DNA from: Escherichia coli | GTDB lineage: Bacteria > Pseudomonadota > Gammaproteobacteria > Enterobacterales > Enterobacteriaceae | Length of the DNA: 64,000 nt | Reading direction: 5' to 3' (one strand) | Assembly: GCF_003334405.1 (NCBI RefSeq) | Contig: NZ_QOWM01000003.1 | Shown here: positions 1 through 64,000 of the stretch, piece by piece | Layout of the letters: every line of letters begins with the position of its first letter | How positions within the stretch are numbered: the stretch's first letter is position 1 | Position numbers and translations under genes: made by a program | Notes under the pieces: model-generated | What the model was told of the DNA's origin: nothing | Databases searched by the model: none | The model's input: the letters and a program-made list of their open reading frames with translations, nothing else

Positions 1-84
1 CCAGCCCCGACCCAACCCCAAGCGTTGAAATACTAGCCATATAGTTTCCTTAATCATGCGACGTGTATAGAACGAATACCGGGG

Positions 85-111
85 TTATCGGCGTAAGCGG
101 GGTAAAGTTTA
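85..111 (-). promoter_or_regulatory. sigma28 (FliA) promoter for divergent fliD operon
   Basis: Minus strand reads TAAA-N15-GCCGATAA exactly (reverse complement of + strand 85-111); fliD would lie upstream beyond the window start. Confidence 0.6.
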
Positions 112-184
112 CGATTTATTTTTTGCCTTAATGGCACGAACAGCAACGAGGAAGGGGAGTATTTCGACCGCTAGAAAAAAATTC

Positions 185-211
185 TAAAGGTTGTGAGTGA
201 CCAGACGATAA
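185..211 (+). promoter_or_regulatory. sigma28 (FliA) class-3 promoter of fliC
   Basis: TAAA(185-188)-N15-GACGATAA(204-211), one mismatch to the sigma28 -10 consensus GCCGATAA; about 77 nt upstream of fliC ATG. Confidence 0.65.
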
Positions 212-287
212 CAGGGTTGACGGCGACGAAGCCGAAGGGTGGAAGCCCAATACTTAAACCGTAGACTTGAAAACAGGAAAATGAATT

Positions 288-1337
288 ATGGCACAAGTCA
301 TTAATACCAACAGCCTCTCGCTGATCACTCAGAACAACATCAACAAAAACCAGTCTGCGCTGTCGACTTCTATCGAGCGCCTCTCTTCTGGTCTGCGTAT
401 TAACAGCGCTAAAGATGACGCCGCGGGCCAGGCGATTGCTAACCGCTTTACTTCTAACATCAAAGGTCTGACTCAGGCCGCACGTAACGCCAACGACGGT
501 ATTTCTCTGGCGCAGACGGCTGAAGGCGCGCTGTCAGAGATTAACAACAACTTGCAGCGTATTCGTGAACTGACCGTTCAGGCCTCTACCGGCACGAACT
601 CTGATTCCGACCTGTCTTCTATTCAGGACGAAATCAAATCCCGTCTTGATGAAATTGACCGTGTATCTGGTCAGACCCAGTTCAACGGTGTGAACGTGCT
701 GTCGAAAAACGATTCGATGAAGATTCAGATTGGTGCCAATGATAACCAGACGATCAGCATTGGCTTGCAACAAATCGACAGTACCACTTTGAATCTGAAA
801 GGATTTACCGTGTCCGGCATGGCGGATTTCAGCGCGGCGAAACTGACGGCTGCTGATGGTACAGCAATTGCTGCTGCGGATGTCAAGGATGCTGGGGGTA
901 AACAAGTCAATTTACTGTCTTACACTGACACCGCGTCTAACAGTACTAAATATGCGGTCGTTGATTCTGCAACCGGTAAATACATGGAAGCCACTGTAGT
1001 CATTACCGGTACGGCGGCGGCGGTAACTGTTGGTGCAGCGGAAGTGGCGGGAGCCGCTACAGCCGATCCGTTAAAAGCACTGGATGCCGCAATCGCTAAA
1101 GTCGACAAATTCCGCTCCTCCCTCGGTGCCGTTCAAAACCGTCTGGATTCTGCGGTCACCAACCTGAACAACACCACCACCAACCTGTCTGAAGCGCAGT
1201 CCCGTATTCAGGACGCCGACTATGCGACCGAAGTGTCCAACATGTCGAAAGCGCAGATTATCCAGCAGGCGGGCAACTCCGTGCTGTCTAAAGCCAACCA
1301 GGTACCGCAGCAAGTTCTGTCTCTGTTACAAGGCTAA
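288..1337 (+). CDS. fliC: flagellin FliC, short-variable-domain allele (349 aa)
   Basis: Conserved flagellin N-terminus MAQVINTNSLSL and C-terminus VLSLLQG; RBS AGGAAA upstream; K-12 FliC is 498 aa, so this is a different H-antigen allele. Confidence 0.95.
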   Translation: MAQVINTNSLSLITQNNINKNQSALSTSIERLSSGLRINSAKDDAAGQAIANRFTSNIKGLTQAARNANDGISLAQTAEGALSEINNNLQRIRELTVQASTGTNSDSDLSSIQDEIKSRLDEIDRVSGQTQFNGVNVLSKNDSMKIQIGANDNQTISIGLQQIDSTTLNLKGFTVSGMADFSAAKLTAADGTAIAAADVKDAGGKQVNLLSYTDTASNSTKYAVVDSATGKYMEATVVITGTAAAVTVGAAEVAGAATADPLKALDAAIAKVDKFRSSLGAVQNRLDSAVTNLNNTTTNLSEAQSRIQDADYATEVSNMSKAQIIQQAGNSVLSKANQVPQQVLSLLQG

Positions 1338-1379
1338 TGGCCTTAACCTGCCTGACCCCGCTACCGGCGGGGTTTTTTC
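1170..1379 (+). ncRNA. fliX: possible FliX sRNA derived from fliC 3' end (boundaries approximate)
   Basis: Established knowledge that a sigma28-dependent sRNA is processed from the fliC 3' region ending at its terminator; only the terminator is directly visible in the sequence. Confidence 0.25.
1356..1379 (+). terminator. rho-independent terminator of fliC
   Basis: CCCCG...CGGGG stem followed by TTTTTT, about 20 nt after the fliC stop. Confidence 0.7.
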
Positions 1380-1467
1380 TGCCCGCAATTTACCGGTAAC
1401 CCCCAAATAACCCCTCATTTCACCCACTAATCGTCCGATTAAAAACCCTGCAGAAACGGATAATCAT

Positions 1468-1475
1468 GCCGATAA
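1468..1475 (+). promoter_or_regulatory. sigma28-type -10 element upstream of fliA
   Basis: Exact GCCGATAA 26 nt upstream of the fliA GTG start; no clear TAAA at the expected -35 spacing, so the promoter call is partial. Confidence 0.3.
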
Positions 1476-1500
1476 CTCATATAACGCAGGGCTGTTTATC

Positions 1501-2220
1501 GTGAATTCACTCTATACCGCTGAAGGTGTAATGGATAAACACTCGCTGTGGCAGCGTTATGTCCCGCTGGTGCGTCACGAAGCATTGCGCCTGCAGGTTC
1601 GACTGCCCGCGAGCGTGGAACTTGACGATCTGCTACAGGCGGGCGGCATTGGGTTACTTAATGCCGTCGAACGCTATGACGCCCTACAAGGAACGGCATT
1701 TACAACTTACGCAGTGCAGCGTATCCGTGGCGCTATGCTGGATGAACTTCGCAGCCGTGACTGGGTGCCGCGCAGCGTGCGACGCAACGCGCGTGAAGTG
1801 GCACAGGCAATAGGGCAACTGGAGCAGGAACTTGGCCGCAACGCCACGGAAACTGAGGTAGCGGAACGTTTAGGGATCGATATTGCCGATTATCGCCAAA
1901 TGTTGCTCGACACCAATAACAGCCAGCTCTTCTCCTACGATGAGTGGCGCGAAGAGCACGGCGATAGCATCGAACTGGTTACTGATGATCATCAGCGAGA
2001 AAACCCGCTACAACAACTGCTGGACAGTAATCTGCGTCAGCGGGTGATGGAAGCCATCGAAACGTTGCCGGAGCGCGAAAAACTGGTATTAACCCTCTAT
2101 TACCAGGAAGAGCTGAATCTCAAAGAGATTGGCGCGGTGCTGGAGGTCGGGGAATCGCGGGTCAGTCAGTTACACAGCCAGGCTATTAAACGGTTACGCA
2201 CTAAACTGGGTAAGTTATAA
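1501..2220 (+). CDS. fliA: flagellar sigma factor sigma28 FliA (239 aa, GTG start)
   Basis: Translation MNSLYTAEGVMDKHSLWQRYVPLV... matches FliA over full length. Confidence 0.95.
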   Translation: MNSLYTAEGVMDKHSLWQRYVPLVRHEALRLQVRLPASVELDDLLQAGGIGLLNAVERYDALQGTAFTTYAVQRIRGAMLDELRSRDWVPRSVRRNAREVAQAIGQLEQELGRNATETEVAERLGIDIADYRQMLLDTNNSQLFSYDEWREEHGDSIELVTDDHQRENPLQQLLDSNLRQRVMEAIETLPEREKLVLTLYYQEELNLKEIGAVLEVGESRVSQLHSQAIKRLRTKLGKL

Positions 2221-2265
2221 CGTCAGTAAATGCCGCACTTTAACTTTGACTACCAGGAGTTCTTA

Positions 2266-2817
2266 ATGATGGTGCAGCACCTGAAAAGACGGCCATTAAG
2301 CCGCTATCTTAAAGACTTTAAACACAGCCAGACTCATTGCGCGCATTGCCGTAAATTACTCGATCGCATTACCCTCGTTCGCGACGGCAAAATAGTGAAT
2401 AAAATCGAGATTTCCCGCCTGGACGCGCTGCTTGATGAAAATGGCTGGCAAACGGAACAAAAATCATGGGCGGCATTGTGCCGATTTTGCGGTGATTTAC
2501 ATTGCAAAACGCAGAGTGATTTTTTCGATATTATCGGCTTTAAGCAATTTCTTTTTGAGCAAACTGAAATGAGCCCAGGTACGGTGCGTGAATATGTCGT
2601 TCGTTTGCGCCGTTTGGGGAATCATCTACACGAGCAAAATATTTCCCTCGATCCGCTGCAGGACGGTTTCCTTGATGAAATCCTCGCCCCGTGGCTGCCC
2701 ACCACCAGCACCAACAATTACCGCATCGCATTACGGAAGTATCAACACTATCAGCGTCAAACGTGTACCGGACTTGTGCAGAAATCCTCCAGCCTGCCTG
2801 CTTCTGATATATATTAA
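2266..2817 (+). CDS. fliZ: flagellar regulator FliZ (183 aa)
   Basis: Track ORF 2230-2817 is N-extended by 12 codons; recognised FliZ N-terminus MMVQHLKRR begins at 2266. Confidence 0.88.
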   Translation: MMVQHLKRRPLSRYLKDFKHSQTHCAHCRKLLDRITLVRDGKIVNKIEISRLDALLDENGWQTEQKSWAALCRFCGDLHCKTQSDFFDIIGFKQFLFEQTEMSPGTVREYVVRLRRLGNHLHEQNISLDPLQDGFLDEILAPWLPTTSTNNYRIALRKYQHYQRQTCTGLVQKSSSLPASDIY

Positions 2818-2904
2818 ATAAGAATAAGATGTAGCGGAGTTGTTTTTGTGTTTACAAACAATGGCTCTACACTGCAAACAGACATAACAACATTCGGGGT
2901 AAAT

Positions 2905-4796
<1,892 letters not shown>

Positions 4797-4810
4797 CTCC
4801 GGAAACGCTC

Positions 4811-5479
4811 ATGCAAGAAAGTATACAACTGGTTATTGATTCCTTGCCGTTCCTGCTGAAAGGGGCTGGGTATACGCTGCAACTCAGTATCGGCGGCATG
4901 TTTTTTGGCTTACTGCTCGGGTTTATTCTCGCGCTGATGCGCCTGTCGCCGATCTGGCCCGTGCGCTGGCTGGCGCGTTTTTATATCTCTATTTTTCGTG
5001 GTACGCCGCTCATCGCACAACTGTTTATGATTTATTACGGCCTGCCGCAGTTTGGTATCGAATTAGATCCCATTCCGTCAGCAATGATTGGTCTGTCGCT
5101 CAACACTGCCGCCTATGCTGCCGAAACGCTTCGCGCCGCCATTTCTTCTATTGATAAAGGTCAGTGGGAAGCAGCTGCCAGTATTGGTATGACGCCGTGG
5201 CAGACCATGCGTCGCGCGATTTTGCCACAGGCGGCGCGGGTGGCGTTGCCGCCGCTGTCGAACAGCTTTATCAGCCTGGTAAAAGATACGTCGCTGGCCG
5301 CGACAATCCAGGTGCCGGAGCTGTTCCGTCAAGCGCAGTTGATTACCTCGCGCACGCTGGAGGTGTTCACCATGTACCTGGCGGCTTCGCTCATCTACTG
5401 GATCATGGCGACAGTATTATCGACGTTGCAGAACCATTTTGAGAATCAACTTAATCGCCAGGAGAGAGAACCAAAATGA
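4811..5479 (+). CDS. tcyL: L-cystine ABC transporter permease TcyL (222 aa)
   Basis: Full-length match to TcyL/YecS; polar amino-acid ABC permease. Confidence 0.93.
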   Translation: MQESIQLVIDSLPFLLKGAGYTLQLSIGGMFFGLLLGFILALMRLSPIWPVRWLARFYISIFRGTPLIAQLFMIYYGLPQFGIELDPIPSAMIGLSLNTAAYAAETLRAAISSIDKGQWEAAASIGMTPWQTMRRAILPQAARVALPPLSNSFISLVKDTSLAATIQVPELFRQAQLITSRTLEVFTMYLAASLIYWIMATVLSTLQNHFENQLNRQEREPK

Positions 5480-6228
5480 GTGCCATTGAAGTTAAGAACC
5501 TGGTGAAAAAATTTCACGGTCAGACGGTGCTGCACGGTATCGACCTTGAGGTAAAGCCTGGCGAAGTGGTGGCAATTATCGGTCCGAGTGGTTCCGGCAA
5601 AACCACGTTGCTACGCAGCATAAATCTGCTGGAACAACCCGAAGCGGGAACGATCACCGTTGGCGATATCACTATTGATACTGCACGTTCATTAAGTCAG
5701 CAAAAATCGCTGATTCGCCAGTTGCGTCAGCACGTCGGGTTTGTCTTCCAGAACTTTAATTTGTTTCCGCATCGTACGGTGCTGGAAAACATTATTGAAG
5801 GGCCGGTGATCGTCAAAGGCGAACCGAAAGAAGAGGCCACGGCGCGCGCTCGCGAGCTGTTGGCGAAAGTTGGGCTGGCCGGTAAAGAAACCAGCTATCC
5901 ACGTCGTTTGTCTGGCGGTCAACAGCAACGTGTTGCGATTGCACGTGCGCTGGCAATGCGTCCTGAGGTGATTTTGTTTGACGAGCCAACGTCGGCGCTG
6001 GATCCAGAGCTGGTGGGCGAAGTCCTGAACACCATCCGTCAGCTGGCGCAGGAAAAGCGCACGATGGTGATTGTGACGCACGAAATGAGCTTTGCCCGGG
6101 ATGTTGCGGACCGGGCGATCTTTATGGACCAGGGGCGGATAGTCGAGCAGGGGGCCGCAAAAGCGTTATTTGCCGATCCCGAGCAGCCTCGCACCCGCCA
6201 GTTCCTCGAGAAGTTTCTGCTGCAATAA
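5476..6228 (+). CDS. tcyN: L-cystine ABC transporter ATPase TcyN (250 aa)
   Basis: Walker A GPSGSGKTT and signature LSGGQQQRV; 4-nt overlap with tcyL. Confidence 0.95.
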   Translation: MSAIEVKNLVKKFHGQTVLHGIDLEVKPGEVVAIIGPSGSGKTTLLRSINLLEQPEAGTITVGDITIDTARSLSQQKSLIRQLRQHVGFVFQNFNLFPHRTVLENIIEGPVIVKGEPKEEATARARELLAKVGLAGKETSYPRRLSGGQQQRVAIARALAMRPEVILFDEPTSALDPELVGEVLNTIRQLAQEKRTMVIVTHEMSFARDVADRAIFMDQGRIVEQGAAKALFADPEQPRTRQFLEKFLLQ

Positions 6229-6240
6229 TAAGAAAAAATC

Positions 6241-6267
6241 AGCCCCGACGATTCACCTGTCGGGGCT
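6241..6267 (+). terminator. stem-loop downstream of tcyN (possible terminator)
   Basis: 9-bp stem AGCCCCGAC/GTCGGGGCT; no U-tract on the + strand. Confidence 0.4.
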
Positions 6268-6457
6268 GGACGCCATTTCAAGCCTGATAAAACTGCTTAA
6301 CAAATCAGCATAACTCATTAATAACATAAGAGAATGCGATGGCTTGCAAAAGTAATTCATTGCCTGAATAATATAAATTATATATAAATCTTATTTATGT
6401 GATAGTTTGAATTATCATTATAAATGATACTCACTCTCAGGGGCGTTGCGGTTTACT

Positions 6458-7180
6458 ATGCAGGATAAGGATTTTTTCAGCTGGCGTCGCACGATGCTGT
6501 TGCGTTTTCAGAGGATGGAGGCCGCAGAAGAGGTCTACCATGAAATAGAGTTTCAGGCTCAGCAGCTGGAGTACGATTACTATTCGTTATGTGTTCGCCA
6601 CCCGGTACCATTCACGCGACCTAAAGTGGCTTTCTACACCAATTACCCTGAGGCGTGGGTTAGTTATTATCAGGCAAAAAACTTTCTCGCAATTGATCCG
6701 GTGCTGAACCCTGAAAACTTTAGTCAGGGCCATTTAATGTGGAATGATGACTTATTCAGCGAAGCACAGCCGTTATGGGAAGCCGCGCGCGCACATGGTT
6801 TACGCCGCGGTGTCACTCAGTATTTAATGCTGCCAAACCGGGCGCTGGGCTTTTTGTCCTTTTCCCGTAGCAGCGCGCGCGAAATACCCATTCTTAGTGA
6901 TGAACTGCAATTAAAAATGCAGTTACTGGTGCGCGAAAGTCTGATGGCTCTGATGCGTTTAAATGATGAAATAGTGATGACGCCAGAGATGAATTTCAGC
7001 AAGCGCGAAAAAGAAATTTTGAAATGGACGGCGGAAGGGAAGACATCAGCAGAGATAGCGATGATTTTGTCAATCTCTGAGAATACGGTCAATTTCCACC
7101 AGAAAAACATGCAGAAAAAAATTAATGCACCAAATAAGACGCAGGTTGCCTGTTACGCGGCCGCTACTGGCTTAATTTGA
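6458..7180 (+). CDS. sdiA: LuxR-type quorum-sensing regulator SdiA (240 aa)
   Basis: Recognised N-terminus MQDKDFFSWRR; C-terminal LuxR HTH; track ORF begins 4 codons upstream at a TTG. Confidence 0.93.
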   Translation: MQDKDFFSWRRTMLLRFQRMEAAEEVYHEIEFQAQQLEYDYYSLCVRHPVPFTRPKVAFYTNYPEAWVSYYQAKNFLAIDPVLNPENFSQGHLMWNDDLFSEAQPLWEAARAHGLRRGVTQYLMLPNRALGFLSFSRSSAREIPILSDELQLKMQLLVRESLMALMRLNDEIVMTPEMNFSKREKEILKWTAEGKTSAEIAMILSISENTVNFHQKNMQKKINAPNKTQVACYAAATGLI

Positions 7181-7208
7181 TCTCTTTTCTGTTCTGCGTG
7201 CCAGATGC

Positions 7209-7243
7209 AAAAACCGGCTGAAAGGCACGCTCTCAGCCGGTTT
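7209..7243. terminator. bidirectional terminator between convergent sdiA and yecF
   Basis: 8-bp stem CCGGCTGA/TCAGCCGG flanked by an A-run and a T-run. Confidence 0.7.
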
Positions 7244-7247
7244 TATA

Positions 7248-7472
7248 TTACTGACGGTAGGCTTGTTTAATTTGCTTAACCGTTTTGGAAAATACTGCAG
7301 CCTGGGTTTCGTCTTCGATCAGCGCAAGCTGTTTTTCCATCTTTAACATCACGCGGCCCGCGTCAGCTTGTCCCATCGCCTGCAGCATCAGCGTCAGCAT
7401 CGCTTTCAGGCAGGAGACTTCATTTGCCAGTTCTTGATTATTCTCGGCAGTAGAAAAATCAGGCGTACTCAT
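7248..7472 (-). CDS. yecF: DUF2594 protein YecF (74 aa)
   Basis: Translation [19 protein letters not shown]... matches YecF at the expected synteny position. Confidence 0.85.
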
Positions 7473-7930
7473 TTATTTTCCTCGTCATGTTGCAATGAAA
7501 ATTTGCGGTGAAAAATGTTAAGGCGGCGGAGTATACCATAAGCTTTGCTAAAAATAGCAGTGGTTGTTTTTTGAGCGTATCGTCAACGGTGCTATTAAAT
7601 GCGTTAATATAATGACCAATAAATATTTTTATCATGAATGTTTTTTGCCCGTATTGTTTGGGTTAATTAATGTTACATATTCAGCGGGCTGATTTTCATT
7701 TTTGCTGAATAAAGGTAATTTTTGTCACATTTCGTCGCAGGGCTTACTGTGAAACGATCCGGTCAGCCGTTGGTGACGGGCGTGACCATAACTGTGGACA
7801 ATCGAATTGACAAAAACGAGAGAAAAATCGAATACCCACCATTTTTAACGTTTCAAAGTTGCAATAAAAACCGCTAATATACTAATGACTAACTATCAGT
7901 AGCGTTATCCCTATTTCTGGAGATATTCCT

Positions 7931-8587
7931 TTGATCAACGTTCTACTTGTTGATGACCACGAACTGGTGCGCGCAGGGATACGACGCATTCTGGAAGATA
8001 TAAAGGGTATAAAAGTCGTCGGTGAGGCATCGTGCGGTGAAGACGCCGTTAAGTGGTGCCGGACAAATGCCGTTGACGTGGTGCTAATGGACATGAGTAT
8101 GCCGGGCATTGGCGGTCTTGAGGCGACGCGTAAAATCGCGCGTTCCACAGCTGATGTCAAAATCATCATGCTTACCGTCCATACAGAAAACCCTTTACCA
8201 GCGAAAGTCATGCAGGCCGGTGCTGCGGGCTACCTCAGCAAAGGCGCGGCTCCGCAGGAAGTCGTGAGTGCGATTCGTTCTGTCTATTCAGGGCAGCGTT
8301 ACATTGCTTCTGATATCGCTCAACAAATGGCGTTAAGCCAGATCGAACCAGAAAAAACAGAAAGCCCATTTGCCAGTTTGTCTGAACGTGAATTGCAGAT
8401 TATGCTGATGATCACCAAGGGCCAGAAGGTCAATGAGATCTCAGAACAGCTCAATCTCAGTCCGAAAACGGTGAACAGCTACCGCTATCGTATGTTCAGT
8501 AAACTAAACATTCATGGCGATGTTGAGCTGACTCACCTGGCAATTCGCCATGGTCTGTGTAATGCGGAGACATTATCAAGTCAGTGA
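7931..8587 (+). CDS. uvrY: response regulator UvrY (BarA/UvrY two-component system), 218 aa, TTG start
   Basis: Receiver domain [16 protein letters not shown] plus LuxR-type HTH; RBS GGAG upstream. Confidence 0.93.
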
Positions 8588-10416
8588 GTGATCAGTTTGA
8601 CGCAAAAGCGTTTTTAAAAACCGTAACCAGCCAGCCAGGCGTTTATCGCATGTACGATGCTGGTGGTACGGTTATCTATGTCGGCAAAGCGAAAGACCTG
8701 AAAAAACGGCTTTCCAGCTATTTCCGTAGCAACCTCGCTTCGCGCAAAACCGAAGCGCTGGTCGCCCAGATCCAGCAAATTGATGTAACGGTTACTCATA
8801 CAGAAACCGAAGCGCTGTTGCTGGAACACAACTACATCAAACTCTATCAGCCGCGTTACAACGTTTTACTACGCGATGATAAATCTTATCCCTTTATCTT
8901 CCTGAGTGGCGATACCCATCCGCGTCTGGCGATGCATCGTGGTGCGAAGCATGCTAAAGGTGAATATTTCGGCCCGTTCCCGAATGGCTATGCCGTACGT
9001 GAAACACTGGCGCTACTGCAAAAGATTTTCCCCATTCGCCAGTGCGAAAACAGTGTTTATCGCAATCGCTCGCGTCCGTGTCTGCAATATCAGATAGGAC
9101 GTTGTCTGGGGCCGTGCGTTGAAGGACTGGTGAGTGAAGAAGAATACGCTCAGCAGGTCGAGTATGTGCGCCTGTTTTTGTCTGGCAAAGATGATCAGGT
9201 GCTTACGCAACTGATTAGCCGTATGGAAACTGCCAGCCAGAATCTGGAGTTTGAAGAAGCTGCACGTATTCGCGACCAAATTCAGGCGGTGCGACGCGTC
9301 ACCGAAAAACAGTTTGTTTCCAATACCGGCGACGACCTTGACGTTATTGGTGTGGCGTTCGATGCGGGCATGGCTTGTGTCCACGTATTGTTCATTCGTC
9401 AGGGCAAAGTGCTCGGCAGCCGCAGCTATTTCCCGAAAGTGCCTGGCGGTACGGAACTGAGCGAGGTGGTGGAAACCTTCGTAGGTCAGTTCTATTTACA
9501 AGGCAGCCAGATGCGCACCTTACCGGGTGAGATCCTGCTCGATTTTAATCTTAGCGATAAAACGCTGCTCGCCGATTCCCTTTCAGAACTGGCGGGACGC
9601 AAGATTAATGTTCAAACCAAACCTCGCGGCGATAGGGCGCGTTATCTGAAACTCGCGCGCACCAATGCGGCGACGGCCTTAACCAGCAAACTTTCGCAGC
9701 AATCTACCGTTCACCAGCGACTGACCGCGCTTGCCAGCGTGTTGAAATTGCCGGAAGTGAAGCGGATGGAGTGCTTTGACATCAGCCATACCATGGGCGA
9801 ACAAACCGTCGCTTCCTGTGTGGTGTTTGATGCTAACGGCCCGCTGCGTGCGGAGTATCGGCGCTATAACATTACTGGCATCACGCCGGGCGATGATTAT
9901 GCGGCGATGAATCAGGTGCTGCGTCGGCGTTATGGTAAAGCCATTGACGACAGTAAGATCCCGGATGTGATCCTTATCGACGGCGGCAAAGGCCAGCTTG
10001 CGCAGGCGAAAAATGTCTTCGCCGAACTGGATGTCTCATGGGATAAAAATCATCCGCTGCTACTTGGCGTTGCCAAAGGAGCAGATCGTAAGGCTGGGCT
10101 GGAAACGCTGTTCTTTGAGCCGGAAGGTGAGGGATTTAGTTTGCCGCCAGATTCTCCCGCGCTGCATGTTATCCAGCATATTCGCGATGAATCACACGAT
10201 CACGCGATTGGCGGGCACCGTAAAAAACGGGCGAAGGTCAAAAATACCAGTTCCCTGGAAACCATTGAAGGCGTCGGGCCAAAACGTCGGCAAATGTTGT
10301 TGAAATATATGGGCGGTTTGCAAGGTTTACGTAACGCCAGCGTCGAGGAAATTGCAAAAGTGCCGGGTATTTCGCAAGGTCTGGCAGAAAAGATCTTCTG
10401 GTCGTTGAAACATTGA
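8584..10416 (+). CDS. uvrC: excinuclease ABC subunit C UvrC (610 aa)
   Basis: Full-length UvrC with GIY-YIG N-terminus; GTG start overlapping the uvrY stop by 4 nt. Confidence 0.95.
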
Positions 10417-10472
10417 TGTCTCTGTAGCAACATAGGGGTAATCTTACTGACAACAGATAGTTACCCGTCATT

Positions 10473-11021
10473 ATGCAATTTAATATCCCTACGTTGCTTA
10501 CACTGTTCCGTGTCATCCTTATCCCATTCTTTGTATTGGTCTTTTATCTGCCTGTCACCTGGTCGCCGTTTGCCGCCGCGCTCATTTTCTGCGTCGCGGC
10601 GGTGACTGACTGGTTTGATGGTTTTCTGGCACGCCGCTGGAACCAGAGTACCCGGTTTGGTGCTTTCCTTGACCCTGTCGCAGATAAAGTTCTCGTGGCT
10701 ATCGCCATGGTGCTGGTAACCGAGCATTATCACAGCTGGTGGGTGACCTTACCGGCGGCAACGATGATCGCCCGTGAAATTATTATTTCTGCGCTACGCG
10801 AATGGATGGCGGAGTTGGGTAAACGCAGTAGCGTGGCTGTCTCCTGGATTGGGAAAGTGAAAACTACGGCCCAGATGGTGGCGTTGGCCTGGCTGCTGTG
10901 GCGTCCGAACATTTGGGTTGAGTACGCCGGTATTGCACTTTTCTTTGTGGCTGCGGTACTGACTCTGTGGTCAATGTTGCAATATTTGAGCGCTGCGCGT
11001 GCAGATTTGCTTGATCAGTGA
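10473..11021 (+). CDS. pgsA: CDP-diacylglycerol--glycerol-3-phosphate 3-phosphatidyltransferase PgsA (182 aa)
   Basis: Translation [21 protein letters not shown]... matches PgsA. Confidence 0.95.
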
Positions 11022-11071
11022 TCGTTTCGGTGCAATTTTCAGCAAACGATCAAAAGTGGTGAAAAATATCG

Positions 11072-11099
11072 TTGACTCATCGCGCCAGGTAAGTAGAAT
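11072..11099 (+). promoter_or_regulatory. sigma70 promoter of the glyW-cysT-leuZ tRNA operon
   Basis: TTGACT(11072-11077)-N16-TAGAAT(11094-11099) with a GC-rich discriminator, about 70 nt upstream of tRNA-Gly. Confidence 0.6.
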
Positions 11100-11172
11100 G
11101 CAACGCATCGAACGGCGGCACTGATTGCCAGACGATAATAAAATCAAGTGATTAACTGATTGCTTGATGAAT

Positions 11173-11248
<76 letters not shown>

Positions 11249-11302
11249 GTTTAAAAGACATCGGCCTCAAGCGGATGTCTGGCTGAAAGGCCTGAAGAAT
11301 TT

Positions 11303-11376
11303 GGCGCGTTAACAAAGCGGTTATGTAGCGGATTGCAAATCCGTCTAGTCCGGTTCGACTCCGGAACGCGCCTCCA
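11303..11376 (+). tRNA. cysT: tRNA-Cys (anticodon GCA)
   Basis: 74-nt sequence GGCGCGTTAACAAAGCGG...GAACGCGCCTCCA with encoded CCA. Confidence 0.95.
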
Positions 11377-11388
11377 CTTTCTTCCCGA

Positions 11389-11475
11389 GCCCGGATGGTG
11401 GAATCGGTAGACACAAGGGATTTAAAATCCCTCGGCGTTCGCGCTGTGCGGGTTCAAGTCCCGCTCCGGGTACCA
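11389..11475 (+). tRNA. leuZ: tRNA-Leu (anticodon TAA), long variable arm
   Basis: 87-nt sequence GCCCGGATGGTGGAATCGGTAGACAC...CGCTCCGGGTACCA. Confidence 0.95.
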
Positions 11476-11517
11476 TGGGAAAGATAAGAATAAAATCAAA
11501 GCAATAAGCAGTGTCGT

Positions 11518-11542
11518 GAAACCACCTTCGGGTGGTTTTTTT
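11518..11542 (+). terminator. rho-independent terminator of the tRNA operon
   Basis: ACCACC-TTCG-GGTGGT hairpin followed by TTTTTTT. Confidence 0.75.
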
Positions 11543-11670
11543 GTGCCTGCAACTTGTCGTTACACCCTCCTTAATTTTTAATCACCGGCAAAGCCACTCA
11601 AAAAGTATCTCTGATACGGACCGGCATGTAAGATAGGTGCTGGCGAGTTGAGATCCACAAGGAAAAGCGT

Positions 11671-12336
11671 ATGAAAACGGGACCGTTAAACGAAAGTGAG
11701 TTGGAATGGCTGGACGATATTCTGACCAAATACAACACTGACCACGCCATCCTTGATGTGGCGGAGCTGGACGGTTTATTGACGGCGGTGTTGAGTTCTC
11801 CGCAAGAGATTGAACCGGCACAGTGGCTGGTTGCCGTGTGGGGTGGGGCTGACTATGTGCCGCGCTGGGCGTCTGAGAAAGAGATGACACGCTTTATGAA
11901 CCTGGCCTTTCAACATATGGCCGATACCGCAGAGCGTCTGAACGAATTCCCGGAGCAGTTTGAGCCGCTATTCGGCTTGCGAGAAGTTGATGGCAGCGAG
12001 CTGACGATTGTTGAGGAGTGGTGCTTTGGCTATATGCGGGGCGTGGCACTTTCTGACTGGTCAACATTGCCCGATTCGTTAAAACCAGCGCTGGAGGCGA
12101 TAGCGCTGCACGGTACTGAGGACAACTTCGAGCGGGTAGAGAAGATGTCGCCAGAAGCGTTTGAAGAGAGCGTAGATGCCATTCGACTGGCGGCGCTTGA
12201 TTTACATGCATACTGGATGGCGCATCCGCAGGAAAAAGCTGTTCAGCAACCGATCAAAGCAGAAGAGAAACCGGGGCGTAACGATCCTTGTCCGTGCGGC
12301 AGTGGTAAGAAATTTAAGCAGTGCTGCCTGCATTAA
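11671..12336 (+). CDS. yecA: UPF0149 protein YecA with C-terminal SecA-like metal-binding motif (221 aa)
   Basis: C-terminal [13 protein letters not shown] motif visible in translation; matches YecA. Confidence 0.9.
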
Positions 12337-12344
12337 GAAGTCAA

Positions 12345-12376
12345 ATTGGGTGTCAGCGTTAATTCTGGCACCCAAT
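12345..12376. terminator. hairpin between convergent yecA and tyrP (possible bidirectional terminator)
   Basis: 8-bp inverted repeat ATTGGGTG/CACCCAAT with a 16-nt loop; no clear U-tract. Confidence 0.35.
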
Positions 12377-12397
12377 AAGGAATTTGAGGCTATCTGA

Positions 12398-13609
12398 TCA
12401 CCCCACTTCTGGTAACAACCCTGCCGCAATCAAAAATTGCACGCCAATCACAGCAATACCACAGAGAAACACCACCACCAGCGCCGGACGACCACCTTTC
12501 ACCCGGTAACCCGCCTGAGGATTGTGCTTTCTGCTTTGCCAGGTCAATAGTGAAGGGATAATCAATGCCAGTACCGCCAGCGCCACACCGGCGTAACCCA
12601 GCGCCATCACAAATCCTCGTGGATAAAACAGTGCAAACGCCAACGGCGGCAGAAAGGTAATTGCACCAGTTTGCAATCGTCCACCAACGGTATTTGAACG
12701 CTGAAACAAATCAGCCAGATAATCAAATAAGCCTAACGCAACGCCGAGAAATGACGTGGCGAGGGCTAAATCAGCAAATAAATGCACTGCCAGCTCAACA
12801 TGCGGAGAGGCCACCATTTCGCGTAACGCCTGTAACAGCCCGTTTAATCCGGCATGATTAGCCAGCAATCCCATAAAGGTTGTTGAATCAATGCTGCCAA
12901 GCGTCGCCACCTGCCAGAAAATATATGCCACCAGGGGGATCGCACTACCGGTTATAAACACCCAGCGTAGCTTACGAACGTTGCCATCCATATAGCTGAC
13001 AATACTCGGCACGCTACCGTGAAAACCAAACGAGGTAAAAATCACCGGGATTGCGGACAGAGCCAGCCCCTGTTGCAACGGCAGGGTTAAAAGATTCACT
13101 TTGTGAATATGCGGTAGCAGCAATACCAGCATCACCACCAGAAAAATAATTTTGGCGCTGAACAGAAAACGGTTAAACAAATCGACCAGCGATGTCCCGA
13201 CACAAACCACGCCACCGGCAACAAAAGTGAACAACAGCACGCCAGCGGTTGCCGACATTGAAATACCTGTCCAGTCGCTGATGCTGGAGGCCAACAATTC
13301 ACCGGCACCGCTGATGTATGCCGCAGTCAGAGCATACATTAAGAACATCATACTGAAGCCCGTCAGCCACTGACCGTAGCGTCCCAGATAGCGTTTTGCC
13401 AGCGTGCCAAGACCGGTATCTGCCGGAACATGCTGGTACACCTCCAGCAGTAATAGCGCCGTGTAGCACATCAACGCCCAAAGCCCAATCAACAAGATTA
13501 ACGTAACGCTAAAACCAACACCGGCCGCAGCCAGCGGCATTGCCAGCATGCCTGCGCCAATTGTGGTTCCCGCCACGATAAAAACACTTCCCAGAGTTCT
13601 GTTTTTCAC
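12398..13609 (-). CDS. tyrP: tyrosine-specific transporter TyrP (403 aa)
   Basis: Full-length match to TyrP, multi-TM aromatic amino-acid permease. Confidence 0.95.
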
Positions 13610-13698
13610 GCTTTCTTCTGTCCTGACGATCTTTATGAGTGATATCTGCGGCGCAGGTTAAGGCATAACGGCTGCTTCGTCAAACCGACGTTACATAT

Positions 13699-13720
13699 AG
13701 TGTAAATATAAATGTACAAT
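13699..13720. promoter_or_regulatory. TyrR box in the tyrP promoter region
   Basis: TGTAAA-N6-TGTACA at 13701-13718 (consensus TGTAAA-N6-TTTACA), about 90 nt upstream of the tyrP start. Confidence 0.55.
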
Positions 13721-13798
13721 AAAAGCGTTTAGTTCTGCGCTGGCGCAAAGTCTTCATAAGCGGCAATCGCTACGCTAGGCTTTTTTTGAGGAGGAACG

Positions 13799-14038
13799 AT
13801 GGACTCTATTCACGGTCATGAAGTGTTAAATATGATGATTGAATCAGGCGAGCAATATACGCATGCCAGTCTGGAAGCAGCAATTAAAGCGCGTTTTGGT
13901 GAACAGGCACGTTTTCACACCTGCTCGGCAGAAGGGATGACTGCGGGAGAGCTGGTAGCGTTTCTGGCAGCAAAAGGCAAATTTATACCTTCAGAAGAAG
14001 GTTTTTCGACCGATCAGAGTAAGATTTGCCGTCACTGA
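13799..14038 (+). CDS. yecH: DUF2492 protein YecH (79 aa)
   Basis: Translation MDSIHGHEVLNMMIESGEQYTHASLEAAIKARFGEQARFHTCSAEG... matches YecH. Confidence 0.85.
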   Translation: MDSIHGHEVLNMMIESGEQYTHASLEAAIKARFGEQARFHTCSAEGMTAGELVAFLAAKGKFIPSEEGFSTDQSKICRH

Positions 14039-14043
14039 TTTGA

Positions 14044-14070
14044 AACGGCGGCAGAAAACCTGCCGCCTGA
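14044..14070. terminator. hairpin between convergent yecH and ftnA
   Basis: 7-bp GC-rich stem GGCGGCA/TGCCGCC with a 7-nt loop. Confidence 0.45.
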
Positions 14071-14075
14071 GAGCA

Positions 14076-14573
14076 TTAGTTTTGTGTGTCGAGGGTAGAG
14101 AGTTCTTTGTCGATAAAATACAGACCTTCGCCGCTTTTGCCTGCCAGGCTTAATTTATCAATAATCGATTTGAACAGTTTCTCTTCTTCATGCTGCTCAG
14201 AAACATACCATTGCAGGAAATTAAATGTTGGGTAGTCCTGATTGGTCATTGCAGCATGAGCCAGTTCGTTAATTTTCTGCGTGATTAATTGTTCGTGTTT
14301 ATAGGTTTCCTGGAATAATTCATCAAGTGAGGAATATTCAGCAAACGGAGATTCAACGGTATTAATACGCGGTAAATTGCCGGTATCAGTCAGGTAATCA
14401 AACAGACGCTGCATATGCGTCATCTCTTCCTGGGCGTGACGGCGCAGGAACGCGGCAGCACCTTCGAAGGTATGATAGCTGCACCAGGCGCTCATTTGCT
14501 GATAAAGCAGTGAAGAGTACAGTTCCAGGTTCATCTGCTCATTAAGTTTTTCAATCATTTCTGGTTTCAGCAT
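14076..14573 (-). CDS. ftnA: ferritin FtnA (165 aa)
   Basis: Recognised N-terminus [15 protein letters not shown]; track ORF extended 5 codons upstream. Confidence 0.93.
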
Positions 14574-14743
14574 GATAGTGCTCCACAAAGGTTATATTTG
14601 TTGCTGTGGCGTCACTATAATTTGTTATTTTATTATTTGCAAAAGGTAAAATATAAACTTCAATTATTAAAAATACGAATGGGAATAAAACGCATTACCG
14701 CTATTTCTTTAATCAGCGAAGATCCCCTCGCTGATTAAAATAT

Positions 14744-15067
14744 TTAGAGAAAGACAGGGAAGGCGGAATGATGGCACTGATATGACAAAGTGAATTCCGT
14801 ATTCAAACATAAGGAACCCGCAAAAAGGCTACAGTTGCCTACTGGCTGACCAAAGGGGACCGCGTGGGTATAGCCTTCCTGCTGGCATGCGCGATCGGCG
14901 ATCCCGCGACTGACATAACGATCGGTATGGGCATGCTGCAAAAAAGCCTGGTCATAAACTAACCGTACAATACCTGTTGCCGCGTCAACTTCGCTCACAT
15001 GGGCCTGGCGAGTAACCGTACACCCCGCCAGCGTTATTAATGAAAGAGTCAGAATCAGAAGTCTCAT
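14744..15067 (-). CDS. yecR: lipoprotein YecR (107 aa)
   Basis: Signal peptide with lipobox LAGC (MRLLILTLSLITLAGC); matches YecR. Confidence 0.85.
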   Translation of the reverse strand: MRLLILTLSLITLAGCTVTRQAHVSEVDAATGIVRLVYDQAFLQHAHTDRYVSRGIADRACQQEGYTHAVPFGQPVGNCSLFAGSLCLNTEFTLSYQCHHSAFPVFL

Positions 15068-15230
15068 GGTCCAGCCAGAAGAGTAAGAGAAAGCACTATT
15101 TTACGCGTTACAGTGCTGCGACAATGGCCGGAAAAGACGCCTGGCAGGCGCTATTTCTTGCCATCTGTAGGTGTCAGAAATAGGGGGCTGTTTTTTGATT
15201 ATCATTTTTATAACATTAAAGGGGTATTTA

Positions 15231-15246
15231 TGTGATTTGCATCACA
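15231..15246. promoter_or_regulatory. CRP binding site upstream of azuC
   Basis: Perfect palindromic TGTGA-TTTGCA-TCACA; a second CRP-like site TGTGA-N6-TCATA at 15261-15276. Confidence 0.65.
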
Positions 15247-15328
15247 TAAAGATTGATTTTTGTGATGGTTGTCATATTATAAGCGCAAAGACAATAACAC
15301 CTGTATAACAAATAGTCGGAGTGCCGCG

Positions 15329-15415
15329 ATGAAACTGCGCAAAATCCTGAAAAGTATGTTCAATAACTATTGCAAGACGTTCAAAGACGTACCGCCAGGC
15401 AATATGTTCCGATAA
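15329..15415 (+). CDS. azuC: small protein AzuC (28 aa)
   Basis: ATG with RBS GGAG; translation MKLRKILKSMFNNYCKTFKDVPPGNMFR; too short for the ORF track. Confidence 0.8.
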   Translation: MKLRKILKSMFNNYCKTFKDVPPGNMFR

Positions 15416-15444
15416 CAAAAAACCTGCTCCGGCAGGTTTTTTTG
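15416..15444 (+). terminator. rho-independent terminator of azuC
   Basis: ACCTGC-TCCG-GCAGGT hairpin followed by TTTTTTT. Confidence 0.75.
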
Positions 15445-15529
15445 TGTCCTGATGACGGTGGATGTGACTATCGCTGAAGATGTGAAGCCGCTACTATAAC
15501 GGCTTTCAAAATGCTATCAGGAGTTTACG

Positions 15530-15781
15530 ATGTCCCAGCCGCTGAATGCCGATCAGGAACTGGTTTCTGATGTGGTTGCTTGCCAGTTGGTTATCAAACA
15601 AATTCTGGATGTTCTCGATGTAATCGCGCCCGTTGAAGTTCGTGAAAAAATGTCCAGTCAGCTGAAGAATATCGACTTTACTAACCATCCCGCCGCCGCA
15701 GACCCGGTCACCATGCGGGCAATCCAAAAAGCCATCGCGCTTATTGAACTCAAGTTTACCCCACAGGGTGAATCCCATTAA
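15530..15781 (+). CDS. yecJ: DUF2766 protein YecJ (83 aa)
   Basis: Translation [24 protein letters not shown]... matches YecJ; RBS AGGAG upstream. Confidence 0.85.
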
Positions 15782-15784
15782 AAA

Positions 15785-15817
15785 AACCGCTGCTTCAAAC
15801 AGATGAGGCAGCGGTTT
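15785..15817. terminator. bidirectional terminator between convergent yecJ and ftnB
   Basis: 7-bp stem CCGCTGC/GCAGCGG flanked by an A-run and TTT. Confidence 0.5.
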
Positions 15818-15859
15818 CTCAAAACCTTCATCGGCGCAATGCATTAGCGCCGATGATGA

Positions 15860-16363
15860 TCAATGCAGCTGGTGTGACACGACATTCAGAACATGTTGGT
15901 CGGTCTGCACAGGGCACATACCCGCAAGTTTCGCACTGCGCACTTCATCAAGAATGGTTTGCAGCAACAGACCATCATGCTGCTGTTCTTTTTCCAGATC
16001 GCGCAGGAAATTGACGGTTGAATCATCATTCAGTTCTTTCGCTTCATCGGCTAACTGTGCCAACGTACTAGAACGTTGCTCGTATTCTTCCATCGTTTTT
16101 TGGAACAGTTCTTCCAGAGAGTTCAGTTTTTCACCGGGAACATCAATGGCTTTAACGATGGGGGTAGCGCCGACACTCTTCATAAAGTTAAACATGCGCA
16201 TCATTTGGGTCACATTACTCTGTGCCTGGGCGCGAAGGAAAGTGGCGGTGCCGTTCAGACTCTGTTCAGAACACCAGTTACTCAGGTGAAGGTAGAGATT
16301 GGATGCGTAAAACTCGCGGTTCATTTGAGAGTTGAGTTTGAGAAGCATTCCAGCGGTTGCCAT
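15860..16363 (-). CDS. ftnB: ferritin-like protein FtnB (167 aa)
   Basis: Translation [31 protein letters not shown]... matches FtnB. Confidence 0.93.
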
Positions 16364-17159
16364 ACCTAATATCCTTATATCCAGAAGTGGAGAGGTGCAA
16401 GATAAATCAAAACACCATAATTACTGTTTGCAGAATAATTCCTTTCTGCCGGTCCGAAATGTGATCGTGGAGTCAATTCTGACGATGATCTGAAATAAGA
16501 ATAACGTCTGAACGGGTATAAGAAAATGCTTAAATCATCAAGTTTATATATTTTTACATTTCATTGATGAAATCAATGTAACTGCAATGAATTTTAATGA
16601 TAGTGCTTTTTGTATCTTGTTGATATTAATCAATGAATTTGAATTCATGATGAAGTGATGATTTTATAAAACGTTTTTTCATTTTTGCGAGATGGCTCTC
16701 ATTATACGTGTTCTGTTAATTAATGAGCACAGTGATAATTAATGACGAAATGAATGACGTGCATTTTCCACATCTTTGAGTTGCGGTTATTACACCATTT
16801 CAAAAACTCAACGCCAGGTAATGCGGCCTATTGACTGGTTAAAAAGAAGACATCCCGCATGGGTACCAAAGACAACAAGGATTTCCAGGCTAATCTTATG
16901 GATTAATCTGCTGTGCATTCGACAATTTGTCTGACAAATTGGCTTTCCCTTATGTCTTTTCCCGCTAAATTTATGCACGTTCTCACTGTAATTCTGCGAT
17001 GTGATATTGCTCTCCTATGGAGAATTAATTTCTCGCTAAAACTATGTCAACACAGTCACTTATCTTTTAGTTAAAAGGTAATGCTTTGTTTTCCGATTAA
17101 TTTAACGAATGTCATTCGTTTTTGCCCTACACAAAACGACACTAAAGCTGGAGAGAACC

Positions 17160-18149
17160 ATGCACAAATTTACTAAAGCCCTGGCAGCCATTGGTCTGGC
17201 AGCCGTTATGTCACAATCCGCTATGGCGGAGAACCTGAAGCTCGGTTTTCTGGTGAAGCAACCGGAAGAGCCGTGGTTCCAGACCGAATGGAAGTTTGCC
17301 GATAAAGCCGGGAAGGATTTAGGGTTTGAGGTTATTAAGATTGCCGTGCCGGATGGCGAAAAAACATTGAACGCGATCGACAGCCTGGCTGCCAGTGGCG
17401 CAAAAGGTTTCGTTATTTGTACTCCGGACCCCAAACTCGGCTCTGCCATCGTCGCGAAAGCGCGTGGCTACGATATGAAAGTCATTGCCGTGGATGACCA
17501 GTTTGTTAACGCCAAAGGTAAGCCAATGGATACCGTTCCGCTGGTGATGATGGCGGCGACTAAAATTGGCGAACGTCAGGGCCAGGAACTGTATAAAGAG
17601 ATGCAGAAACGTGGCTGGGATGTCAAAGAAAGCGCGGTGATGGCGATTACCGCCAACGAACTGGATACCGCCCGCCGCCGTACTACGGGATCTATGGATG
17701 CGCTGAAAGCGGCCGGATTCCCGGAAAAACAAATTTATCAGGTACCTACCAAATCTAACGACATCCCGGGGGCATTTGACGCTGCCAACTCAATGCTGGT
17801 TCAACATCCGGAAGTTAAACATTGGCTGATCGTCGGTATGAACGACAGCACCGTGCTGGGCGGCGTACGCGCGACGGAAGGTCAGGGCTTTAAAGCGGCC
17901 GATATCATCGGCATTGGCATTAACGGTGTGGATGCGGTGAGCGAACTGTCTAAAGCACAGGCAACCGGCTTCTACGGTTCCCTGCTGCCAAGCCCGGACG
18001 TACATGGCTATAAATCCAGCGAAATGCTTTACAACTGGGTAGCAAAAGACGTTGAACCGCCAAAATTTACCGAAGTTACCGACGTGGTACTGATCACGCG
18101 TGACAACTTTAAAGAAGAACTGGAGAAAAAAGGTTTAGGCGGTAAGTAA
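17160..18149 (+). CDS. araF: L-arabinose ABC transporter periplasmic binding protein AraF (329 aa)
   Basis: Recognised N-terminus MHKFTKALAAIGLAAVMSQSAMA (signal peptide), RBS GGAGAG; track ORF N-extended to 17109. Confidence 0.95.
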   Translation: MHKFTKALAAIGLAAVMSQSAMAENLKLGFLVKQPEEPWFQTEWKFADKAGKDLGFEVIKIAVPDGEKTLNAIDSLAASGAKGFVICTPDPKLGSAIVAKARGYDMKVIAVDDQFVNAKGKPMDTVPLVMMAATKIGERQGQELYKEMQKRGWDVKESAVMAITANELDTARRRTTGSMDALKAAGFPEKQIYQVPTKSNDIPGAFDAANSMLVQHPEVKHWLIVGMNDSTVLGGVRATEGQGFKAADIIGIGINGVDAVSELSKAQATGFYGSLLPSPDVHGYKSSEMLYNWVAKDVEPPKFTEVTDVVLITRDNFKEELEKKGLGGK

Positions 18150-18164
18150 TTTGCCGGAAAAATT

Positions 18165-18187
18165 CCCCTCTGCATGATGCAGAGGGG
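18165..18187 (+). promoter_or_regulatory. intra-operon stem-loop between araF and araG
   Basis: 10-bp perfect inverted repeat CCCCTCTGCA-TGA-TGCAGAGGGG with no U-tract; likely an mRNA stability or processing element. Confidence 0.5.
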
Positions 18188-18218
18188 GTGTGAACGACCA
18201 GTGATTCACGGAGACGTT

Positions 18219-19733
18219 ATGCAACAGTCTACCCCGTATCTCTCATTTCGCGGCATCGGTAAAACGTTTCCCGGCGTTAAGGCGCTGACGGATATTAGTT
18301 TTGACTGCTATGCCGGTCAGGTTCATGCGTTGATGGGTGAAAATGGCGCAGGAAAATCAACTCTCTTAAAAATCCTCAGCGGCAACTATGCGCCAACCAC
18401 GGGTTCTGTAGTGATTAATGGGCAGGAAATGTCCTTTTCCGACACGACCGCAGCACTTAACGCGGGCGTGGCGATTATTTACCAGGAACTGCATCTCGTG
18501 CCGGAAATGACCGTCGCGGAAAACATCTATCTCGGCCAGCTGCCGCATAAAGGCGGCATTGTGAATCGCTCATTGCTGAATTATGAGGCGGGTTTACAAC
18601 TTAAACATCTTGGTATGGATATTGACCCGGACACGCCGCTGAAATATCTCTCCATTGGTCAGTGGCAGATGGTTGAAATCGCCAAAGCGCTGGCGCGTAA
18701 CGCCAAAATTATCGCCTTTGATGAGCCAACCAGCTCCCTCTCTGCCCGTGAAATCGACAATCTTTTCCGCGTTATTCGTGAACTGCGAAAAGAGGGGCGG
18801 GTAATCTTATACGTTTCTCACCGTATGGAAGAAATATTTGCCCTCAGCGATGCCATTACTGTCTTTAAAGATGGACGTTATGTCAAAACCTTTACCGATA
18901 TGCAGCAGGTTGACCACGACGCGCTGGTGCAGGCGATGGTCGGGCGCGACATTGGCGATATCTACGGCTGGCAACCGCGTAGTTATGGCGAGGAGCGCCT
19001 ACGTCTTGATGCTGTGAAAGCACCAGGCGTGCGTACGCCAATAAGTCTGGCGGTTCGCAGTGGTGAAATTGTTGGGCTGTTTGGTCTGGTAGGGGCGGGG
19101 CGTAGCGAATTAATGAAAGGCATGTTTGGCGGGACGCAAATCACCGCCGGTCAGGTTTATATCGACCAACAGCCGATCGATATTCGTAAACCGAGCCACG
19201 CCATTGCCGCAGGCATGATGCTCTGCCCGGAAGATCGCAAAGCGGAAGGCATTATTCCCGTGCACTCCGTTCGCGACAATATCAACATCAGTGCCAGACG
19301 TAAACATGTGCTCGGCGGTTGTGTAATCAACAACGGTTGGGAAGAAAACAATGCCGATCACCACATTCGTTCGCTCAACATCAAAACGCCGGGCGCGGAG
19401 CAACTGATCATGAATCTCTCAGGCGGAAATCAGCAAAAAGCCATTCTGGGCCGCTGGTTATCGGAAGAGATGAAGGTCATTTTGCTGGATGAACCTACGC
19501 GCGGCATTGATGTTGGCGCTAAGCACGAAATATATAACGTAATTTATGCGCTGGCGGCGCAGGGCGTGGCGGTGCTGTTTGCCTCCAGCGACTTACCTGA
19601 AGTCCTCGGCGTTGCCGACCGGATTGTGGTGATGCGGGAAGGTGAAATCGCCGGTGAATTGTTACACGAGCAGGCAGATGAGCGTCAGGCACTGAGCCTT
19701 GCGATGCCTAAAGTCAGCCAGGCTGTTGCCTGA
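18219..19733 (+). CDS. araG: L-arabinose ABC transporter ATPase AraG (504 aa)
   Basis: Recognised N-terminus [17 protein letters not shown]; duplicated ABC ATPase domains; track ORF N-extended to 18174. Confidence 0.95.
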
Positions 19734-19744
19734 GTAAGGAGAGT

Positions 19745-23100
<3,356 letters not shown>

Positions 23101-23106
23101 GAGCGG

Positions 23107-23535
23107 TTAATCTCCCGTAAGTGGAACTAACAGCACATCGACCTCACTTGAGGCAATAACTCTTTTCGCCGAGCAGGATGCTCGCGAAAAGAAACTGTGA
23201 TTGTGATTACCGCAAATCACCAAATCGAAATGATGCTTGTGACATACTTCCAGAATATGTTCGCTTAACTCACCGTAGGCAATAAACGTCTTGTCAACGG
23301 GATACCCCGCATCCTGAATTAACTTATCAAGAAAGCTTTGCGTTTCTTCCTGCATCACGCTGCGTAAATCTTCAAGCATCGGCGCAGCTAATTGATTGTA
23401 CATTTCCGGGTCGGAAGCGAGAGTAATTAAACTGATGTGTCCCTTTACTGGCCTGGCGATAGATACCGCTTTTGCCAGCAGTTGCTGACTTTCCGGTGTA
23501 ACCGCAACAGCGACAAGAATATTGCTATAGCTCAT
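23107..23535 (-). CDS. uspC: universal stress protein UspC (142 aa)
   Basis: Translation MSYSNILVAVAVTPESQQLLAKAV... matches UspC. Confidence 0.92.
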   Translation of the reverse strand: MSYSNILVAVAVTPESQQLLAKAVSIARPVKGHISLITLASDPEMYNQLAAPMLEDLRSVMQEETQSFLDKLIQDAGYPVDKTFIAYGELSEHILEVCHKHHFDLVICGNHNHSFFSRASCSAKRVIASSEVDVLLVPLTGD

Positions 23536-24037
23536 AACCTGTTCCTTATTCTGTGAACTTCAGGTGACATTAAAGCTTTACTCCTAATGGAGAAACGACG
23601 CAATCCCAACTCGGTCAAACAGGTAAATATTAGTCTGATTATTAGTAAAGACAATTAATCAATCACTCCCGGTGATCATATAATTTCAAATGTAATTATA
23701 AGAAAATAGTGTACTGATTCTCCGCATTAAACAAGTGGTTAATATATGTAAAACATTTCATTAACATTAAGTTGATTGTTGCCTTTCTTTGTATTTAATT
23801 AGTTTGTTGTGCGGTAAGTGTCTGTTTAAAAATAGCTTATCTGGTATTGCATGAAAGTGATTATTTATAGCAGATGATTATTTACGGTGAGTTATTTTGA
23901 CTGTGCGCAACATCCCATTTCGATTATTCCTGTTTCATTTTTGCTTGCTAGCGTAGCGAAAAACTTTTTAACAGATTGAAATACACCCAAAACAAAAGTA
24001 TGACTTATACATTTATGTTAAGTAATTGAGTGTTTTG

Positions 24038-24053
24038 TGTGATCTGCATCACG
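24038..24053. promoter_or_regulatory. CRP binding site of the flhDC class-1 promoter
   Basis: TGTGA-TCTGCA-TCACG, 9/10 to the CRP consensus; centred about 71 bp upstream of the inferred TSS. Confidence 0.6.
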
Positions 24054-24081
24054 CATTATTGAAAATCGCAGCCCCCCTCCG

Positions 24082-24110
24082 TTGTATGTGCGTGTAGTGA
24101 CGAGTACAGT
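24082..24110 (+). promoter_or_regulatory. putative sigma70 promoter of flhDC
   Basis: Weak -35 TTGTAT and -10 TACAGT with 17-nt spacer; inferred TSS near 24117 gives the known ~198-nt flhDC leader. Confidence 0.45.
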
Positions 24111-24314
24111 TGCGTCGATTTAGGAAAAATCTTAGATAAGTGTAAAGACCCATTTCTATTTGTAAGGACATATTAAACCAAAAAGGTGGTTCTGCTTATT
24201 GCAGCTTATCGCAACTATTCTAATGCTAATTATTTTTTACCGGGGCTTCCCGGCGACATCACGGGGTGCGGTGAAACCGCATAAAAATAAAGTTGGTTAT
24301 TCTGGGTGGGAATA

Positions 24315-24665
24315 ATGCATACCTCCGAGTTGCTGAAACACATTTATGACATCAACTTGTCATATTTACTACTTGCACAGCGTTTGATTGTTCAGGACAA
24401 AGCGTCCGCTATGTTTCGTCTCGGCATAAATGAAGAAATGGCGACAACGTTAGCGGCACTGACTCTTCCGCAAATGGTTAAGCTGGCAGAAACCAATCAA
24501 CTGGTTTGTCACTTCCGTTTTGACAGCCACCAGACGATTACTCAGTTGACGCAAGATTCCCGCGTTGACGATCTCCAGCAAATTCATACCGGCATCATGC
24601 TCTCAACACGCTTGCTGAATGATGTTAATCAGCCTGAAGAAGCGCTGCGCAAGAAAAGGGCCTGA
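24315..24665 (+). CDS. flhD: flagellar master regulator FlhD (116 aa)
   Basis: Translation [19 protein letters not shown]...; an alternative GTG start at 24306 would give 119 aa. Confidence 0.93.
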
Positions 24666-24667
24666 TC

Positions 24668-25246
24668 ATGAGTGAAAAAAGCATTGTTCAGGAAGCGCGG
24701 GATATTCAGCTGGCAATGGAATTGATCACCCTGGGCGCTCGTTTGCAGATGCTGGAAAGCGAAACACAGTTAAGTCGCGGACGCCTGATAAAACTTTATA
24801 AAGAACTGCGCGGAAGCCCACCGCCGAAAGGCATGCTGCCATTCTCAACCGACTGGTTTATGACCTGGGAACAAAACGTTCATGCTTCGATGTTCTGTAA
24901 TGCATGGCAGTTTTTACTGAAAACCGGTTTGTGTAATGGCGTCGATGCGGTGATCAAAGCCTACCGTTTATACCTTGAACAGTGCCCACAAGCAGAAGAA
25001 GGACCACTGCTGGCATTAACCCGTGCCTGGACATTGGTGCGGTTTGTTGAAAGTGGATTACTGCAACTTTCCAGCTGCAACTGCTGCGGCGGCAATTTTA
25101 TTACCCACGCTCACCAGCCTGTTGGCAGCTTTGCCTGCAGCTTATGTCAACCGCCATCCCGGGCAGTAAAAAGACGTAAACTTTCCCAGAATCCTGCCGA
25201 TATTATCCCACAACTGCTGGATGAACAGAGAGTACAGGCTGTTTAA
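24668..25246 (+). CDS. flhC: flagellar master regulator FlhC (192 aa)
   Basis: Translation [27 protein letters not shown]... with C-terminal Cys-rich zinc site. Confidence 0.95.
25177..25203 (+). promoter_or_regulatory. sigma28 promoter inside the flhC 3' end (motA / MotR promoter)
   Basis: TAAA(25177-25180)-N15-GCCGATAT(25196-25203), within the last 70 nt of flhC. Confidence 0.6.
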
Positions 25247-25304
25247 CTGATACGGTGAGGCGCAACATTCCAGCAGCGGTAACGACGTACCGCTGCTTTT
25301 TTTT
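25210..25304 (+). ncRNA. motR: probable MotR sRNA (motA 5' leader-derived)
   Basis: Interval between the sigma28 promoter at 25177-25203 and the strong terminator at 25273-25304, about 95 nt; consistent with the described sigma28-dependent MotR sRNA. Confidence 0.4.
25273..25304 (+). terminator. rho-independent terminator after flhC
   Basis: 9-bp stem GCAGCGGTA/TACCGCTGC followed by T8. Confidence 0.75.
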
Positions 25305-25372
25305 GCCCCAATCGCGCGTTAACGCCTGACGACTGAACATCCTGTCATGGTCAACAGTGGAAGGATGATGTC

Positions 25373-26256
25373 GTGCTTATCTTATTAGGTTACCTGGTTG
25401 TTCTCGGTACAGTTTTCGGCGGTTATTTGATGACCGGTGGAAGCCTTGGAGCACTCTATCAACCCGCTGAACTGGTGATTATTGCCGGTGCAGGGATTGG
25501 GTCGTTTATCGTCGGCAATAATGGCAAAGCGATTAAAGGCACGCTGAAGGCGCTGCCGTTGCTGTTTCGTCGCTCCAAATACACCAAAGCAATGTATATG
25601 GATCTGCTGGCTCTGCTTTATCGGTTGATGGCGAAATCGCGGCAGATGGGGATGTTTTCGCTGGAACGTGATATTGAAAATCCCCGTGAGAGCGAGATCT
25701 TCGCCAGCTACCCACGCATCCTCGCGGATAGCGTCATGCTTGATTTTATCGTCGATTATCTGCGCCTGATTATCAGCGGTCACATGAACACCTTCGAAAT
25801 CGAAGCTCTGATGGATGAAGAGATTGAGACGCACGAAAGCGAGGCAGAAGTCCCGGCGAACAGTCTGGCGCTGGTCGGGGACTCACTTCCGGCGTTTGGT
25901 ATTGTTGCGGCTGTAATGGGGGTCGTTCACGCGTTAGGTTCAGCCGATCGTCCTGCCGCCGAGCTGGGTGCGCTTATCGCACATGCGATGGTGGGGACTT
26001 TCCTCGGCATTTTATTGGCTTACGGATTTATTTCCCCATTAGCGACTGTTTTACGTCAGAAAAGCGCCGAAACCAGCAAAATGATGCAGTGCGTCAAAGT
26101 CACTCTGCTTTCTAATCTGAACGGTTACGCACCGCCTATCGCCGTTGAGTTTGGTCGCAAAACGCTCTATTCCAGCGAACGTCCGTCGTTTATTGAACTG
26201 GAAGAGCATGTGCGTGCGGTGAAAAATCCGCAACAACAGACGACAACCGAGGAAGC

Positions 26257-26260
<4 letters not shown>
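25373..26260 (+). CDS. motA: flagellar stator protein MotA (295 aa, GTG start)
   Basis: Translation [30 protein letters not shown]... matches MotA. Confidence 0.95.
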
Positions 26261-29152
<2,892 letters not shown>

Positions 29153-29172
29153 ATGAGTAAAAAGGTAACAAT

Positions 29173-29676
29173 ATGACCGGTATGACGAATGTAACAAAGC
29201 TGGCCAGCGAGCCGTCAGGCCAGGAATTTCTGGTATTTACCCTTGGTGATGAAGAGTACGGTATTGATATCCTGAAAGTGCAGGAGATCCGTGGCTACGA
29301 TCAGGTAACACGGATTGCGAACACGCCAGCGTTTATCAAAGGCGTCACGAATCTGCGCGGCGTTATTGTGCCGATTGTTGACTTACGAATTAAGTTCAGC
29401 CAGGTGGATGTGGACTATAACGACAACACGGTAGTTATCGTCCTGAATCTCGGACAGCGGGTGGTCGGCATCGTGGTTGACGGCGTCTCAGACGTGCTTT
29501 CATTGACGGCGGAGCAAATTCGTCCGGCACCGGAATTTGCCGTGACGCTTTCAACAGAATATCTCACTGGACTGGGCGCACTGGGCGACCGGATGTTGAT
29601 TCTGGTGAACATCGAAAAACTGCTGAACAGCGAAGAGATGGCGCTGTTAGATAGCGCGGCGTCAGAAGTGGCGTAA
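29173..29676 (+). CDS. cheW: chemotaxis coupling protein CheW (167 aa)
   Basis: Translation [34 protein letters not shown]... matches CheW. Confidence 0.95.
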
Positions 29677-29702
29677 TTCTCCCGATTTCCTCAATTGAAA
29701 TG

Positions 29703-29732
29703 AACCCGATGATCTGCGCATCGGGTTTTTTA
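29703..29732 (+). terminator. rho-independent terminator after cheW
   Basis: 7-bp stem CCCGATG/CATCGGG followed by TTTTTT. Confidence 0.7.
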
Positions 29733-29762
29733 TTTCAATTTCGCGGCGGGTGGCATCAGCAA

Positions 29763-29789
29763 TAAAGTTTCCCCCCTCCTTGCCGATAA
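29763..29789 (+). promoter_or_regulatory. sigma28 promoter of the tar-tap-cheRBYZ operon
   Basis: Perfect TAAA(29763-29766)-N15-GCCGATAA(29782-29789), about 30 nt upstream of the tar ATG. Confidence 0.7.
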
Positions 29790-29820
29790 CGAGATCAACT
29801 TGTTTTCAGGAAGGTGCCTT

Positions 29821-31479
29821 ATGATTAACCGTATCCGCGTAGTCACGCTGTTGGTAATGGTGCTGGGGGTATTCGCACTGTTACAGCTTATTTCCGGCAG
29901 TCTGTTTTTTTCTTCCCTTCACCATAGCCAGAAGAGCTTTGTGGTTTCCAATCAATTACGGGAACAGCAGGGCGAGCTGACGTCAACCTGGGATTTAATG
30001 CTGCAAACGCGCATTAACCTGAGTCGTTCAGCGGTACGGATGATGATGGATTCCTCCAATCAACAAAGTAACGCCAAAGTTGAATTGCTCGATAGCGCCA
30101 GGAAAACATTGGCGCAGGCAGCGACGCATTATAAAAAATTCAAAAGCATGGCACCGTTACCTGAAATGGTCGCTACCAGTCGTAATATTGATGAAAAATA
30201 TAAAAACTATTACACAGCGTTAACTGAACTGATTGATTATCTAGATTATGGCAATACTGGAGCTTATTTCGCTCAGCCAACCCAGGGAATGCAAAATGCA
30301 ATGGGCGAAGCGTTTGCTCAGTACGCCCTCAGCAGTGAAAAACTGTATCGCGATATCGTCACTGACAACGCAGATGATTACCGATTTGCCCAGTGGCAAC
30401 TGGCGGTTATCGCGCTGGTGGTATTGATTCTGCTGGTGGCGTGGTACGGCATTCGCCGTATGTTGCTTACTCCGCTGGCAAAAATTATTGCTCACATTCG
30501 CGAAATCGCCGGTGGTAACCTGGCGAATACCCTGACCATTGACGGGCGCAGTGAAATGGGCGACCTGGCGCAGAGCGTTTCACATATGCAACGCTCTTTG
30601 ACTGACACCGTCACTCATGTCCGCGAAGGTTCAGATGCCATCTATGCCGGTACCCGTGAAATTGCGGCGGGCAACACCGATCTTTCCTCCCGTACTGAAC
30701 AGCAGGCATCCGCGCTGGAAGAAACTGCCGCCAGCATGGAGCAGCTCACCGCGACAGTGAAGCAAAACGCCGATAACGCCCGCCAGGCCTCGCAACTGGC
30801 GCAAAGTGCCTCCGACACCGCCCAGCACGGCGGCAAAGTGGTGGATGGCGTAGTGAAAACGATGCATGAGATCGCCGATAGTTCGAAGAAAATTGCCGAC
30901 ATTATCAGCGTTATCGACGGTATTGCCTTCCAGACTAATATCCTCGCGCTGAATGCCGCGGTTGAAGCCGCGCGTGCGGGTGAACAGGGCCGTGGTTTTG
31001 CCGTGGTGGCGGGTGAAGTGCGTAATCTTGCCAGTCGCAGCGCCCAGGCGGCAAAAGAGATCAAAGCCCTCATTGAAGACTCCGTCTCACGCGTTGATAC
31101 CGGTTCGGTGCTGGTCGAAAGCGCCGGGGAAACAATGAACAATATCGTCAATGCTGTCACTCGCGTGACTGACATTATGGGCGAGATTGCATCGGCATCG
31201 GATGAACAGAGCCGTGGCATCGATCAAGTCGCATTGGCGGTTTCGGAAATGGATCGCGTCACGCAACAGAACGCATCGCTGGTGCAGGAATCAGCTGCCG
31301 CCGCCGCTGCGCTGGAAGAACAGGCGAGTCGTTTAACGCAAGCAGTTTCCGCGTTCCGTCTGGCAGCCAGCCCACTCACCAATAAACCGCAAACACCATC
31401 CCGTCCTGCCAGTGAGCAACCACCGGCTCAGCCACGACTGCGAATTGCTGAACAAGATCCAAACTGGGAAACATTTTGA
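29821..31479 (+). CDS. tar: methyl-accepting chemotaxis protein II Tar (553 aa)
   Basis: Recognised N-terminus [21 protein letters not shown]; C-terminal NWETF pentapeptide; track ORF N-extended to 29800. Confidence 0.95.
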
Positions 31480-31524
31480 CGAGTATTTACTAACGCGGTC
31501 ATTGCCGCCTGATGGGGAGCGTTG

Positions 31525-33126
31525 ATGTTTAATCGTATTCGAATTTCGACCACGCTGTTTTTAATTTTGATTCTCTGCGGGATCTTGCAGATTGGCAGTA
31601 ACGGCATGTCTTTTTGGGCATTTCGCGACGATTTGCAACGACTGAATCAGGTCGAGCAGAGCAATCAGCAACGTGCGGCATTAGCGCAAACTCGGGCGGT
31701 AATGTTACAGGCCAGTACCGCGCTGAACAAAGCGGGCACTCTGACGGCACTTAGCTATCCGGCGGATGACATTAAAACGTTGATGACGACGGCGCGCGCC
31801 AGTCTGACGCAATCCACCACGCTGTTTAAAAGTTTTATGGCGATGACTGCGGGCAACGAGCACGTCAGGGGATTGCAAAAAGAGACGGAGAAAAGTTTTG
31901 CCCGCTGGCACAACGATCTCGAACATCAGGCGACCTGGCTTGAAAGTAATCAACTTTCGGATTTCCTCACTGCGCCGGTGCAGGGATCACAGAATGCGTT
32001 TGACGTTAACTTTGAGGCCTGGCAGCTGGAGATCAACCATGTGCTGGAAGCCGCCAGTGCGCAAAGCCAGCGTAACTATCAGATTTCGGCACTGGTGTTT
32101 ATCAGCATGATTATTGTTGCGGCGATCTACATCAGCAGTGCGCTGTGGTGGACGCGCAAGATGATTGTTCAACCACTGGCCATTATCGGTAGCCATTTTG
32201 ACAGCATTGCTGCGGGTAATCTGGCGCGTCCGATTGCGGTATATGGTCGTAATGAGATCACCGCCATTTTTGCCAGTCTGAAGACCATGCAGCAGGCTTT
32301 GCGTGGGACGGTAAGTGATGTGCGTAAGGGAAGCCAGGAGATGCACATTGGTATCGCGGAGATTGTCGCAGGCAATAACGATCTCTCAAGTCGTACCGAA
32401 CAGCAGGCGGCATCGCTGGCACAAACGGCCGCCAGTATGGAGCAATTAACCGCCACGGTAGGGCAAAACGCCGATAACGCACGACAGGCGTCGGAACTGG
32501 CAAAAAATGCCGCGACAACGGCGCAGGCGGGCGGTGTTCAGGTCAGTACCATGACTCACACCATGCAGGAGATCGCCACCAGCTCGCAAAAAATTGGCGA
32601 CATTATCAGCGTTATCGACGGAATTGCTTTCCAGACCAATATTCTGGCCCTGAATGCGGCAGTGGAAGCGGCTCGCGCCGGAGAGCAGGGGCGTGGTTTT
32701 GCGGTAGTGGCAGGTGAAGTGCGCAATCTTGCCAGCCGTAGCGCGCAGGCAGCAAAAGAGATCAAAGGGCTGATCGAAGAGTCAGTCAATCGTGTCCAGC
32801 AGGGTTCGAAACTGGTGAATAACGCCGCCGCGACCATGATCGATATTGTCAGTTCGGTGACCCGCGTGAACGACATTATGGGAGAAATTGCCTCTGCGTC
32901 GGAAGAACAACAGCGGGGGATTGAGCAGGTTGCACAGGCTGTCAGCCAGATGGATCAGGTGACTCAGCAGAACGCCTCGCTGGTAGAAGAAGCGGCGGTG
33001 GCAACGGAACAACTGGCGAATCAGGCCGACCATCTTTCGTCGCGTGTGGCGGTATTTACCCTTGAAGAACATGAAGTAGCACGACATGAGTCGGTGCAGT
33101 TACAAATTGCGCCAGTGGTATCCTGA
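31525..33126 (+). CDS. tap: methyl-accepting chemotaxis protein IV Tap (533 aa)
   Basis: Recognised N-terminus MFNRIRISTTLFLIL; track ORF begins one codon upstream at a TTG. Confidence 0.95.
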   Translation: MFNRIRISTTLFLILILCGILQIGSNGMSFWAFRDDLQRLNQVEQSNQQRAALAQTRAVMLQASTALNKAGTLTALSYPADDIKTLMTTARASLTQSTTLFKSFMAMTAGNEHVRGLQKETEKSFARWHNDLEHQATWLESNQLSDFLTAPVQGSQNAFDVNFEAWQLEINHVLEAASAQSQRNYQISALVFISMIIVAAIYISSALWWTRKMIVQPLAIIGSHFDSIAAGNLARPIAVYGRNEITAIFASLKTMQQALRGTVSDVRKGSQEMHIGIAEIVAGNNDLSSRTEQQAASLAQTAASMEQLTATVGQNADNARQASELAKNAATTAQAGGVQVSTMTHTMQEIATSSQKIGDIISVIDGIAFQTNILALNAAVEAARAGEQGRGFAVVAGEVRNLASRSAQAAKEIKGLIEESVNRVQQGSKLVNNAAATMIDIVSSVTRVNDIMGEIASASEEQQRGIEQVAQAVSQMDQVTQQNASLVEEAAVATEQLANQADHLSSRVAVFTLEEHEVARHESVQLQIAPVVS

Positions 33127-33144
33127 AGTGATTGAGAAGGCGCT

Positions 33145-34005
33145 ATGACTTCATCTCTGCCCTGTGGGCAAACGTCTTTATTGTTACAGATGACCGAGCG
33201 CCTGGCGCTTTCCGACGCGCATTTTCGGCGGATAAGTCAATTGATCTATCAACGAGCCGGGATCGTTCTGGCTGACCATAAACGCGACATGGTTTACAAC
33301 CGACTGGTTCGTCGTTTGCGTTCGCTGGGACTGACGGATTTCGGTCATTATCTGAACTTGCTGGAATCTAATCAGCACAGCGGTGAGTGGCAGGCGTTTA
33401 TCAATTCGCTGACCACGAATCTGACGGCATTTTTCCGTGAGGCACATCATTTCCCTCTGCTCGCGGATCACGCACGTCGCCGTTCTGGCGAGTATCGCGT
33501 ATGGAGCGCGGCGGCTTCGACCGGCGAAGAGCCGTACAGCATTGCGATGACGCTGGCTGACACATTGGGCACCGCGCCCGGACGCTGGAAAGTGTTTGCC
33601 AGTGATATCGACACCGAAGTGCTGGAAAAAGCCAGAAGCGGTATCTATCGCCATGAAGAGTTGAAAAACCTGACGCCGCAGCAACTGCAACGGTATTTCA
33701 TGCGAGGGACGGGGCCGCATGAAGGGCTGGTACGCGTGCGTCAGGAGCTGGCGAACTATGTTGATTTTGCCCCGCTGAATCTACTGGCGAAACAGTACAC
33801 CGTGCCGGGGCCGTTTGATGCGATCTTCTGTCGTAACGTCATGATCTACTTCGATCAAACTACCCAGCAGGAGATTTTGCGCCGCTTTGTTCCGCTCCTT
33901 AAACCCGACGGATTGCTGTTTGCGGGTCACTCTGAAAACTTTAGCCACCTTGAGCGCCGCTTCACGCTGCGTGGTCAGACGGTGTATGCGCTAAGTAAGG
34001 ATTAA
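33145..34005 (+). CDS. cheR: chemotaxis methyltransferase CheR (286 aa)
   Basis: Full-length match to CheR. Confidence 0.95.
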
Positions 34006-34007
34006 CG

Positions 34008-35461
<1,454 letters not shown>

Positions 35462-35471
35462 GGATGCGACT

Positions 35472-36116
35472 ATGATGCAACCATCAATCAAACCTGCTGA
35501 CGAGCATTCAGCTGGCGATATCATTGCGCGCATCGGCAGCCTGACGCGTATGCTGCGCGACAGTTTGCGGGAACTGGGGCTGGATCAGGCCATTGCCGAA
35601 GCGGCGGAAGCCATCCCCGATGCGCGCGATCGTTTGTACTATGTTGTGCAGATGACCGCCCAGGCTGCGGAGCGGGCGCTGAACAGTGTTGAGGCGTCAC
35701 AACCGCATCAGGATCAAATGGAGAAATCAGCAAAAGCGTTAACCCAACGTTGGGATGACTGGTTTGCCGATCCGATTGACCTTGCCGACGCCCGTGAACT
35801 GGTAACAGATACACGACAATTTCTGGCAGATGTACCCGCGCATACCAGCTTTACTAACGCGCAACTGCTGGAAATCATGATGGCGCAGGATTTTCAGGAT
35901 CTCACCGGGCAGGTCATTAAGCGGATGATGGATGTCATTCAGGAGATCGAACGCCAGTTGCTGATGGTGCTGTTGGAAAACATCCCGGAACAGGAGTCGC
36001 GTCCAAAACGTGAAAACCAGAGTTTGCTTAATGGACCTCAGGTCGATACCAGCAAAGCCGGTGTGGTAGCCAGTCAGGATCAGGTGGACGATTTGTTGGA
36101 TAGTCTTGGATTTTGA
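35472..36116 (+). CDS. cheZ: CheY-P phosphatase CheZ (214 aa)
   Basis: Recognised N-terminus [22 protein letters not shown]; track ORF N-extended to 35442. Confidence 0.93.
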
Positions 36117-36120
36117 TTTG

Positions 36121-36190
36121 TATTGCCTGATGTGGCGTGACCACGTCATATCAGGCGGTCTGATAAGGCGATGACGCCGCATCCGACAAA
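36121..36190. repeat. REP (BIME) elements between cheZ and flhB
   Basis: GCCTGATG...CATATCAGGC palindrome and CTGATAAGGCGATGACGCCGCATCCGAC, typical REP sequences. Confidence 0.6.
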
Positions 36191-36317
36191 CGCACACTAT
36201 GCTTGATGTGTGGCAGCAAAAGCCCTAAATCCCGCCTGTTTTGCCCCTTACTCAAACCATTGAACGCTTTGCGCTCTGGCATCATTCACGCTTAATACTC
36301 TTTCCAGGATTGGCGAC

Positions 36318-37466
36318 GTGTCTGACGAGAGCGACGACAAAACAGAAGCCCCCACACCTCACCGACTAGAAAAAGCGCGGGAAGAGGGGCAAATCCCGCG
36401 TTCCCGTGAACTGACCTCACTGCTGATTTTGCTGGTGGGCGTTAGTGTTATCTGGTTTGGCGGTGTGTCGCTGGCCCGTCGATTGTCGGGCATGCTCTCC
36501 GCTGGGCTGCATTTTGATCACAGTATTATCAATGACCCGAATCTGATCCTCGGGCAGATTATTCTGCTGATCAGAGAAGCCATGCTGGCGCTGCTGCCGC
36601 TGATTAGCGGCGTGGTGCTGGTGGCGCTCATTTCTCCGGTCATGCTGGGAGGGCTGGTATTTAGCGGCAAATCCTTGCAGCCGAAGTGTTCCAAACTCAA
36701 CCCGCTACCGGGCATTAAACGGATGTTCTCGGCTCAGACTGGCGCGGAGTTGCTTAAAGCAATTTTGAAAACCATCCTGGTTGGCAGCGTGACGGGGTTT
36801 TTTCTCTGGCATCACTGGCCGCAGATGATGCGCTTGATGGCCGAGTCTCCGATTACCGCCATGGGTAATGCGATGGATTTGGTAGGGCTATGCGCACTGC
36901 TGGTGGTGCTTGGTGTCATTCCAATGGTGGGATTTGACGTCTTTTTCCAAATATTCAGCCACCTGAAAAAGCTGCGTATGTCACGGCAGGATATTCGTGA
37001 TGAGTTCAAACAAAGCGAAGGTGACCCTCATGTTAAAGGGCGGATCCGTCAGATGCAGCGAGCTGCTGCACGGCGTCGGATGATGGCCGATGTGCCGAAA
37101 GCGGATGTCATTGTCAATAACCCGACCCACTATTCGGTAGCGTTGCAGTATGACGAAAACAAAATGAGCGCACCGAAAGTGGTCGCTAAAGGTGCAGGGC
37201 TGGTCGCGCTGCGCATTCGTGAAATTGGCGCTGAAAATAACGTCCCGACGCTTGAAGCGCCGCCGCTGGCGCGAGCGCTGTATCGACATGCGGAGATTGG
37301 TCAACAAATCCCGGGTCAACTGTACGCCGCGGTGGCGGAAGTGCTGGCCTGGGTCTGGCAACTGAAACGCTGGCGTCTGGCTGGTGGACAGCGCCCTGTA
37401 CAACCTACTCATCTTCCGGTGCCGGAAGCCCTGGATTTTATTAACGAGAAACCGACCCATGAGTAA
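36318..37466 (+). CDS. flhB: flagellar export apparatus protein FlhB (382 aa, GTG start)
   Basis: Translation MSDESDDKTEAPTPHRLEKAREEGQIPRSRELTS... with NPTH autocleavage motif. Confidence 0.95.
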   Translation: MSDESDDKTEAPTPHRLEKAREEGQIPRSRELTSLLILLVGVSVIWFGGVSLARRLSGMLSAGLHFDHSIINDPNLILGQIILLIREAMLALLPLISGVVLVALISPVMLGGLVFSGKSLQPKCSKLNPLPGIKRMFSAQTGAELLKAILKTILVGSVTGFFLWHHWPQMMRLMAESPITAMGNAMDLVGLCALLVVLGVIPMVGFDVFFQIFSHLKKLRMSRQDIRDEFKQSEGDPHVKGRIRQMQRAAARRRMMADVPKADVIVNNPTHYSVALQYDENKMSAPKVVAKGAGLVALRIREIGAENNVPTLEAPPLARALYRHAEIGQQIPGQLYAAVAEVLAWVWQLKRWRLAGGQRPVQPTHLPVPEALDFINEKPTHE

Positions 37467-39537
37467 TCTGGCCGCGATGCTGCGCCTGCCCGCAAACCTG
37501 AAATCGACACAATGGCAGATCCTTGCCGGACCGATTTTGATCCTGTTGATCTTGTCGATGATGGTGCTGCCACTGCCCGCATTCATACTCGACCTGTTGT
37601 TTACCTTCAATATTGCCTTGTCGATCATGGTGTTGCTGGTGGCGATGTTTACCCAGCGCACGCTTGAGTTTGCTGCGTTTCCGACCATTCTGTTGTTTAC
37701 CACGCTGTTGCGTCTGGCACTTAACGTGGCTTCAACCCGTATCATTTTAATGGAAGGGCATACCGGCGCGGCGGCGGCAGGGAAGGTGGTCGAAGCGTTC
37801 GGTCACTTCCTCGTTGGTGGCAATTTCGCTATCGGTATCGTGGTGTTTGTCATTCTCGTGATCATCAACTTTATGGTCATTACCAAAGGTGCCGGGCGTA
37901 TCGCAGAAGTGGGTGCGCGCTTTGTTCTCGATGGTATGCCGGGTAAGCAGATGGCGATTGACGCCGACCTTAACGCCGGATTGATTGGTGAAGATGAGGC
38001 GAAAAAACGCCGCTCCGAAGTGACTCAGGAAGCCGATTTTTACGGCTCAATGGACGGGGCAAGTAAGTTTGTTCGCGGCGATGCCATCGCCGGGATCCTC
38101 ATCATGGTCATTAACATTGTCGGCGGGTTGCTGGTCGGCGTGCTGCAACATGGCATGAGCATGGGACACGCGGCGGAAAGTTATACGCTATTGACCATTG
38201 GCGACGGTCTGGTGGCACAAATTCCGGCGCTGGTGATTTCTACCGCCGCGGGGGTCATCGTTACGCGTGTCAGCACCGATCAGGATGTTGGCGAGCAGAT
38301 GGTGAATCAGCTTTTCAGTAACCCAAGCGTTATGTTGTTAAGCGCCGCCGTGCTCGGTTTACTCGGCCTGGTGCCTGGAATGCCGAACCTGGTATTTTTG
38401 CTGTTCACTGCCGGATTGCTCGGGCTGGCCTGGTGGATACGCGGACGCGAACAAAAAGCGCCTGCCGAACCCAAACCGGTAAAAATGGCAGAGAATAATA
38501 CCGTTGTCGAAGCGACGTGGAACGATGTACAACTGGAAGATTCTCTGGGAATGGAAGTGGGTTATCGACTGATCCCGATGGTCGATTTCCAGCAGGATGG
38601 TGAGTTGTTGGGCCGTATACGCAGTATCCGCAAGAAATTTGCCCAGGAGATGGGATTTCTGCCGCCAGTGGTGCACATTCGCGACAATATGGATCTGCAA
38701 CCTGCCCGCTATCGCATTTTGATGAAAGGCGTGGAGATTGGCAGTGGTGATGCTTATCCGGGGCGCTGGCTGGCGATTAACCCTGGAACCGCTGCCGGGA
38801 CGTTACCTGGTGAGGCGACCGTCGATCCGGCATTTGGCCTGAATGCTATCTGGATTGAAAGTGCGCTAAAAGAACAGGCGCAGATTCAGGGGTACACAGT
38901 GGTTGAGGCCAGCACGGTGGTAGCAACGCATCTTAACCACCTCATTAGCCAGCATGCCGCAGAGCTGTTTGGTCGTCAGGAGGCGCAACAGCTGTTGGAT
39001 CGCGTCGCCCAGGAGATGCCAAAGCTGACGGAAGATCTCGTTCCTGGCGTCGTCACGCTCACCACACTGCATAAAGTGCTGCAAAATCTCCTCGATGAAA
39101 AAGTACCGATTCGCGATATGCGCACCATTCTCGAAACGCTGGCGGAACATGCGCCCATCCAAAGCGATCCACATGAATTAACCGCCGTCGTGCGCGTGGC
39201 GTTGGGACGGGCGATTACCCAGCAGTGGTTTCCTGGCAAAGATGAAGTCCATGTTATTGGCCTCGATACACCGCTGGAACGTTTGTTACTACAGGCGCTG
39301 CAGGGCGGGGGAGGACTGGAGCCAGGGCTGGCGGATCGTTTACTGGCGCAAACTCAGGAAGCGCTATCCCGTCAGGAGATGCTGGGTGCGCCGCCAGTAT
39401 TGTTGGTGAACCACGCGCTGCGACCATTATTGTCTCGCTTCCTGCGCCGCAGCTTGCCGCAGTTAGTGGTCCTGTCGAATCTGGAACTGTCTGATAACCG
39501 ACATATCCGCATGACGGCGACAATTGGCGGCAAATAA
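37459..39537 (+). CDS. flhA: flagellar export apparatus protein FlhA (692 aa)
   Basis: Recognised N-terminus MSNLAAMLRLPANLKSTQWQILAG; overlaps flhB by 8 nt; track ORF N-extended to 37384. Confidence 0.95.
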   Translation: MSNLAAMLRLPANLKSTQWQILAGPILILLILSMMVLPLPAFILDLLFTFNIALSIMVLLVAMFTQRTLEFAAFPTILLFTTLLRLALNVASTRIILMEGHTGAAAAGKVVEAFGHFLVGGNFAIGIVVFVILVIINFMVITKGAGRIAEVGARFVLDGMPGKQMAIDADLNAGLIGEDEAKKRRSEVTQEADFYGSMDGASKFVRGDAIAGILIMVINIVGGLLVGVLQHGMSMGHAAESYTLLTIGDGLVAQIPALVISTAAGVIVTRVSTDQDVGEQMVNQLFSNPSVMLLSAAVLGLLGLVPGMPNLVFLLFTAGLLGLAWWIRGREQKAPAEPKPVKMAENNTVVEATWNDVQLEDSLGMEVGYRLIPMVDFQQDGELLGRIRSIRKKFAQEMGFLPPVVHIRDNMDLQPARYRILMKGVEIGSGDAYPGRWLAINPGTAAGTLPGEATVDPAFGLNAIWIESALKEQAQIQGYTVVEASTVVATHLNHLISQHAAELFGRQEAQQLLDRVAQEMPKLTEDLVPGVVTLTTLHKVLQNLLDEKVPIRDMRTILETLAEHAPIQSDPHELTAVVRVALGRAITQQWFPGKDEVHVIGLDTPLERLLLQALQGGGGLEPGLADRLLAQTQEALSRQEMLGAPPVLLVNHALRPLLSRFLRRSLPQLVVLSNLELSDNRHIRMTATIGGK

Positions 39538-39929
39538 TGAGAACCTTATTAGCAATATTATTGTTTCCGCTGCTGGTGCAAGCCGCCGGGGAGGGGATGT
39601 GGCAGGCAAGTAGTGTAGGAATTACGCTAAATCATCGCGGTGAGTCGATGTCGTCTGCGCCTCTTTCTACGCGACAACCTGCTTCAGGATTGATGACGCT
39701 GGTAGCGTGGCGTTATCAGCTTATCGGCCCGACACCTTCAGGACTGCGGGTTCGCTTGTGTTCGCAATCTCGTTGTGTCGAATTAGAGGGGCAGAGCGGA
39801 ACCACCGTGGCCTTTTCCGGTATAGCGGCAGCAGAACCGTTGCGATTTATCTGGGAAGTGCCAGGCGGTGGGCGGTTAATTCCACCGCTAAAGGTACAAC
39901 GTAATGAAGTGATTGTGAATTATCGCTGA
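39537..39929 (+). CDS. flhE: flagellar protein FlhE (130 aa)
   Basis: Translation MRTLLAILLFPLLVQAAGEGMWQASSVGITLNHRGE... with signal peptide; start overlaps the flhA stop. Confidence 0.9.
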   Translation: MRTLLAILLFPLLVQAAGEGMWQASSVGITLNHRGESMSSAPLSTRQPASGLMTLVAWRYQLIGPTPSGLRVRLCSQSRCVELEGQSGTTVAFSGIAAAEPLRFIWEVPGGGRLIPPLKVQRNEVIVNYR

Positions 39930-40048
39930 AGGACAAAAAAATTACGCGCTCGCGAGTATGTTTAATAACTCAGTGAAAAAGGCTCGATGTCTTGTTGCAA
40001 TTATTTATCAGGAATAGCTTGCAACAAAACATGCCAAAAAGATGTGAA

Positions 40049-40558
40049 TTATCCTCTTGTCAAAGGGCTTGGATAAAAATCTTCAGAGTTACGGTATAGC
40101 TGCAACTGGCGAGTTCGCGTATTGGTCTGTATGATCATACATGAGAGCCATTCTGATTCAGAATAAGGGTCACTTAAATCCTGAACGTCCTCATTTGAAA
40201 GGATTAATTCACATTCTTTGTCCCTAAAATCCAGCCAGGCTCGCTGTGATTTTTTAAGCAAGTTAAGTTGTTCGGTATCAGGTTTTTTTACACCTGTGCG
40301 TGGCACTTGTTCTATATAACGATAAGCTTCACCATAGGCTTTATTTAATTGCGCATCGACGAGATTGTATTCTTGTCGCAGGCATGATTTGATCACGTTA
40401 ACGTCAGTATCATCATCTGAATTTTTTTGCCAACAATCTTTGATGGCTGAAATGTCATGGTCGTTTACTATAACCGTATCTTCTGCGTAAGCCTGGCAAG
40501 AGATAATGCCTAATGTTAATACAAGAAATTTAAACACTGCGGTATTCCTTAAATTCAA
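40049..40558 (-). CDS. yecT: secreted DUF1311 (lysozyme-inhibitor LprI-like) protein YecT (169 aa)
   Basis: Signal peptide MNLRNTAVFKFLVLTLGIISCQAYA; markedly AT-rich coding sequence. Confidence 0.8.
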   Translation of the reverse strand: MNLRNTAVFKFLVLTLGIISCQAYAEDTVIVNDHDISAIKDCWQKNSDDDTDVNVIKSCLRQEYNLVDAQLNKAYGEAYRYIEQVPRTGVKKPDTEQLNLLKKSQRAWLDFRDKECELILSNEDVQDLSDPYSESEWLSCMIIQTNTRTRQLQLYRNSEDFYPSPLTRG

Positions 40559-40713
40559 CCGTTATCGTTTCCCTGGGGCCGGATATTACGCTTCTGGCCT
40601 CTTATCCAACAGTGAGAAAACAATGGCATGTCCATTTTCAGAATACATTTAGATGGCAATAAAAAAGCCTGATCGGCTAACCCTGATCAGGCTTCACTCT
40701 CACGAAAAATCGA

Positions 40714-42447
40714 TTACATACGCTCTACAGTCTCAATACCCAGCGTATCCAGACCCAGCTTCAGCGTCTTCGCCGTCAGTTGTGCCAGTTTTAGACGGCT
40801 GTTACGCACTTCTTCGTTTTCTGCGCTGAGGATCGGGCAGTGCTCGTAGAAGCCAGAGAACAGACCGGCCAGATCGTACAGGTAAGCACACATTACATGC
40901 GGCGTGCCTTCACGGGCAACCACGGTGAGGGTTTCTTCAAACTGCAGCAGGCGAGCTGCCAGTTGCGCTTCACGATCTTCACGGATGATAACCGGAGCTG
41001 CAGCCAGTTGCTCTTCGTCAATTTCTGCTTTACGGAACACGGACAATACACGCGTGTATGCATACTGCATGTATGGCGCGGTATTACCCTCAAACGCCAG
41101 CATGTTGTCCCAGTCGAAGATGTAGTCCGTGGTGCGGTTTTTGGAGAGATCCGCATATTTCACCGCACCAATACCAACCGCGTTAGCCAGTTTTTCCAGC
41201 TCGTCGGCTGGCATATCCGGGTTCTTTTCTGCCACCAGACGGCGTGCACGTTCCAGGGCTTCATCCAGCAGATCGGCCAGTTTCACTGTACCACCCGCGC
41301 GGGTTTTGAACGGTTTGCCGTCTTTACCCAGCATCATGCCGAACATGTGGTGTTCCAGCGGTACGGATTCCGGTACATAGCCTGCTTTACGGACGATCGC
41401 CCATGCCTGCATCAGGTGTTGATGCTGACGGGAGTCGATGTAATACAGCACGCGATCGGCATGCAGTGTTTCATAACGATATTTCGCACAGGCGATATCA
41501 GTGGTGGTGTAGAGATAGCCGCCATCTTTCTTCTGAATGATCACGCCCATCGGTTCGCCTTCCTTGTTTTTAAACTCATCAAGGAATACGACGGTCGCCC
41601 CTTCGCTTTCTACTGCCAGACCTTTGGCTTTGAGATCCGCCACAATTCCTGGCAGCATCGGGTTGTAGAGGCTTTCGCCCATCACGTCATCACGGGTCAG
41701 CGTCACGTTGAGACGATCGTAGGTGATCTGGTTCTGCGTCATGGTGATGTCGACCAGTTTGCGCCACATCTCGCGGAAATATTCGTCACCGCTTTGCAGT
41801 TTTACCACGTAGTTACGTGCGCGCTCGGCGAACTCTTCATCTTCATCGTAATGCTTTTTCGCATCGCGGTAGAAACCTTCAAGGTCAGCCAGCTCCATTT
41901 CACCGGCGTTTTCCTGCTGCTGCTTTTCCAGCCATGCAATCAGCATACCGAACTGAGTGCCCCAGTCGCCGACGTGGTTTGCGCGAATCACTTTGTGACC
42001 GAGGAACTCCAGAGTACGCACTGCTGCGTCACCAATAATGGTAGAGCGCAGGTGACCGACATGCATCTCTTTCGCCACGTTTGGCGCAGAGTAGTCAACC
42101 ACAATGGTCTGTTTTTCTGGCGTAGCAACACCGAGACGATCGGACGCCAGCGCCTGCTGAACATGTTCAGCCAGGAATGCCGGATCAAGGAAAATGTTGA
42201 TAAAGCCTGGACCGGCGATCTCAACTTTGCTGGCGATACCGTTAAGATCCAGATGAGTCAGCACCTGCTCTGCTAATTGTCGCGGTGCCATACCCAGTTT
42301 TTTAGCAACTGCCATCATGCCGTTAGCCTGATAGTCGCCGAACTGAACTTTTGCTGACTGACGAACCTGCGGTTCGCAATCCGCAGGCGCGCCTGCCGCA
42401 ATCATGGCCTGACGGACTTTTTCTGAGAGAAGAGCCTGAATATTCAC
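40714..42447 (-). CDS. argS: arginine--tRNA ligase ArgS (577 aa, GTG start)
   Basis: Class I motifs HVGH and KMSK-like region; translation [21 protein letters not shown]... matches ArgS. Confidence 0.97.
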
Positions 42448-42662
42448 CGGAATACCTTACATTGATGAAGCGAGCAAAAATTGCCCGCACCAGTTAAAGA
42501 AATTAGGGCGGGAGTATACTGCAAATGGCTGTTTTCGTCAGCAACGTGCGCGTGGCGTATTGCCGTTTTCACTATTGCATCAGAAGCGGCGTGAAATCAG
42601 CGGTTGGTTGGCACAGGGCAACAGGGTAAATTAACGCTTTTACTGAAAGACGAAGAGTGATT

Positions 42663-43229
42663 ATGGCGAACTGGCAATCTATCGACGAGCTGCAGGATAT
42701 TGCATCGGATTTACCGCGATTTATCCACGCATTAGATGAACTTTCCCGCCGTCTGGGGTTGAATATCACTCCGCTGACTGCCGATCACATTTCTTTGCGT
42801 TGCCATCAAAACGCCACTGCTGAACGCTGGCGTCGCGGGTTTGAACAGTGTGGCGAGCTTTTGTCAGAAAATATGATCAATGGCAGACCGATTTGTCTGT
42901 TTAAATTGCATGAACCGGTACAGGTTGCGCACTGGCAGTTTTCTATTGTGGAGCTACCGTGGCCCGGGGAAAAACGTTACCCACACGAAGGTTGGGAACA
43001 TATTGAAATCGTTCTGCCGGGTGATCCAGAAACGCTGAATGCCCGTGCGCTGGCATTGCTTTCTGATGAAGGACTCAGCCTACCGGGGATCTCAGTGAAA
43101 ACCAGTTCGCCAAAAGGTGAGCATGAGCGATTACCGAATCCGACGCTGGCGGTCACCGATGGCAAAACAACTATTAAGTTTCATCCGTGGTCCATTGAAG
43201 AGATCGTTGCCAGCGAGCAGTCGGCGTAA
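42663..43229 (+). CDS. yecM: YecM protein (188 aa)
   Basis: Recognised N-terminus MANWQSIDELQDIASDLPRF; track ORF begins 2 codons upstream. Confidence 0.88.
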   Translation: MANWQSIDELQDIASDLPRFIHALDELSRRLGLNITPLTADHISLRCHQNATAERWRRGFEQCGELLSENMINGRPICLFKLHEPVQVAHWQFSIVELPWPGEKRYPHEGWEHIEIVLPGDPETLNARALALLSDEGLSLPGISVKTSSPKGEHERLPNPTLAVTDGKTTIKFHPWSIEEIVASEQSA

Positions 43230-43233
43230 TTAA

Positions 43234-44069
<836 letters not shown>

Positions 44070-44376
44070 TCCCTGAACAGTATAAAAAACGAACGATAAC
44101 CGTGATCTGTTGAGCGGGTGACAGTGCGCATAGCGTTGTGCTAAAAATATTGTATATATTCACATTAATTATGGGATTTAAATTACTAAAACTGATAAAT
44201 ATATATTCTAAATAGCAACTGGGTTATTCCTTAGCAATTAATGATTACATTGTAATAAATCATATTCTTTATCGATTGTTTCAGGCAGTGTTGTGCCTAA
44301 TTATGCAAGCGGTTAATTCGTTGTATATTTAATTATACAATGATTTCGGTGTCCAGTAATTTAATTAGAGGAATCT

Positions 44377-45477
44377 ATGCGAGGGAAAAAACGCATTGGG
44401 TTATTGTTTTTGCTGATAGCGGTTGTGGTTGGTGGCGGCGGGTTATTGCTGGCGCAAAAAGCCTTACATAAAACGTCGGATACAGCATTTTGCCTTTCCT
44501 GCCACTCGATGAGTAAACCTTTTGAGGAATATCAGGGAACTGTCCACTTTTCGAACCAGAAAGGGATACGTGCGGAATGTGCCGATTGCCATATTCCAAA
44601 GTCAGGGATGGATTATTTATTTGCTAAATTAAAGGCATCTAAAGATATTTATCATGAATTTGTTAGCGGCAAAATAGACAGTGACGATAAGTTCGAAGCT
44701 CATCGCCAGGAAATGGCCGAAACAGTATGGAAAGAATTAAAAGCCACTGACTCTGCAACGTGCCGTAGTTGCCATTCTTTTGATGCCATGGATATTGCCT
44801 CGCAAAGTGAATCTGCGCAGAAAATGCATAACAAAGCACAAAAGGACAGCGAAACCTGTATCGATTGTCATAAAGGCATTGCCCATTTTCCGCCAGAAAT
44901 AAAAATGGATGACAACGCGGCGCATGAGCTGGAAAGTCAGGCCGCTACTTCAGTTACTAATGGCGCACATATTTATCCTTTCAAAACTTCTCACATAGGC
45001 GAGCTGGCTACCGTGAATCCTGGAACCGATCTCACCGTCGTTGATGCCAGTGGCAAACAGCCGATCGTTCTGTTGCAGGGTTATCAAATGCAGGGCAGTG
45101 AAAACACGCTCTACCTGGCGGCAGGTCAACGGCTGGCGCTAGCCACATTAAGTGAAGAAGGTATCAAGGCGCTCACTGTAAACGGGGAATGGCAGGCTGA
45201 CGAATACGGCAATCAATGGCGTCAGGCGTCTTTACAGGGTGCGCTTACCGATCCCGCATTAGCGGACCGTAAACCGCTATGGCAATACGCTGAAAAACTT
45301 GACGATACCTATTGCGCTGGTTGTCATGCCCCTATTGCCGCCGACCATTACACCGTCAATGCGTGGCCGTCCATTGCCAAAGGAATGGGGGCACGAACCA
45401 GCATGAGCGAAAACGAACTGGACATTTTAACGCGGTATTTCCAGTACAACGCCAAAGATATTACCGAGAAACAGTGA
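44377..45477 (+). CDS. torY: NapC/NirT-family pentahaem c-type cytochrome TorY (366 aa)
   Basis: Multiple CxxCH haem-binding motifs (CLSCH, CADCH, CRSCH, CIDCH, CAGCH); RBS AGAGG; AT-rich upstream region. Confidence 0.92.
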
Positions 45478-45501
45478 TCCTCGTTGATCAGGGAGGAAGT
45501 T

Positions 45502-47931
45502 ATGACATTAACAAGACGTGAATTTATTAAACACAGCGGTATTGCCGCTGGAGCGCTGGTGGTGACATCGGCAGCACCGCTCCCCGCATGGGCAGAAGAG
45601 AAGGGCGGTAAAATCCTCACCGCGGGACGTTGGGGAGCGATGAACGTAGAAGTGAAGGACGGCAAGATTGTTTCTTCAACAGGCGCGCTGGCGAAAACCA
45701 TACCGAATTCCTTACAGTCTACGGCGGCGGATCAGGTACACACCACGGCGCGTATTCAGCATCCGATGGTGAGAAAAAGCTATCTCGATAATCCACTGCA
45801 ACCGGCGAAAGGTCGTGGCGAAGATACCTATGTACAGGTGAGCTGGGAACAGGCATTAAAACTGATTCATGAGCAACATGATCGTATTCGTAAAGCTAAC
45901 GGACCATCGGCCATTTTTGCCGGATCTTACGGCTGGCGCTCTTCTGGCGTGTTGCATAAAGCGCAAACCTTACTGCAACGTTATATGAACCTGGCGGGCG
46001 GTTATTCCGGGCATAGCGGCGATTATTCAACCGGGGCAGCACAGGTGATCATGCCGCATGTGGTCGGTTCTGTAGAGGTGTATGAACAGCAGACCTCCTG
46101 GCCGCTGATTCTGGAAAACAGCCAGGTTGTGGTGCTGTGGGGAATGAACCCGCTGAATACCTTAAAAATTGCCTGGAGCAGTACCGATGAGCAAGGGCTG
46201 GAATACTTCCATCAGCTGAAAAAATCTGGCAAACCAGTGATTGCCATTGATCCTATCCGCTCCGAAACCATCGAATTCTTTGACGATAATGCCACCTAGA
46301 TCGCGCCGAATATGGGCACCGACGTGGCACTGATGTTAGGGATTGCGCATACCCTGATGACACAAGGCAAACACGATAAAGTGTTCCTTGAAAAATACAC
46401 TACCGGGTATCCGCAGTTTGAAGAGTATCTGATAGGTAAGAGCGATAATACGCCGAAGAGCGCGGTCTGGGCGGCGGAAATTACTGGCGTACCGGAAGCG
46501 CAGATAGTCAAACTCGCTGAACTGATGGCGGCGAATCGCACAATGCTGATGGCAGGCTGGGGAATTCAGCGCCAGCAATATGGTGAACAGAAACACTGGA
46601 TGCTGGTGACGCTGGCGGCGATGTTAGGGCAGATTGGTACACCGGGCGGCGGTTTTGGTTTCTCTTATCATTACTCCAACGGTGGCAACCCGACGCGTGT
46701 TGGCGGCGTGCTGCCGGAAATGTCTGCGGCGATTGCCGGACATGCCAGCGAGGCCGCTGATGATGGCGGAATGACGGCGATTCCTGTTGCCCGTATCGTC
46801 GATGCGCTGGAAAATCCTGGCGGCAAATATCAGCATAACGGTAAAGAACAAACGTATCCGAATATCAAAATGATCTGGTGGGCGGGTGGCGGTAACTTTA
46901 CCCATCACCAGGATACTAATCGTCTGATTAAAGCATGGCAGAAACCGGAGATGATCGTCGTTTCTGAATGCTACTGGACCGCAGCAGCCAAACACGCAGA
47001 TATCGTATTACCGATCACCACATCGTTTGAGCGCAATGACTTGACGATGACCGGTGATTACAGCAACCAGCATATTGTGCCGATGAAGCAGGCTGTTGCT
47101 CCGCAATTTGAAGCGCGTAACGATTTTGACGTGTTTGCCGATCTTGCGGAATTACTCAAACCTGGCGGAAAAGAGATCTATACCGAAGGTAAAGATGAAA
47201 TGGCGTGGCTGAAATTTTTCTATGATGCCGCTCAGAAAGGTGCCCGTGCGCAACGCGTCACTATGCCAATGTTTAATGCCTTCTGGCAGCAAAATAAACT
47301 GATCGAAATGCGCCGCAGCGAGAAGAACGAACAGTACGTTCGTTATGGTGATTTCCGCGCCGATCCGGTGAAAAATGCGCTGGGTACGCCAAGCGGCAAA
47401 ATTGAAATCTATTCAAAAACGTTGGAAAAATTTGGCTATAAGGATTGCCCGGCACACCCAACCTGACTGGCTCCTGATGAATGGAAAGGTACCGCCGACG
47501 AGAAGCAGTTACAGCTTCTGACCGCACATCCGGCACACCGTTTACACAGTCAGCTTAACTATGCGGAACTGCGTAAAAAATATGCGATCGCCGATCGTGA
47601 ACCAATCACTATTCACACCGAAGATGCTGCACGCTTTGGTATTGCGAATGGCGATCTGGTGCGTGTCTGGAACAAACGTGGTCAGATTTTGACAGGCGCG
47701 GTGGTGACTGACGGGATCAAAAAAGGCGTGGTATGCGTGCATGAAGGTGCATGGCCAGATCTGGAAAATGGCTTGTGTAAAAACGGCAGTGCGAACGTGT
47801 TAACGGCGGATATCCCCAGCTCGCAGCTGGCAAATGCCTGTGCCGGTAACTCAGCGTTGGTGTATATCGAAAAATATACGGGCAATGCACCGAAGTTAAC
47901 GGCGTTTGATCAGCCAGCTGTTCAGGCGTAA
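45502..47931 (+). pseudogene. torZ: TMAO/N-oxide reductase TorZ (BisZ) interrupted by two in-frame stop codons
   Basis: Tat signal [17 protein letters not shown] at the start; three same-frame track ORFs (45484-46299, 46312-47466, 47659-47931) are collinear and total 809 codons; internal TAG at 46297-46299 and TGA at 47464-47466. Confidence 0.8.
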
Positions 47932-47940
47932 GACGTGAAT

Positions 47941-47960
47941 AGCGCCCGGAAACGGGCGCT
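47941..47960. other. perfect hairpin with GAAA tetraloop immediately after torZ
   Basis: AGCGCCCG-GAAA-CGGGCGCT, 8-bp GC-rich stem, no U-tract. Confidence 0.4.
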
Positions 47961-47983
47961 GAGGTTATGCAAACGTAAAGCTG

Positions 47984-48082
47984 CCTGATGCGCTATGCTT
48001 ATCAGGCCTACATAGTCCCTGCAATATATTGAATTAGCAAGGTTTTGTAGGCCGGATAAGGCGTTCACGCCGCATCCGGCAG
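47984..48082. repeat. BIME with two REP elements between torZ and cmoB
   Basis: GCCTGATGCGCTATGCTTATCAGGCCTAC and GTAGGCCGGATAAGGCGTTCACGCCGCATCCGGCAG. Confidence 0.6.
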
Positions 48083-48095
48083 TAATACCAGACCT

Positions 48096-50243
<2,148 letters not shown>

Positions 50244-50295
50244 ACAAACTCCCTTTAAAATGGCCGATGGCACCTGTCTATGATAGGTGGCAAAT

Positions 50296-51114
50296 TCAGA
50301 AAAGAGAAGATTGCTGTGGAATAGCCGGAACTGCTCCGATCTCTGGAAGCGTTTTACGTAAGTCTTCCCACAGGGTATGTACCAGTTCCGGTGCCTGGGC
50401 AATGTCTGGCGTATGTAAAAAAAGATAAGGCGTAGTGGTCTGATGCCACTGCGCTAATTTTTGTAACCAGACCTGAAATAATTCCCGGTTTTGCGTCATA
50501 TCATCACTACCGATAAAACGGATCAGCGGATTTGTCGCCGTCAGTACAGCATGTACCGGAACTTTAGGTTTTTTTCGTTGAGCGTCGCGAATAGCTTCAC
50601 TGTGTGGACGTGCTGCATGAACCGGGCGGCTGTCTAAAATCACCCGATTAACGCCGCGCTGATGTAAACCGCGATTAAGCGTTTGTTCCTCTTCTCCTTT
50701 GGCGAAAAACTGTGGATGGCGGACTTCCACGCCATAATTAAATTCGCCAGGAAGAGAATCGAGAAAATGCCAAAGCGCAGGCAGCTCCCGTGGGCCGAAT
50801 GTGGCAGGCAGTTGCAGCCAGTATTGCCCAATGCGCGGAGCCAACGGTGACATGCGGGTCAAAAATTCAGTCACTAAATCATCGCAATGCCGTAATGCTG
50901 CCTGATGCGAAATGGTCGCCGGAAACTTAAAACAGAAGCGGAAGTCATCTGTGGTCTGCTCACGCCAGCGCAGGACAACCTCGGGTTTCGGCAGGGCGTA
51001 AAGCGTGGTGTTGCCCTCCACGCAGTTAAAGTGGCGGGCATACTCTTCAAGGCTGGTGATCCCCAACCGCACCCATTTAGGATGCGACCATTGCGGTAGA
51101 CCGATGTAAATCAT
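50296..51114 (-). CDS. yecE: DUF72 protein YecE (272 aa)
   Basis: Translation [29 protein letters not shown]... matches YecE. Confidence 0.88.
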
Positions 51115-51677
51115 AACGCGTTGAGGATCTCTTCCACGCTACGCACACGGGCGATGCGCGGGTAGATATGGTTGATACTGTTATTGTGCTGCTCGGCGCT
51201 GGCGGCACTACAGGCGTCTTCGGCAATCACCAGATTAAAGCCAAGTTCCCAGGCATTGCGGGCGGTGGATTCAACACCGATATTGGTCGAGATCCCACAT
51301 AACACTATTGTATCGATACCTCGGCGGCGTAATTGCAACTCCAGATCCGTACCGTAAAACGCACCCCATTGACGTTTGATGATTTCGATATCGCTGTCGG
51401 TTGCACCTAATGCAGCAGGATGTTGCCACCAATTTTCGGGCAACACTTTAGCCGGTGAGGGCGCATCGACCGGCTGTTTTAATGCTTCAGCGTAATCGGC
51501 AGACCAGCCAACGCGCACCAGAAACACGGGCTGACCGCTGGCGCGAAATTTCGCCGCCAGCTTCCCGGCGCGATTAACTACCTCATCGGCAGTATGTGGA
51601 CCACCGGCAAAAGGTAAGATGCCTTCTTGTAAATCGATCACCACCAGCGCAGTGGTTTTAGCATTAAGTTCAAGCAT
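51111..51677 (-). CDS. yecD: isochorismatase-family hydrolase YecD (188 aa)
   Basis: Recognised N-terminus [19 protein letters not shown]; track ORF N-extended by 11 codons; 4-nt overlap with yecE. Confidence 0.88.
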
Positions 51678-51986
51678 AATGACTCCTGAAAAAACAAAAT
51701 CGTGCCTCACACCTTAATGCGATTAGCCGATGGCGGAACGACAAATTTTGTTAATTTTTATGAGTTCGGGCAACACCTTTATAGCAAACTGGCGTAGAGT
51801 CTGATTTCAGGCCCGATATAAAGTGGTAACGAGGCGTTCCAGCGCGGGCCAGGCTCTTACGGTGCGGCAGAATTTCCAGTATAATAGCCGCCTTTTTTCA
51901 TTCAGTTGTGACATACAGCTAACGCTGCGACTTGGTCACCTGCGCAGCAGGGGGCATCCGCCGGCAGCTAAGTTAAGGGATATCTC

Positions 51987-53759
51987 ATGCGTACAGAATA
52001 TTGTGGACAGCTCCGTTTGTCCCACGTGGGGCAGCAGGTGACTCTGTGTGGTTGGGTCAACCGTCGTCGTGATCTTGGTAGCCTGATCTTCATCGATATG
52101 CGCGACCGCGAAGGTATCGTGCAGGTATTTTTCGATCCGGATCGTGCGGACGCGTTAAAGCTGGCCTCTGAACTGCGTAATGAGTTCTGCATTCAGGTCA
52201 CGGGCACCGTACGTGCGCGTGACGAAAAAAATATTAACCGCGATATGGCGACCGGCGAAATCGAAGTGCTGGCGTCCTCGCTGACTATCATCAACCGCGC
52301 AGATGTTCTGCCGCTTGACTCTAACCACGTCAACACCGAAGAAGCGCGTCTGAAATACCGCTACCTCGACCTGCGTCGTCCGGAAATGGCTCAGCGCCTG
52401 AAAACCCGCGCTAAAATCACCAGCCTGGTGCGCCGTTTTATGGATGACCACGGCTTCCTCGACATCGAAACTCCGATGCTGACCAAAGCCACGCCGGAAG
52501 GCGCGCGTGACTACCTGGTGCCTTCTCGTGTGCACAAAGGTAAATTCTACGCACTGCCGCAATCCCCGCAGTTGTTCAAACAGCTGCTGATGATGTCCGG
52601 TTTTGACCGTTACTATCAGATCGTTAAATGCTTCCGTGACGAAGACCTGCGTGCTGACCGTCAGCCTGAATTTACTCAGATCGATGTGGAAACTTCTTTC
52701 ATGACCGCGCCGCAAGTGCGTGAAGTGATGGAAGCGCTGGTGCGTCATCTGTGGCTGGAAGTGAAGGGTGTGGATCTGGGCGATTTCCCGGTAATGACCT
52801 TTGCGGAAGCAGAACGCCGTTATGGTTCTGATAAACCGGATCTGCGTAACCCGATGGAACTGACTGACGTTGCTGATCTGCTGAAATCTGTTGAGTTTGC
52901 TGTATTTGCAGGTCCGGCGAACGATCCGAAAGGTCGCGTAGCGGCTCTGCGCGTTCCGGGCGGCGCATCGCTGACCCGTAAGCAGATCGACGAATACGGT
53001 AACTTCGTTAAAATCTACGGCGCGAAAGGTCTGGCTTACATCAAAGTTAACGAACGCGCGAAAGGTCTGGAAGGTATCAACAGCCCGGTAGCGAAGTTCC
53101 TTAATGCAGAAATCATCGAAGACATCCTGGATCGTACTGCCGCGCAAGATGGCGATATGATTTTCTTCGGTGCCGACAACAAGAAAATTGTTGCCGACGC
53201 GATGGGTGCACTGCGCCTGAAAGTGGGTAAAGACCTTGGTCTGACCGACGAAAGCAAATGGGCACCGCTGTGGGTTATCGACTTCCCGATGTTTGAAGAC
53301 GACGGTGAAGGCGGCCTGACGGCAATGCACCATCCGTTCACCTCACCGAAAGATATGACGGCTGCAGAACTGAAAGCTGCACCGGAAAATGCGGTGGCGA
53401 ACGCTTACGATATGGTCATCAATGGTTACGAAGTGGGCGGTGGTTCAGTACGTATCCATAATGGTGATATGCAGCAGACGGTGTTTGGTATTCTGGGTAT
53501 CAACGAAGAGGAACAGCGCGAGAAATTCGGCTTCCTGCTCGACGCTCTGAAATACGGTACTCCGCCGCACGCAGGTCTGGCATTCGGTCTTGACCGTCTG
53601 ACCATGCTGCTGACCGGCACCGACAATATCCGTGACGTTATCGCCTTCCCGAAAACCACGGCGGCAGCGTGTCTGATGACTGAAGCACCGAGCTTTGCTA
53701 ACCCGACTGCACTGGCTGAGCTGAGCATTCAGGTTGTGAAGAAGGCTGAGAATAACTGA
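51987..53759 (+). CDS. aspS: aspartate--tRNA ligase AspS (590 aa)
   Basis: Full-length class II synthetase matching AspS; TATAAT-like -10 at 51880-51885 upstream. Confidence 0.97.
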
Positions 53760-53876
53760 TATGACTCAAATACACGAAATCATTCGCGTTGCATCGAGGC
53801 GGCAACTGAGTGAACTCCCATGAGCATAGATAACTATGTGAATGGGATGAGCGAAGGCAGTCAACGAAGAGGCAGC

Positions 53877-54329
53877 GTGAAGGATAAAGTGTATAAGCGT
53901 CCCGTTTCGATCTTAGTGGTCATCTACGCACAAGATACGAAACGGGTGCTGATGTTGCAGCGGCGTGACGATCCCGATTTCTGGCAGTCGGTAACCGGCA
54001 GCGTGGAAGAGGGTGAAACCGCGCCGCAAGCTGCCATGCGCGAAGTAAAGGAAGAGGTCACCATTGATGTTGTCGCTGAACAACTGACCTTAATTGACTG
54101 TCAGCGCACGGTAGAGTTTGAAATTTTTTCACATTTACGTCATCGCTATGCGCCGGGCGTGACGCGTAATACGGAATCATGGTTCTGTCTTGCGCTTCCG
54201 CACGAGCGGCAGATCGTTTTCACTGAACATCTGGCTTACAAGTGGCTTGATGCGCCTGCTGCGGCGGCGCTCACTAAGTCCTGGAGCAACCGGCAGGCGA
54301 TTGAACAGTTTGTAATTAACGCTGCCTGA
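53877..54329 (+). CDS. nudB: dihydroneopterin triphosphate diphosphatase NudB (150 aa, GTG start)
   Basis: Recognised N-terminus (M)[19 protein letters not shown]; Nudix box [21 protein letters not shown]; track ORF N-extended to 53820. Confidence 0.9.
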
Positions 54330-54357
54330 ACAGGCAGGGCTATCTGGAGATATTTTT

Positions 54358-55098
54358 ATGGCAGGTCATAGTAAATGGGCCAACACCAGACATCGTAAAG
54401 CTGCGCAGGATGCTAAGCGCGGTAAAATCTTCACTAAAATCATTCGTGAGCTGGTAACCGCGGCTAAGCTGGGCGGTGGCGATCCGGACGCTAACCCGCG
54501 TCTGCGTGCGGCGGTGGATAAAGCACTGTCTAACAATATGACCCGTGACACACTGAACCGCGCAATTGCACGTGGTGTGGGCGGTGATGATGATGCAAAC
54601 ATGGAAACCATCATCTACGAAGGTTACGGTCCTGGCGGCACGGCAATCATGATTGAATGTCTGTCTGACAACCGCAACCGTACCGTTGCTGAAGTGCGTC
54701 ATGCATTTAGCAAATGTGGCGGTAACCTCGGTACTGATGGTTCCGTTGCCTATCTGTTCAGCAAAAAAGGCGTGATCTCCTTCGAGAAAGGCGATGAAGA
54801 CACCATCATGGAAGCAGCACTGGAAGCAGGTGCTGAAGACGTTGTGACCTATGATGACGGCGCGATTGATGTCTACACTGCATGGGAAGAAATGGGTAAA
54901 GTGCGCGACGCTCTGGAAGCGGCAGGTCTGAAAGCAGACAGCGCGGAAGTTTCCATGATCCCGTCTACCAAAGCTGATATGGATGCAGAAACCGCACCGA
55001 AACTGATGCGTCTGATCGATATGCTGGAAGATTGCGACGACGTGCAGGAAGTTTACCATAACGGTGAAATCTCTGATGAGGTCGCAGCGACTCTCTGA
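54358..55098 (+). CDS. yebC: YebC/PmpR-family transcriptional regulator (246 aa)
   Basis: Translation [31 protein letters not shown]... typical of the YebC family. Confidence 0.93.
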
Positions 55099-55132
55099 TG
55101 AGGCCTGCTAAACAGCAAAACGGAGACGCGTG

Positions 55133-55654
55133 ATGGCTATTATTCTCGGCATTGATCCGGGTTCGCGCGTGACCGGCTACGGCGTCATCCGCCAGGTAGG
55201 TAGGCAACTGTCCTACCTGGGTAGCGGATGCATCCGCACCAAAGTGGATGATTTACCGTCTCGTCTGAAACTCATCTATGCGGGCGTGACGGAAATCATC
55301 ACCCAGTTCCAGCCTGATTATTTCGCCATTGAACAAGTCTTTATGGCAAAGAACGCTGACTCAGCCCTGAAACTGGGCCAGGCGCGCGGCGTGGCGATTG
55401 TGGCGGCGGTGAATCAGGAGTTGCCAGTATTTGAATACGCGGCACGTCAGGTAAAGCAAACGGTGGTAGGTATTGGCAGTGCCGAAAAAAGCCAGGTGCA
55501 GCATATGGTCCGCACCTTGCTGAAACTGCCCGCTAATCCACAGGCGGATGCCGCCGATGCGCTGGCGATTGCTATCACCCACTGCCACGTTAGTCAGAAT
55601 GCGATGCAGATGAGCGAATCGCGGCTGAACCTGGCGAGAGGGCGACTGCGTTAA
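55133..55654 (+). CDS. ruvC: Holliday junction resolvase RuvC (173 aa)
   Basis: Translation [21 protein letters not shown]...; the track ORF starts one codon upstream at a GTG. Confidence 0.93.
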
Positions 55655-55655
55655 G

Positions 55656-56258
55656 TTATACCGCCTCGGTCAGTTCCGGCTGAGGCGTTTCCACTCCCTC
55701 CGCATGAATCAACACCAAACCCGGATGATGCCACAAACTGGCTGGCGTGACGGTTTTACGCTCCCACGGAATAGAACCCAGGAACCAGAATTTCCAGAAA
55801 GTGAGTTTTGCATTCGGATTGCTATTTAACAATTCTCCAAACGTCTCTATTTCACCCACCGGAATACATAGCGCTTCTTTATAAATATCAAAAACAAATT
55901 TTGAACAGAACTGGCGCGAAGATTCGTATTTAAAACCGGTGTGGTAAAGTTTGCGTAGCCGGGAGGGAACCTGTTCAACAATTCGTTGTTTTTGTCGTTC
56001 TGTCAGCCCAGCGTCTAATCGCTTTATAGCATAGCGTTGATTAGACGAACGTTTAATAAAACGAGATAGCGTGGTGATGGTTGAAAGGGGAACCCGGCTT
56101 TCTGCAACCAGGAAGTCTTCACCGTTATGACCGATAATGATCCCGACGTGATTACTCCAGCAATTTGATGCAGCTGATATTTGACCAAATAAGGCAGCAC
56201 CTATACATGTAAAGACGATATCTCCAATTTCATATTCAGCAGGGTAATTAATATTCAC
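55656..56258 (-). CDS. yebB: DUF830 protein YebB (200 aa from a GTG start; longer 233-aa frame possible)
   Basis: Recognised N-terminus (M)[24 protein letters not shown]; AT-rich gene; the track ORF extends to 56357. Confidence 0.8.
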
Positions 56259-56412
56259 GTTGTCATTCCATTGAAATAGATACAAATATACGTAATAGCA
56301 TAAAAAATTTATTTTTTCAGGAGGCGCAATGTATATTTTTATTACGCATTTCTTCACTGAATATGTAATATTAAAATATTTGCTTCCAATATAACCTGTA
56401 GAATAAATTATA

Positions 56413-56428
56413 CTGTGCCATTTTTCAG
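56413..56428. promoter_or_regulatory. LexA (SOS) box 2 of the ruvAB promoter
   Basis: CTGT-N8-TCAG, fitting the CTG-N10-CAG core. Confidence 0.5.
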
Positions 56429-56465
56429 TTCATCGAGACACCTCGCAAGTTTTCTTCATCCTTCG

Positions 56466-56481
56466 CTGGATATCTATCCAG
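56466..56481. promoter_or_regulatory. LexA (SOS) box 1 of the ruvAB promoter
   Basis: CTGGATATCTATCCAG palindrome (CTG-N10-CAG), about 50 nt upstream of the ruvA start. Confidence 0.6.
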
Positions 56482-56532
56482 CATTTTTTTATCATACAGC
56501 ATTATCTTTGATTCATTACGCAGGAGCGTCAT

Positions 56533-57144
56533 GTGATAGGCAGACTCAGAGGCATCATCATTGAAAAACAACCCCCGCTGGTGTTAATTGAAGTGGGCGG
56601 CGTAGGCTATGAAGTGCATATGCCGATGACCTGTTTTTATGAACTCCCTGAAGCGGGTCAGGAAGCGATCGTTTTCACCCACTTTGTGGTGCGTGAAGAC
56701 GCGCAACTGCTGTACGGTTTTAACAATAAACAAGAGCGCACATTGTTCAAAGAGTTGATCAAAACCAACGGCGTCGGCCCGAAGTTGGCGCTGGCGATCC
56801 TCTCCGGAATGTCAGCGCAGCAGTTCGTTAATGCCGTTGAGCGTGAAGAAGTGGGGGCACTGGTGAAACTGCCGGGTATTGGCAAAAAAACCGCCGAACG
56901 CTTGATTGTTGAAATGAAAGACCGATTTAAAGGTTTGCATGGCGATCTCTTTACGCCAGCCGCCGACCTGGTACTCACGTCTCCTGCCAGCCCGGCGACC
57001 GACGATGCTGAACAAGAAGCGGTTGCCGCGCTGGTGGCGCTGGGCTATAAACCACAAGAAGCAAGCCGCATGGTGAGCAAAATCGCTCGCCCTGACGCCA
57101 GCAGTGAAACTTTAATTCGCGAAGCCCTACGCGCCGCGTTATGA
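56533..57144 (+). CDS. ruvA: Holliday junction branch-migration protein RuvA (203 aa, GTG start)
   Basis: Translation [32 protein letters not shown]... matches RuvA; RBS AGGAG. Confidence 0.95.
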
Positions 57145-57149
57145 GGTAA

Positions 57150-58163
<1,014 letters not shown>

Positions 58164-58164
58164 G

Positions 58165-58295
58165 TCGGATTGGTCGCTCGCGCCGCATCCGGCACTGGCA
58201 ATATGCCTGATGCGACGCTGTTCGCGTCTTACCAGGACTACCAGAGATACCGAACCGTAGGTCGGATAAGGCGCTCGCGCCGCATCCGACAAATG
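58165..58295. repeat. BIME with three REP elements downstream of ruvB
   Basis: Three REP copies in alternating orientation: GTCGGATTGGTCGCTCGCGCCGCATCCGGCAC, GCCTGATGCGACGCTGTTCGCGTCTTACCAGGACTAC, GTAGGTCGGATAAGGCGCTCGCGCCGCATCCGAC. Confidence 0.65.
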
Positions 58296-58309
58296 TGTTC
58301 AGCGATAGA

Positions 58310-59095
58310 TTAGCTGGCCTGCTTTTTCATCATACTGAGAATAAATAACAGTGCCGCACATAGCACCACCGACGGACCCGCCGGCGTATCGTAAACCGCG
58401 GAAAAGGTTAAACCGCCAGTCACTGCCACCATCCCCACCAAAACAGCGACACCAGCCATCTGTTCCGGCGTGCGGGCAAAGCGACGCGCAGTAGCAGCAG
58501 GAATAATCAGCAACGAAGTAATAATCAACGCACCGACAAATTTCATCGCTACACCAATCGTCAATGCCGTCACCAGCATCAACAACAATTTCACTCGCTG
58601 TAATTTCACACCATCAACAAACGCCAGATCCGGGCTTATCGTCATTGACAGCAAATTGCGCCATTGCCAGAACAAAATAGCCACCACGATGACCACGCCA
58701 ATCGCAATAGAGATGAGATCTTCTGGCGTCACTGCCAGCAAATCACCGAACAGGTAAGCCATCAAATCAACACGAATATTAGACATCAGACTCACGACCA
58801 CCAGGCCCAGCGACAGGGCACTGTGCGCCATAATCCCTAATAACGTGTCGATCGCCAGCTGTGGACGCTTCTCCAGCCATACCAGACCGCCCGCCAGCAG
58901 CAGCGTAACGGCAATCACCGCATAGAATGGATTCACGTCCAGCAACAAACCAAACGCGACGCCAAGTAATGAGGCATGAGCCAGCGTATCACCGAAATAA
59001 GACATACGACGCCAGACTACAAACGAACCCAGCGGACCCGCGGCACAGGCGAGCATGATCCCGGCTAACCAACCGGGAAATAATAATTCAATCAT
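58310..59095 (-). CDS. znuB: zinc ABC transporter permease ZnuB (261 aa)
   Basis: Full-length match to ZnuB. Confidence 0.95.
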
Positions 59096-59847
59096 GAGCG
59101 ATCATTTCCCCGACGCAAAACAATTCGTCCCTGTAAATCGTGACGATGGTTATGATGATGGCGATAGATACCCAGTTGTTCAGCACCACGAGGACCAAAC
59201 ATTGAAATAAACTCCGGATGCAGGGAAACAACTTCCGGTGTGCCGGAACAACAAATGTGGTGATTCAGGCACAGCACTTCATCGGTTTTTGCCATCACCA
59301 GATGCAGATCGTGAGAAACCATTAAAACGCCACAATCCAGTTCACGACGCAGTTGGTCAATAAGGTCATATAACGCCACCTGGCCATTTACATCCACGCC
59401 TTGAGTGGGTTCATCCAGCACTAATAATTGCGGGCGATTTAACAATGCTCGCGCTAATAGTACACGCTGCGTTTCGCCACCAGAGAGCTTTTGCATCGGT
59501 GCGTTAATCAGGTGCCCGGCCTGGACACGTTTCAGTGCAGGCAAAATATCTTCTTTATGTGTACCAGGGCGTAAGCGTAAAAAACGGTTTACGGTCAGTG
59601 GCAACGTGGTGTCGAGATACAGCTTCTGCGGTACATAGCCGATGCGCAGTTTTCCGTTGCGCTTGATAACCCCTTCATCGGGTGTTACCAGCCCGAGCAC
59701 TACCCGTACCAGTGTCGACTTACCTGCGCCATTTGGCCCAAGTAAAGTCAAAATTTTTCCAGGTTTAAGTTCCAGCGACACATCAGAGAGGACGCGGCGT
59801 TGGCCAAAAGAAACCGAGACATTTTCCAGGGAAACCAGACTTGTCAT
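59092..59847 (-). CDS. znuC: zinc ABC transporter ATPase ZnuC (251 aa)
   Basis: Walker [10 protein letters not shown]; C-terminal His-rich tail; 4-nt overlap with znuB. Confidence 0.95.
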
Positions 59848-59873
59848 GTTAATTTTAGTCTTGCAGTAGTCAT

Positions 59874-59896
59874 GAAATGTTATAATATCACACTTC
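59874..59896. promoter_or_regulatory. Zur box in the divergent znuCB / znuA promoter region
   Basis: GAAATGTTATAATATCACACTTC, close to the Zur consensus GAAATGTTATAATATAACATTTC, overlapping a TATAAT -10. Confidence 0.65.
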
Positions 59897-59925
59897 TCAT
59901 ATTCATTACGATTATTGGTCGCATT

Positions 59926-60858
59926 ATGTTACATAAAAAAACGCTTCTTTTCGCAGCATTATCCGCCGCTCTCTGGGGAGGTGCAACACAGGCCGCAGAT
60001 GCCGCCGTTGTCGCTTCGCTTAAACCCGTTGGGTTCATCGCTTCTGCCATTGCTGATGGGGTAACAGAAACAGAGGTTTTACTTCCTGACGGCGCTTCAG
60101 AACATGATTATTCACTGCGCCCATCGGATGTAAAACGCTTACAGAACGCGGACTTAGTCGTTTGGGTTGGCCCGGAGATGGAAGCGTTTATGCAAAAACC
60201 GGTAAGCAAATTACCAGGAGCGAAGCAGGTAACGATTGCGCAGCTTGAAGATGTGAAACCGCTACTGATGAAAAGTATTCACGGCGATGATGATGATCAC
60301 GACCACGCGGAAAAAAGTGACGAAGATCACCATCACGGCGATTTCAACATGCATCTTTGGCTTTCCCCAGAGATAGCGCGGGCTACAGCGGTTGCAATCC
60401 ATGGAAAATTAGTGGAACTTATGCCGCAAAGTCGAGCCAAACTTGACGCCAACCTGAAGGATTTTGAGGCACAATTAGCCTCAACCGAAACGCAGGTTGG
60501 TAACGAGCTCGCGCCGCTCAAGGGGAAAGGTTATTTCGTTTTTCACGATGCTTACGGCTATTTCGAAAAACAGTTTGGACTGACACCGCTTGGTCATTTT
60601 ACCGTTAACCCTGAGATTCAACCTGGCGCGCAGCGTTTACATGAAATAAGAACACAGTTGGTTGAGCAAAAAGCAACCTGCGTTTTTGCTGAGCCACAGT
60701 TCAGGCCAGCGGTCGTTGAGAGCGTCGCACGAGGGACATCCGTTCGTATGGGAACGTTGGATCCCCTGGGGACGAATATCAAACTGGGTAAAACAAGCTA
60801 TTCAGAATTCCTGAGTCAATTAGCCAACCAGTATGCGAGCTGCCTGAAAGGAGATTAA
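59926..60858 (+). CDS. znuA: periplasmic zinc-binding protein ZnuA (310 aa)
   Basis: Recognised N-terminus [23 protein letters not shown]; His/Asp-rich loop [25 protein letters not shown]; track ORF N-extended to 59800. Confidence 0.93.
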
Positions 60859-60873
60859 TGAGGAAGTGATTAC

Positions 60874-62196
60874 GTGCAACAGATAGCCCGCTCTGTCGCC
60901 CTGGCGTTTAATAATTTACCGCGACCACACCGCGTTATGTTGGGGTCGCTCACCGTTCTTACTCTGGCCGTCGCTGTCTGGCGGCCTTATGTTTATCACC
61001 GTGATGCCACGCCAATTGTCAAAACCATTGAGCTGGAACAGAACGAAATTCGTTCGCTCTTACCTGAAGCCAGTGAGCCGATTGATCAAGCTGCACAAGA
61101 AGATGAAGCCATTCCCCAGGACGAACTGGATGACAAAATCGCCGGTGAAGCGGGCGTGCATGAATATGTTGTTTCCACTGGCGATACGCTAAGCAGCATT
61201 CTCAATCAGTATGGTATTGATATGGGTGATATCACCCAACTGGCTGCGGCCGACAAAGAATTGCGTAACCTGAAAATCGGTCAACAACTCTCCTGGACAT
61301 TAACCGCGGACGGCGAACTGCAGCGCCTCACCTGGGAAGTGTCTCGTCGTGAAACCCGAACCTATGACCGTACTGCCGCTAACGGTTTTAAAATGACCAG
61401 CGAAATGCAGCAAGGAGAGTGGGTTAACAATCTGCTGAAAGGTACCGTCGGGGGAAGCTTTGTTGCCAGCGCCAGAAACGCCGGTTTAACCAGCGCCGAA
61501 GTGAGCGCAGTGATTAAAGCCATGCAGTGGCAAATGGATTTCCGCAAACTGAAAAAAGGCGATGAATTTGCGGTGTTAATGTCTCGAGAAATGCTTGATG
61601 GTAAACGTGAGCAAAGCCAGCTGCTGGGCGTACGTTTGCGTTCAGAAGGTAAAGATTATTACGCTATCCGCGCTGAAGATGGCAAATTCTACGATCGTAA
61701 CGGTACTGGTCTGGCGAAAGGATTCTTGCGATTCCCGACGGCGAAACAGTTCCGTATCTCGTCTAACTTTAACCCGCGTCGTACTAATCCGGTGACCGGT
61801 CGCGTTGCACCACACAGAGGTGTTGATTTCGCCATGCCGCAGGGTACGCCAGTGCTTTCAGTGGGTGACGGTGAAGTGGTGGTTGCCAAACGCAGTGGCG
61901 CAGCAGGTTATTATGTGGCTATTCGTCATGGTCGCAGCTACACCACGCGTTATATGCACTTGCGCAAGATTCTGGTGAAACCGGGACAGAAGGTGAAACG
62001 TGGCGACCGTATCGCGCTTTCCGGTAATACCGGACGTTCAACCGGGCCGCATCTGCACTATGAAGTATGGATAAACCAGCAGGCCGTAAACCCGCTGACG
62101 GCAAAACTGCCGCGTACCGAAGGGCTGACCGGCTCCGATCGTCGCGAATTCCTGGCGCAGGCCAAAGAGATTGTGCCGCAGCTACGGTTTGATTAA
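60874..62196 (+). CDS. mepM: murein DD-endopeptidase MepM (YebA), 440 aa, GTG start
   Basis: LysM plus M23 peptidase domain with HxxxD and HLH motifs; full-length match. Confidence 0.93.
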
Positions 62197-62212
62197 TTAA
62201 CATCCATTCGCA

Positions 62213-62243
62213 GCCGGTACGCAGTCAGTACCGGCTTTTTTTA
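62213..62243 (+). terminator. rho-independent terminator after mepM
   Basis: 8-bp stem GCCGGTAC/GTACCGGC followed by TTTTTTT. Confidence 0.75.
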
Positions 62244-62315
62244 TTTGGTGCGGGGCAAGTTGCGCCGCTACACTATCACCAGATTGATTTTTGCCTTATC
62301 CGAAACTGGAAAAGC

Positions 62316-63287
62316 ATGGAAACGAAAAAAAATAATAGCGAATACATTCCTGAGTTTGATAAATCCTTTCGCCACCCGCGCTACTGGGGAGCATGGCTGG
62401 GCGTAGCAGCGATGGCGGGTATCGCTTTAACGCCGCCAAAGTTCCGTGATCCCATTCTGGCACGGCTGGGACGTTTTGCCGGACGACTGGGAAAAAGCTC
62501 ACGCCGTCGTGCGTTAATCAATCTGTCGCTCTGCTTTCCAGAACGTAGTGAAGCTGAACGCGAAGCGATTGTTGATGAGATGTTTGCCACCGCGCCGCAA
62601 GCGATGGCAATGATGGCTGAGTTGGCAATACGCGGGCCGGAGAAAATTCAGCCGCGCGTTGACTGGCAAGGGCTGGAGATCATCGAAGAGATGCGGCGTA
62701 ATAACGAGAAAGTTATCTTTCTGGTGCCGCACGGTTGGGCCGTCGATATTCCTGCCATGCTGATGGCCTCGCAAGGGCAGAAAATGGCAGCGATGTTCCA
62801 TAATCAGGGCAACCCGGTTTTTGATTATGTCTGGAACACGGTGCGTCGTCGCTTTGGCGGTCGTCTGCATGCGAGAAATGACGGTATTAAACCATTCATC
62901 CAGTCGGTACGTCAGGGGTACTGGGGATATTATTTACCCGATCAGGATCATGGCCCAGAGCACAGCGAATTTGTGGATTTCTTTGCCACCTATAAAGCGA
63001 CGTTGCCCGCGATTGGTCGTTTGATGAAAGTGTGCCGTGCGCGCGTTGTACCGCTGTTTCCGATTTATGATGGCAAGACGCATCGTCTGACGATTCAGGT
63101 GCGCCCACCGATGGATGATCTGTTAGAGGCGGATGATCATACGATTGCGCGGCGGATGAATGAAGAAGTCGAGATTTTTGTTGGTCCGCGACCAGAACAA
63201 TACACCTGGATACTAAAATTGCTGAAAACTCGCAAACCGGGCGAAATCCAGCCGTATAAGCGCAAAGATCTTTATCCCATCAAATAA
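62316..63287 (+). CDS. lpxM: lipid A myristoyltransferase LpxM (MsbB), 323 aa
   Basis: Translation [30 protein letters not shown]... matches LpxM. Confidence 0.95.
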
Positions 63288-63291
63288 AAAA

Positions 63292-63310
63292 GCCTCTCGC
63301 GAGGAGAGGC
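63292..63310 (+). terminator. hairpin after lpxM (weak terminator candidate)
   Basis: 7-bp stem GCCTCTC/GAGAGGC directly after the stop; short U-tract only. Confidence 0.4.
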
Positions 63311-63374
63311 CTTCGCCTGATGATAAGTTCAAGTTTGCTTCAGAATATTCGAAATCTGTTGAACTATCATTGAA

Positions 63375-63414
63375 CTGTAGGCCGGATGTGGCGTTTTCGC
63401 CGCATCCGGCAACG
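63375..63414. repeat. REP element between lpxM and pykA
   Basis: CTGTAGGCCGGATGTGGCGTTTTCGCCGCATCCGGCAACG. Confidence 0.6.
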
Positions 63415-63417
63415 TAC

Positions 63418-64000
63418 TTACTCTACCGTTAAAATACGCGTGGTATTAGTAGAACCCACGGTACTCATCACGTCGCCCTGGGTGACAATCACCAGGTCAC
63501 CAGACATCAAGTAACCTTTATCGCGCAGCAGATTAACCGCTTCGCTGGCAGCTGCTACGCCGTCATTAGCGCTATCAAAGTGCACCGGCGTAACGCCACG
63601 ATAGAGAGCAGTCAGGTTCAGCGTACGTTCATGGCGCGACATGGCGAAAATTGGCAGACCAGAGCTGATACGGGAGGTCATCAGCGCGGTACGACCCGAT
63701 TCGGTCATGGTGATGATCGCCGTAACGCCTTTCAGGTGGTTAGCTGCGTACATTGCTGACATGGCAATAGCTTCTTCCACATTGTCGAACTGAACGTCCA
63801 GACGGTGTTTAGAAACGTTGATGCTCGGGATTTTTTCCGCACCCAGGCAAACGCGCGCCATGGCTGCAACGGTTTCTGACGGATACTGCCCAGCGGCAGT
63901 TTCTGCAGACAGCATCACAGCGTCAGTACCATCCAGAACGGCGTTTGCTACGTCCATGACTTCTGCACGCGTCGGCATCGGGTTAGTAATCATTGACTCC
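63418..64000 (-). CDS. pykA: pyruvate kinase II PykA, C-terminal part (5' end lies beyond the window)
   Basis: Minus-strand frame is open to the window edge; translation ...[24 protein letters not shown]...TRILTVE matches the PykA C-terminus. Confidence 0.9.

Follow-up and report, generated by a model that had tools for sequence, protein, structure and literature searches.

What does yecT do, and why do some Escherichia coli keep it while others do without? This AT-rich gene, lodged between the flagellar operon flhBAE and argS, belongs to the functionally unassigned y-genes of E. coli K-12, and the name under which databases list it, "lysozyme inhibitor," probably misleads. We examined it within a 64,000-nucleotide stretch of an E. 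coli genome (contig NZ_QOWM01000003.1; here called the window). The gene itself is already known; the new point is that its nearest homologues lie in T6SS islands, which turns an uninformative annotation into a concrete and cheaply testable hypothesis. In our reading, yecT is an old acquired accessory cassette whose product most likely acts in the periplasm as an orphan immunity protein against peptidoglycan-glycosidase effectors, and we give this a probability of roughly 0.5.

yecT is a self-contained cassette between flhBAE and argS

The stretch from 39930 to 40713 is exactly the spacer between the stop codon of flhE (39929, plus strand) and that of argS (40714, minus strand). It holds a promoter region, a coding sequence, and an intrinsic terminator (Table 1), so that yecT is a self-contained accessory cassette between convergent flhBAE and argS units. 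The boundaries of yecT are identical in the RefSeq annotation, and the ATG of the E. fergusonii allele aligns with the yecT GTG; a program-made list of open reading frames starts the gene at TTG 40558, giving 169 aa versus 162 aa from the GTG.

Table 1. Features of the yecT locus, in window coordinates.
Feature	Position	Strand	Description
flhE	39537..39929	+	Final flhBAE gene, on the left and transcribed toward yecT; GC 0.527; ORF and RefSeq annotation
AT-rich cassette, whole	39930..40713		GC 0.394
yecT intrinsic terminator	39975..40035	-	Outer GGC/GCC pairs, 14-bp stem (arms 39987-40000/40019-40032), then UUUUU
yecT CDS	40049..40537	-	GTG start, 162 aa; predicted 18-aa signal peptide, DUF1311/LprI three-helix domain, cysteines C35, C52, C109, C133
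yecT Shine-Dalgarno AAGGAA	40545..40550	-	7 nt 5' of GTG; putative, from sequence reading
Candidate sigma-70 promoter, yecT	40583..40609	-	-35 TTGGAT (40609-40604), short 15-nt spacer, -10 TAATAT (40588-40583); our sequence reading, outside the consensus-scan results
yecV	40628..40672	+	Annotated 14-aa small ORF, antisense to the region upstream of yecT; RefSeq
Putative BglJ-RcsB site TATTCTGA	40638..40645	-	Fits published core wwTTCykA (PMC3950696); candidate placement
argS intrinsic terminator	40659..40694	-	Arms 40665-40674/40685-40694, then U6; dG -22, z -3.6
argS	40714..42447	-	Right flank, lying 5' of yecT on the same strand; ORF and RefSeq annotation

A 9-bp inverted repeat had been reported between flhE and yecT by the first-pass annotation, made from the sequence without database searches. 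This repeat (TTGTTGCAA/TTGCAACAA at 39992-40000/40019-40027) is real and longer than described, with extended arms of 14 nt that are 93% complementary. Folded as minus-strand RNA, the element reaches a dG of -21 kcal/mol (z = -4.5), and none of 200 shuffled sequences folded equally well. In O157, E. whittamii, and Escherichia sp. E1V33, the stem is fully paired. Rather than the scar of an insertion, which we considered and rejected, the repeat is the terminator of yecT itself. A consensus scan for promoters and terminators showed no excess over shuffled expectation, found nothing at the candidate yecT promoter, and missed the yecT and argS terminators because their loops exceed 8 nt. An Rfam scan covering 39000-41500 with a permissive cutoff returned only a chance-level isrA match within argS (E=0.31; 19 bits, the family threshold being 51 bits).

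yecT is an old, compositionally distinct accessory gene under purifying selection

In sliding windows, GC falls to 0.39 to 0.41 within the spacer, against 0.53 to 0.58 in flhA, flhE, and argS, and only 3% of 784-bp windows are equally AT-rich. Measured against the other 61 ORFs of the window (mean GC, 0.512 [sd 0.028]; mean GC3, 0.542 [sd 0.051]), yecT has a GC of 0.389 (z = -4.4) and a GC3 of 0.337 (z = -4.0), the lowest of the 62 genes, and a codon index, referenced to the window, of 0.60 (mean, 0.70; z = -2.1). The contrast with the flanking genes that was first noticed from the letters alone is confirmed, and yecT is the strongest compositional outlier in the window. The same bias runs through the YecT subfamily, whose genes are uniformly AT-rich (GC, 0.35 to 0.40) in hosts of GC 0.50 to 0.56.

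Among 5,426 complete E. coli genomes, 3,642 (67%) carry the cassette, and 1,786 (33%) have an empty site, a clean 52-bp spacer with a single hairpin. E. whittamii and E1V33 are also occupied. At the same site, E. fergusonii carries an allele that is about 59% identical, with which the argS-proximal upstream block and the type of argS terminator are held in common; this hairpin type is also found in E. whittamii and E1V33, and empty-site genomes have a different hairpin. The empty allele could be the ancestral state or a deletion. Elsewhere the subfamily is rare and patchy: we found four loci among representative genomes of 100,044 species and, at E<=1e-10, 17 relatives, mostly fragments, among 1.84 billion representative proteins. 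YecT-like proteins are scattered across Yersinia, Cedecea, Pantoea, Gibbsiella, Mangrovibacter, and Enterobacter.

The outlier composition, the empty sites, the rare and patchy subfamily, and the divergent E. fergusonii allele bear out the earlier suggestion that the gene is old and horizontally acquired. Its likely source is the AT-rich gene pool in the T6SS effector/immunity islands of Enterobacterales, from which it would have come at an early date, retaining that composition. The cassette bears none of the hallmarks of mobility: we saw no integrase, tRNA site, IS, or long flanking repeats, and no long terminal repeats in either direct or inverted orientation, but only A-runs at 39934-39942 and 40661-40666 and an 11-bp repeat of uncertain meaning. 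A search for phage carriage returned no matches. Plasmid carriage was discarded: four close matches in a plasmid collection look like misfiled chromosomal sequence, and the others are less than 40% identical and from other genera.

A gene with this history might be a functionless relic, the silenced and decaying remnant of an old insertion. It is dispensable, as its absence from a third of genomes attests; it has suffered recurrent lesions, including an internal deletion in HH97, an IS1 in N25, and truncated alleles in Shigella flexneri, among others; the mouse gut selects large [yecT-flhD] deletions; and expression is low without BglJ (PMC3950696). Decay of this kind is nevertheless at odds with dN/dS values of 0.1 to 0.2 at all depths (O157, 0.22; E. 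whittamii, 0.10; E1V33, 0.10; E. fergusonii, 0.17, the last comparison being saturated), with the 3,561 genomes that retain at least 80% of the yecT coding sequence at 95% identity or more, with the conservation of the terminator stem and the upstream block, and with an apparently dedicated activator site, which we place by its match to a published motif (PMC3950696). We therefore regard the relic as very improbable; yecT is intact and under purifying selection.

YecT is a predicted periplasmic DUF1311 protein without an MliC domain

YecT matches the Pfam family LprI (PF07007, DUF1311) over the full model (positions 1 to 106 of 106; E=1.6e-17, 64 bits). Its AF2 model is confident (pLDDT 91, pTM 0.85), and the best PDB match in a fold search was 3GI7, a DUF1311 protein (probability 1.00; TM 0.81 to 0.84 by target; rmsd 1.7 to 2.5 A). 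This is PP0307 of Pseudomonas putida, which has the same helical fold but only 16% identity; a sequence search of the PDB with YecT gave no meaningful match, and 3GI7 came from the fold search only. Among 51 homologues, C35 never varies, and conservation is at least 90% for each of C52, C109, and C133. The N terminus, MFKFLVLTLGIISCQAYA ahead of ED, reads as a signal peptide. At C14, the sequences of E. coli (IIS-C14) and E. fergusonii (VIS-C14) fit a lipobox and would allow a lipoprotein; the T6SS-linked homologues lack that cysteine, and the A-x-A site for signal peptidase I, by the same reading, is universal among the homologues. From these features we infer that YecT is located in the periplasm, where it would be a Sec-exported, disulfide-bonded, three-helix protein. 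The first-pass call of a secreted DUF1311 protein is upheld by the Pfam match and the predicted signal peptide. The accompanying label, "lysozyme-inhibitor LprI-like," holds for the family but not for the activity: LprI is the only significant Pfam match, MliC (PF09864) is absent from YecT, and the inhibitor label, which comes from the family name, is unsupported because YecT lacks that domain.

Taken at its annotation, YecT would be a periplasmic inhibitor of host (animal) lysozyme, an idea in keeping with its LprI family membership, its predicted export signal, and the association of E. coli with the gut. E. coli already has dedicated lysozyme inhibitors, Ivy, MliC, and PliG, which we count against it. 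The family's namesake, LprI (Rv1541c) of Mycobacterium tuberculosis, shares the DUF1311 domain with YecT and is credited with lysozyme inhibition (Sethi et al. 2016, as reported in a citing paper). That lipoprotein, however, also carries an MliC domain, which accounts for the inhibition and suffices for it, whereas YecT has the LprI domain only. In addition, yecT is silent in ordinary culture and absent from many host-adapted strains, such as ATCC 25922.

An experimental point of comparison is ScwA (SL1344_0490) of Salmonella Typhimurium, which, like YecT, has an LprI domain without MliC, a low GC (43%), and four conserved cysteines, and which is also periplasmic and patchy among enterobacteria (PMC7933661). 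The ScwA cysteines that correspond to those of YecT form DsbA-dependent disulfides in the periplasm (PMC7933661). ScwA is the only LprI-only protein that has been tested, and the scwA mutant has no lysozyme phenotype; according to the same study, the Pfam name LprI lacks experimental support (PMC7933661). On this evidence, inhibition of host lysozyme by YecT seems distinctly unlikely. ScwA differs from YecT in its length (275 aa), in the C-terminal position of the domain, in its locus, and in falling outside the YecT subfamily; it alters the levels of MltD and other hydrolases (PMC7933661).

The closest homologues of YecT reside in T6SS vgrG islands

The nearest YecT homologues (62 to 73% identity) are encoded in T6SS vgrG islands at five independent loci, in Gibbsiella, Yersinia intermedia, Mangrovibacter, a Citrobacter-like contig, and a Pantoea/Enterobacter-like contig. 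Over the mature protein, these T6SS-cluster homologues are 62 to 66% identical to YecT. In these loci, the YecT-like gene is always the last of the vgrG island and lies immediately 5' of PAAR-TssM. Upstream of it stands an effector with a conserved N terminus of about 540 aa (50 to 88% identity) and swapped C-terminal domains. Wherever these C termini could be matched, they are peptidoglycan hydrolases (a PF11860 muramidase in Gibbsiella, a weak pesticin match, a CHAP domain, and an endolysin-like domain in Mangrovibacter); the C terminus of the Yersinia effector gave no match. At one locus, the immunity gene coupled to the toxin itself encodes an LprI protein. Among the closest-homologue contexts, L010 and L011 are not T6SS loci, and neither are the Ignatzschineria contexts.

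In none of these islands is the YecT-like gene the one coupled translationally to the toxin; a gap of 140 to 900 bp sets it off, and it stays constant while the toxins vary. The gaps contain only known neighboring ORFs and no remnants of toxin genes. In Mangrovibacter, a 190-aa ORF immediately 5' of the YecT-like gene was considered as a possible toxin fragment and set aside, having neither similarity nor a Pfam match. We also considered the 386-aa protein encoded after PAAR as a cognate effector. Pfam, NCBIfam, and the PDB gave no match for it, its sequence is 87 to 95% conserved between genera, and its N terminus contains hydrophobic segments; it therefore looks like a membrane accessory component, and we dropped it as a candidate.

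YecT as a proposed orphan immunity protein

Because its closest relatives belong to T6SS toxin/immunity islands, YecT most likely shields the cell wall from the lysozyme-like toxins of rivals. It would bind and block a lysozyme-like toxin domain injected into the periplasm by competitors, without its own toxin being carried; both this immunity function and the nature of the toxin are inferred. A precedent within the family is Etsi4 (Z0245/ECs_0213), the immunity protein of the enterohemorrhagic E. coli (EHEC) T6SS effector Etse4, a small protein of the same DUF1311 family as YecT that neutralizes a periplasm-acting cell-wall toxin in experiments (PMC12981562). Aligned as profiles, YecT and Etsi4 match over 116 columns with their cysteines in register (hhalign probability 92%, E=5.9e-7), a remote relationship at 21 to 23% identity. 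The etsi4 gene is directly 3' of its effector within a T6SS cluster, whereas yecT has no effector or T6SS gene alongside. Its neighbors are flhE and argS rather than the partner of a bicistronic pair, and hence yecT is at most an orphan immunity gene.

Orphans of this kind have been described in the T6SS1 hcp island of Pantoea agglomerans pv. betae, where LprI genes with signal peptides are kept without a toxin and their products are predicted to protect against lysozyme-like effectors (PMC9796082). The YecT-like genes of Gibbsiella, Mangrovibacter, Yersinia, and the other T6SS islands follow the same logic. The likeness of yecT itself to the Pantoea genes is one of description: they are still within a T6SS cluster, whereas yecT lies isolated among housekeeping and flagellar genes, its host strains possibly lacking any T6SS. 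If the immunity reading is correct, yecT would add a regulated chromosomal orphan immunity gene to the means by which commensal E. coli without the matching weapon survive contact-dependent attack, and this role would explain why the gene is retained in some lineages and lost in others; if it is false, yecT remains an ordinary silenced accessory gene.

The gap to the toxin and the constancy of the YecT-like gene as toxins vary also fit an accessory role other than immunity. YecT might instead act in the periplasm to regulate envelope signaling or the peptidoglycan hydrolases of its own cell, similar to ScwA or UmoC, perhaps aiding the insertion of trans-envelope machines such as flagella or the T6SS and inhibiting no toxin. 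The gene is fixed beside PAAR-TssM irrespective of the toxin upstream, and yecT adjoins flhBAE in E. coli, E. whittamii, E1V33, and, as a very divergent allele, E. fergusonii. UmoC of Proteus mirabilis is a regulator of flagellar biogenesis, with a phenotypic tie to flagellar genes. YecT and UmoC are both small exported proteins, and homology to the UmoC flagellar-regulator subfamily (NCBIfam NF041434) is detectable (E=5.5e-9); with 36.1 bits against a cutoff of 120, however, YecT is not a member, and the match reflects generic DUF1311 similarity that unrelated LprI proteins, among them one of 124 aa, show equally. A literature search on UmoC turned up unrelated acronyms only. Further points in favor of a regulator are that yecT is activated via RcsB and that ScwA, a periplasmic LprI-domain protein, controls hydrolase levels, although its architecture differs from that of YecT. 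A component of the cell's own envelope machinery is hard to reconcile with the complete lack of yecT in one third of E. coli genomes. Nor does the YecT-like protein look like a standing part of the T6SS: in a Rahnella T6SS with this layout, its position is taken by an unrelated protein (hhalign probability 0.2%), and VgrG proteins of this T6SS type form a cluster of 280 members, versus 14 for the linked YecT-like protein. We consider the regulator unlikely and retain orphan immunity as the preferred reading.

Published data link yecT expression to H-NS/StpA and BglJ-RcsB

The initial suggestion that the gene is silenced by H-NS agrees with published data, in which repression by H-NS/StpA is partial: yecT expression rises moderately in an hns stpA mutant and is strongly activated by BglJ-RcsB, and a promoter activated by BglJ-RcsB was placed within the yecT-argS intergenic region (PMC3950696). 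The E. fergusonii counterpart of our putative site, TATTCCGA, also matches the core wwTTCykA. Scanning the cassette for the high-affinity H-NS motif TCGATAAATT gave one match with two mismatches and no enrichment. Our reading of the cassette adopts this published regulation, with partial repression by H-NS/StpA and activation by BglJ-RcsB.

Carrying the orphan immunity reading further, we offer tentatively, and with some doubt, that YecT is an inducible stand-alone defense. It would be an orphan immunity protein from the vgrG islands of other Enterobacterales, silenced by H-NS and induced through RcsB when the envelope is attacked, and it would protect E. coli without a T6SS, such as K-12, from a widespread family of injected lysozyme-like toxins; the presence/absence pattern and the divergence of the E. 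fergusonii allele would then be marks of an arms race. In EHEC O26 grown in beef, yecT expression was 2.1-fold higher when microbiota were present than when they were absent (PMC5543532), which we count in favor of the immunity reading.

The yecT cassette is AT-rich and variable in E. coli

The gene content around the flhE-argS interval is that of E. coli (flhBAE, yecT, argS, yecM, and cutC, from window ORFs and RefSeq), and the yecT coding sequence is 100% identical to the copies in K-12 TG1, E. coli C, and others. In an alignment with the E. fergusonii allele, its GTG start falls opposite the ATG; a mechanical ORF list places the start further out, at a TTG (40558).

Sliding GC is 0.39-0.41 across the interval versus 0.53-0.58 in flhA/flhE and argS, and only 3% of windows of equal length are as AT-rich. 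For yecT itself, GC (0.389; z = -4.4) and GC3 (0.337; z = -4.0) are both the minimum of 62 window ORFs, and the codon-usage index is 0.60 versus 0.70 (z = -2.1) with the window's own genes as the reference. Because neither GC nor codon usage is normal, the AT-richness reported in the first-pass annotation stands. Genes of the YecT subfamily are uniformly AT-rich (GC 0.35-0.40, GC3 0.28-0.38) in hosts of GC 0.50-0.56. The composition thus belongs to the gene lineage, and it has been kept without amelioration even across the saturated E. coli-E. fergusonii distance.

A 9-bp inverted repeat had been noted between flhE and yecT; it is real, and its arms reach 14 nt. Because it folds stably on the yecT strand (-21 kcal/mol, z = -4.5; none of 200 shuffles reached this stability) and has UUUUU after it, this repeat is the intrinsic terminator of yecT. 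O157, E. whittamii, and Escherichia sp. E1V33 all have a perfectly paired stem, and the single difference in the window yields a G-U pair. Several smaller features lie nearby. The annotated yecV ORF is antisense to the yecT upstream region, where it overlaps the 5' arm of the argS terminator as well as a BglJ-RcsB-like motif; the yecV reading frame is not kept in E. fergusonii. A perfect direct repeat has one copy in the final flhE codons and the other across the yecT stop codon (chance expectation in the region roughly 0.1). A weak Rfam isrA match inside argS scored 19 bits, well below the gathering score of 51 (E = 0.31), and is almost certainly due to chance.

Features of the flhE-argS interval and of compared loci (window positions unless a locus, L, is named)
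Feature	Position	Strand	Remarks
flhE-argS interval	39930-40713	.	exact gap from flhE stop (+) to argS stop (-)
yecT	40049-40537	-	162 aa, GTG start; RefSeq annotation
yecT Shine-Dalgarno AAGGAA	7 nt 5' of GTG	-	from sequence
3' spacer of yecT	119 bp		contains inverted repeat
5' spacer of yecT	176 bp		contains argS terminator, yecV, yecT control region
Inverted repeat	39987-40000/40019-40032		yecT terminator
argS intrinsic terminator	40659-40694	-	from folding
yecV, 14-aa ORF (MSIFRIHLDGNKKA)	40628-40672	+	annotated
TATTCTGA	40645-40638		candidate BglJ-RcsB site
A-runs at cassette ends	39934-39942; 40661-40666
Direct repeat TGTGAATTATC	39914-39924; 40043-40053		11 bp, 129 bp apart
isrA match	40762-40889	-	rejected
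Other AT-rich stretches	44000-44900		directly after cutC, GC 0.32-0.42
	55656-56357		ORF, GC 0.417, GC3 0.389
	23011-23911; 15861-16651; 6891-7431
Third allele, HH97	L002 2985-3148		yecT piece equivalent to window 40429-40495
T6SS effector family	L024 6179-8425; L009 2755-5040; L019 3993-6302; L007 917-3820; L014 5731-7894		weak pesticin match in L009
386-392-aa protein	L024 9808-10968; L009 6383-7543; L007 6822-7982; L019 9856-11034

The cassette is variable among E. coli strains. The interval is present in 3,642 of 5,426 complete genomes, almost always at ≥95% identity, and in 1,786 the flhE-argS distance is only 52 bp, with no cassette; these counts sum to 5,428, 2 above the number of genomes, and as allele frequencies they describe a biased set of sequenced genomes, not the population. 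Occupied genomes include K-12, E. coli C, O157, O103, and O111, and the empty site is found in ATCC 25922, which belongs to phylogroup B2. The empty spacer forms one strong hairpin (AAAAAAGCCGATGTC...GACATCGGC), unlike that of occupied genomes. A rare third allele (2 genomes; HH97) has, in place of the cassette, 67 bp from inside yecT fused to ~75 bp of C-rich sequence that has no counterpart in the other alleles.

Outside E. coli, this site is also occupied by the gene in E. whittamii and Escherichia sp. E1V33 (96-97% protein identity) and, as a divergent allele, in E. fergusonii (mature protein ~59% identical). The E. coli and E. fergusonii alleles share an upstream block, TTTC(A/G)GAATACATTTA, and the argS terminator, GCCTGATC...GATCAGGC, and therefore descend from one occupied site. 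Occupation is either older than the split of these species or at least as old as the very divergent E. fergusonii flh region. Between the two species, dS is 1.2-1.6 in flhA/flhE and 0.5 in argS (E. fergusonii locus L022 3015-8051 versus window 37459-42447), implying that a recombination boundary lies at yecT or close to it and that the E. fergusonii flagellar region has a different ancestry. Repeats at the ends of the cassette are limited to A-runs, which would fit either insertion into a terminator A-run or microhomology deletion; the empty allele may accordingly be ancestral or deleted. The cassette contains no integrase, tRNA, or IS, and the plasmid and phage collections searched hold no genuine copy. 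Foreign composition, variable presence, and an occupied site predating or matching E. fergusonii divergence agree with the proposal of an old, horizontally acquired gene, and yecT is very probably an old foreign accessory cassette. It also marks one end of a recurrent motility deletion, since ~16.2-kb [yecT-flhD] deletions (window about 24000-40700, flhD to yecT) are reported to arise repeatedly in K-12; the mouse gut selects for them, and they were also seen in a Keio strain in which FLP had been expressed.

YecT is under purifying selection

The dN/dS of yecT is 0.22 (O157), 0.10 (E. whittamii), 0.10 (E1V33), and 0.17 (E. fergusonii), and at least 80% of the coding sequence is retained in 3,561 genomes. 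Purifying selection and intactness point to a functional gene; that yecT is a decaying relic is highly improbable, being contradicted by dN/dS values of 0.1-0.2. Independent lesions were also observed: IS1 lies within the cassette in one strain (E. coli N25), and shortened forms of 96-133 aa (proteins P0003, P0006, P0014, and P0021-P0023) are common in Shigella flexneri records. Together with the HH97 deletion, these are what a dispensable gene would be expected to show.

YecT carries an LprI domain and lacks MliC

The assignment of YecT to DUF1311/LprI holds (full Pfam model covered, E = 1.6e-17), as does its description as secreted, in that the N terminus reads as a predicted signal peptide whose A-x-A cleavage site (AYA|ED) is conserved. 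In both Escherichia alleles, Cys14 is preceded by IIS/VIS, a lipobox-like arrangement missing from all other subfamily members, and YecT would be either a soluble periplasmic protein or a lipoprotein. An AlphaFold model built with 51 homologues (pLDDT 91, pTM 0.85) has three long helices and a short N-terminal helix, and the sole significant PDB neighbor in a fold search is 3GI7, the DUF1311 protein PP0307. Four cysteines are conserved family-wide; the matching residues of Salmonella ScwA form two DsbA-dependent disulfides in the periplasm (PMC7933661).

The name "lysozyme inhibitor," which the first-pass annotation had attached to YecT, gives no evidence of function. The family is named for M. 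tuberculosis LprI, which carries an additional MliC domain sufficient for inhibition (PMC7933661), whereas YecT has the LprI domain only, with no MliC domain found in a Pfam search. ScwA, likewise with an LprI domain only, has no lysozyme phenotype, and its authors note that the Pfam label is without experimental support (PMC7933661). On both counts, YecT is quite unlikely to be a genuine inhibitor of host lysozyme.

The nearest homologs of yecT reside in T6SS islands

The YecT subfamily is tiny, with 17 proteins at E ≤ 1e-10 among 1.84 billion representatives, mostly YecT fragments. A pattern scan of one genome per species (100,044 species) returned 4 loci: E. whittamii, Escherichia sp. E1V33, Mangrovibacter phragmitis, and a distant Microvirga match. 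Cluster members add E. fergusonii, Yersinia intermedia/kristensenii, Gibbsiella dentisursi, Cedecea davisae, Pantoea dispersa, Enterobacter spp., and a rare Salmonella record. In five independent T6SS loci (Gibbsiella, Yersinia, Mangrovibacter, a Citrobacter-like contig, and a Pantoea/Enterobacter-like contig), a YecT-like gene with 62-66% mature identity to YecT is the final gene of a vgrG island, in the order ClpV, VgrG, large effector, small genes, YecT-like gene, PAAR, 386-392-aa protein, TssM, TssA, TssF, TssG. The closest non-Escherichia homologs (65-70% identity) are on two contigs of host GC 0.35 outside T6SS loci, as are Ignatzschineria homologs (40-43%).

Among the T6SS loci, the N-terminal ~540 aa of the large effector are 50-88% identical, and its C-terminal domain is swapped (PF11860 muramidase, a weak pesticin match, CHAP, endolysin-like, or none detected), which makes it a classic polymorphic toxin of a VgrG-linked family. 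All identifiable C-terminal domains are peptidoglycan hydrolases, which thus make up most of the linked toxins. The toxin-coupled downstream (immunity) gene changes with the toxin, encoding an LprI protein in one locus and an unrelated protein in another. A separate observation concerns the 386-392-aa protein, whose gene always lies between PAAR and TssM. Copies from Enterobacter, Pantoea, Cedecea, and Shimwellia share 87-95% identity, and the N-terminal part contains hydrophobic segments. Pfam, NCBIfam, and PDB sequence searches gave no match, so that this is an uncharacterized conserved T6SS-associated protein.

DUF1311 proteins with an immunity role are known. Etsi4 (Z0245; ECs_0213) of EHEC relieves the toxicity that Etse4, a T6SS effector targeting the cell wall, exerts in the periplasm (PMC12981562); the YecT family profile aligns with it at an hhalign probability of 92% (E = 6e-7), cysteines included, at an identity of only 23%. 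Two signal-peptide LprI genes in a Pantoea agglomerans hcp island were read as orphan immunity against lysozyme-like effectors (PMC9796082), and a WHIX study lists DUF1311 among immunity domains (PMC12135965). We therefore propose, with a probability of about one-half for the whole, that YecT would be exported via the predicted signal peptide, would be oxidized by DsbA into a rigid helical bundle, and would stoichiometrically inhibit a lysozyme-like toxin domain that competitors deliver into the periplasm; yecT would therefore be an orphan immunity gene. The main weakness of this proposal is that the YecT-like gene, farther downstream, is never translationally coupled to the toxin and stays constant while toxins differ, a pattern that fits an old immunity gene outlasting successive toxin replacements and also an accessory periplasmic factor.

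The constant position beside PAAR-TssM, the adjacency of yecT to flhBAE in four Escherichia lineages, and a weak similarity to UmoC (36 bits versus a cutoff of 120) would also suit a regulator of endogenous peptidoglycan hydrolases or of envelope signaling, like ScwA or UmoC. Such a role is unlikely given that yecT is missing from a third of E. coli genomes and the YecT-like gene from many T6SS clusters of the same type. Indeed, the YecT-like gene is not universal in clusters of this layout: a Rahnella cluster has an unrelated protein in its position, VgrG proteins of this type form a cluster of 280 members versus 14 for the linked YecT-like protein, and in the species-representative scan the subfamily occurs in just one genus among those with the 386-aa marker.

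Earlier work had described the gene and its family, its low expression, and its control by H-NS and BglJ-RcsB. To the extent that the literature could be searched, three results are new: the presence/absence polymorphism, here quantified and with a clean empty site; the E. fergusonii allele, which occupies the same site and is highly divergent; and the T6SS-island residence of the nearest homologs. None of 19 papers mentioning yecT makes a link to T6SS. These results are plausible rather than surprising to a specialist, and the T6SS-island residence provides an uncharacterized K-12 gene with a function that is specific, can be tested, and is of a kind already known.

Published work places yecT under H-NS/StpA and BglJ-RcsB control

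The suggestion that yecT is subject to H-NS has published support: its mRNA is moderately elevated in an hns stpA bglJ mutant and strongly elevated when BglJ is constitutive, BglJ-RcsB activates a yecT promoter fragment, and a BglJ-RcsB site is predicted for yecT (PMC3950696). The motif TATTCTGA fits the core wwTTCykA of that study and is a candidate for this site; E. fergusonii retains TATTCCGA. A sigma-54 binding site has been reported inside argS, 1,397 bp upstream of yecT. Rcs reportedly contributes to surviving T6SS attack. The connection of this survival to yecT is only suggestive, because BglJ-RcsB is reported to activate independently of whether RcsB is phosphorylated (PMC3950696). In EHEC O26, yecT was 2.1-fold up in ground beef with microbiota versus beef without (PMC5543532).

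Follow-up and report, generated by a model that had tools for sequence, protein, structure and literature searches.

The torZ gene of Escherichia coli K-12 (bisZ, b1872) encodes a periplasmic Mo-bisMGD S-/N-oxide reductase belonging to the BisC/MtsZ group and lies in the torYZ operon. E. coli possesses seven Mo-containing S-/N-oxide reductases with apparent redundancy, and the transcription of torZ in a UPEC strain responds to HOCl, copper and paraquat, which indicates that intact torZ is not entirely silent (PMC12096835). As far as the account of this system in PMC5122715 goes (citing Gon et al., 2000), TorYZ alone supports TMAO respiration only when it is overexpressed, and its physiological role is described there as unknown. 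The closest structurally characterised homologue is Haemophilus influenzae MtsZ (HiMtsZ; PDB 7L5I; full-length alignment, E = 1e-301), an intact and virulence-supporting methionine sulfoxide reductase, whereas the torZ gene described below is dead. A literature search on torZ as a pseudogene found nothing specific to E. coli. With regard to the origin of nonsense codons, the amber hotspots of lacI lie at the second C of CCAGG and are ascribed to deamination of 5-methylcytosine (Coulondre et al., 1978; reviewed in PMC12606429).

The whole stretch of DNA analysed here, 64,000 nt and hereafter the window, is a piece of E. coli chromosome carrying fliC, uvrC, araFGH, otsBA, flhDC, the mot/che genes, flhBAE, argS, cutC-torYZ-cmoBA, aspS, ruv, znu, pyk and zwf. 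The locus at 45502–47931 (plus strand) can be assigned to torZ by its sequence, its signal peptide and its synteny. Like K-12 torZ, it stands in the order cutC-torY-torZ-cmoB-cmoA and keeps the 809-codon frame. Its DNA is 99.9% identical to annotated torZ genes, and its conceptual translation, in which both stops are turned back into Trp, scores 1266 bits against the cutoff of 1017.55 for the NCBIfam model TIGR00509 (bisC_fam). The Tat signal claimed in the initial annotation is borne out by a TIGR01409 match at residues 3–31 of TorZ (27.1 bits; cutoff, 16.7). The upstream gene torY (44377–45477, plus strand) codes for the partner of TorZ, a pentahaem cytochrome c of the NapC/NirT/TorC type, and is intact as had been stated; it is a single 366-aa ORF without any difference from that of NZ_AP022105.1, the nearest complete genome, where it is annotated, also as intact, under WP_001214290.1. 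TorY matches the TorC and NapC/NirT NCBIfam models under their equivalog cutoffs, as expected for a paralogue. A gap of 24 nt separates the end of torY from torZ, and the same synteny is found in annotated relatives.

Translation of 45502–47931 in a single frame gives 810 codons, namely the 809-codon full-length frame and its terminal stop, with stops at codons 266, 655 and 810 alone. This confirms the two nonsense codons reported initially, TAG at 46297–46299 (W266*, below TAG266) and TGA at 47464–47466 (W655*, below TGA655), each in the protein context quoted at the time. They break the gene into three ORF pieces on the plus strand: an N-terminal piece of 271 aa (45484–46299) ending at TAG266; a middle remnant of 384 aa (46312–47466), which holds the Molybdopterin domain and is diagnostic of the double-stop haplotype; and a C-terminal remnant of 90 aa (47659–47931), which holds the Molydop_binding domain according to the ORF list and Pfam. 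The pieces had been said to add up to exactly 809 codons; their coordinates and collinear frame do span 809, but the pieces themselves total 745 aa (271+384+90). Compared with NZ_AP022105.1, torZ has an equal length of 2,430 nt with no indel, in agreement with the earlier claim that no frameshift is present, and differs at two bases, 46433 (C>T) and 47466 (G>A), TAG266 being common to both genomes. The former base changes codon 311 (46432–46434, plus strand) from ACA to ATA and gives T311I, a missense change specific to a sub-lineage and downstream of the first stop; hence the gene is not otherwise pristine, contrary to its initial description.

Both nonsense codons are TGG in intact E. coli torZ genes, so that each is indeed one G-to-A change away from Trp. 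The expectation of Trp at these sites holds for both positions within E. coli TorZ but not for position 266 in the family at large: HiMtsZ has Trp at both, Rhodobacter DMSO reductases keep Trp655, and position 266 is Val or His in the DMSO reductases. A functional member of the BisC family has an open frame, whereas the Molybdopterin and Molydop_binding domains are here split over three ORFs. Most conspecific genomes, in turn, have an intact orthologue at this locus, and a point change accounts for the stop, as is the case for a unitary pseudogene. Unlike K-12 torZ, the gene in the window carries W266*, W655* and T311I and would thus be unable to encode the enzyme. We consider torZ of this genome to be, very probably, a unitary pseudogene that has decayed stepwise.

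A quite different reading is that the stops are decoded, by selenocysteine insertion at the UGA, by programmed read-through or by a suppressor tRNA, to give a functional full-length TorZ. UGA-encoded selenocysteine is used by some members of the DMSO reductase family, the formate dehydrogenases. A UGA followed by C is also a leaky termination context, at which near-cognate tRNA-Trp would restore the wild-type residue. However, no stable hairpin lies 3′ of either stop (z = −0.52 and +1.12), an Rfam scan gave no match inside torZ, and the three tRNAs of the window are ordinary ones (Gly-GCC, Cys-GCA and Leu-TAA), none of them a suppressor. The DNA around the stops is identical to that of intact alleles except for the point changes and thus shows no co-evolved recoding signal, homologues have Trp at residue 655, which is not the Mo-ligand position, and two serial stops would multiply two background read-through rates that are already low. 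The earlier suggestion of programmed read-through, itself ranked last, finds nothing in its favour in downstream structure, Rfam elements or the tRNAs of the window, and decoding of both stops is highly improbable. A selenocysteine enzyme in particular was considered and rejected; no stable structure follows the UGA (z = −0.52), residue 655 aligns to a conserved Trp rather than to the Ser Mo ligand, and a private point change of a TGG codon accounts for the UGA.

The distribution of the first stop was surveyed by searching allele-specific 31-mers against 5,426 complete RefSeq E. coli genomes, using megablast with a 28-nt word, so that the central base has to match. The 31-mer with TAG266 was found in 45 of these genomes and its TGG version in 3,900. 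In all TAG266 carriers examined, torZ is annotated in RefSeq as a pseudogene with the note "internal stop". Because gene callers cut a pseudogene at its stops, the resulting protein fragments were also looked up by exact sequence in NCBI, JGI, ENA and Logan; two of them, one N-terminal and of 265 aa, the other downstream, of 539 aa and from alleles with TAG only, each occur in at least 1,000 contigs. Six further carriers originate in Korea, Japan, Viet Nam and China, their sources being chicken, a frog farm, swine and a hospital, and they share one torZ haplotype with no more than five differences in 6 kb. With NZ_AP022105.1 counted in, the seven other carriers examined all show C at 46433, and all show G at 47466. 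No papers on the carrier isolates turned up under their accession numbers. The same holds when the window is set beside the "internal stop" torZ genes of isolates such as WP5-S17-ESBL-10, LAU-OXA, NCTC9041 and Z1323CEC0003: the TAG266 allele is identical and the haplotype is the same, whereas such isolates keep TGG at codon 655 together with Thr at 311, which places the sub-lineage of the window one decay step further.

The flanks of TAG266 carriers consist of a common haplotype plus the TAG change and are too uniform to tell a single origin from multiple ones. A single origin and recurrent mutation at the hotspot would both fit the local haplotype, and on the fliC side the flank of the window departs from that of other carriers. 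Within the carriers, 45855 (third position of torZ codon 118) is polymorphic, being A in the window and NZ_AP022105.1 and G in five other carriers, and this site might help in ordering the events within the clade. Four of the six extra carriers have a cutC gene frameshifted by a 1-bp insertion relative to the window (locus positions 1–707; about 43855 of the window), which is annotated in those four as a pseudogene, while the cutC of the window is intact. The frameshifted cutC marks a TAG266 sub-clade with decay of a neighbouring gene.

TGA655 shows a much narrower distribution. Its 31-mer was found in none of the 5,426 complete genomes, 997 of which have the TGG version with the same flanks, and T311I likewise was found in none of the 5,426. 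The 384-aa middle fragment with I311 and ending at TGA655 is, however, encoded in three draft or read-set assemblies, GCA_024592625.1 from NCBI and the Logan assemblies of SRR3989531 and ERR1948962, so that the survey of related genomes proposed initially recovers both alleles. The three loci are identical to the window over about 21.2, 11.8 and 6.6 kb, respectively, except for one 1-bp indel in the NCBI contig at position 44037, outside torZ. The NCBI contig, the sole one of the three reaching that far, also has the T allele at 54537. In the exact-sequence look-up, neither I311 with Trp655 nor T311 with TGA is on record as a fragment. TAG266, T311I and TGA655 thus make up a real, inherited haplotype of a small sub-lineage, itself nested among the carriers of TAG266.

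These data bear directly on the possibility, raised in the initial annotation, that sequencing or assembly error accounts for one or both stops and that the gene is really intact. The absence of TGA655 from all 5,426 complete genomes would fit an error, as would the location of both stops in Dcm motifs, which are error-prone in some long-read base-callers. TAG266, on the other hand, is present in the 45 complete genomes and in the many contigs of four archives mentioned above, and the combination of TAG266, T311I and TGA655 recurs in GCA_024592625.1, SRR3989531 and ERR1948962 with a torZ identical to that of the window. These are an NCBI draft and two unrelated read sets assembled with another pipeline, and recurrence of the haplotype in three independent datasets indicates an inherited allele rather than a sequencing error. 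Base-calling error of long reads at a methylation motif was considered for TGA655 and is ruled out by the same recurrence; on the whole, an error at either stop is very unlikely. The initial view of two independent and very recent hits stands as far as the inactivation of torZ is concerned, but TAG266 is inherited and widespread, and TGA655 is later and nested within it.

The two stops also differ in their mutational context. At site 1, the ancestral Dcm motif CCTGG (46295–46299) is now CCTAG, and the changed G stands opposite the inner C, the methylated one, of CCAGG on the bottom strand; read on that strand, CCAGG became CTAGG by C>T at the inner C, exactly at the position of a Dcm hotspot. 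Deamination of the inner C in torZ predicts W266*. This is like the amber mutations of lacI at Dcm sites, in which a G:C>A:T change at the second C of CCAGG, here on the bottom strand, yields TAG; unlike them, TAG266 is a natural chromosomal polymorphism and not part of a laboratory mutant collection. At site 2, the ancestral CCTGG (47462–47466) is now CCTGA, the change being opposite the outer, unmethylated C and thus off the canonical hotspot position, in contrast to the lacI ambers. The sequence context of site 2 occurs at 4 of the 21 Trp codons of torZ, and the CCTGG motif there is probably coincidental. The genes dcm and vsr are annotated as intact in NZ_AP022105.1, a close TAG266 carrier; dcm lies outside the window. 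From the motif and the base changed, we infer a hotspot mechanism for TAG266, while TGA655 and T311I are treated as presumably ordinary G:C>A:T transitions in an already dead gene.

From 25.4 kb on, four SNPs and one 3-bp deletion set the window apart from NZ_AP022105.1, the comparison covering 38.6 kb. The 2.43 kb of torZ make up 6.3% of this span and hold two of the SNPs (binomial P about 0.02), and this excess is a weak signal of relaxed constraint. All four SNPs are G:C>A:T, as is the clade-wide TAG266 change, and G:C>A:T is the commonest spontaneous substitution class in E. coli. The uniform spectrum, together with the fact that TGG>TAG and TGG>TGA are the changes that a cytosine base-editor makes at Trp codons, might be taken to mean that the stops were made deliberately or by mutagenesis with EMS or NTG. 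However, TAG266 is a natural allele, widespread among field isolates, and the double-stop haplotype occurs in several unrelated datasets. The first 25 kb of the window, moreover, shows a mixed spectrum at low density, with five differences from its nearest relative, FDAARGOS_1058, and carries no signature of mutagenesis. Engineering, which the initial annotation had also allowed for, is accordingly extremely improbable, and the surroundings of the stops, being those of intact alleles, point the same way. A hypermutator or mutagenesis signature was considered separately and is ruled out by the mixed spectrum of those five differences.

Taken as stepwise decay, the course of events would run as follows. 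In an ancestor on a common phylogroup-A-like torYZ haplotype, the Dcm 5-methylcytosine at the inner C of the bottom-strand CCAGG would have been deaminated to T, and the deaminated base would have escaped Vsr repair, turning codon 266 from TGG to TAG; in this first step the distribution of the allele is a direct observation, and the chemistry is what we infer. TorZ would then end after 265 of its 809 residues, with the loss of most of the molybdopterin domain and of the entire MGD-binding C-terminal domain, and such a truncation should leave no active reductase possible. TAG266 would subsequently have spread to many isolates, of human, poultry, pig and wildlife origin and from several countries. 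In a second step, apparent as a nested distribution, the dead gene would have gained T311I and W655* in its untranslated remainder within a small sub-lineage that includes the genome of the window. Since torY is still intact and torZ has no indels, the loss seems young on an evolutionary scale. Because torZ is the last gene of the operon, a polar effect on other genes would not be expected. Poor expression of TorYZ, and its place among seven partly redundant S-/N-oxide reductases, may explain why the loss is tolerated.

torZ has also been lost in other E. coli lineages. Q197* (CAG>TAG; locus 871–3300 of the carrier) lies on a torZ background divergent by 54 nt and is found in at least 77 contigs, and frameshifts occur near codons 241, 265 (127 contigs) and 294. 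Q197* and the frameshifts are independent lesions. A 207-aa TorZ fragment present in 102 contigs was considered as a second stop at a Dcm hotspot, at Q208, but proved to be a C-terminal fragment starting at M603.

Several independent knockouts in circulation further support the view that E. coli can dispense with TorYZ. The same knockouts in other lineages, and the many hosts and countries reached by TAG266, could also be read as a sign that loss of TorZ is adaptive and positively selected, the hotspot having merely supplied the mutation. Against this, carriers account for less than 1% of complete genomes, hitch-hiking within a successful clone can explain the spread, and recurrent loss is equally expected for a dispensable and redundant gene. 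Positive selection is thus unlikely; it concerns the cause of the spread, is compatible with the pseudogene mechanism and is not needed for the data. Slightly less likely still is that the Dcm site at codon 266 acts as a recurrent natural knockout switch, with several independent origins of TAG266 and with TorZ loss favoured in certain host-associated phylogroup-A lineages. If this were true, natural methylation hotspots would shape which accessory respiratory genes E. coli loses.

Returning to unitary decay, the TAG266 pseudogene is already annotated in RefSeq, the double-stop allele is already in public assemblies, and the process is routine stepwise decay. The result carries little weight beyond annotation, in which the locus should be labelled a torZ pseudogene and not three small molybdopterin-oxidoreductase genes. 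TorYZ activity is best presumed absent from strains of this lineage. The locus nevertheless offers two clean natural examples, first, of a Dcm 5-methylcytosine hotspot giving rise to an amber codon in the wild, and second, of further hits piling up in a dead gene, seen as a nested distribution of alleles.

No genome identical to the window was found among the 5,426 complete RefSeq E. coli genomes, and the window itself is mosaic. Its first 25 kb is closest to FDAARGOS_1058, which has an intact torZ, and the fliC-side flank is unlike that of the other TAG266 carriers. Over 25–27 kb on the fliC side the window is nearly identical to FDAARGOS_1058 and it diverges from this genome from 27.6 kb on (compared over 1–27600), while 25405–64000 matches the common haplotype of TAG266 carriers, whose identity to the window in the first 25 kb is only 99.6%. 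This pattern suggests recombination around the flagellin region.

The chemotaxis genes hold two of the few private changes of the window, both relative to NZ_AP022105.1 and FDAARGOS_1058. In tar, at about 30415, one Val is lost through an in-frame deletion of 3 bp within a GTG repeat (CTGGTGGTGGTA to CTGGTGGTA), and in cheA a G>A change at 28067 gives CheA E294K. In FDAARGOS_1058, the tap gene for methyl-accepting chemotaxis protein IV (31529–33130 of that locus) bears the annotation of a pseudogene with an "internal stop".

Two small RNA matches flank the torYZ region. Just past the end of cutC, 44000–44068 (plus strand) corresponds to the 3′ portion of MicL, an sRNA (Rfam RF02654; 67 bits, above gathering); the match is truncated by the 5′ limit of the range scanned and probably extends upstream into cutC. 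The 1-bp deletion at 44037 in GCA_024592625.1 (CCAGG to CCAG) falls within this MicL element and is absent from the window and from both Logan contigs. In the torZ-cmoB intergenic region, 48004–48123 matches the ES036/CssrF sRNA on the minus strand (45.5 bits, above gathering), and the same segment also matches the REP-derived naRNA4/CssrE below gathering.

Follow-up and report, generated by a model that had tools for sequence, protein, structure and literature searches.

A hairpin and a strain-variable BIME-1 in the spacer where the torYZ and cmoAB operons of Escherichia coli converge

The window analyzed here, a stretch of 64,000 nucleotides of the E. coli chromosome, is the reverse complement of approximately 1.9385 to 2.0025 Mb of MG1655, with which it is collinear; an MG1655 position is obtained by subtracting the window position from 2002509. 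Within this window, the torYZ operon on the plus strand and the cmoAB operon on the minus strand converge on a spacer that is bounded by the TAA stop codons of torZ (positions 47929 to 47931, plus strand) and cmoB (48096 to 48098, minus strand). Between positions 47850 and 48150, the window and K-12-type genomes are 100% identical. The strain itself is not K-12: positions 24010 to 64000 share 99.97% identity with K-12, positions 1356 to 24017 are just 99.07% identical to MG1655, and the initial 6 kb of the window are 100% identical to strains 537-20 and KK19-02. We noticed several further features outside the spacer. The fliC gene (approximately 174 to 1350) is only about 86% identical to that of MG1655, indicating a different H type; the IS1 element upstream of flhD in MG1655 is missing here, and the point concerned (24010 to 24017) is the boundary between the 99.97% and 99.07% segments; and tar lacks 3 bp, in frame, at position 30423 in comparison with the MG1655 gene. 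Rfam matches at gathering level were obtained for MicL at 43761 to 44068 (plus strand), inside and after cutC and just upstream of torY, and for C0465 at 29696 to 29773 (minus strand), both as expected for a K-12-like region.

The torZ gene (45502 to 47931, plus strand) is a pseudogene in this strain. It differs from the MG1655 gene by two G-to-A nonsense changes, at 46298 (TGG to TAG) and at 47466 (TGG to TGA), and because of these two premature stops the description of torZ as disrupted, made earlier in a sequence-only reading of this DNA, is correct. The gene holds 4 of the 11 single-nucleotide differences found in the 40 kb that are otherwise 99.97% identical to K-12. Among complete E. coli genomes, none has this torZ segment at 100% identity or carries both of its nonsense alleles, the best match being 99.8%. 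A 48-amino-acid open reading frame with a GTG start (47922 to 48068, minus strand) is made up almost entirely of hairpin and repeat sequence from the spacer and was set aside as probably not being a gene.

Nine nucleotides (GACGTGAAT) separate the torZ stop codon from a GC-rich stem-loop at positions 47941 to 47960, with the first stem arm, AGCGCCCG (47941 to 47948), beginning at the tenth nucleotide past the stop. The loop is GAAA (47949 to 47952), and the second arm is CGGGCGCT (47953 to 47960). The 8-bp stem is perfect and consists of seven G:C pairs and one A:T pair; thus, of the "perfect 8-bp GC stem" with a GAAA loop 10 nt after the torZ stop that had been described, the perfection and the position hold, while the stem is not purely GC. 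The element can form in RNA from either strand, the loop being UUUC on the minus strand. With short flanks, its predicted RNA folding energy is -20.9 kcal/mol on the plus strand and -16.0 kcal/mol on the minus strand, and none of 200 shuffled sequences folded as stably. For one and the same stem, predicted values are approximately -17.7 kcal/mol in the GAAA orientation versus approximately -15.7 kcal/mol in the UUUC orientation.

The remainder of the spacer is occupied largely by a pair of REP sequences (palindromic units) that form an extragenic inverted repeat between the torZ and cmoB stop codons, with a linker lying between their GTAGG/CCTAC ends. This layout of a Z1 REP, an L linker, and an inverted Y REP is that of BIME-1, which also goes by the names RIP and RIB. 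These elements are the subject of work by Gilson, Bachellier, and Hofnung, by Boccard and Prentki (1993), and by Oppenheim (1993). Judged by its sequence, the segment from 47967 to 48081 is a canonical BIME-1. The Z1-type REP GCCTGATGCGCTATGCTTATCAGGCCTAC, at 47983 to 48011 on the plus strand, has 2 mismatches out of 30 to the Z1 reference, and the Y-type REP TGCCGGATGCGGCGTGAACGCCTTATCCGGCCTAC, which reads on the minus strand at 48047 to 48081, has 1 mismatch out of 35 to the Y reference (PMC11208160). The two REPs that the sequence-only reading had placed after the hairpin are therefore present, in inverted orientation, and its more general assignment to a BIME, a common extragenic repeat of E. 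coli, can be sharpened to BIME-1; REPs recur at a median of at least 39 places per genome and were found in all 5,426 complete E. coli genomes surveyed. Upstream of the Z1 REP lies an external motif, ATGCAAACGTAAAGCT (47967 to 47982, plus strand), which resembles TGATGACAAACGCAAAACT of the copies in the entD-fepA and dacB-obgE spacers, and a match from another locus in the genome comparison begins at exactly 47967. Those two copies differ from the one in the window in having an external motif on the Y side as well (..AAAGTGCGCTTTGTTCAT); the window copy lacks this motif and has GTAATACCAGAC at the corresponding position. The 35-nt linker (48012 to 48046, readable on either strand) aligns with that of the entD-fepA copy and contains, at 48022 to 48034 on the minus strand, a site ATTCAATATATTG that agrees with the IHF consensus WATCAANNNNTTR at 12 of 13 positions. 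Presumably, IHF would bind the linker DNA, by analogy with other members of the RIB/RIP family. In predicted minimum-free-energy RNA structures, positions 47980 to 48012 pair with positions 48046 to 48082, with energies of -47.8 and -50.2 kcal/mol and z-scores of about -5. The RefSeq feature table of MG1655 used here lists no REP features.

Comparison of the spacer among related genomes separates the hairpin from the repeat. In two BIME-less E. coli loci, L002 and L003, the spacer is only 34 to 35 nt long and consists of the torZ TAA, 9 nt, a 20-nt hairpin identical to that of the window, AATCT or AAATTT, and the cmoB stop codon. Together with a third BIME-less locus, L011, these show an unchanged hairpin with varying flanks, and in the repeat-free alleles the distance from the hairpin is 9 nt to the torZ stop and 5 to 6 nt to the cmoB stop. 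Since BIME-less alleles keep the hairpin, it is an element separate from the BIME, and the possibility that it forms part of the BIME was ruled out. An empty allele of the ST131 type has AAAAA before the hairpin and AAATTTTT after it, and a terminator scan was positive for this allele on both strands; an empty allele of the 19A14 type was not called in the same scan. In E. coli SCPM-O-B-8794 (locus L008, approximately 6560 to 6752), a BIME-1 with a different linker is present in the opposite orientation. The same orientation, with a linker that again differs from that of the K-12 type, is found in Escherichia whittamii (locus L016, approximately 3300 to 3510, where the minus strand of the locus is the torZ sense), and there the hairpin and its AAATTT tail occur on both sides of the insert, as direct repeats of approximately 25 nt. 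A scan for exact matches to the hairpin, using one genome per species, recovered four Escherichia loci, all of them this locus, with an empty site in E. coli E69 and a K-12-type BIME in Escherichia sp. E1V33; it did not recover Escherichia albertii, E. fergusonii, or E. marmotae, and its other 22 matches were in unrelated taxa, at roughly chance level. As the invariance of the hairpin in an exact-match scan is circular, independent support for it is provided by the loci that BLAST had identified (L002 to L004, L033, and L034).

The K-12-type allele and the opposite-orientation allele of SCPM-O-B-8794 share a non-repeat flank, GTAATACC(A/T)GA(A)C. We considered whether the K-12 allele might be a simple in situ inversion of the opposite-orientation allele and ruled this out, as the linkers and flanks differ and one flank (GTAATACC[A/T]GA..) is common to both. 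Because the hairpin does not change among alleles in which the BIME is missing, is present, or is reversed with another linker, the order of events seems to be that the hairpin came first and the BIME later, at least twice. The sequences compared thus argue that the hairpin is the older element and that BIMEs were acquired subsequently, on two or more occasions.

The frequencies of these states were determined in 5,426 complete E. coli genomes. An intact K-12-type BIME allele is present in 3,884 to 3,885 of these (72%), and in a further 436 (8%) the Z1 REP is interrupted by IS621, on different cmoB allele backgrounds. The remaining genomes, approximately 1,100 (about 20%), have empty sites of two sequence types, for which the counts of 613 and 660 may overlap. 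In the interrupted loci L004, L033, and L034, the insertion point is ..GGCCT^AC.., with junctions that read ...ATCAGGCCT/TGTATT...AGTATCT/ACATAG..., and these coincide exactly with the natural target of this bridge-RNA recombinase element, ATCAGGCCTAC, which has a CT core (PMC11208160). The copy of the target in the window, at 48001 to 48011 on the plus strand, is intact and unoccupied. As the spacer is found in three common states, namely, empty, with BIME-1, and with BIME-1 carrying IS621, it makes a handy strain marker, and the earlier suggestion that these repeats mark strain identity is borne out by the proportions given above. The same three states provide a natural series in which the effect of BIME-1 on the expression of the convergent genes could be tested.

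Information on RNA 3' ends is available from K-12 MG1655, whose sequence is identical to that of the window between 47850 and 48150. Term-seq data from Adams et al. (2021) contain a curated 3' end at MG1655 position 1954572 on the plus strand, which was found in two datasets and has the context ...AGCGCCCGTTTCCGGGCGCTATTC^ACG (PMC7815308, supplementary file 1). This end corresponds to position 47937 on the minus strand of the window; in the cmoB sense, in which the loop is UUUC, it follows the hairpin stem by 4 nt. The curated K-12 lists hold no second end in the spacer and none inside the BIME or at the REPs (PMC7815308). Because the mapped end falls just past the hairpin, the BIME would lie inside the cmoAB 3' untranslated region, and it would be the hairpin that sets the end of the RNA. 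With this, the proposal that the REPs matter mainly as mRNA 3' stabilizers finds no confirmation at this locus. The hairpin had also been tied to torZ and to the BIME; it does adjoin the torZ stop, but it is a separate element and the 3'-end data fall on the cmoAB strand.

A region of Rho-dependent termination has been assigned to MG1655 position 1954822 on the plus strand, approximately 250 nt beyond the 3' end (PMC7815308, supplementary file 2). The ratio of downstream to upstream coverage at this region was 15/211 in untreated cells and 155/266 after bicyclomycin treatment, giving a Rho score of 8.2 (p = 7e-19) (PMC7815308). The position corresponds to approximately 47687 on the minus strand of the window, opposite the sense strand of the 3' portion of torZ, and presumably represents the true stop for cmoAB read-through. 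As Rho scores are computed over 800-nt windows, the actual release site could be at any point in the vicinity of the hairpin or the BIME. A terminator scan of the window allele gave no call on either strand, the tails being GAGGTTATGC on the plus strand and ATTCACGTCT on the minus strand, neither with a U-tract. An RNA end 4 nt after the stem is compatible with weak intrinsic termination and with exonucleolytic trimming alike.

Taken together, these data are likely to be explained by a joint account in which an ancestral hairpin shared by torYZ and cmoAB was joined later by a polymorphic BIME-1, and in which the cmoAB RNA is released by Rho and trimmed back to the hairpin. In the ancestral state, the stem-loop at 47941 to 47960 would have been common to the convergent torYZ (plus strand) and cmoAB (minus strand) operons. 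In the ST131-type empty allele, with an A-tract on one side of the stem and a T-tract on the other, it would be a compact element that terminates transcription intrinsically in both directions; in the K-12 allele, which is also that of the window, both U-tracts have degraded. The BIME-1 would have been inserted secondarily, into the gap that separates the hairpin from the cmoB stop codon, and transcription of cmoAB would now traverse the whole of the BIME-1 and the hairpin. Transcripts would be released largely by Rho within antisense torZ, after which 3' exonucleases would trim the RNA back to the hairpin, leaving a stable 3' end. At the RNA level, the BIME-1 would form a long imperfect hairpin within a cmoAB 3' untranslated region of 159 nt; at the DNA level, it would presumably be bound by IHF, like other RIPs, and would offer an IS621 target in its Z1 REP. 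The hairpin appears to be the conserved functional element of this locus, at the 3' end of cmoAB, a tRNA modification operon, and the BIME-1 appears to be a strain-variable passenger.

It is conceivable, although we hold it to be distinctly less probable, that the hairpin serves as the Rho-independent terminator of torYZ and as a 3' stabilizer, with a stabilizing GNRA (GAAA) tetraloop and with the REPs reinforcing its effect. This role would be compatible with the joint account. The proximity of the hairpin to the torZ stop and the greater predicted stability of the GAAA orientation fit such a function, as does the plus-strand tail of the ST131-type empty allele, with which the hairpin scans as a terminator. 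In the window, however, the plus-strand tail lacks a U-tract and the scan was negative, and with two premature stops in torZ little translated transcript would be expected to reach the hairpin. The K-12 Term-seq lists (PMC7815308) also contain no torZ-sense 3' end, but torYZ is poorly expressed under the mapping conditions, and the lack of such an end is thus uninformative. Given the missing U-tract and the premature stops, it is doubtful whether the hairpin serves the torZ mRNA of this strain.

Less likely again is a primary effect on translation. By analogy with REP-mediated stalling, a REP or hairpin that follows a stop codon by fewer than 16 nt might stall the terminating ribosome and lower the output of cmoB or torZ; the figure of "fewer than 16 nt" is the rule of Liang et al. 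(2015) in the summarized form in which it appears in a passage of PMC12306157. In the cmoB RNA, the stem formed by the REP pair, taken as a REPIN, begins 13 nt past the stop codon and the stem of the Y REP begins 15 nt past it, and on the other strand the hairpin lies 9 nt past the torZ stop, all of which fall below this figure. However, the cmoB distance is borderline and torZ is a pseudogene here, and stalling would be at best an added effect that leaves the origin and the polymorphism of the elements unexplained.

We also entertained the idea that BIME-1 elements have landed repeatedly in the gap of approximately 5 nt by which the hairpin is separated from the cmoB stop. This seems to us improbable. 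If the hairpin duplication in E. whittamii were indeed the footprint of an insertion, it would suggest that terminator hairpins, or the sites adjoining them, are where REP doublets insert, with duplication of the hairpin, and it would give a clue to how REPs and BIMEs spread.

Even smaller is the chance that the segment from 48004 to 48046 on the minus strand is a small RNA gene. It matches the Rfam family ES036 (RF02751, CssrF) with a covariance-model score of 45.5 bits, above the gathering threshold of 37.6 bits, but the 43-nt model corresponds in effect to the repeated L linker of BIME-1 and a REP tail. The model also recognizes BIME-1 copies at unrelated loci, whatever their orientation; its matches include the linker of the entD-fepA copy and the linkers of the other Escherichia alleles. 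CssrF was reported from the dacB/yhbZ spacer, and this spacer itself contains a BIME-1. In addition, no promoter-like site was found within 47500 to 48500, and the curated K-12 ends include none inside the BIME. An sRNA gene of this family was hence ruled out, and since the model matches other BIME-1 linkers, the match marks a repeat family; ES036 "sRNA" matches are best read as repeat derived, which is useful for the annotation of other genomes. Identity with naRNA4 (RF02564, CssrE), whose model describes a two-hairpin Z2-Y unit, was ruled out as well, as the score lies below the gathering threshold (39.7 versus 59.5 bits) and the likeness is confined to the first hairpin of the model, which aligns to the Y REP. 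Finally, although the hairpin is small, the notion that it and the palindromes are meaningless chance inverted repeats can practically be dismissed, as four perfect GC-rich hairpins with stems of 8 bp or more occur in the 64-kb window, compared with an expectation of 0.77 from Markov-1 random sequence, the hairpin is unchanged across alleles with differing flanks, REPs occupy about 40 or more places per genome in 5,426 of 5,426 genomes, folding z-scores are about -5, and in K-12 an RNA 3' end has been mapped 4 nt beyond the stem.

The elements of the spacer resemble several known systems. Like other members of the BIME-1/RIP/RIB family, the repeat combines a Z1 REP and an inverted Y REP with a linker of about 35 nt that carries an IHF-consensus-like site, and it occupies the same kind of extragenic place, at the 3' ends of convergent units, with a presence that varies between strains. 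It also resembles REPINs, which are hairpin-forming REP doublets (Bertels and Rainey) that are mobilized by RAYT/TnpA-REP. As in these, the inverted REPs are predicted to fold together into a single long imperfect hairpin, and an otherwise conserved site carries the element in some genomes and not in others, with both orientations represented in different lineages, which is consistent with mobility. However, the boundaries of the insertion in the window are unclean, because the extra non-repeat bases GTAATACCAGAC accompany the insert. The hairpin, as a single GC-rich stem-loop between convergent stop codons, is similar to the bidirectional intrinsic terminators of E. coli. The ST131-type allele fits this class, with its A-tract, its T-tract, and its call on both strands, whereas the K-12 allele differs in its degraded U-tracts and in the data that point to a large Rho-dependent component.

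A recent preprint describes REP325 of the yjdMN operon as a partly Rho-dependent terminator and mRNA stabilizer (bioRxiv 10.64898/2026.03.23.713779). The two cases have in common a REP element in a 3' untranslated region with Rho-dependent termination nearby. REP325 is, however, a 12-unit array of the BIME-2 type inside an operon, and the window has a single BIME-1, with the 3' end at a non-REP hairpin beyond it. The same work places approximately 60% of REPs between convergent genes and argues that REPs are context-dependent terminators and stabilizers and that convergent pairs containing them have higher expression; the preprint contains nothing specific to the torZ-cmoB spacer (bioRxiv 10.64898/2026.03.23.713779).

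Since all of the elements described here belong to known classes, the spacer represents biology that is already known, and its significance extends little beyond annotation. Only the history of the site, with its several alleles, stands out as unusual, and this includes the E. whittamii allele in which the hairpin is duplicated.

REP clusters similar to the one after torZ had also been proposed to follow cheZ, ruvB, and lpxM. REPs are indeed present at all three sites. Beginning 8 nt past the cheZ stop codon, two abutting inverted REPs occupy 36125 to 36187, and ruvB is followed by three alternating REPs (58164 to 58290); at lpxM, there is one REP (63378 to 63412) rather than a cluster. None of these sites has an L/IHF linker, as the only ES036 match in the window is that at 48004 to 48046. 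A near-perfect REP-like palindrome, GCCTGATCGGCTAACCCTGATCAGGC, which is not a canonical REP, was noticed at 40667 to 40692, just after argS and overlapping the small open reading frame yecV of MG1655. Adjoining the lpxM stop codon is a separate GC-rich terminator hairpin (approximately 63292 to 63310) with a T-tract on the pykA-sense strand, and the single REP is located between this hairpin and the stop codon of pykA. The lpxM/pykA spacer (63285 to 63412) thus has the same layout as the cmoB/torZ spacer, with a gene, a REP, a hairpin, and the stop codon of the convergent gene, and the sequence between its hairpin and its REP (GCCTGATGATAAG...) looks like a degenerate remnant of a BIME-1.

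Follow-up and report, generated by a model that had tools for sequence, protein, structure and literature searches.

The closest described relatives of YebB are permuted members of the NlpC/P60 group of papain-like enzymes. The structure of YiiX contains a bound fatty acid and a hydrophobic S1 pocket (PMC3142127), the permuted proteins Tox-Act1 and TseH have phospholipase activity (PMC12994826), and both an acyl-thioester mechanism and the LnsA acyl-transferase system have been described (PMC7387801). The neighborhood of the gene is equally familiar. The LexA site of ruvAB is textbook knowledge, and the ruvA site published in a UV tiling-array study (PMC3009722) is the ruvA-proximal one of the two LexA-like motifs considered here. 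A regulon inference based on expression compendia and a high-scoring site has predicted that yebB is itself a LexA target (PMC2689187).

We analyzed a 64,000-nucleotide stretch of an E. coli genome (contig NZ_QOWM01000003.1), hereafter the window, in which the gene order around yebB is aspS-nudB-yebC-ruvC-yebB-yobI-ruvA-ruvB, that of the E. coli chromosome. The original prediction placed yebB between ruvC and ruvA, and positions 55656-56532 are indeed exactly the ruvC-ruvA gap, with ruvA starting at 56533. This interval very probably holds three known things: yebB, an AT-rich spacer with yobI, and the ruvAB promoter. The features of the locus are as follows.

55133-55654, plus strand: ruvC (ORF list; RefSeq annotation of the identical stretch)
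55656-56258, minus strand: yebB coding sequence, 200 amino acids, GTG start at 56258 (Pfam, NCBIfam, RefSeq, aligned homologue N-termini, AF2, Foldseek)
56259-56357, minus strand: upstream reading frame of 33 codons, from the true start back to GTG 56357, considered non-coding
56260-56286, plus strand: predicted yobI sigma-70 promoter, TTGTCA (56260-56265), 15 nt, TACAAA (56281-56286) (PMC3946193)
56292-56320, minus strand: predicted yebB sigma-70 promoter, CTGAAA (56320-56315), 17 nt, TATTAC (56297-56292) (genomic SELEX, Shimada et al. 2014, PMC3946193)
56329-56394, plus strand: yobI, encoding a 21-aa small protein (RefSeq, in every E. coli record inspected)
56413-56428, no strand assigned: distal LexA-like motif CTGTGCCATTTTTCAG, polymorphic and not conserved outside E. 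coli
56466-56481, no strand assigned: proximal LexA box CTGGATATCTATCCAG, overlapping the ruvA -35 (ruvA LexA motif in PMC3009722)
56467-56495, plus strand: ruvAB promoter TGGATA-17-TATCAT (promoter scan; same hexamers in PMC3946193)
56533-57144, plus strand: ruvA, GTG start (ORF list; RefSeq annotation)

Many RefSeq E. coli chromosomes match the stretch with 100% identity over 961 bases, and the coordinates of yebB, yobI and ruvA are the same in them. In all RefSeq records inspected, the gene, b1862 and formerly orf-23 between ruvC and ruvA, has the product name "YebB family permuted papain-like enzyme". Each of the 5,426 complete E. coli genomes has a match to yebB, with at least 80% query coverage in 5,392. 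yebB is an already annotated E. coli gene for a small putative cysteine enzyme and is ordinary; nothing about it differs from the known YebB. RefSeq, Pfam and NCBIfam already cover the gene as well as the family, start codon and neighbors.

The identification of the gene as yebB (DUF830) and the guess that its product has a permuted papain-like fold are both borne out. DUF830 is now Pfam Peptidase_C92 (PF05708), which matches YebB with E = 2.2e-45 over model positions 3-165 of 166. The NCBIfam equivalog for the YebB family, NF008547, scores 407.6 bits (E = 8.4e-123; cutoff 227), its profile positions 2-204 of 205 aligning to residues 30-232 of the open reading frame. A phmmer search matches the sequence to that of YiiX in PDB 2IF6 with E = 1.5e-17. 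The AF2 model of YebB (pLDDT 90.4) has the same entry as its best PDB match in Foldseek (E = 5e-17, TM 0.82/0.90, rmsd 2.2 Å, 28% identity), followed by 3KW0 (E = 4e-7, 16% identity, TM about 0.6). Alignment to 2IF6 with phmmer, read together with Xu et al. 2011, locates the active site in four codons.

56148-56150, minus strand: His37 (CAC), the catalytic His, aligned to YiiX His49
56100-56102, minus strand: Glu53 (GAA), the third triad residue, aligned to YiiX Glu64
55944-55946, minus strand: Tyr105 (TAC), the conserved NlpC/P60 Tyr, aligned to YiiX Tyr115
55905-55907, minus strand: Cys118 (TGT), the catalytic nucleophile, aligned to YiiX Cys128

By this alignment YebB has the complete Cys/His/Glu triad and the signature Tyr. 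None of the four residues varies among 25 sequences, the most distant at 35% identity, and Cys118 lies within an invariant QFCSKFV motif. Permuted enzymes are recognized by a catalytic His and polar residue that precede the Cys (Xu et al. 2011, PMC3142127), and the order in YebB, His37, Glu53, Tyr105, Cys118, is the permuted one. In the alignment the N-terminus of YebB falls on the beginning of mature YiiX, and it has neither a signal sequence nor a lipobox; because it carries no N-terminal export signal, the protein is predicted to be cytoplasmic. We are confident that YebB is a cytoplasmic, circularly permuted papain-like NlpC/P60 enzyme of the YaeF/YiiX family with a complete active site. 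The PADLOC and PHROGs model libraries, which represent defence and phage families, contain no family that matches it. Among its gene neighbors, no partner conserved across families could hint at a substrate: yebB lies beside a MocR-like regulator and a GNAT gene in Providencia, beside genes for a VanW-like protein, a LysR regulator and a Dyp peroxidase in Proteus, and beside an Na/Pi symporter gene in Budviciaceae.

Judged by its homologues, yebB is translated from GTG 56258. The start had been regarded as ambiguous between this codon and an ATG at 56357. The codon at 56355-56357 in fact reads GTG, as both candidates do, and the ambiguity is gone once relatives are compared. All 15 homologues called at 190-211 aa, which come from 13 genera and mostly begin with ATG, start in the column of GTG 56258, as does one C-terminal fusion call; the three longer calls have N-terminal extensions unrelated to that of E. 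coli. One strain has ATG in place of GTG 56258, and in the first 50 codons 7 of the 12 polymorphic sites are synonymous third positions. The energy of the Shine-Dalgarno duplex is -3.3 kcal/mol at 56258 versus +1.9 kcal/mol at 56357, the latter weaker than in all 64 annotated genes. Because the site at 56258 is no better than one third of random 20-mers, the start call rests on comparison and not on signal strength. The papers we consulted report no experiments on the start site, expression or activity of YebB; the TRAINSPOTTER supplements contain no start-site or N-terminal data for it, and both yebB and yobI are absent from the main text of the Weaver initiation-profiling preprint.

Two alternative views of the protein bear on where it would act. 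In one, the true product is a 233-aa form begun at GTG 56357, whose 33 additional hydrophobic and aromatic residues would serve as a membrane anchor or export signal, comparable to those of the exported YiiX and YaeF. In the window the frame stays open over 57 upstream codons, and it is open in some E. coli lineages as well; N-terminal signal peptides do occur in YiiX and in two deltaproteobacterial homologues, L058 and L060. However, the extension is found in no homologue. Stop codons or frameshifts break it in E. coli N61 and SC455, in L006, in E. albertii and in E1V33. In L002, L006, L007, L045 and L065 the frame ends 4-27 codons up, and the only in-frame upstream start among these is a TTG in L065. 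The extension would also have to be translated from a codon that has no Shine-Dalgarno sequence, antisense to yobI and across the predicted yebB promoter, which lies downstream of 56357, and the NCBIfam profile starts 4 residues before V34. We regard the 233-aa form as close to refuted. The other view would make YebB a peptidoglycan peptidase comparable to MepS, MepH and NlpC, the canonical NlpC/P60 enzymes of E. coli, with which it shares a superfamily and a Cys/His/Tyr active site. This is very unlikely, because YebB has no signal peptide or lipobox and its topology is permuted, and in the solved permuted members the S1 pocket is hydrophobic and fatty acid is bound. Lipids are the substrates of those permuted members that have been characterized. 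Both considerations leave the 200-aa cytoplasmic enzyme as the preferred reading.

The AT-rich space between yebB and ruvA carries yobI and two promoters. yobI, overlooked in the first reading of this DNA, is named 'stress response small protein YobI' in RefSeq; it has a Shine-Dalgarno sequence, AGGAGG, at 56319-56324 (duplex -10.3 kcal/mol) and is intact in E. coli sensu stricto only. The promoters of yebB and yobI, with hexamers taken from SELEX peaks (PMC3946193) and inspection of the sequence, are predicted to be interleaved back-to-back. The predicted yebB promoter is weak, with 8 of 12 consensus matches and a score under the promoter-scan threshold. From yobI to the proximal LexA box runs the most divergent segment (6.7%), and in Salmonella, E. 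albertii and E1V33 the slot is filled by a gene for a 224-231-aa membrane protein. The idea that yobI is a relic of such a gene, since lost, was tried and rejected: the local alignment score was equalled by 12-97 of 500 shuffles and is not significant after multiple tests, and DNA similarity is absent. An Rfam search of 55000-57200 returned no credible match to a structured RNA.

One may speculate that the roughly 190 AT-rich bases from yebB to the conserved LexA operator are an E. coli-specific filling of a space that is taken up by one or two different genes in Salmonella, E. albertii, Citrobacter and others, that yobI arose there de novo, and that yobI transcripts are stopped shortly before the ruvAB promoter by a hairpin resembling an intrinsic terminator, formed from the LexA palindrome and followed by a T7 run. 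If so, the interleaved promoters would make yebB and yobI compete for RNA polymerase, and the operator, being the palindrome of the hairpin, would act both as DNA and as RNA. We consider this unlikely.

The original prediction counted two LexA boxes in this region. Two CTG-N10-CAG motifs are present (56413-56428 and 56466-56481), but only the one proximal to ruvA is conserved. By itself the bare motif is weak evidence, because the window contains 26 copies of it versus 13 expected. The distal motif is polymorphic within E. coli, its CTG half-site being changed to CTC in one O104:H4 strain; the half-site is broken in L006 as well. The proximal box is invariant in all sampled Escherichia, as is everything from there onward to the ruvA start, and it is found unchanged or as a one-base variant (CTGGATATTTATCCAG) in every other enterobacterial genus sampled. 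We take these results to mean that one conserved LexA operator controls ruvAB and probably leaves yebB outside its control.

We also profiled GC and codon composition, as the original prediction had proposed. Its description of yebB as strongly AT-rich holds for the spacer; in the coding sequence the AT-richness is real but moderate, and the last ~100 bases have normal GC. The reference consisted of the 58 other annotated window genes of at least 80 aa, placed by BLAST from a K-12-like record, with small indels in the first ~31 kb. The yebB coding sequence has a GC content of 44.1% versus a mean of 51.2% (sd 3.1, z = -2.3), and its GC3 of 39.8% versus 53.9% (z = -2.56) is the second lowest of 59. 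GC falls to 31-35% in the 5' end of yebB and the spacer, the 274-bp yebB-ruvA spacer itself being at 31%, and in all ruv-linked Enterobacteriaceae yebB is 3-15 GC points below its flanks. Our interpretation, in which we place considerable confidence, is that the gap between ruvC and ruvA is a slot that varies and evolves fast, and that yebB has occupied it from a time before the enterobacterial genera separated.

Two other accounts of the locus would give yebB a different history or a different regulation. Its AT-richness could be that of a transferred islet silenced by H-NS, yebB being a recently acquired foreign or decaying gene. The GC and GC3 values about 2.3-2.6 sd below those of the window genes are consistent with such an origin, as are the deficit relative to the flanks in Enterobacteriaceae, set beside equality with them in Proteus and Providencia, an H-NS flag on the neighboring ruvA-yobI spacer (PMC3946193), the splitting of yebB by IS1 in some strains, and the differences among genera in the genes between yebB and ruvA. 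Escherichia sp. E1V33 has a YebB that clusters with the Pseudocitrobacter vendiensis protein, which suggests one exchange at the slot. However, the order ruvC-yebB-ruvA is common to Escherichia, Salmonella, Citrobacter, Kluyvera, Pseudocitrobacter, Superficieibacter, one Enterobacter and one Klebsiella, and the YebB tree is mostly congruent with taxonomy, which argues against a recent arrival. Decay fits poorly with a gene present in every complete genome, with invariant catalytic residues and mainly synonymous polymorphism. An islet would combine atypical composition, which yebB has, with a recent or patchy presence and with mobility genes, a tRNA or flanking repeats. yebB instead keeps its synteny in eight or more genera, and the convergent ruvC and yebB have stop codons separated by 1 nt, so mobility genes or repeats have no room there. 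A foreign or decaying yebB is, on balance, unlikely, and we retain the long-occupied slot as the preferred history.

Less likely still is membership of yebB and/or yobI in the SOS regulon, with LexA on the two boxes governing both directions from a shared intergenic region. The pair of CTG-N10-CAG motifs points that way, as do the in silico prediction of yebB as a LexA target (PMC2689187) and RNA polymerase SELEX peaks that span the whole ruvA-yebB spacer. The original prediction went further, placing yebB immediately beside the boxes and its upstream region over SOS elements, and neither description fits the map. The yebB start is 155 and 208 bp from the two boxes, with yobI and two divergent promoters between. 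Instead of an operator that overlaps or adjoins the yebB promoter, the nearest motif is the distal one, about 90 bp past the predicted yebB -35 and downstream of yobI. Besides being broken in the two cases above, the distal box is absent from other genera that keep yebB next to ruvA, and yebB is set apart from the box by one or two further genes in Salmonella, E. albertii and others. The text and examined supplements of the UV tiling-array study (PMC3009722) list ruvA and mention neither yebB nor yobI. SOS control of yebB is improbable, and the preferred reading remains a single operator serving ruvAB.

By analogy with YiiX/BcPPNE, LRAT/HRASLS and Tox-Act1/TseH, a chemistry can be proposed for YebB. 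A hydrophobic S1 pocket would hold a fatty-acyl amide or ester, and Cys118, activated by His37 and Glu53, would attack the carbonyl of this substrate to form an acyl-thioester intermediate. Resolution of this intermediate by water or by an acceptor would give amidase/esterase or acyltransferase activity on a lipid-like substrate. The gene is expected to be expressed at a low level because of its weak promoter, GTG start, weak Shine-Dalgarno sequence and poor codon adaptation. YebB would be a reasonable, if unremarkable, target for surveys of lipid-directed permuted NlpC/P60 enzymes in the cytoplasm. For the locus itself the results are corrective: the 200-aa start is now backed by comparison, the link between yebB and the SOS response is weakened, and yobI must be counted in the interval.

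Compared with the systems described for E. coli and beyond, the locus departs little from expectation. In the LexA-regulated ruvAB promoter of E. coli the proximal box, CGCTGGATATCTATCCAGCA, lies over the -35 of TGGATA-17-TATCAT, and the same arrangement is found here; the target is ruvAB, not yebB, and the second, distal motif seen here is not conserved. YebB has the same fold as YiiX (2IF6), the same permuted order with His before Cys and the same four catalytic residues. However, it scores only 79.5 bits on the YiiX equivalog NF007458 (cutoff 216), which sets it apart from YiiX proper, and whereas YiiX is exported by means of an N-terminal signal, YebB has none. Lipid binding is seen in the YiiX structure and is suggested for YebB by analogy. 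BcPPNE (3KW0), LRAT/HRASLS (PLAAT) and the T6SS effectors Tox-Act1/TseH likewise carry a Cys/His dyad in a permuted NlpC/P60 core and use acyl-enzyme chemistry on lipid substrates, but they are distant from YebB, as the 16% identity to 3KW0 illustrates. Unlike the T6SS effectors, which it resembles in this core, YebB has no immunity partner or secretion-system context and is a stand-alone protein encoded in a housekeeping locus.

The window covers the E. coli chromosome from fliC to pyk, and the genes of interest lie in the order aspS, nudB, yebC, ruvC, yebB, yobI, ruvA and ruvB. The RefSeq annotation and matches to Pfam and NCBIfam confirm that the gene between ruvC and ruvA is yebB, as the original prediction had it. 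The features of the ruvC–ruvA interval are as follows:

55133-55654, plus strand: ruvC
55656-56258, minus strand: yebB (200 aa, GTG start)
56260-56286, plus strand: predicted yobI promoter, TTGTCA-15-TACAAA (SELEX-based assignment, PMC3946193)
56320-56292, minus strand: predicted yebB promoter, CTGAAA-17-TATTAC (genomic SELEX assignment, PMC3946193; weak, with 8/12 consensus matches)
56329-56394, plus strand: yobI (21 codons)
56533-57144, plus strand: ruvA

A 961-base query spanning this region has a match in all 5,426 complete RefSeq E. coli genomes; it is at least 80% covered in 5,392 of the 5,426, many at 100% identity, and less than 80% covered in 34. The annotation under every match reads 'YebB family permuted papain-like enzyme', 'stress response small protein YobI', ruvC and ruvA, and yebB, its family, the 200-aa start, yobI and the ruvAB LexA operator are all annotated already. 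An IS1A insertion splits yebB in some complete E. coli genomes (NZ_CP025842.1, NZ_OZ547461.1). The ruvC and yebB stop codons are convergent and only 1 nt apart (window 55652-55692). Within the last yebB codons, which encode a non-conserved C-terminal tail, a 10-bp hairpin (55662-55687) followed by UUUCC may act as the ruvC terminator.

The start of yebB had been considered ambiguous between GTG 56258 and an ATG at 56357. By the minus-strand read and the ORF list, the latter codon (56355-56357) is in fact GTG, and the only in-frame start-like codons are GTG 56357, TTG 56285 and GTG 56258. Fifteen homologues with gene calls of 190-211 aa, which represent 13 genera (Escherichia, Pseudocitrobacter, Citrobacter, Salmonella, Klebsiella, Superficieibacter, Scandinavium, Pseudescherichia, Enterobacter, Providencia, Proteus and Budvicia among them), have their N-termini at the alignment column of GTG 56258, mostly with an ATG codon. 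One C-terminal fusion call begins at the same column, and the extensions of three longer calls are unrelated to the E. coli upstream frame. That frame is closed by a stop 20 codons upstream of 56258 in E. coli N61, 27 in E. coli SC455, 11 at the compared locus L006, and 4 in both E. albertii and Escherichia sp. E1V33; apart from a TTG in SC455, none of these closed frames contains an in-frame start codon. In E. coli UID2309220009, the yebB start is ATG rather than GTG (56256-56258; CAC to CAT on the plus strand), a change that keeps start function. Among eight E. coli sequences, 7 of 12 polymorphic sites in the first 50 codons are synonymous third positions, the pattern expected if coding begins at codon 1. 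The anti-Shine-Dalgarno duplex 5' of 56258 is weak (-3.3 kcal/mol, in the weakest fifth of window genes), and that 5' of 56357 (+1.9 kcal/mol) is weaker than those of all 64 annotated genes. The NCBIfam YebB profile starts four residues ahead of Val34 of the 233-aa long ORF that begins at GTG 56357, Val34 being the codon at 56258, and the SELEX-assigned yebB promoter lies downstream of 56357. Every RefSeq record opened places the start at 56258, and a literature search found no direct experimental mapping of it. The homologue N-termini, upstream stops, ATG variant, Shine-Dalgarno energies and promoter position thus remove the ambiguity and, on sequence grounds, make the choice of GTG 56258 over GTG 56357 and TTG 56285 clear.

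To evaluate composition, 64 annotated genes were placed on the window by BLAST and yebB was set against the 58 others of at least 80 aa. The yebB coding sequence has a GC content of 44.1%, compared with a mean of 51.2% (sd 3.1, z = -2.3), and a GC3 of 39.8% compared with 53.9% (z = -2.56), the second lowest among 59 genes after yecT. Its window-referenced codon adaptation index is 0.633 versus 0.696 (z = -1.45), but GC2 is normal, as is the GC content of the final ~100 bases, perhaps because of the hairpin at 55662-55687. The sliding GC profile reaches its minimum of 31% at 56150-56449, which comprises the 5' end of yebB and the spacer; the 274-bp yebB–ruvA spacer as a whole is also 31% GC. 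Judged from GC, GC3 and the sliding profile, the AT-richness originally predicted is therefore real, being moderate in the coding sequence and strong in the spacer.

The spacer contains yobI, which the original prediction did not mention. This gene has an ATG start and a perfect AGGAGG Shine-Dalgarno sequence (-10.3 kcal/mol) that is among the strongest in the window. The predicted yobI and yebB promoters are back-to-back and interleaved, with the yobI -35 abutting the yebB start codon and the yebB -35 overlapping the yobI Shine-Dalgarno sequence. Among the sampled Escherichia, only E. coli sensu stricto has an intact yobI (8/8, with 5 variable residues); its start is ATA in the cryptic-clade Escherichia sp. 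MOD1-EC7003, a 7-nt deletion removes it at L006, and other genera yielded no homologue. A TraDIS essentiality study recovered very few transposon insertions in yobI (PMC5821084).

The original prediction placed yebB immediately beside two LexA boxes of ruvAB. Both CTG-N10-CAG motifs are present, at 56413-56428 and 56466-56481, but they are 155 and 208 bp from the yebB start, with yobI in between, and the nearer one lies 90 bp or more past the predicted yebB -35. With 26 copies in the window versus 13 expected, the bare motif proves little by itself. The proximal site, CGCTGGATATCTATCCAGCA (56466-56481), overlaps the -35 of TGGATA-17-TATCAT, the region's only consensus promoter, and a UV tiling-array study gives it as the LexA motif of ruvA (PMC3009722). 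The ten Escherichia sequences compared show no change in this box or anywhere between it and the ruvA start, and 14 of 14 other enterobacterial loci examined carry the box, or a version differing by one base, 67-70 bp ahead of ruvA. The distal motif, however, is poorly conserved. Within E. coli, CTGT is replaced by CTGC in five of the ten sequences; the CTG half-site is broken in O104:H4 strain FWSEC0009 (CTC) and at L006 (CAA), and the enterobacterial loci examined outside the E. coli clade have no counterpart. Divergence within the region peaks in the segment containing it (56395-56463), at a pairwise mean of 6.7% compared with 0% from the proximal box to ruvA.

A network-inference paper predicts yebB as a LexA target (PMC2689187). 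Between yebB and the box, Salmonella, E. albertii and others carry one or two additional genes. Because of the geometry, the poorly conserved distal box and these extra genes, we argue that LexA would control ruvAB only, and the proposed link between yebB and SOS control is weakened. At 56465-56492 on the plus strand, the operator palindrome GCTGGAT-ATCT-ATCCAGC is followed by ATTTTTTTA; together they score as an intrinsic terminator, the palindrome plus T7 giving -10.6 kcal/mol (z = -3.6). This predicted terminator could stop yobI read-through just ahead of the ruvAB -10, or the score may be a coincidence of operator plus promoter spacer. The E. coli-limited yobI and the operator-as-terminator are the least ordinary observations made here, but are side issues that we offer as ideas only.

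A synteny scan using one genome per species found 57 loci. The order ruvC–yebB–(0 to 2 genes)–ruvA occurs in Escherichia, Citrobacter sp., Kluyvera, Pseudocitrobacter, Superficieibacter, an Enterobacter and a Klebsiella and, by separate look-up, in Salmonella enterica; yebB lies away from ruv, in genus-specific contexts, in Proteus, Providencia, Budviciaceae and some Citrobacter and Salmonella diarizonae copies. Proteus hauseri has a second yebB, a divergent copy (locus L057, 4026-4561) that is broken into ORFs of 70 and 81 aa and appears to be a pseudogene. The neighbor-joining YebB tree is mostly congruent with taxonomy: Enterobacteriaceae, Budviciaceae and Morganellaceae each form a group. 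Taken with the shared gene order, this indicates that yebB is old in the ruvC–ruvA slot and not a recent arrival. At every enterobacterial locus where it is linked to ruv, the gene has a GC content 3-15 points lower than its flanks; in Proteus and Providencia the two are equal. YebB evolves much faster than its neighbors, with between-genera identities of 70-81% compared with 96-97% for RuvC and 93-98% for RuvA, and no homologue of the first ~190 bases of the spacer is detectable outside the E. coli clade.

The slot itself is plastic. In E. coli, only yobI lies between yebB and ruvA; elsewhere (loci L007, L008, L009, L010, L012, L013, L045 and L062/L063) the gap holds one or two extra, unannotated genes. 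Their products are predicted membrane proteins of 224-231 aa, which fall into two families, and a 274-aa protein whose N-terminus resembles a signal sequence; NCBIfam gave no match for the three representatives tested. YebB of Escherichia sp. E1V33 (L045) is 88% identical to that of E. coli, with RuvC at 100%, and groups by neighbor-joining with Pseudocitrobacter vendiensis (L012); both have the same 274-aa neighbor, which suggests horizontal replacement of slot content. We rejected the ideas that yebB is a fresh island or a pseudogene because it occurs throughout E. coli, with an active site that does not vary and polymorphism that is largely synonymous. Low expression is predicted from the weak promoter (8/12), GTG start, weak Shine-Dalgarno sequence and low codon adaptation. 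The spacer adjoining yebB carries an H-NS flag (PMC3946193), and the AT-rich slot is probably H-NS-prone. The best reading is that yebB is a low-expression accessory gene in a fast-evolving, AT-rich slot. A yebB::Tn mutant of DH10B was among the long-lag-phase mutants in a nanowell screen (PMC5996734).

Elsewhere in the window, torZ (45502-47931, plus strand) differs from a K-12-like RefSeq record by TGG to TAG (W266*, 46297), TGG to TGA (W655*, 47464), T311I and H605R; given the two premature stops, it is a pseudogene in this strain. The first ~1.3 kb (1-1350, the fliC end) is ~88% identical to the K-12-like reference over the aligned part only, compared with 99.6% for the remainder, so the flagellin allele differs in this strain.

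Residues 43-217 of the long ORF match Pfam Peptidase_C92, 'permuted papain-like amidase enzyme, YaeF/YiiX family' (E = 2.2e-45), and by sequence E. coli YiiX (PDB 2IF6, E = 1.5e-17) is the sole relative with a solved structure. YebB is not a YiiX orthologue by score (79.5 bits versus a cutoff of 216). Its His37, Glu53, Tyr105 and Cys118 align with the YiiX catalytic residues His49, Glu64, Tyr115 and Cys128 (Xu et al. 2011, PMC3142127) and are invariant, down to 35% identity, in a 25-member family alignment that takes in Hahella, Methylococcales and Bacteriovoracaceae. His comes ahead of Cys, the circular permutation that defines these enzymes. From the family alignment, AlphaFold2 gave a confident model (mean pLDDT 90.4, pTM 0.87) that is disordered only in its last eight residues, and its best PDB matches are 2IF6 (TM 0.82/0.90, rmsd 2.2 Å) and then the Bacillus cereus permuted enzyme 3KW0, with no further significant structural matches in the PDB. 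The permuted order and these two matches therefore answer positively the question of a permuted papain-like fold.

Permuted NlpC/P60 enzymes with solved structures share a hydrophobic S1 pocket, and the YiiX crystal contains a fatty acid beside the catalytic cysteine, from which its authors proposed fatty-acyl amide cleavage (PMC3142127). The eukaryotic permuted members LRAT and HRASLS are acyltransferases or phospholipases A1/2 that act via an acyl-thioester (PMC3142127, PMC7387801), and two permuted T6SS effectors, Tox-Act1 and TseH, act as phospholipases and need their His and Cys for toxicity (PMC12994826). By analogy, we infer acyl chemistry for YebB: Cys118, activated by His37 that is itself oriented by Glu53, would attack a fatty-acyl carbonyl held in place by Tyr105, and the acyl-enzyme so formed would be resolved by water or an acceptor. 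We found no gene neighbor conserved across families as a substrate clue, and no defense or phage family match in PADLOC or PHROGs. An N-terminal signal peptide is present in YiiX, whose crystallized chain begins at residue 17, and in the distant deltaproteobacterial homologues L058 and L060, but YebB lacks one, and its residues 2-10 match up with the N-terminus of the mature YiiX chain; it is therefore predicted to be cytoplasmic.

Follow-up and report, generated by a model that had tools for sequence, protein, structure and literature searches.

The SOS box of the ruvAB operon in Escherichia coli K-12 was reportedly described in 1988 together with the ruv operon, and Lewis et al. are said to have assigned it, in 1994, a heterology index (HI) of 9.19. 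The same 20-mer, CGCTGGATATCTATCCAGCA, lies at 56464-56483 on the plus strand of the DNA analyzed here, a 64-kb stretch of E. coli sequence that we call the window. It has the same HI and the same place before ruvA, with no difference from the K-12 box; this proximal site is the textbook K-12 ruvAB SOS box, the same element. A second CTG-N10-CAG string further upstream had led a sequence-only reading to propose two LexA boxes ahead of ruvAB, and of these the proximal one stands and the distal one does not. Our preferred reading, to which we give a probability of about 90%, is that the single LexA operator at 56464-56483 controls ruvAB and that the distal CTG-N10-CAG is a non-functional look-alike. 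That one operator precedes ruvAB, not two, is already known, both facts being in the literature. The distinction has little significance past annotation hygiene, the look-alike having already appeared in a published table as non-binding.

Some LexA-controlled promoters do have several operators, including lexA (two boxes), recN (three), and colicin genes, and the region before ruvAB likewise has more than one core. In the known promoters of this kind, the sites are closely spaced. In addition, every box in them is binding-competent by HI, and the lexA and recN boxes score 6.4-9.4 in the compiled table. The distal core before ruvAB is unlike these, with an HI of 15.56, a listing as non-binding, a position 53 bp off, and no conservation. 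By HI, it is a member of the sub-threshold population of K-12 CTG-N10-CAG sequences (PSOSP Table S1). However, unlike that high-HI population, it adjoins a real operator, which would be why earlier workers noticed and tested this sequence.

The reference for HI was the PSOSP supplement (PMC12527982), which gives values for 368 E. coli K-12 20-mers. We recovered the HI matrix by fitting a symmetric additive model to 140 of the 20-mers in PSOSP Table S1, reproducing every value within 6e-5. The fitted weights equal ln((n_cons+0.5)/(n_obs+0.5)) exactly, with integer counts from 38 half-sites, i.e., 19 operators, and the recovered matrix is the published HI matrix, valid for CTG-N10-CAG sites. Binding status here comes from a secondary table that cites Lewis 1994, namely PSOSP Table S3 (PMC12527982), which was compiled from Lewis et al. 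1994 and holds 24 experimentally tested sequences; all 19 of the listed binders have an HI of at most 12.6. In PSOSP, the Mean-Shift boundary of the binding class falls between HI 13.60 and 13.95, and dozens of K-12 sequences in Table S1 score from 13.9 to 16 (PMC12527982).

A bare match to CTG-N10-CAG turns up roughly every 2.5 kb in E. coli and is uninformative alone. The window contains 26 such cores, compared with 13.2 expected from dinucleotide shuffles. Long open frames contain 23 of the 26, and the excess may be an effect of coding sequence, given how common CTG and CAG are as codons. The second-best core in the window, in TGCTGGGTTTCCAGACAGAA at 22220-22239 (core 22222-22237), has an HI of 13.55, near the published binding threshold, but it is internal to an open reading frame of 477 codons (21667-23100), with no promoter there. 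The methodological lesson from the ruvAB upstream region is that HI and phylogenetic footprinting together cleanly part a real operator from a look-alike.

A LexA operator and a probable look-alike upstream of ruvA

Compared with complete E. coli genomes, the region was matched in 5,426 of 5,426, and K-12-type strains are 100% identical to the window. In E. coli, ruvC (55130-55654, plus strand) is cut off from ruvA by yebB (55656-56258, minus strand) and then yobI (56330-56395, plus strand), a 21-codon gene for a 21-aa small stress-response protein according to the RefSeq annotation of identical E. coli sequence. ruvC and yebB are convergent, and their stop codons (55654 and 55656) are 1 nt apart. 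The LexA-controlled ruvAB operon follows on the plus strand, with ruvA (56533-57144, GTG start at 56533) as gene 1 and ruvB (57153-58163) as gene 2. Sequence inspection places the Shine-Dalgarno sequence of ruvA, AGGAG, at 56522-56526 (plus strand), where a GGAGC block is invariant in the cross-genus alignment. An Rfam scan of 56200-56600 returned nothing beyond a chance-level snoRNA match (E = 0.64).

Two exact CTG-N10-CAG strings do lie upstream of the ruvA GTG, as the sequence-only reading had stated. The proximal core, CTGGATATCTATCCAG (56466-56481, read on the plus strand), sits within a 20-bp near-palindrome. With the recovered matrix, CGCTGGATATCTATCCAGCA has an HI of 9.19 (half-sites 4.78 + 4.41), which equals the published value, is the lowest among the 26 cores in the window, and is inside the range of validated binders. 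Random cores score this low in 0.16% of cases at the composition of the window and in 1.6% at the local AT-rich composition. The 20-mer is also marked as LexA-binding, at HI 9.19, in PSOSP Table S3 (PMC12527982). This value is that of a medium-to-weak operator, which fits substantial basal expression and a small induction.

The distal look-alike, TACTGTGCCATTTTTCAGTT (56411-56430), lies 18 nt past the yobI stop codon and contains the core CTGTGCCATTTTTCAG (56413-56428, read on the plus strand). Its HI of 15.56 comes from two poor half-sites (8.45 + 7.11), exceeds the validated-binder maximum of 12.6, and belongs to the Mean-Shift non-binding class of PSOSP; random cores score 15.56 or lower in 8% of cases at window composition and in 27.5% at local composition. 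PSOSP Table S3 (PMC12527982) marks the same 20-mer as experimentally not binding LexA, with an HI of 15.5, and as the lowest-HI non-binder in that table it helps place the threshold. The sequence-only reading had named the functional HI threshold as the measure of its own proposal, and by that measure the proximal site passes while the distal site fails.

It is tempting to keep the distal site as a weak auxiliary box, functional alongside the proximal one, which would bind LexA cooperatively with it and tighten ruvAB repression in strains that have the window allele. Each site has a perfect CTG-N10-CAG core, and the outer part of the left distal half-site, TACTGT, is an exact match to consensus. 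The centers of the two sites are 53 bp apart, or ~5.05 helical turns, which places them on the same DNA face and would allow cooperative binding if LexA does so at that distance. In addition, chance would rarely place a second core in the 274-bp spacer (~0.017, or ~0.005 with an HI of at most 15.56), so the pairing of cores stands out slightly, whereas the distal site is unremarkable in quality. Its score above all validated binders, its listing as non-binding, and its poor half-sites all speak against a second operator, as does the close spacing of sites in known multi-operator LexA promoters; the distribution of the site among genomes, described below, weighs further against it. A scan of the yebB-ruvA spacer found no further sites with one or no core mismatch.

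The sequence-only reading had excluded ruvC from SOS induction. The only cores nearest yebC-ruvC have HI values of 23.2, 23.9, and 26.8, which agrees with the proposed lack of an SOS box at ruvC. ruvC has no plausible LexA box, and the sequence is in keeping with an absence of SOS control there.

The predicted ruvA promoter and ruvAB expression

A consensus scan predicts a sigma-70-type ruvA promoter at 56467-56495 on the plus strand, with a -35 hexamer TGGATA (56467-56472), a 17-nt spacer, and a -10 hexamer TATCAT (56490-56495), matching 9 of 12 consensus positions. This is the only sigma-70-like promoter call in 56150-56650. The proximal operator covers the predicted -35 hexamer and the greater part of the spacer. 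The scan finds the same arrangement in Salmonella (TGGATA-17-TATGAT), and a -10-like hexamer, TATGAT, TATTAT, or TATCAT, is present in 73 of the 78 enterobacterial loci described below. The distal 20-mer ends at 56430, 36 nt upstream of the predicted -35 hexamer, and neither overlaps nor abuts the promoter.

These positions suggest how the single operator may work. A LexA dimer binds the proximal 20-bp site, as shown in the literature, and because that site overlaps the -35 and most of the spacer, bound LexA would probably block RNA polymerase at the ruvA promoter, which the conservation of the site also suggests. Upon DNA damage, RecA filaments would lead to LexA self-cleavage and relieve the block, following the established SOS pathway, and ruvAB would then rise modestly, by ~2-3 fold according to the literature. 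The distal sequence very probably plays no regulatory part; it would be a look-alike, arisen by chance or by decay, in the AT-rich stretch after yobI that is specific to Escherichia.

Published expression and binding data agree with one operator whose strength is moderate to weak. In published RNA-seq of K-12, AZT induced ruvA 2.0-fold and ruvB 2.8-fold. LexA-cleavage dependence in the same data was 1.9-fold for ruvA and 2.6-fold for ruvB, with ruvC not mentioned. The expectation that a LexA operator precedes ruvAB is borne out by the HI and listing of the proximal site, by its presence in 78 of 78 loci, by this published LexA-dependent induction, and by the UV induction of a ruvA promoter reporter.

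The literature also hints at a second, non-sigma-70, possibly sigma-S input to ruvA within 56258-56532. A ruvA promoter reporter responded to UV with a biphasic time course, for which the authors considered a possible alternative sigma factor (Culyba 2018), and genomic SELEX placed a peak of RpoS holoenzyme between ruvA and yebB (Shimada 2017).

Conservation across genera and within E. coli

A RuvA scan gave 80 loci from Escherichia, Citrobacter, Salmonella, Klebsiella, Enterobacter, Kluyvera, Kosakonia, and others, 78 of them with enough upstream sequence. The proximal palindrome, CTGGAT-N4-ATCCAG, is present in all 78 evaluable Enterobacteriaceae loci, with HI values of 8.2-11.9. The distance from the first base of its 20-mer to the ruvA start is 67-72 nt in 76 loci and 195 nt in the other two. 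The latter loci (L040 and L077, from Pseudenterobacter timonensis and Enterobacter sp. RIT418) keep both the box and the T7 run that follows it, and the distance of 195 instead of ~70 nt points to a ~125-nt insertion in the 5' leader. In the alignment, conservation starts abruptly at the 5' edge of the proximal box and extends through the T7 run and the -10, while the sequence upstream is lineage-specific.

The distal core is broken or absent in sister Escherichia lineages and in other genera, which retain ruvA, the promoter, and the proximal box. It is absent from every non-Escherichia locus among the evaluable Enterobacteriaceae loci, and the only core at the distal position outside E. coli is in another Escherichia locus (L002), where the HI is 23.5. 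The L010 core is broken (CTG to CAA), in E. albertii the whole segment differs, and strain R32_14_1F likewise has no intact core.

In E. coli, 4,837 genomes have at least 99% identity over the 70 nt that contain the proximal box, versus 1,597 over the 70 nt that contain the distal box. The window allele of the distal site is exact in 1,602 of 5,426 complete genomes (∼30%). The commonest alternative, TACTGCGCCATTTTTCAGAT (HI 22.46), occurs in at least 1,159 genomes, plus ~500 with a different flank, and the allele TACTGTGCCATTTTTCAGAT (HI 18.35) is rare; alleles were counted by 34-mers, which leaves ~2,100 genomes unassigned because flanking mismatches break the 28-nt word, so the alternative-allele frequencies are lower bounds. 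In 14 E. coli loci that we read, the distal box changes from T to C at position 6 (56416), the heaviest-weighted variable HI position, and from T to A at position 19 (56429). The proximal box is unchanged in the same loci, and from ~6 nt upstream of its 20-mer to ruvA, one base differs, in one locus (L088). The outgroups disagree at distal positions 6 and 19, L002 having C/A and L010 having T/T with its broken core, which leaves the ancestral distal allele ambiguous. Recombination between lineages is possible at this dimorphic box.

We see no sign in these sequences of selection to keep the distal site. An auxiliary box would be carried, as a binding candidate, by under a third of E. coli genomes and replaced in many others by an allele with an HI of 22.46. 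Taken with its score and its listed failure to bind, this makes a second functional box before ruvAB very unlikely.

The proximal palindrome as a candidate terminator

Intrinsic terminators that overlap a downstream promoter offer another comparison for the proximal site, which shares with them a G+C-containing stem, a 4-nt loop, a U7 tract, and, in 50 of 78 loci, placement after the ruvC stop. Unlike those terminators, the E. coli element has a short stem (7 bp), and the E. coli ruvC 3' end lies elsewhere; termination is a candidate role here. A terminator scan calls the proximal palindrome as a hairpin (stem 56465-56471 / 56476-56482, loop ATCT) followed by T7 (56484-56490), spanning 56465-56490 on the plus strand. 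The predicted RNA fold is -10.6 kcal/mol (z = -4.45) in E. coli and -16.1 kcal/mol for the Salmonella equivalent, which the scan likewise calls as a terminator. A terminator-like palindrome with a T7 run is also seen at 1428-1458 of locus L046. The distal core was considered as an RNA hairpin as well and rejected (-1.5 kcal/mol, z = -0.24).

The setting of the hairpin across genera is also suggestive. T7 directly follows the box in 71 of the 78 loci. In 50 of the 78, the ruvC stop codon precedes the 20-mer by at most 15 nt (usually 10), with an A-rich tract ahead of the box; in E. coli, the box is instead 68 nt past the yobI stop codon. All but one of those 50 ruvC-adjoining loci (49) carry GG..CC flanks; with these the stem reaches 8 bp, at the price of a poorer HI (11.5 versus 9.19). 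This arrangement suggests that the element may also end ruvC transcription, insulating ruvAB from ruvC.

Transcript ends have been mapped in K-12 by Term-seq. The primary ruvC 3' end is ~48 nt past the stop codon, antisense to yebB, and a bicyclomycin-sensitive (Rho-dependent) 3' end is found further in (window 55643-55702). The supplements of the K-12 Term-seq work contain no 3' end at yobI or ruvA, yobI perhaps being too weakly expressed, and the literature searched contained no description of termination at the ruvAB box. The positions of the hairpin stem are invariant, and changes in the flanks break pairs without compensation; with an invariant stem, covariation is uninformative about the proximal hairpin.

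Could the palindrome be kept mainly as an RNA terminator, for ruvC in most genera and for yobI in E. coli, with the LexA box secondary or incidental? We rate this the least probable of the readings: the terminator-like scans, stable folds, T7 runs, nearby ruvC stops, and stem-lengthening flanks that favor it have to be set against an invariant stem that yields no covariation evidence and Term-seq tables with no 3' end at yobI or ruvA, and in its exclusive form it clashes with the listed LexA binding of CGCTGGATATCTATCCAGCA and with the LexA-dependent induction of ruvAB. Good LexA boxes are always palindromic, so the stem alone cannot tell a terminator role from an operator role. The two functions are compatible, and termination is therefore more likely a role added to the LexA operator than a rival to it.

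The proximal SOS box could be a three-in-one element, serving as LexA operator, as ruvA -35 region, and, in RNA form, as an intrinsic terminator of the upstream gene (ruvC in most Enterobacteriaceae, yobI in E. coli) that insulates SOS-controlled ruvAB from constitutive ruvC, a proposal for which we see evenly balanced odds. If it is true, the GG..CC flanks would be retained for stem strength at the expense of LexA affinity, and insertions would have joined repeatedly at the 5' edge of the box. The overlap of operator, promoter, and ruvC terminator would then explain how the adjacent ruvC and ruvAB are separately controlled in most enterobacteria.

The upstream segment always joins the conserved sequence at the 5' edge of the box or only a few bases from it, a pattern suggestive of a place where insertion or recombination has recurred. 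In strain R32_14_1F, the whole upstream segment has been swapped for other genes up to ~6 nt before the proximal box. More broadly, the interval from ruvC to the SOS box (window 55656-56463; L088 1-1500; L020, L025, and L058 upstream of their boxes) is variable, containing yebB and yobI in Escherichia and two other hypothetical genes in R32_14_1F. In several genera this interval has still other inserts, 459-1,209 nt long or longer.

Follow-up and report, generated by a model that had tools for sequence, protein, structure and literature searches.

The 78-bp spacer between the divergent znuC and znuA genes contains the Zur operator of the znu bidirectional promoter, where two zinc-loaded Zur dimers almost certainly bind across about 31 bp and repress the back-to-back sigma-70 promoters of znuA-mepM and znuCB. 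(Positions are those of the window, by which we mean the whole 64-kb stretch of DNA that was analyzed.) The identity of this element has been experimentally established for this exact sequence; it is the accepted view and was already known. What is new in the present analysis is the mapping of the operator at the level of coordinates and a survey of its conservation across 80 species. The support is split in the same way: Zur binding, its stoichiometry, affinity, and zinc dependence, and the repression of znuC come from published work, and the position, uniqueness, and conservation of the site were computed here.

The spacer, which is the bidirectional promoter region of znuCB and znuA, occupies 59848-59925. 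The earlier note had given it these limits, and they are exact, both by the ends of the open reading frames and by the RefSeq annotation; a spacer of 78 bp has also been published for E. coli K-12. To the left, the ATG of znuC (59092-59847, minus strand, encoding the ATPase subunit; RefSeq; NCBIfam NF007090, 536 bits) reads from 59847 to 59845 and opens a frame of 251 codons. The stop of znuC overlaps by 4 bp with znuB, which encodes the permease subunit (58310-59095, minus strand; NF007089, 533 bits). To the right, the ATG of znuA lies at 59926 on the plus strand and opens a frame of 310 codons for the periplasmic zinc-binding protein (59926-60858; RefSeq; NF007091, 523 bits). (In a mechanical list of open reading frames, this frame begins farther upstream, with a TTG at 59800; the annotated start is 59926.) Downstream of znuA is mepM, also known as yebA (60874-62196, plus strand; RefSeq; NF008652), and a passage of PMC7705223 that cites Graham 2009 states that znuA and mepM are cotranscribed. 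The NCBIfam equivalog scores of ZnuA, ZnuC, ZnuB, and MepM are all far over the cut-offs. Over 601 bases around the site, the window shows 100% identity to E. coli K-12 MG1655, whose annotation of the identical stretch continues from znuB into ruvBA on one side and from mepM into lpxM on the other, and the 601-base stretch was matched in 5,426 of 5,426 complete E. coli genomes. In that genome collection, the znuC-znuA junction also had one match on a plasmid and a second copy in at most two genomes.

Within the spacer, the 23-bp sequence GAAATGTTATAATATCACACTTC (59874-59896) differs from the gamma-proteobacterial Zur box, GAAATGTTATA-N-TATAACATTTC, at just 2 of the 22 specified positions (C59889 and C59893). 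(The consensus is that of Panina et al., 2003, in the form in which Gilston et al. and Li et al. quote it.) No other sequence in the 64-kb window matches this consensus with three or fewer mismatches, and none of 100 dinucleotide-preserving shuffles contained such a site. By analytic calculation, 1.4 × 10−5 matches with at most two mismatches would be expected by chance when the two strands of the 64 kb are taken together. The near-consensus palindrome described in the earlier note is thus real and is the sole such site in the window, and the motif scoring that had been suggested there as a check, carried out against the consensus, came out in its favor. The test against the consensus was decisive. 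As to symmetry, the box is self-complementary at 9 of 11 arm positions, and 18 of its 23 positions match its own reverse complement. (A generic inverted-repeat finder returned short palindromes only and did not report the 23-mer, and the arms were compared by hand instead.) The exact 23-mer string had no match in the text of the literature that we searched. Besides lying between znuC and znuA, the box overlaps the best −10 candidates of both strands, which are described below.

The binding of Zur to this DNA has been studied extensively. Papers that cite Patzer & Hantke 2000 report from it one Zur-binding region in the bidirectional promoter of znuA and znuCB, and DNase footprints, EMSA, and smFRET have been published for Zur on znu operator DNA. 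In particular, 31 bp of footprint-protected DNA has been crystallized with two Zur dimers (2.5 Å, PDB 4MTD), which sit on opposite faces of the DNA and are joined by Asp49-Arg52 salt bridges (Gilston 2014, PMC4219657). The same study reported an apparent Kd of 8.2 × 10−18 M² for Zur on the znu operator and a 6.6-fold repression of znuC by Zur in vivo. A single-molecule study also used the same 31-mer, from the "bidirectional promoter of znuCB/znuA", and zinc switching of Zur has been reported at the femtomolar level. That a single operator can repress both divergent promoters, as the earlier note proposed, agrees with the published footprints, the structure, and the 6.6-fold repression of znuC, and also with Yersinia pestis, where repression was seen in both directions.

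The published contacts allow the footprint to be placed on the window. In the numbering of Gilston 2014 (PMC4219657), the dyad lies between bases 15 and 16, the key contacts are A15 and A16', and G19' is a minor contact. With the plus strand on top, these contacts fit one register only, in which they correspond to A59885, T59886, and C59889. This single fit puts the 31-mer covered by the pair of dimers, (Zur2)2, at roughly 59871-59901, with the pseudo-dyad between 59885 and 59886. The operator is a dimer-of-dimers site over about 31 bp, and it extends beyond the 23-mer alone. The purine/pyrimidine pattern derived from the structure, RNNNYRNNRYNNYRNNNY (18 bp, made up of two RNNNYxxxRNNNY dimer sites that overlap), matches from 59877; it also matches in three other registers nearby, and by itself it is not discriminating (245 matches in the window versus about 250 expected). 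We favor the register from 59877 because it fits the published contacts A15, A16', and G19'.

When zinc is sufficient, two zinc-loaded Zur dimers almost certainly bind cooperatively on opposite faces of about 31 bp (roughly 59871-59901), centered on the 23-bp box at 59874-59896. Within the covered stretch lie the predicted −10 elements of the znuA-mepM promoter, which points right, and of the znuCB promoter, which points left, probably together with their start sites. A single Zur tetramer would in this way sit over the −10 element and the predicted start of each promoter, and RNA polymerase would be excluded in both directions. When zinc falls, Zur sheds its regulatory zinc and departs from the DNA, and both operons are then transcribed. 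A 2024 paper (PMC11618457) proposed that apo-ZntR speeds the release of Zur via a partial ZntR dyad that overlaps or lies near the Zur box (59858-59901). When we compared a ZntR dyad to the spacer, the best match was poor, with 13 mismatches out of 22.

The placement of both promoters inside the operator comes from simple sigma-70 scoring together with the literature. The top plus-strand candidate is TGtTATAAT (59878-59886), an extended −10 for znuA with a predicted start near 59893, and the top minus-strand candidate is TGaTATTAT (59882-59890), an extended −10 for znuCB with a predicted start near 59873-59875. The overlap of the palindrome with a TATAAT, another claim of the earlier note, is plain from these positions: the hexamer at 59881-59886 is inside the box, and a TG at 59878-59879 precedes it. 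The two −10 hexamers, TATAAT at 59881-59886 and TATTAT running from 59887 to 59882 on the other strand, overlap by 5 bp, and each has a TG upstream. A59882 and T59886 are common to both hexamers, with positions 2 and 6 of one paired with positions 6 and 2 of the other. Consistent with this placement, the legend to Fig. 1 of Gilston 2014 (PMC4219657) describes an extended −10 RNA polymerase site within the 31-bp duplex. Also, a 2018 paper (PMC5916954) gives the position of the Zur box as −22 to −3 relative to the start of znuC transcription, which corresponds to a start at about 59873-59874 and agrees with the minus-strand prediction.

The −35 elements are less clear-cut. The candidate for znuA is TTGCAG (59861-59866, plus strand), whose first five bases are invariant or nearly so among 76 distinct spacers. 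From this candidate to TATAAT there are just 14 bp, as against 16 bp to TAATAT, so the working znuA hexamer may be TAATAT. The candidate for znuCB is TCGTAA (59906-59911, minus strand), 18 bp from TATTAT; C59909 is conserved in 99% of the 76 distinct spacers, and G59910 and A59911 are invariant. The TTGCA at 59861-59865 and the CGA at 59909-59911 (TCG on the minus strand) are placed symmetrically, about 20-25 bp on either side of the dyad, and from this arrangement it is plausible that they are −35 elements. A simple −35/−10 and terminator scan of 59700-60050 found neither a promoter nor a terminator. We consider the blank result for promoters uninformative, as the promoters rely on an extended −10 and lack a good −35 at 16-18 bp. 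Support for the −10 assignment therefore comes from the extended −10 motif and from the literature.

The genome-wide start-site table that we consulted, from zinc-replete cells (Kim 2012), has no znuA start, and it places znuC starts at 59919 (−) and 60099 (−), with 3 reads each, both outside the Zur box. Weak or missing starts are as expected if the main promoters are repressed in zinc-replete cells. Of these two starts, the one at 59919 (−) adjoins the znuA ATG and the one at 60099 (−) is antisense within znuA. The same table also lists low-count plus-strand starts within znuA, at 60448 (+) and about 60483 (+), which are assigned to yebA/mepM; this suggests Zur-independent internal promoters for mepM. 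There is no Klebsiella znu entry in the table.

The overlapping hexamers would place znu in the "18-bp" class of bidirectional promoters, with a shared −10 and predicted starts about 18-20 bp apart. In this class (Warman et al.; Grainger lab), the −10 elements are on opposite strands and positions 2 and 6 are paired, as they are at znu (A59882/T59886). At znu, by contrast, the starts are predicted ones, and the putative shared −10 coincides exactly with a repressor operator. The 18-bp bidirectional-promoter papers that we searched (including NAR 2026) and their supplementary files do not mention znu. We tentatively suggest, at somewhat under an even chance of being right, that the operator sits exactly on one shared bidirectional −10, that the two orientations of the polymerase compete and so fix the ratio of znuA to znuCB after Zur is released, and that C59889 has a dual purpose. 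RNA polymerase would then sit in one orientation at a time, and C59889 would be kept both as a Zur contact (G19') and as the source of the TG in the leftward extended −10. In the literature searched, we found no report that couples Zur contact and promoter function at C59889 for znu.

The conservation of the site was surveyed with a search anchored on the ZnuA protein, with one genome per species, which gave 80 Enterobacteriaceae loci with 75-99% ZnuA identity. (These include Escherichia, Salmonella, Citrobacter, Enterobacter, Klebsiella, Kluyvera, Cedecea, Buttiauxella, and others.) In 79 of these species the spacer measures 77-79 bp, and at all 80 loci the best match to the Zur box starts 52 nt before the znuA ATG. 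Within the box, 79 of 80 species share the same 16-bp core, ATGTTATAATATCACA (59877-59892), always at one distance from the znuA ATG, and the remaining species departs from it by one central A-to-T change. The core averages 1.99 bits per column versus 1.37 for the remainder of the spacer, and the spacer outside the core has a mean identity to K-12 of 77%. Each arm of the box varies across species in its outer three or four bases, and C59889, which breaks the palindrome, is unchanged in 80 of 80. The Zur box is non-random and is under very strong purifying selection.

Within E. coli, the full 78-bp spacer was present at 90% identity or more in 5425 of 5426 complete genomes (the other one of the 5,426 had no blastn match to it), and the core was intact in every spacer variant that we inspected. 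The commonest difference from the K-12 spacer is a G for T at 59913, which is outside the box. This position is in the 5' leader of znuA: K-12 has T, all three of the aligned non-K-12 E. coli spacers have G, and so do 78% of 76 distinct Enterobacteriaceae spacers. Across the 78 bp, most E. coli genomes have just one difference from K-12. The most divergent of the E. coli spacers inspected, from strain AB_24_S34, has two changes in the outer right arm (C59893G and C59896A) plus T59900C, with the 16-bp core intact. Outside the box, there are also conserved blocks at 59861-59869 and 59901-59925. These comprise the invariant TTGCA, ATTCATTACGAT (in which G59910 and A59911 are invariant and C59909 is nearly so), G59918, and a GCATT just before the znuA ATG; they may be −35 elements or leader signals.

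A different arrangement of the promoters has been put forward for the same operator. In this arrangement the promoters lie at the outer edges of the box, with ATGAAA (59872-59877) and TCTCAT (59895-59900) as the hexamers of znuA and the mirror, ATGAGA-17-TTTCAT, for znuC, so that Zur would cover the spacer and both hexamers of both promoters and not a shared central −10. Table 1 of Shimada 2014 gives these hexamers for the two genes, and in genomic SELEX the RpoD holoenzyme alone, without other factors, does bind the znu spacer (Shimada 2014). However, the hexamers came from an in-silico consensus search within the SELEX-bound spacer and are not mapped starts. TCTCAT is without the key A2 and scores 0.65 bits, as compared to 8.66 for TATAAT, and it is poorly conserved (39% at 59899, and the majority base at 59900 is C, not T). 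Also, this arrangement implies starts near 59907 for znuA and near 59865 for znuC, and the latter conflicts with the Zur box being at −22 to −3 (PMC5916954), and the figure in Gilston 2014 (PMC4219657) puts the extended −10 inside the operator. We therefore consider promoters at the outer edges unlikely, and the pair ATGAAA-17-TCTCAT with its mirror less likely than two −10 elements that share the center of the box.

The remaining alternatives concern the protein for which the palindrome is kept. It could be no more than the AT-rich, symmetrical core of a promoter, conserved for RNA polymerase and with no dedicated repressor, given that −10 elements are intrinsically symmetrical, that bidirectional promoters are common (Warman et al.), and that the two −10 hexamers fall on the invariant core. 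But the invariance reaches past the hexamers, to the ATG at 59877-59879 and the ACA at 59890-59892, and the entire 23-mer fits the Zur consensus with 2 mismatches. Such a reading is extremely improbable, and it is refuted by the published Zur-DNA structure, by direct binding, and by zur-dependent repression. It is just as hard to believe that the site is an operator of a different regulator of the Fur family, the iron regulator Fur. Fur and Zur boxes are both AT-rich inverted repeats of the 9-1-9 type, but the TATA-type bases at the center have been described as a Zur-specific feature that the Fur box does not have, and the adjoining genes are those of a zinc transporter. Within the spacer, the closest match to the 19-bp Fur box, GATAATGATAATCATTATC, has 6 mismatches out of 19 and lies outside the palindrome, and we rejected a Fur box on this basis.

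As an operator for Zur, the site can be compared to several known systems. It is the very same sequence, with no difference, as the znuA/znuCB Zur operator of E. coli K-12 (Patzer & Hantke 2000; Outten & O'Halloran 2001; Gilston 2014). In Yersinia pestis (Li et al. 2009, PMC2706843), znuCB and znuA are likewise divergent with a short spacer (73 bp), and as in E. coli, one Zur box lies over the −10 elements and the footprints overlap them. In a Y. pestis zur mutant, lacZ fusions were derepressed by 7.8-fold for znuA and 2.6-fold for znuC. A further footprint, "site 2", was seen in Y. pestis where there is no Zur box (PMC2706843), in contrast to the single site described for E. coli in the literature consulted. 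The Zur operators of zinT, ykgM/L31p, and pliG have RNNNY-based recognition and dimer-of-dimers binding in common with znu, but the znu operator is the one that serves two divergent promoters. It also binds Zur 100-300 times more weakly than the operators of zinT and L31p do, and repression at znu is about 7-fold, whereas zinT and L31p are repressed by 560-980-fold.

High-affinity zinc uptake, which helps to determine growth when a host imposes zinc starvation, is under the control of the znu site, and the operator is a reference for structural work on repressors of the Fur family. For a genome scan it serves as a positive control: a textbook operator was recovered, to the exact coordinates, from sequence alone. 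The only new biological question that it raises, and a modest one, is the shared −10 geometry of a bidirectional promoter under a single repressor.

We also note two observations about the wider region. A record labeled as MG1655 (NZ_CP032667.1) has the ruvAB-znu-pykA genes in an order and on a strand opposite to the NC_000913.2 coordinates that Kim 2012 used, and relative to the window it has a net difference of 5 bp between about 11 kb and 59.6 kb. These discrepancies seem to reflect an inversion or an assembly difference in that record and not a feature of the window. Elsewhere in the window, at 43761-44068 on the plus strand, 29696-29773 and 48004-48046 on the minus strand, and 11173-11475 on the plus strand, there are matches above the Rfam gathering scores to the MicL sRNA, the C0465 RNA, and the ES036 sRNA, plus a Gly-Cys-Leu tRNA cluster, all of which is expected for this region of K-12.
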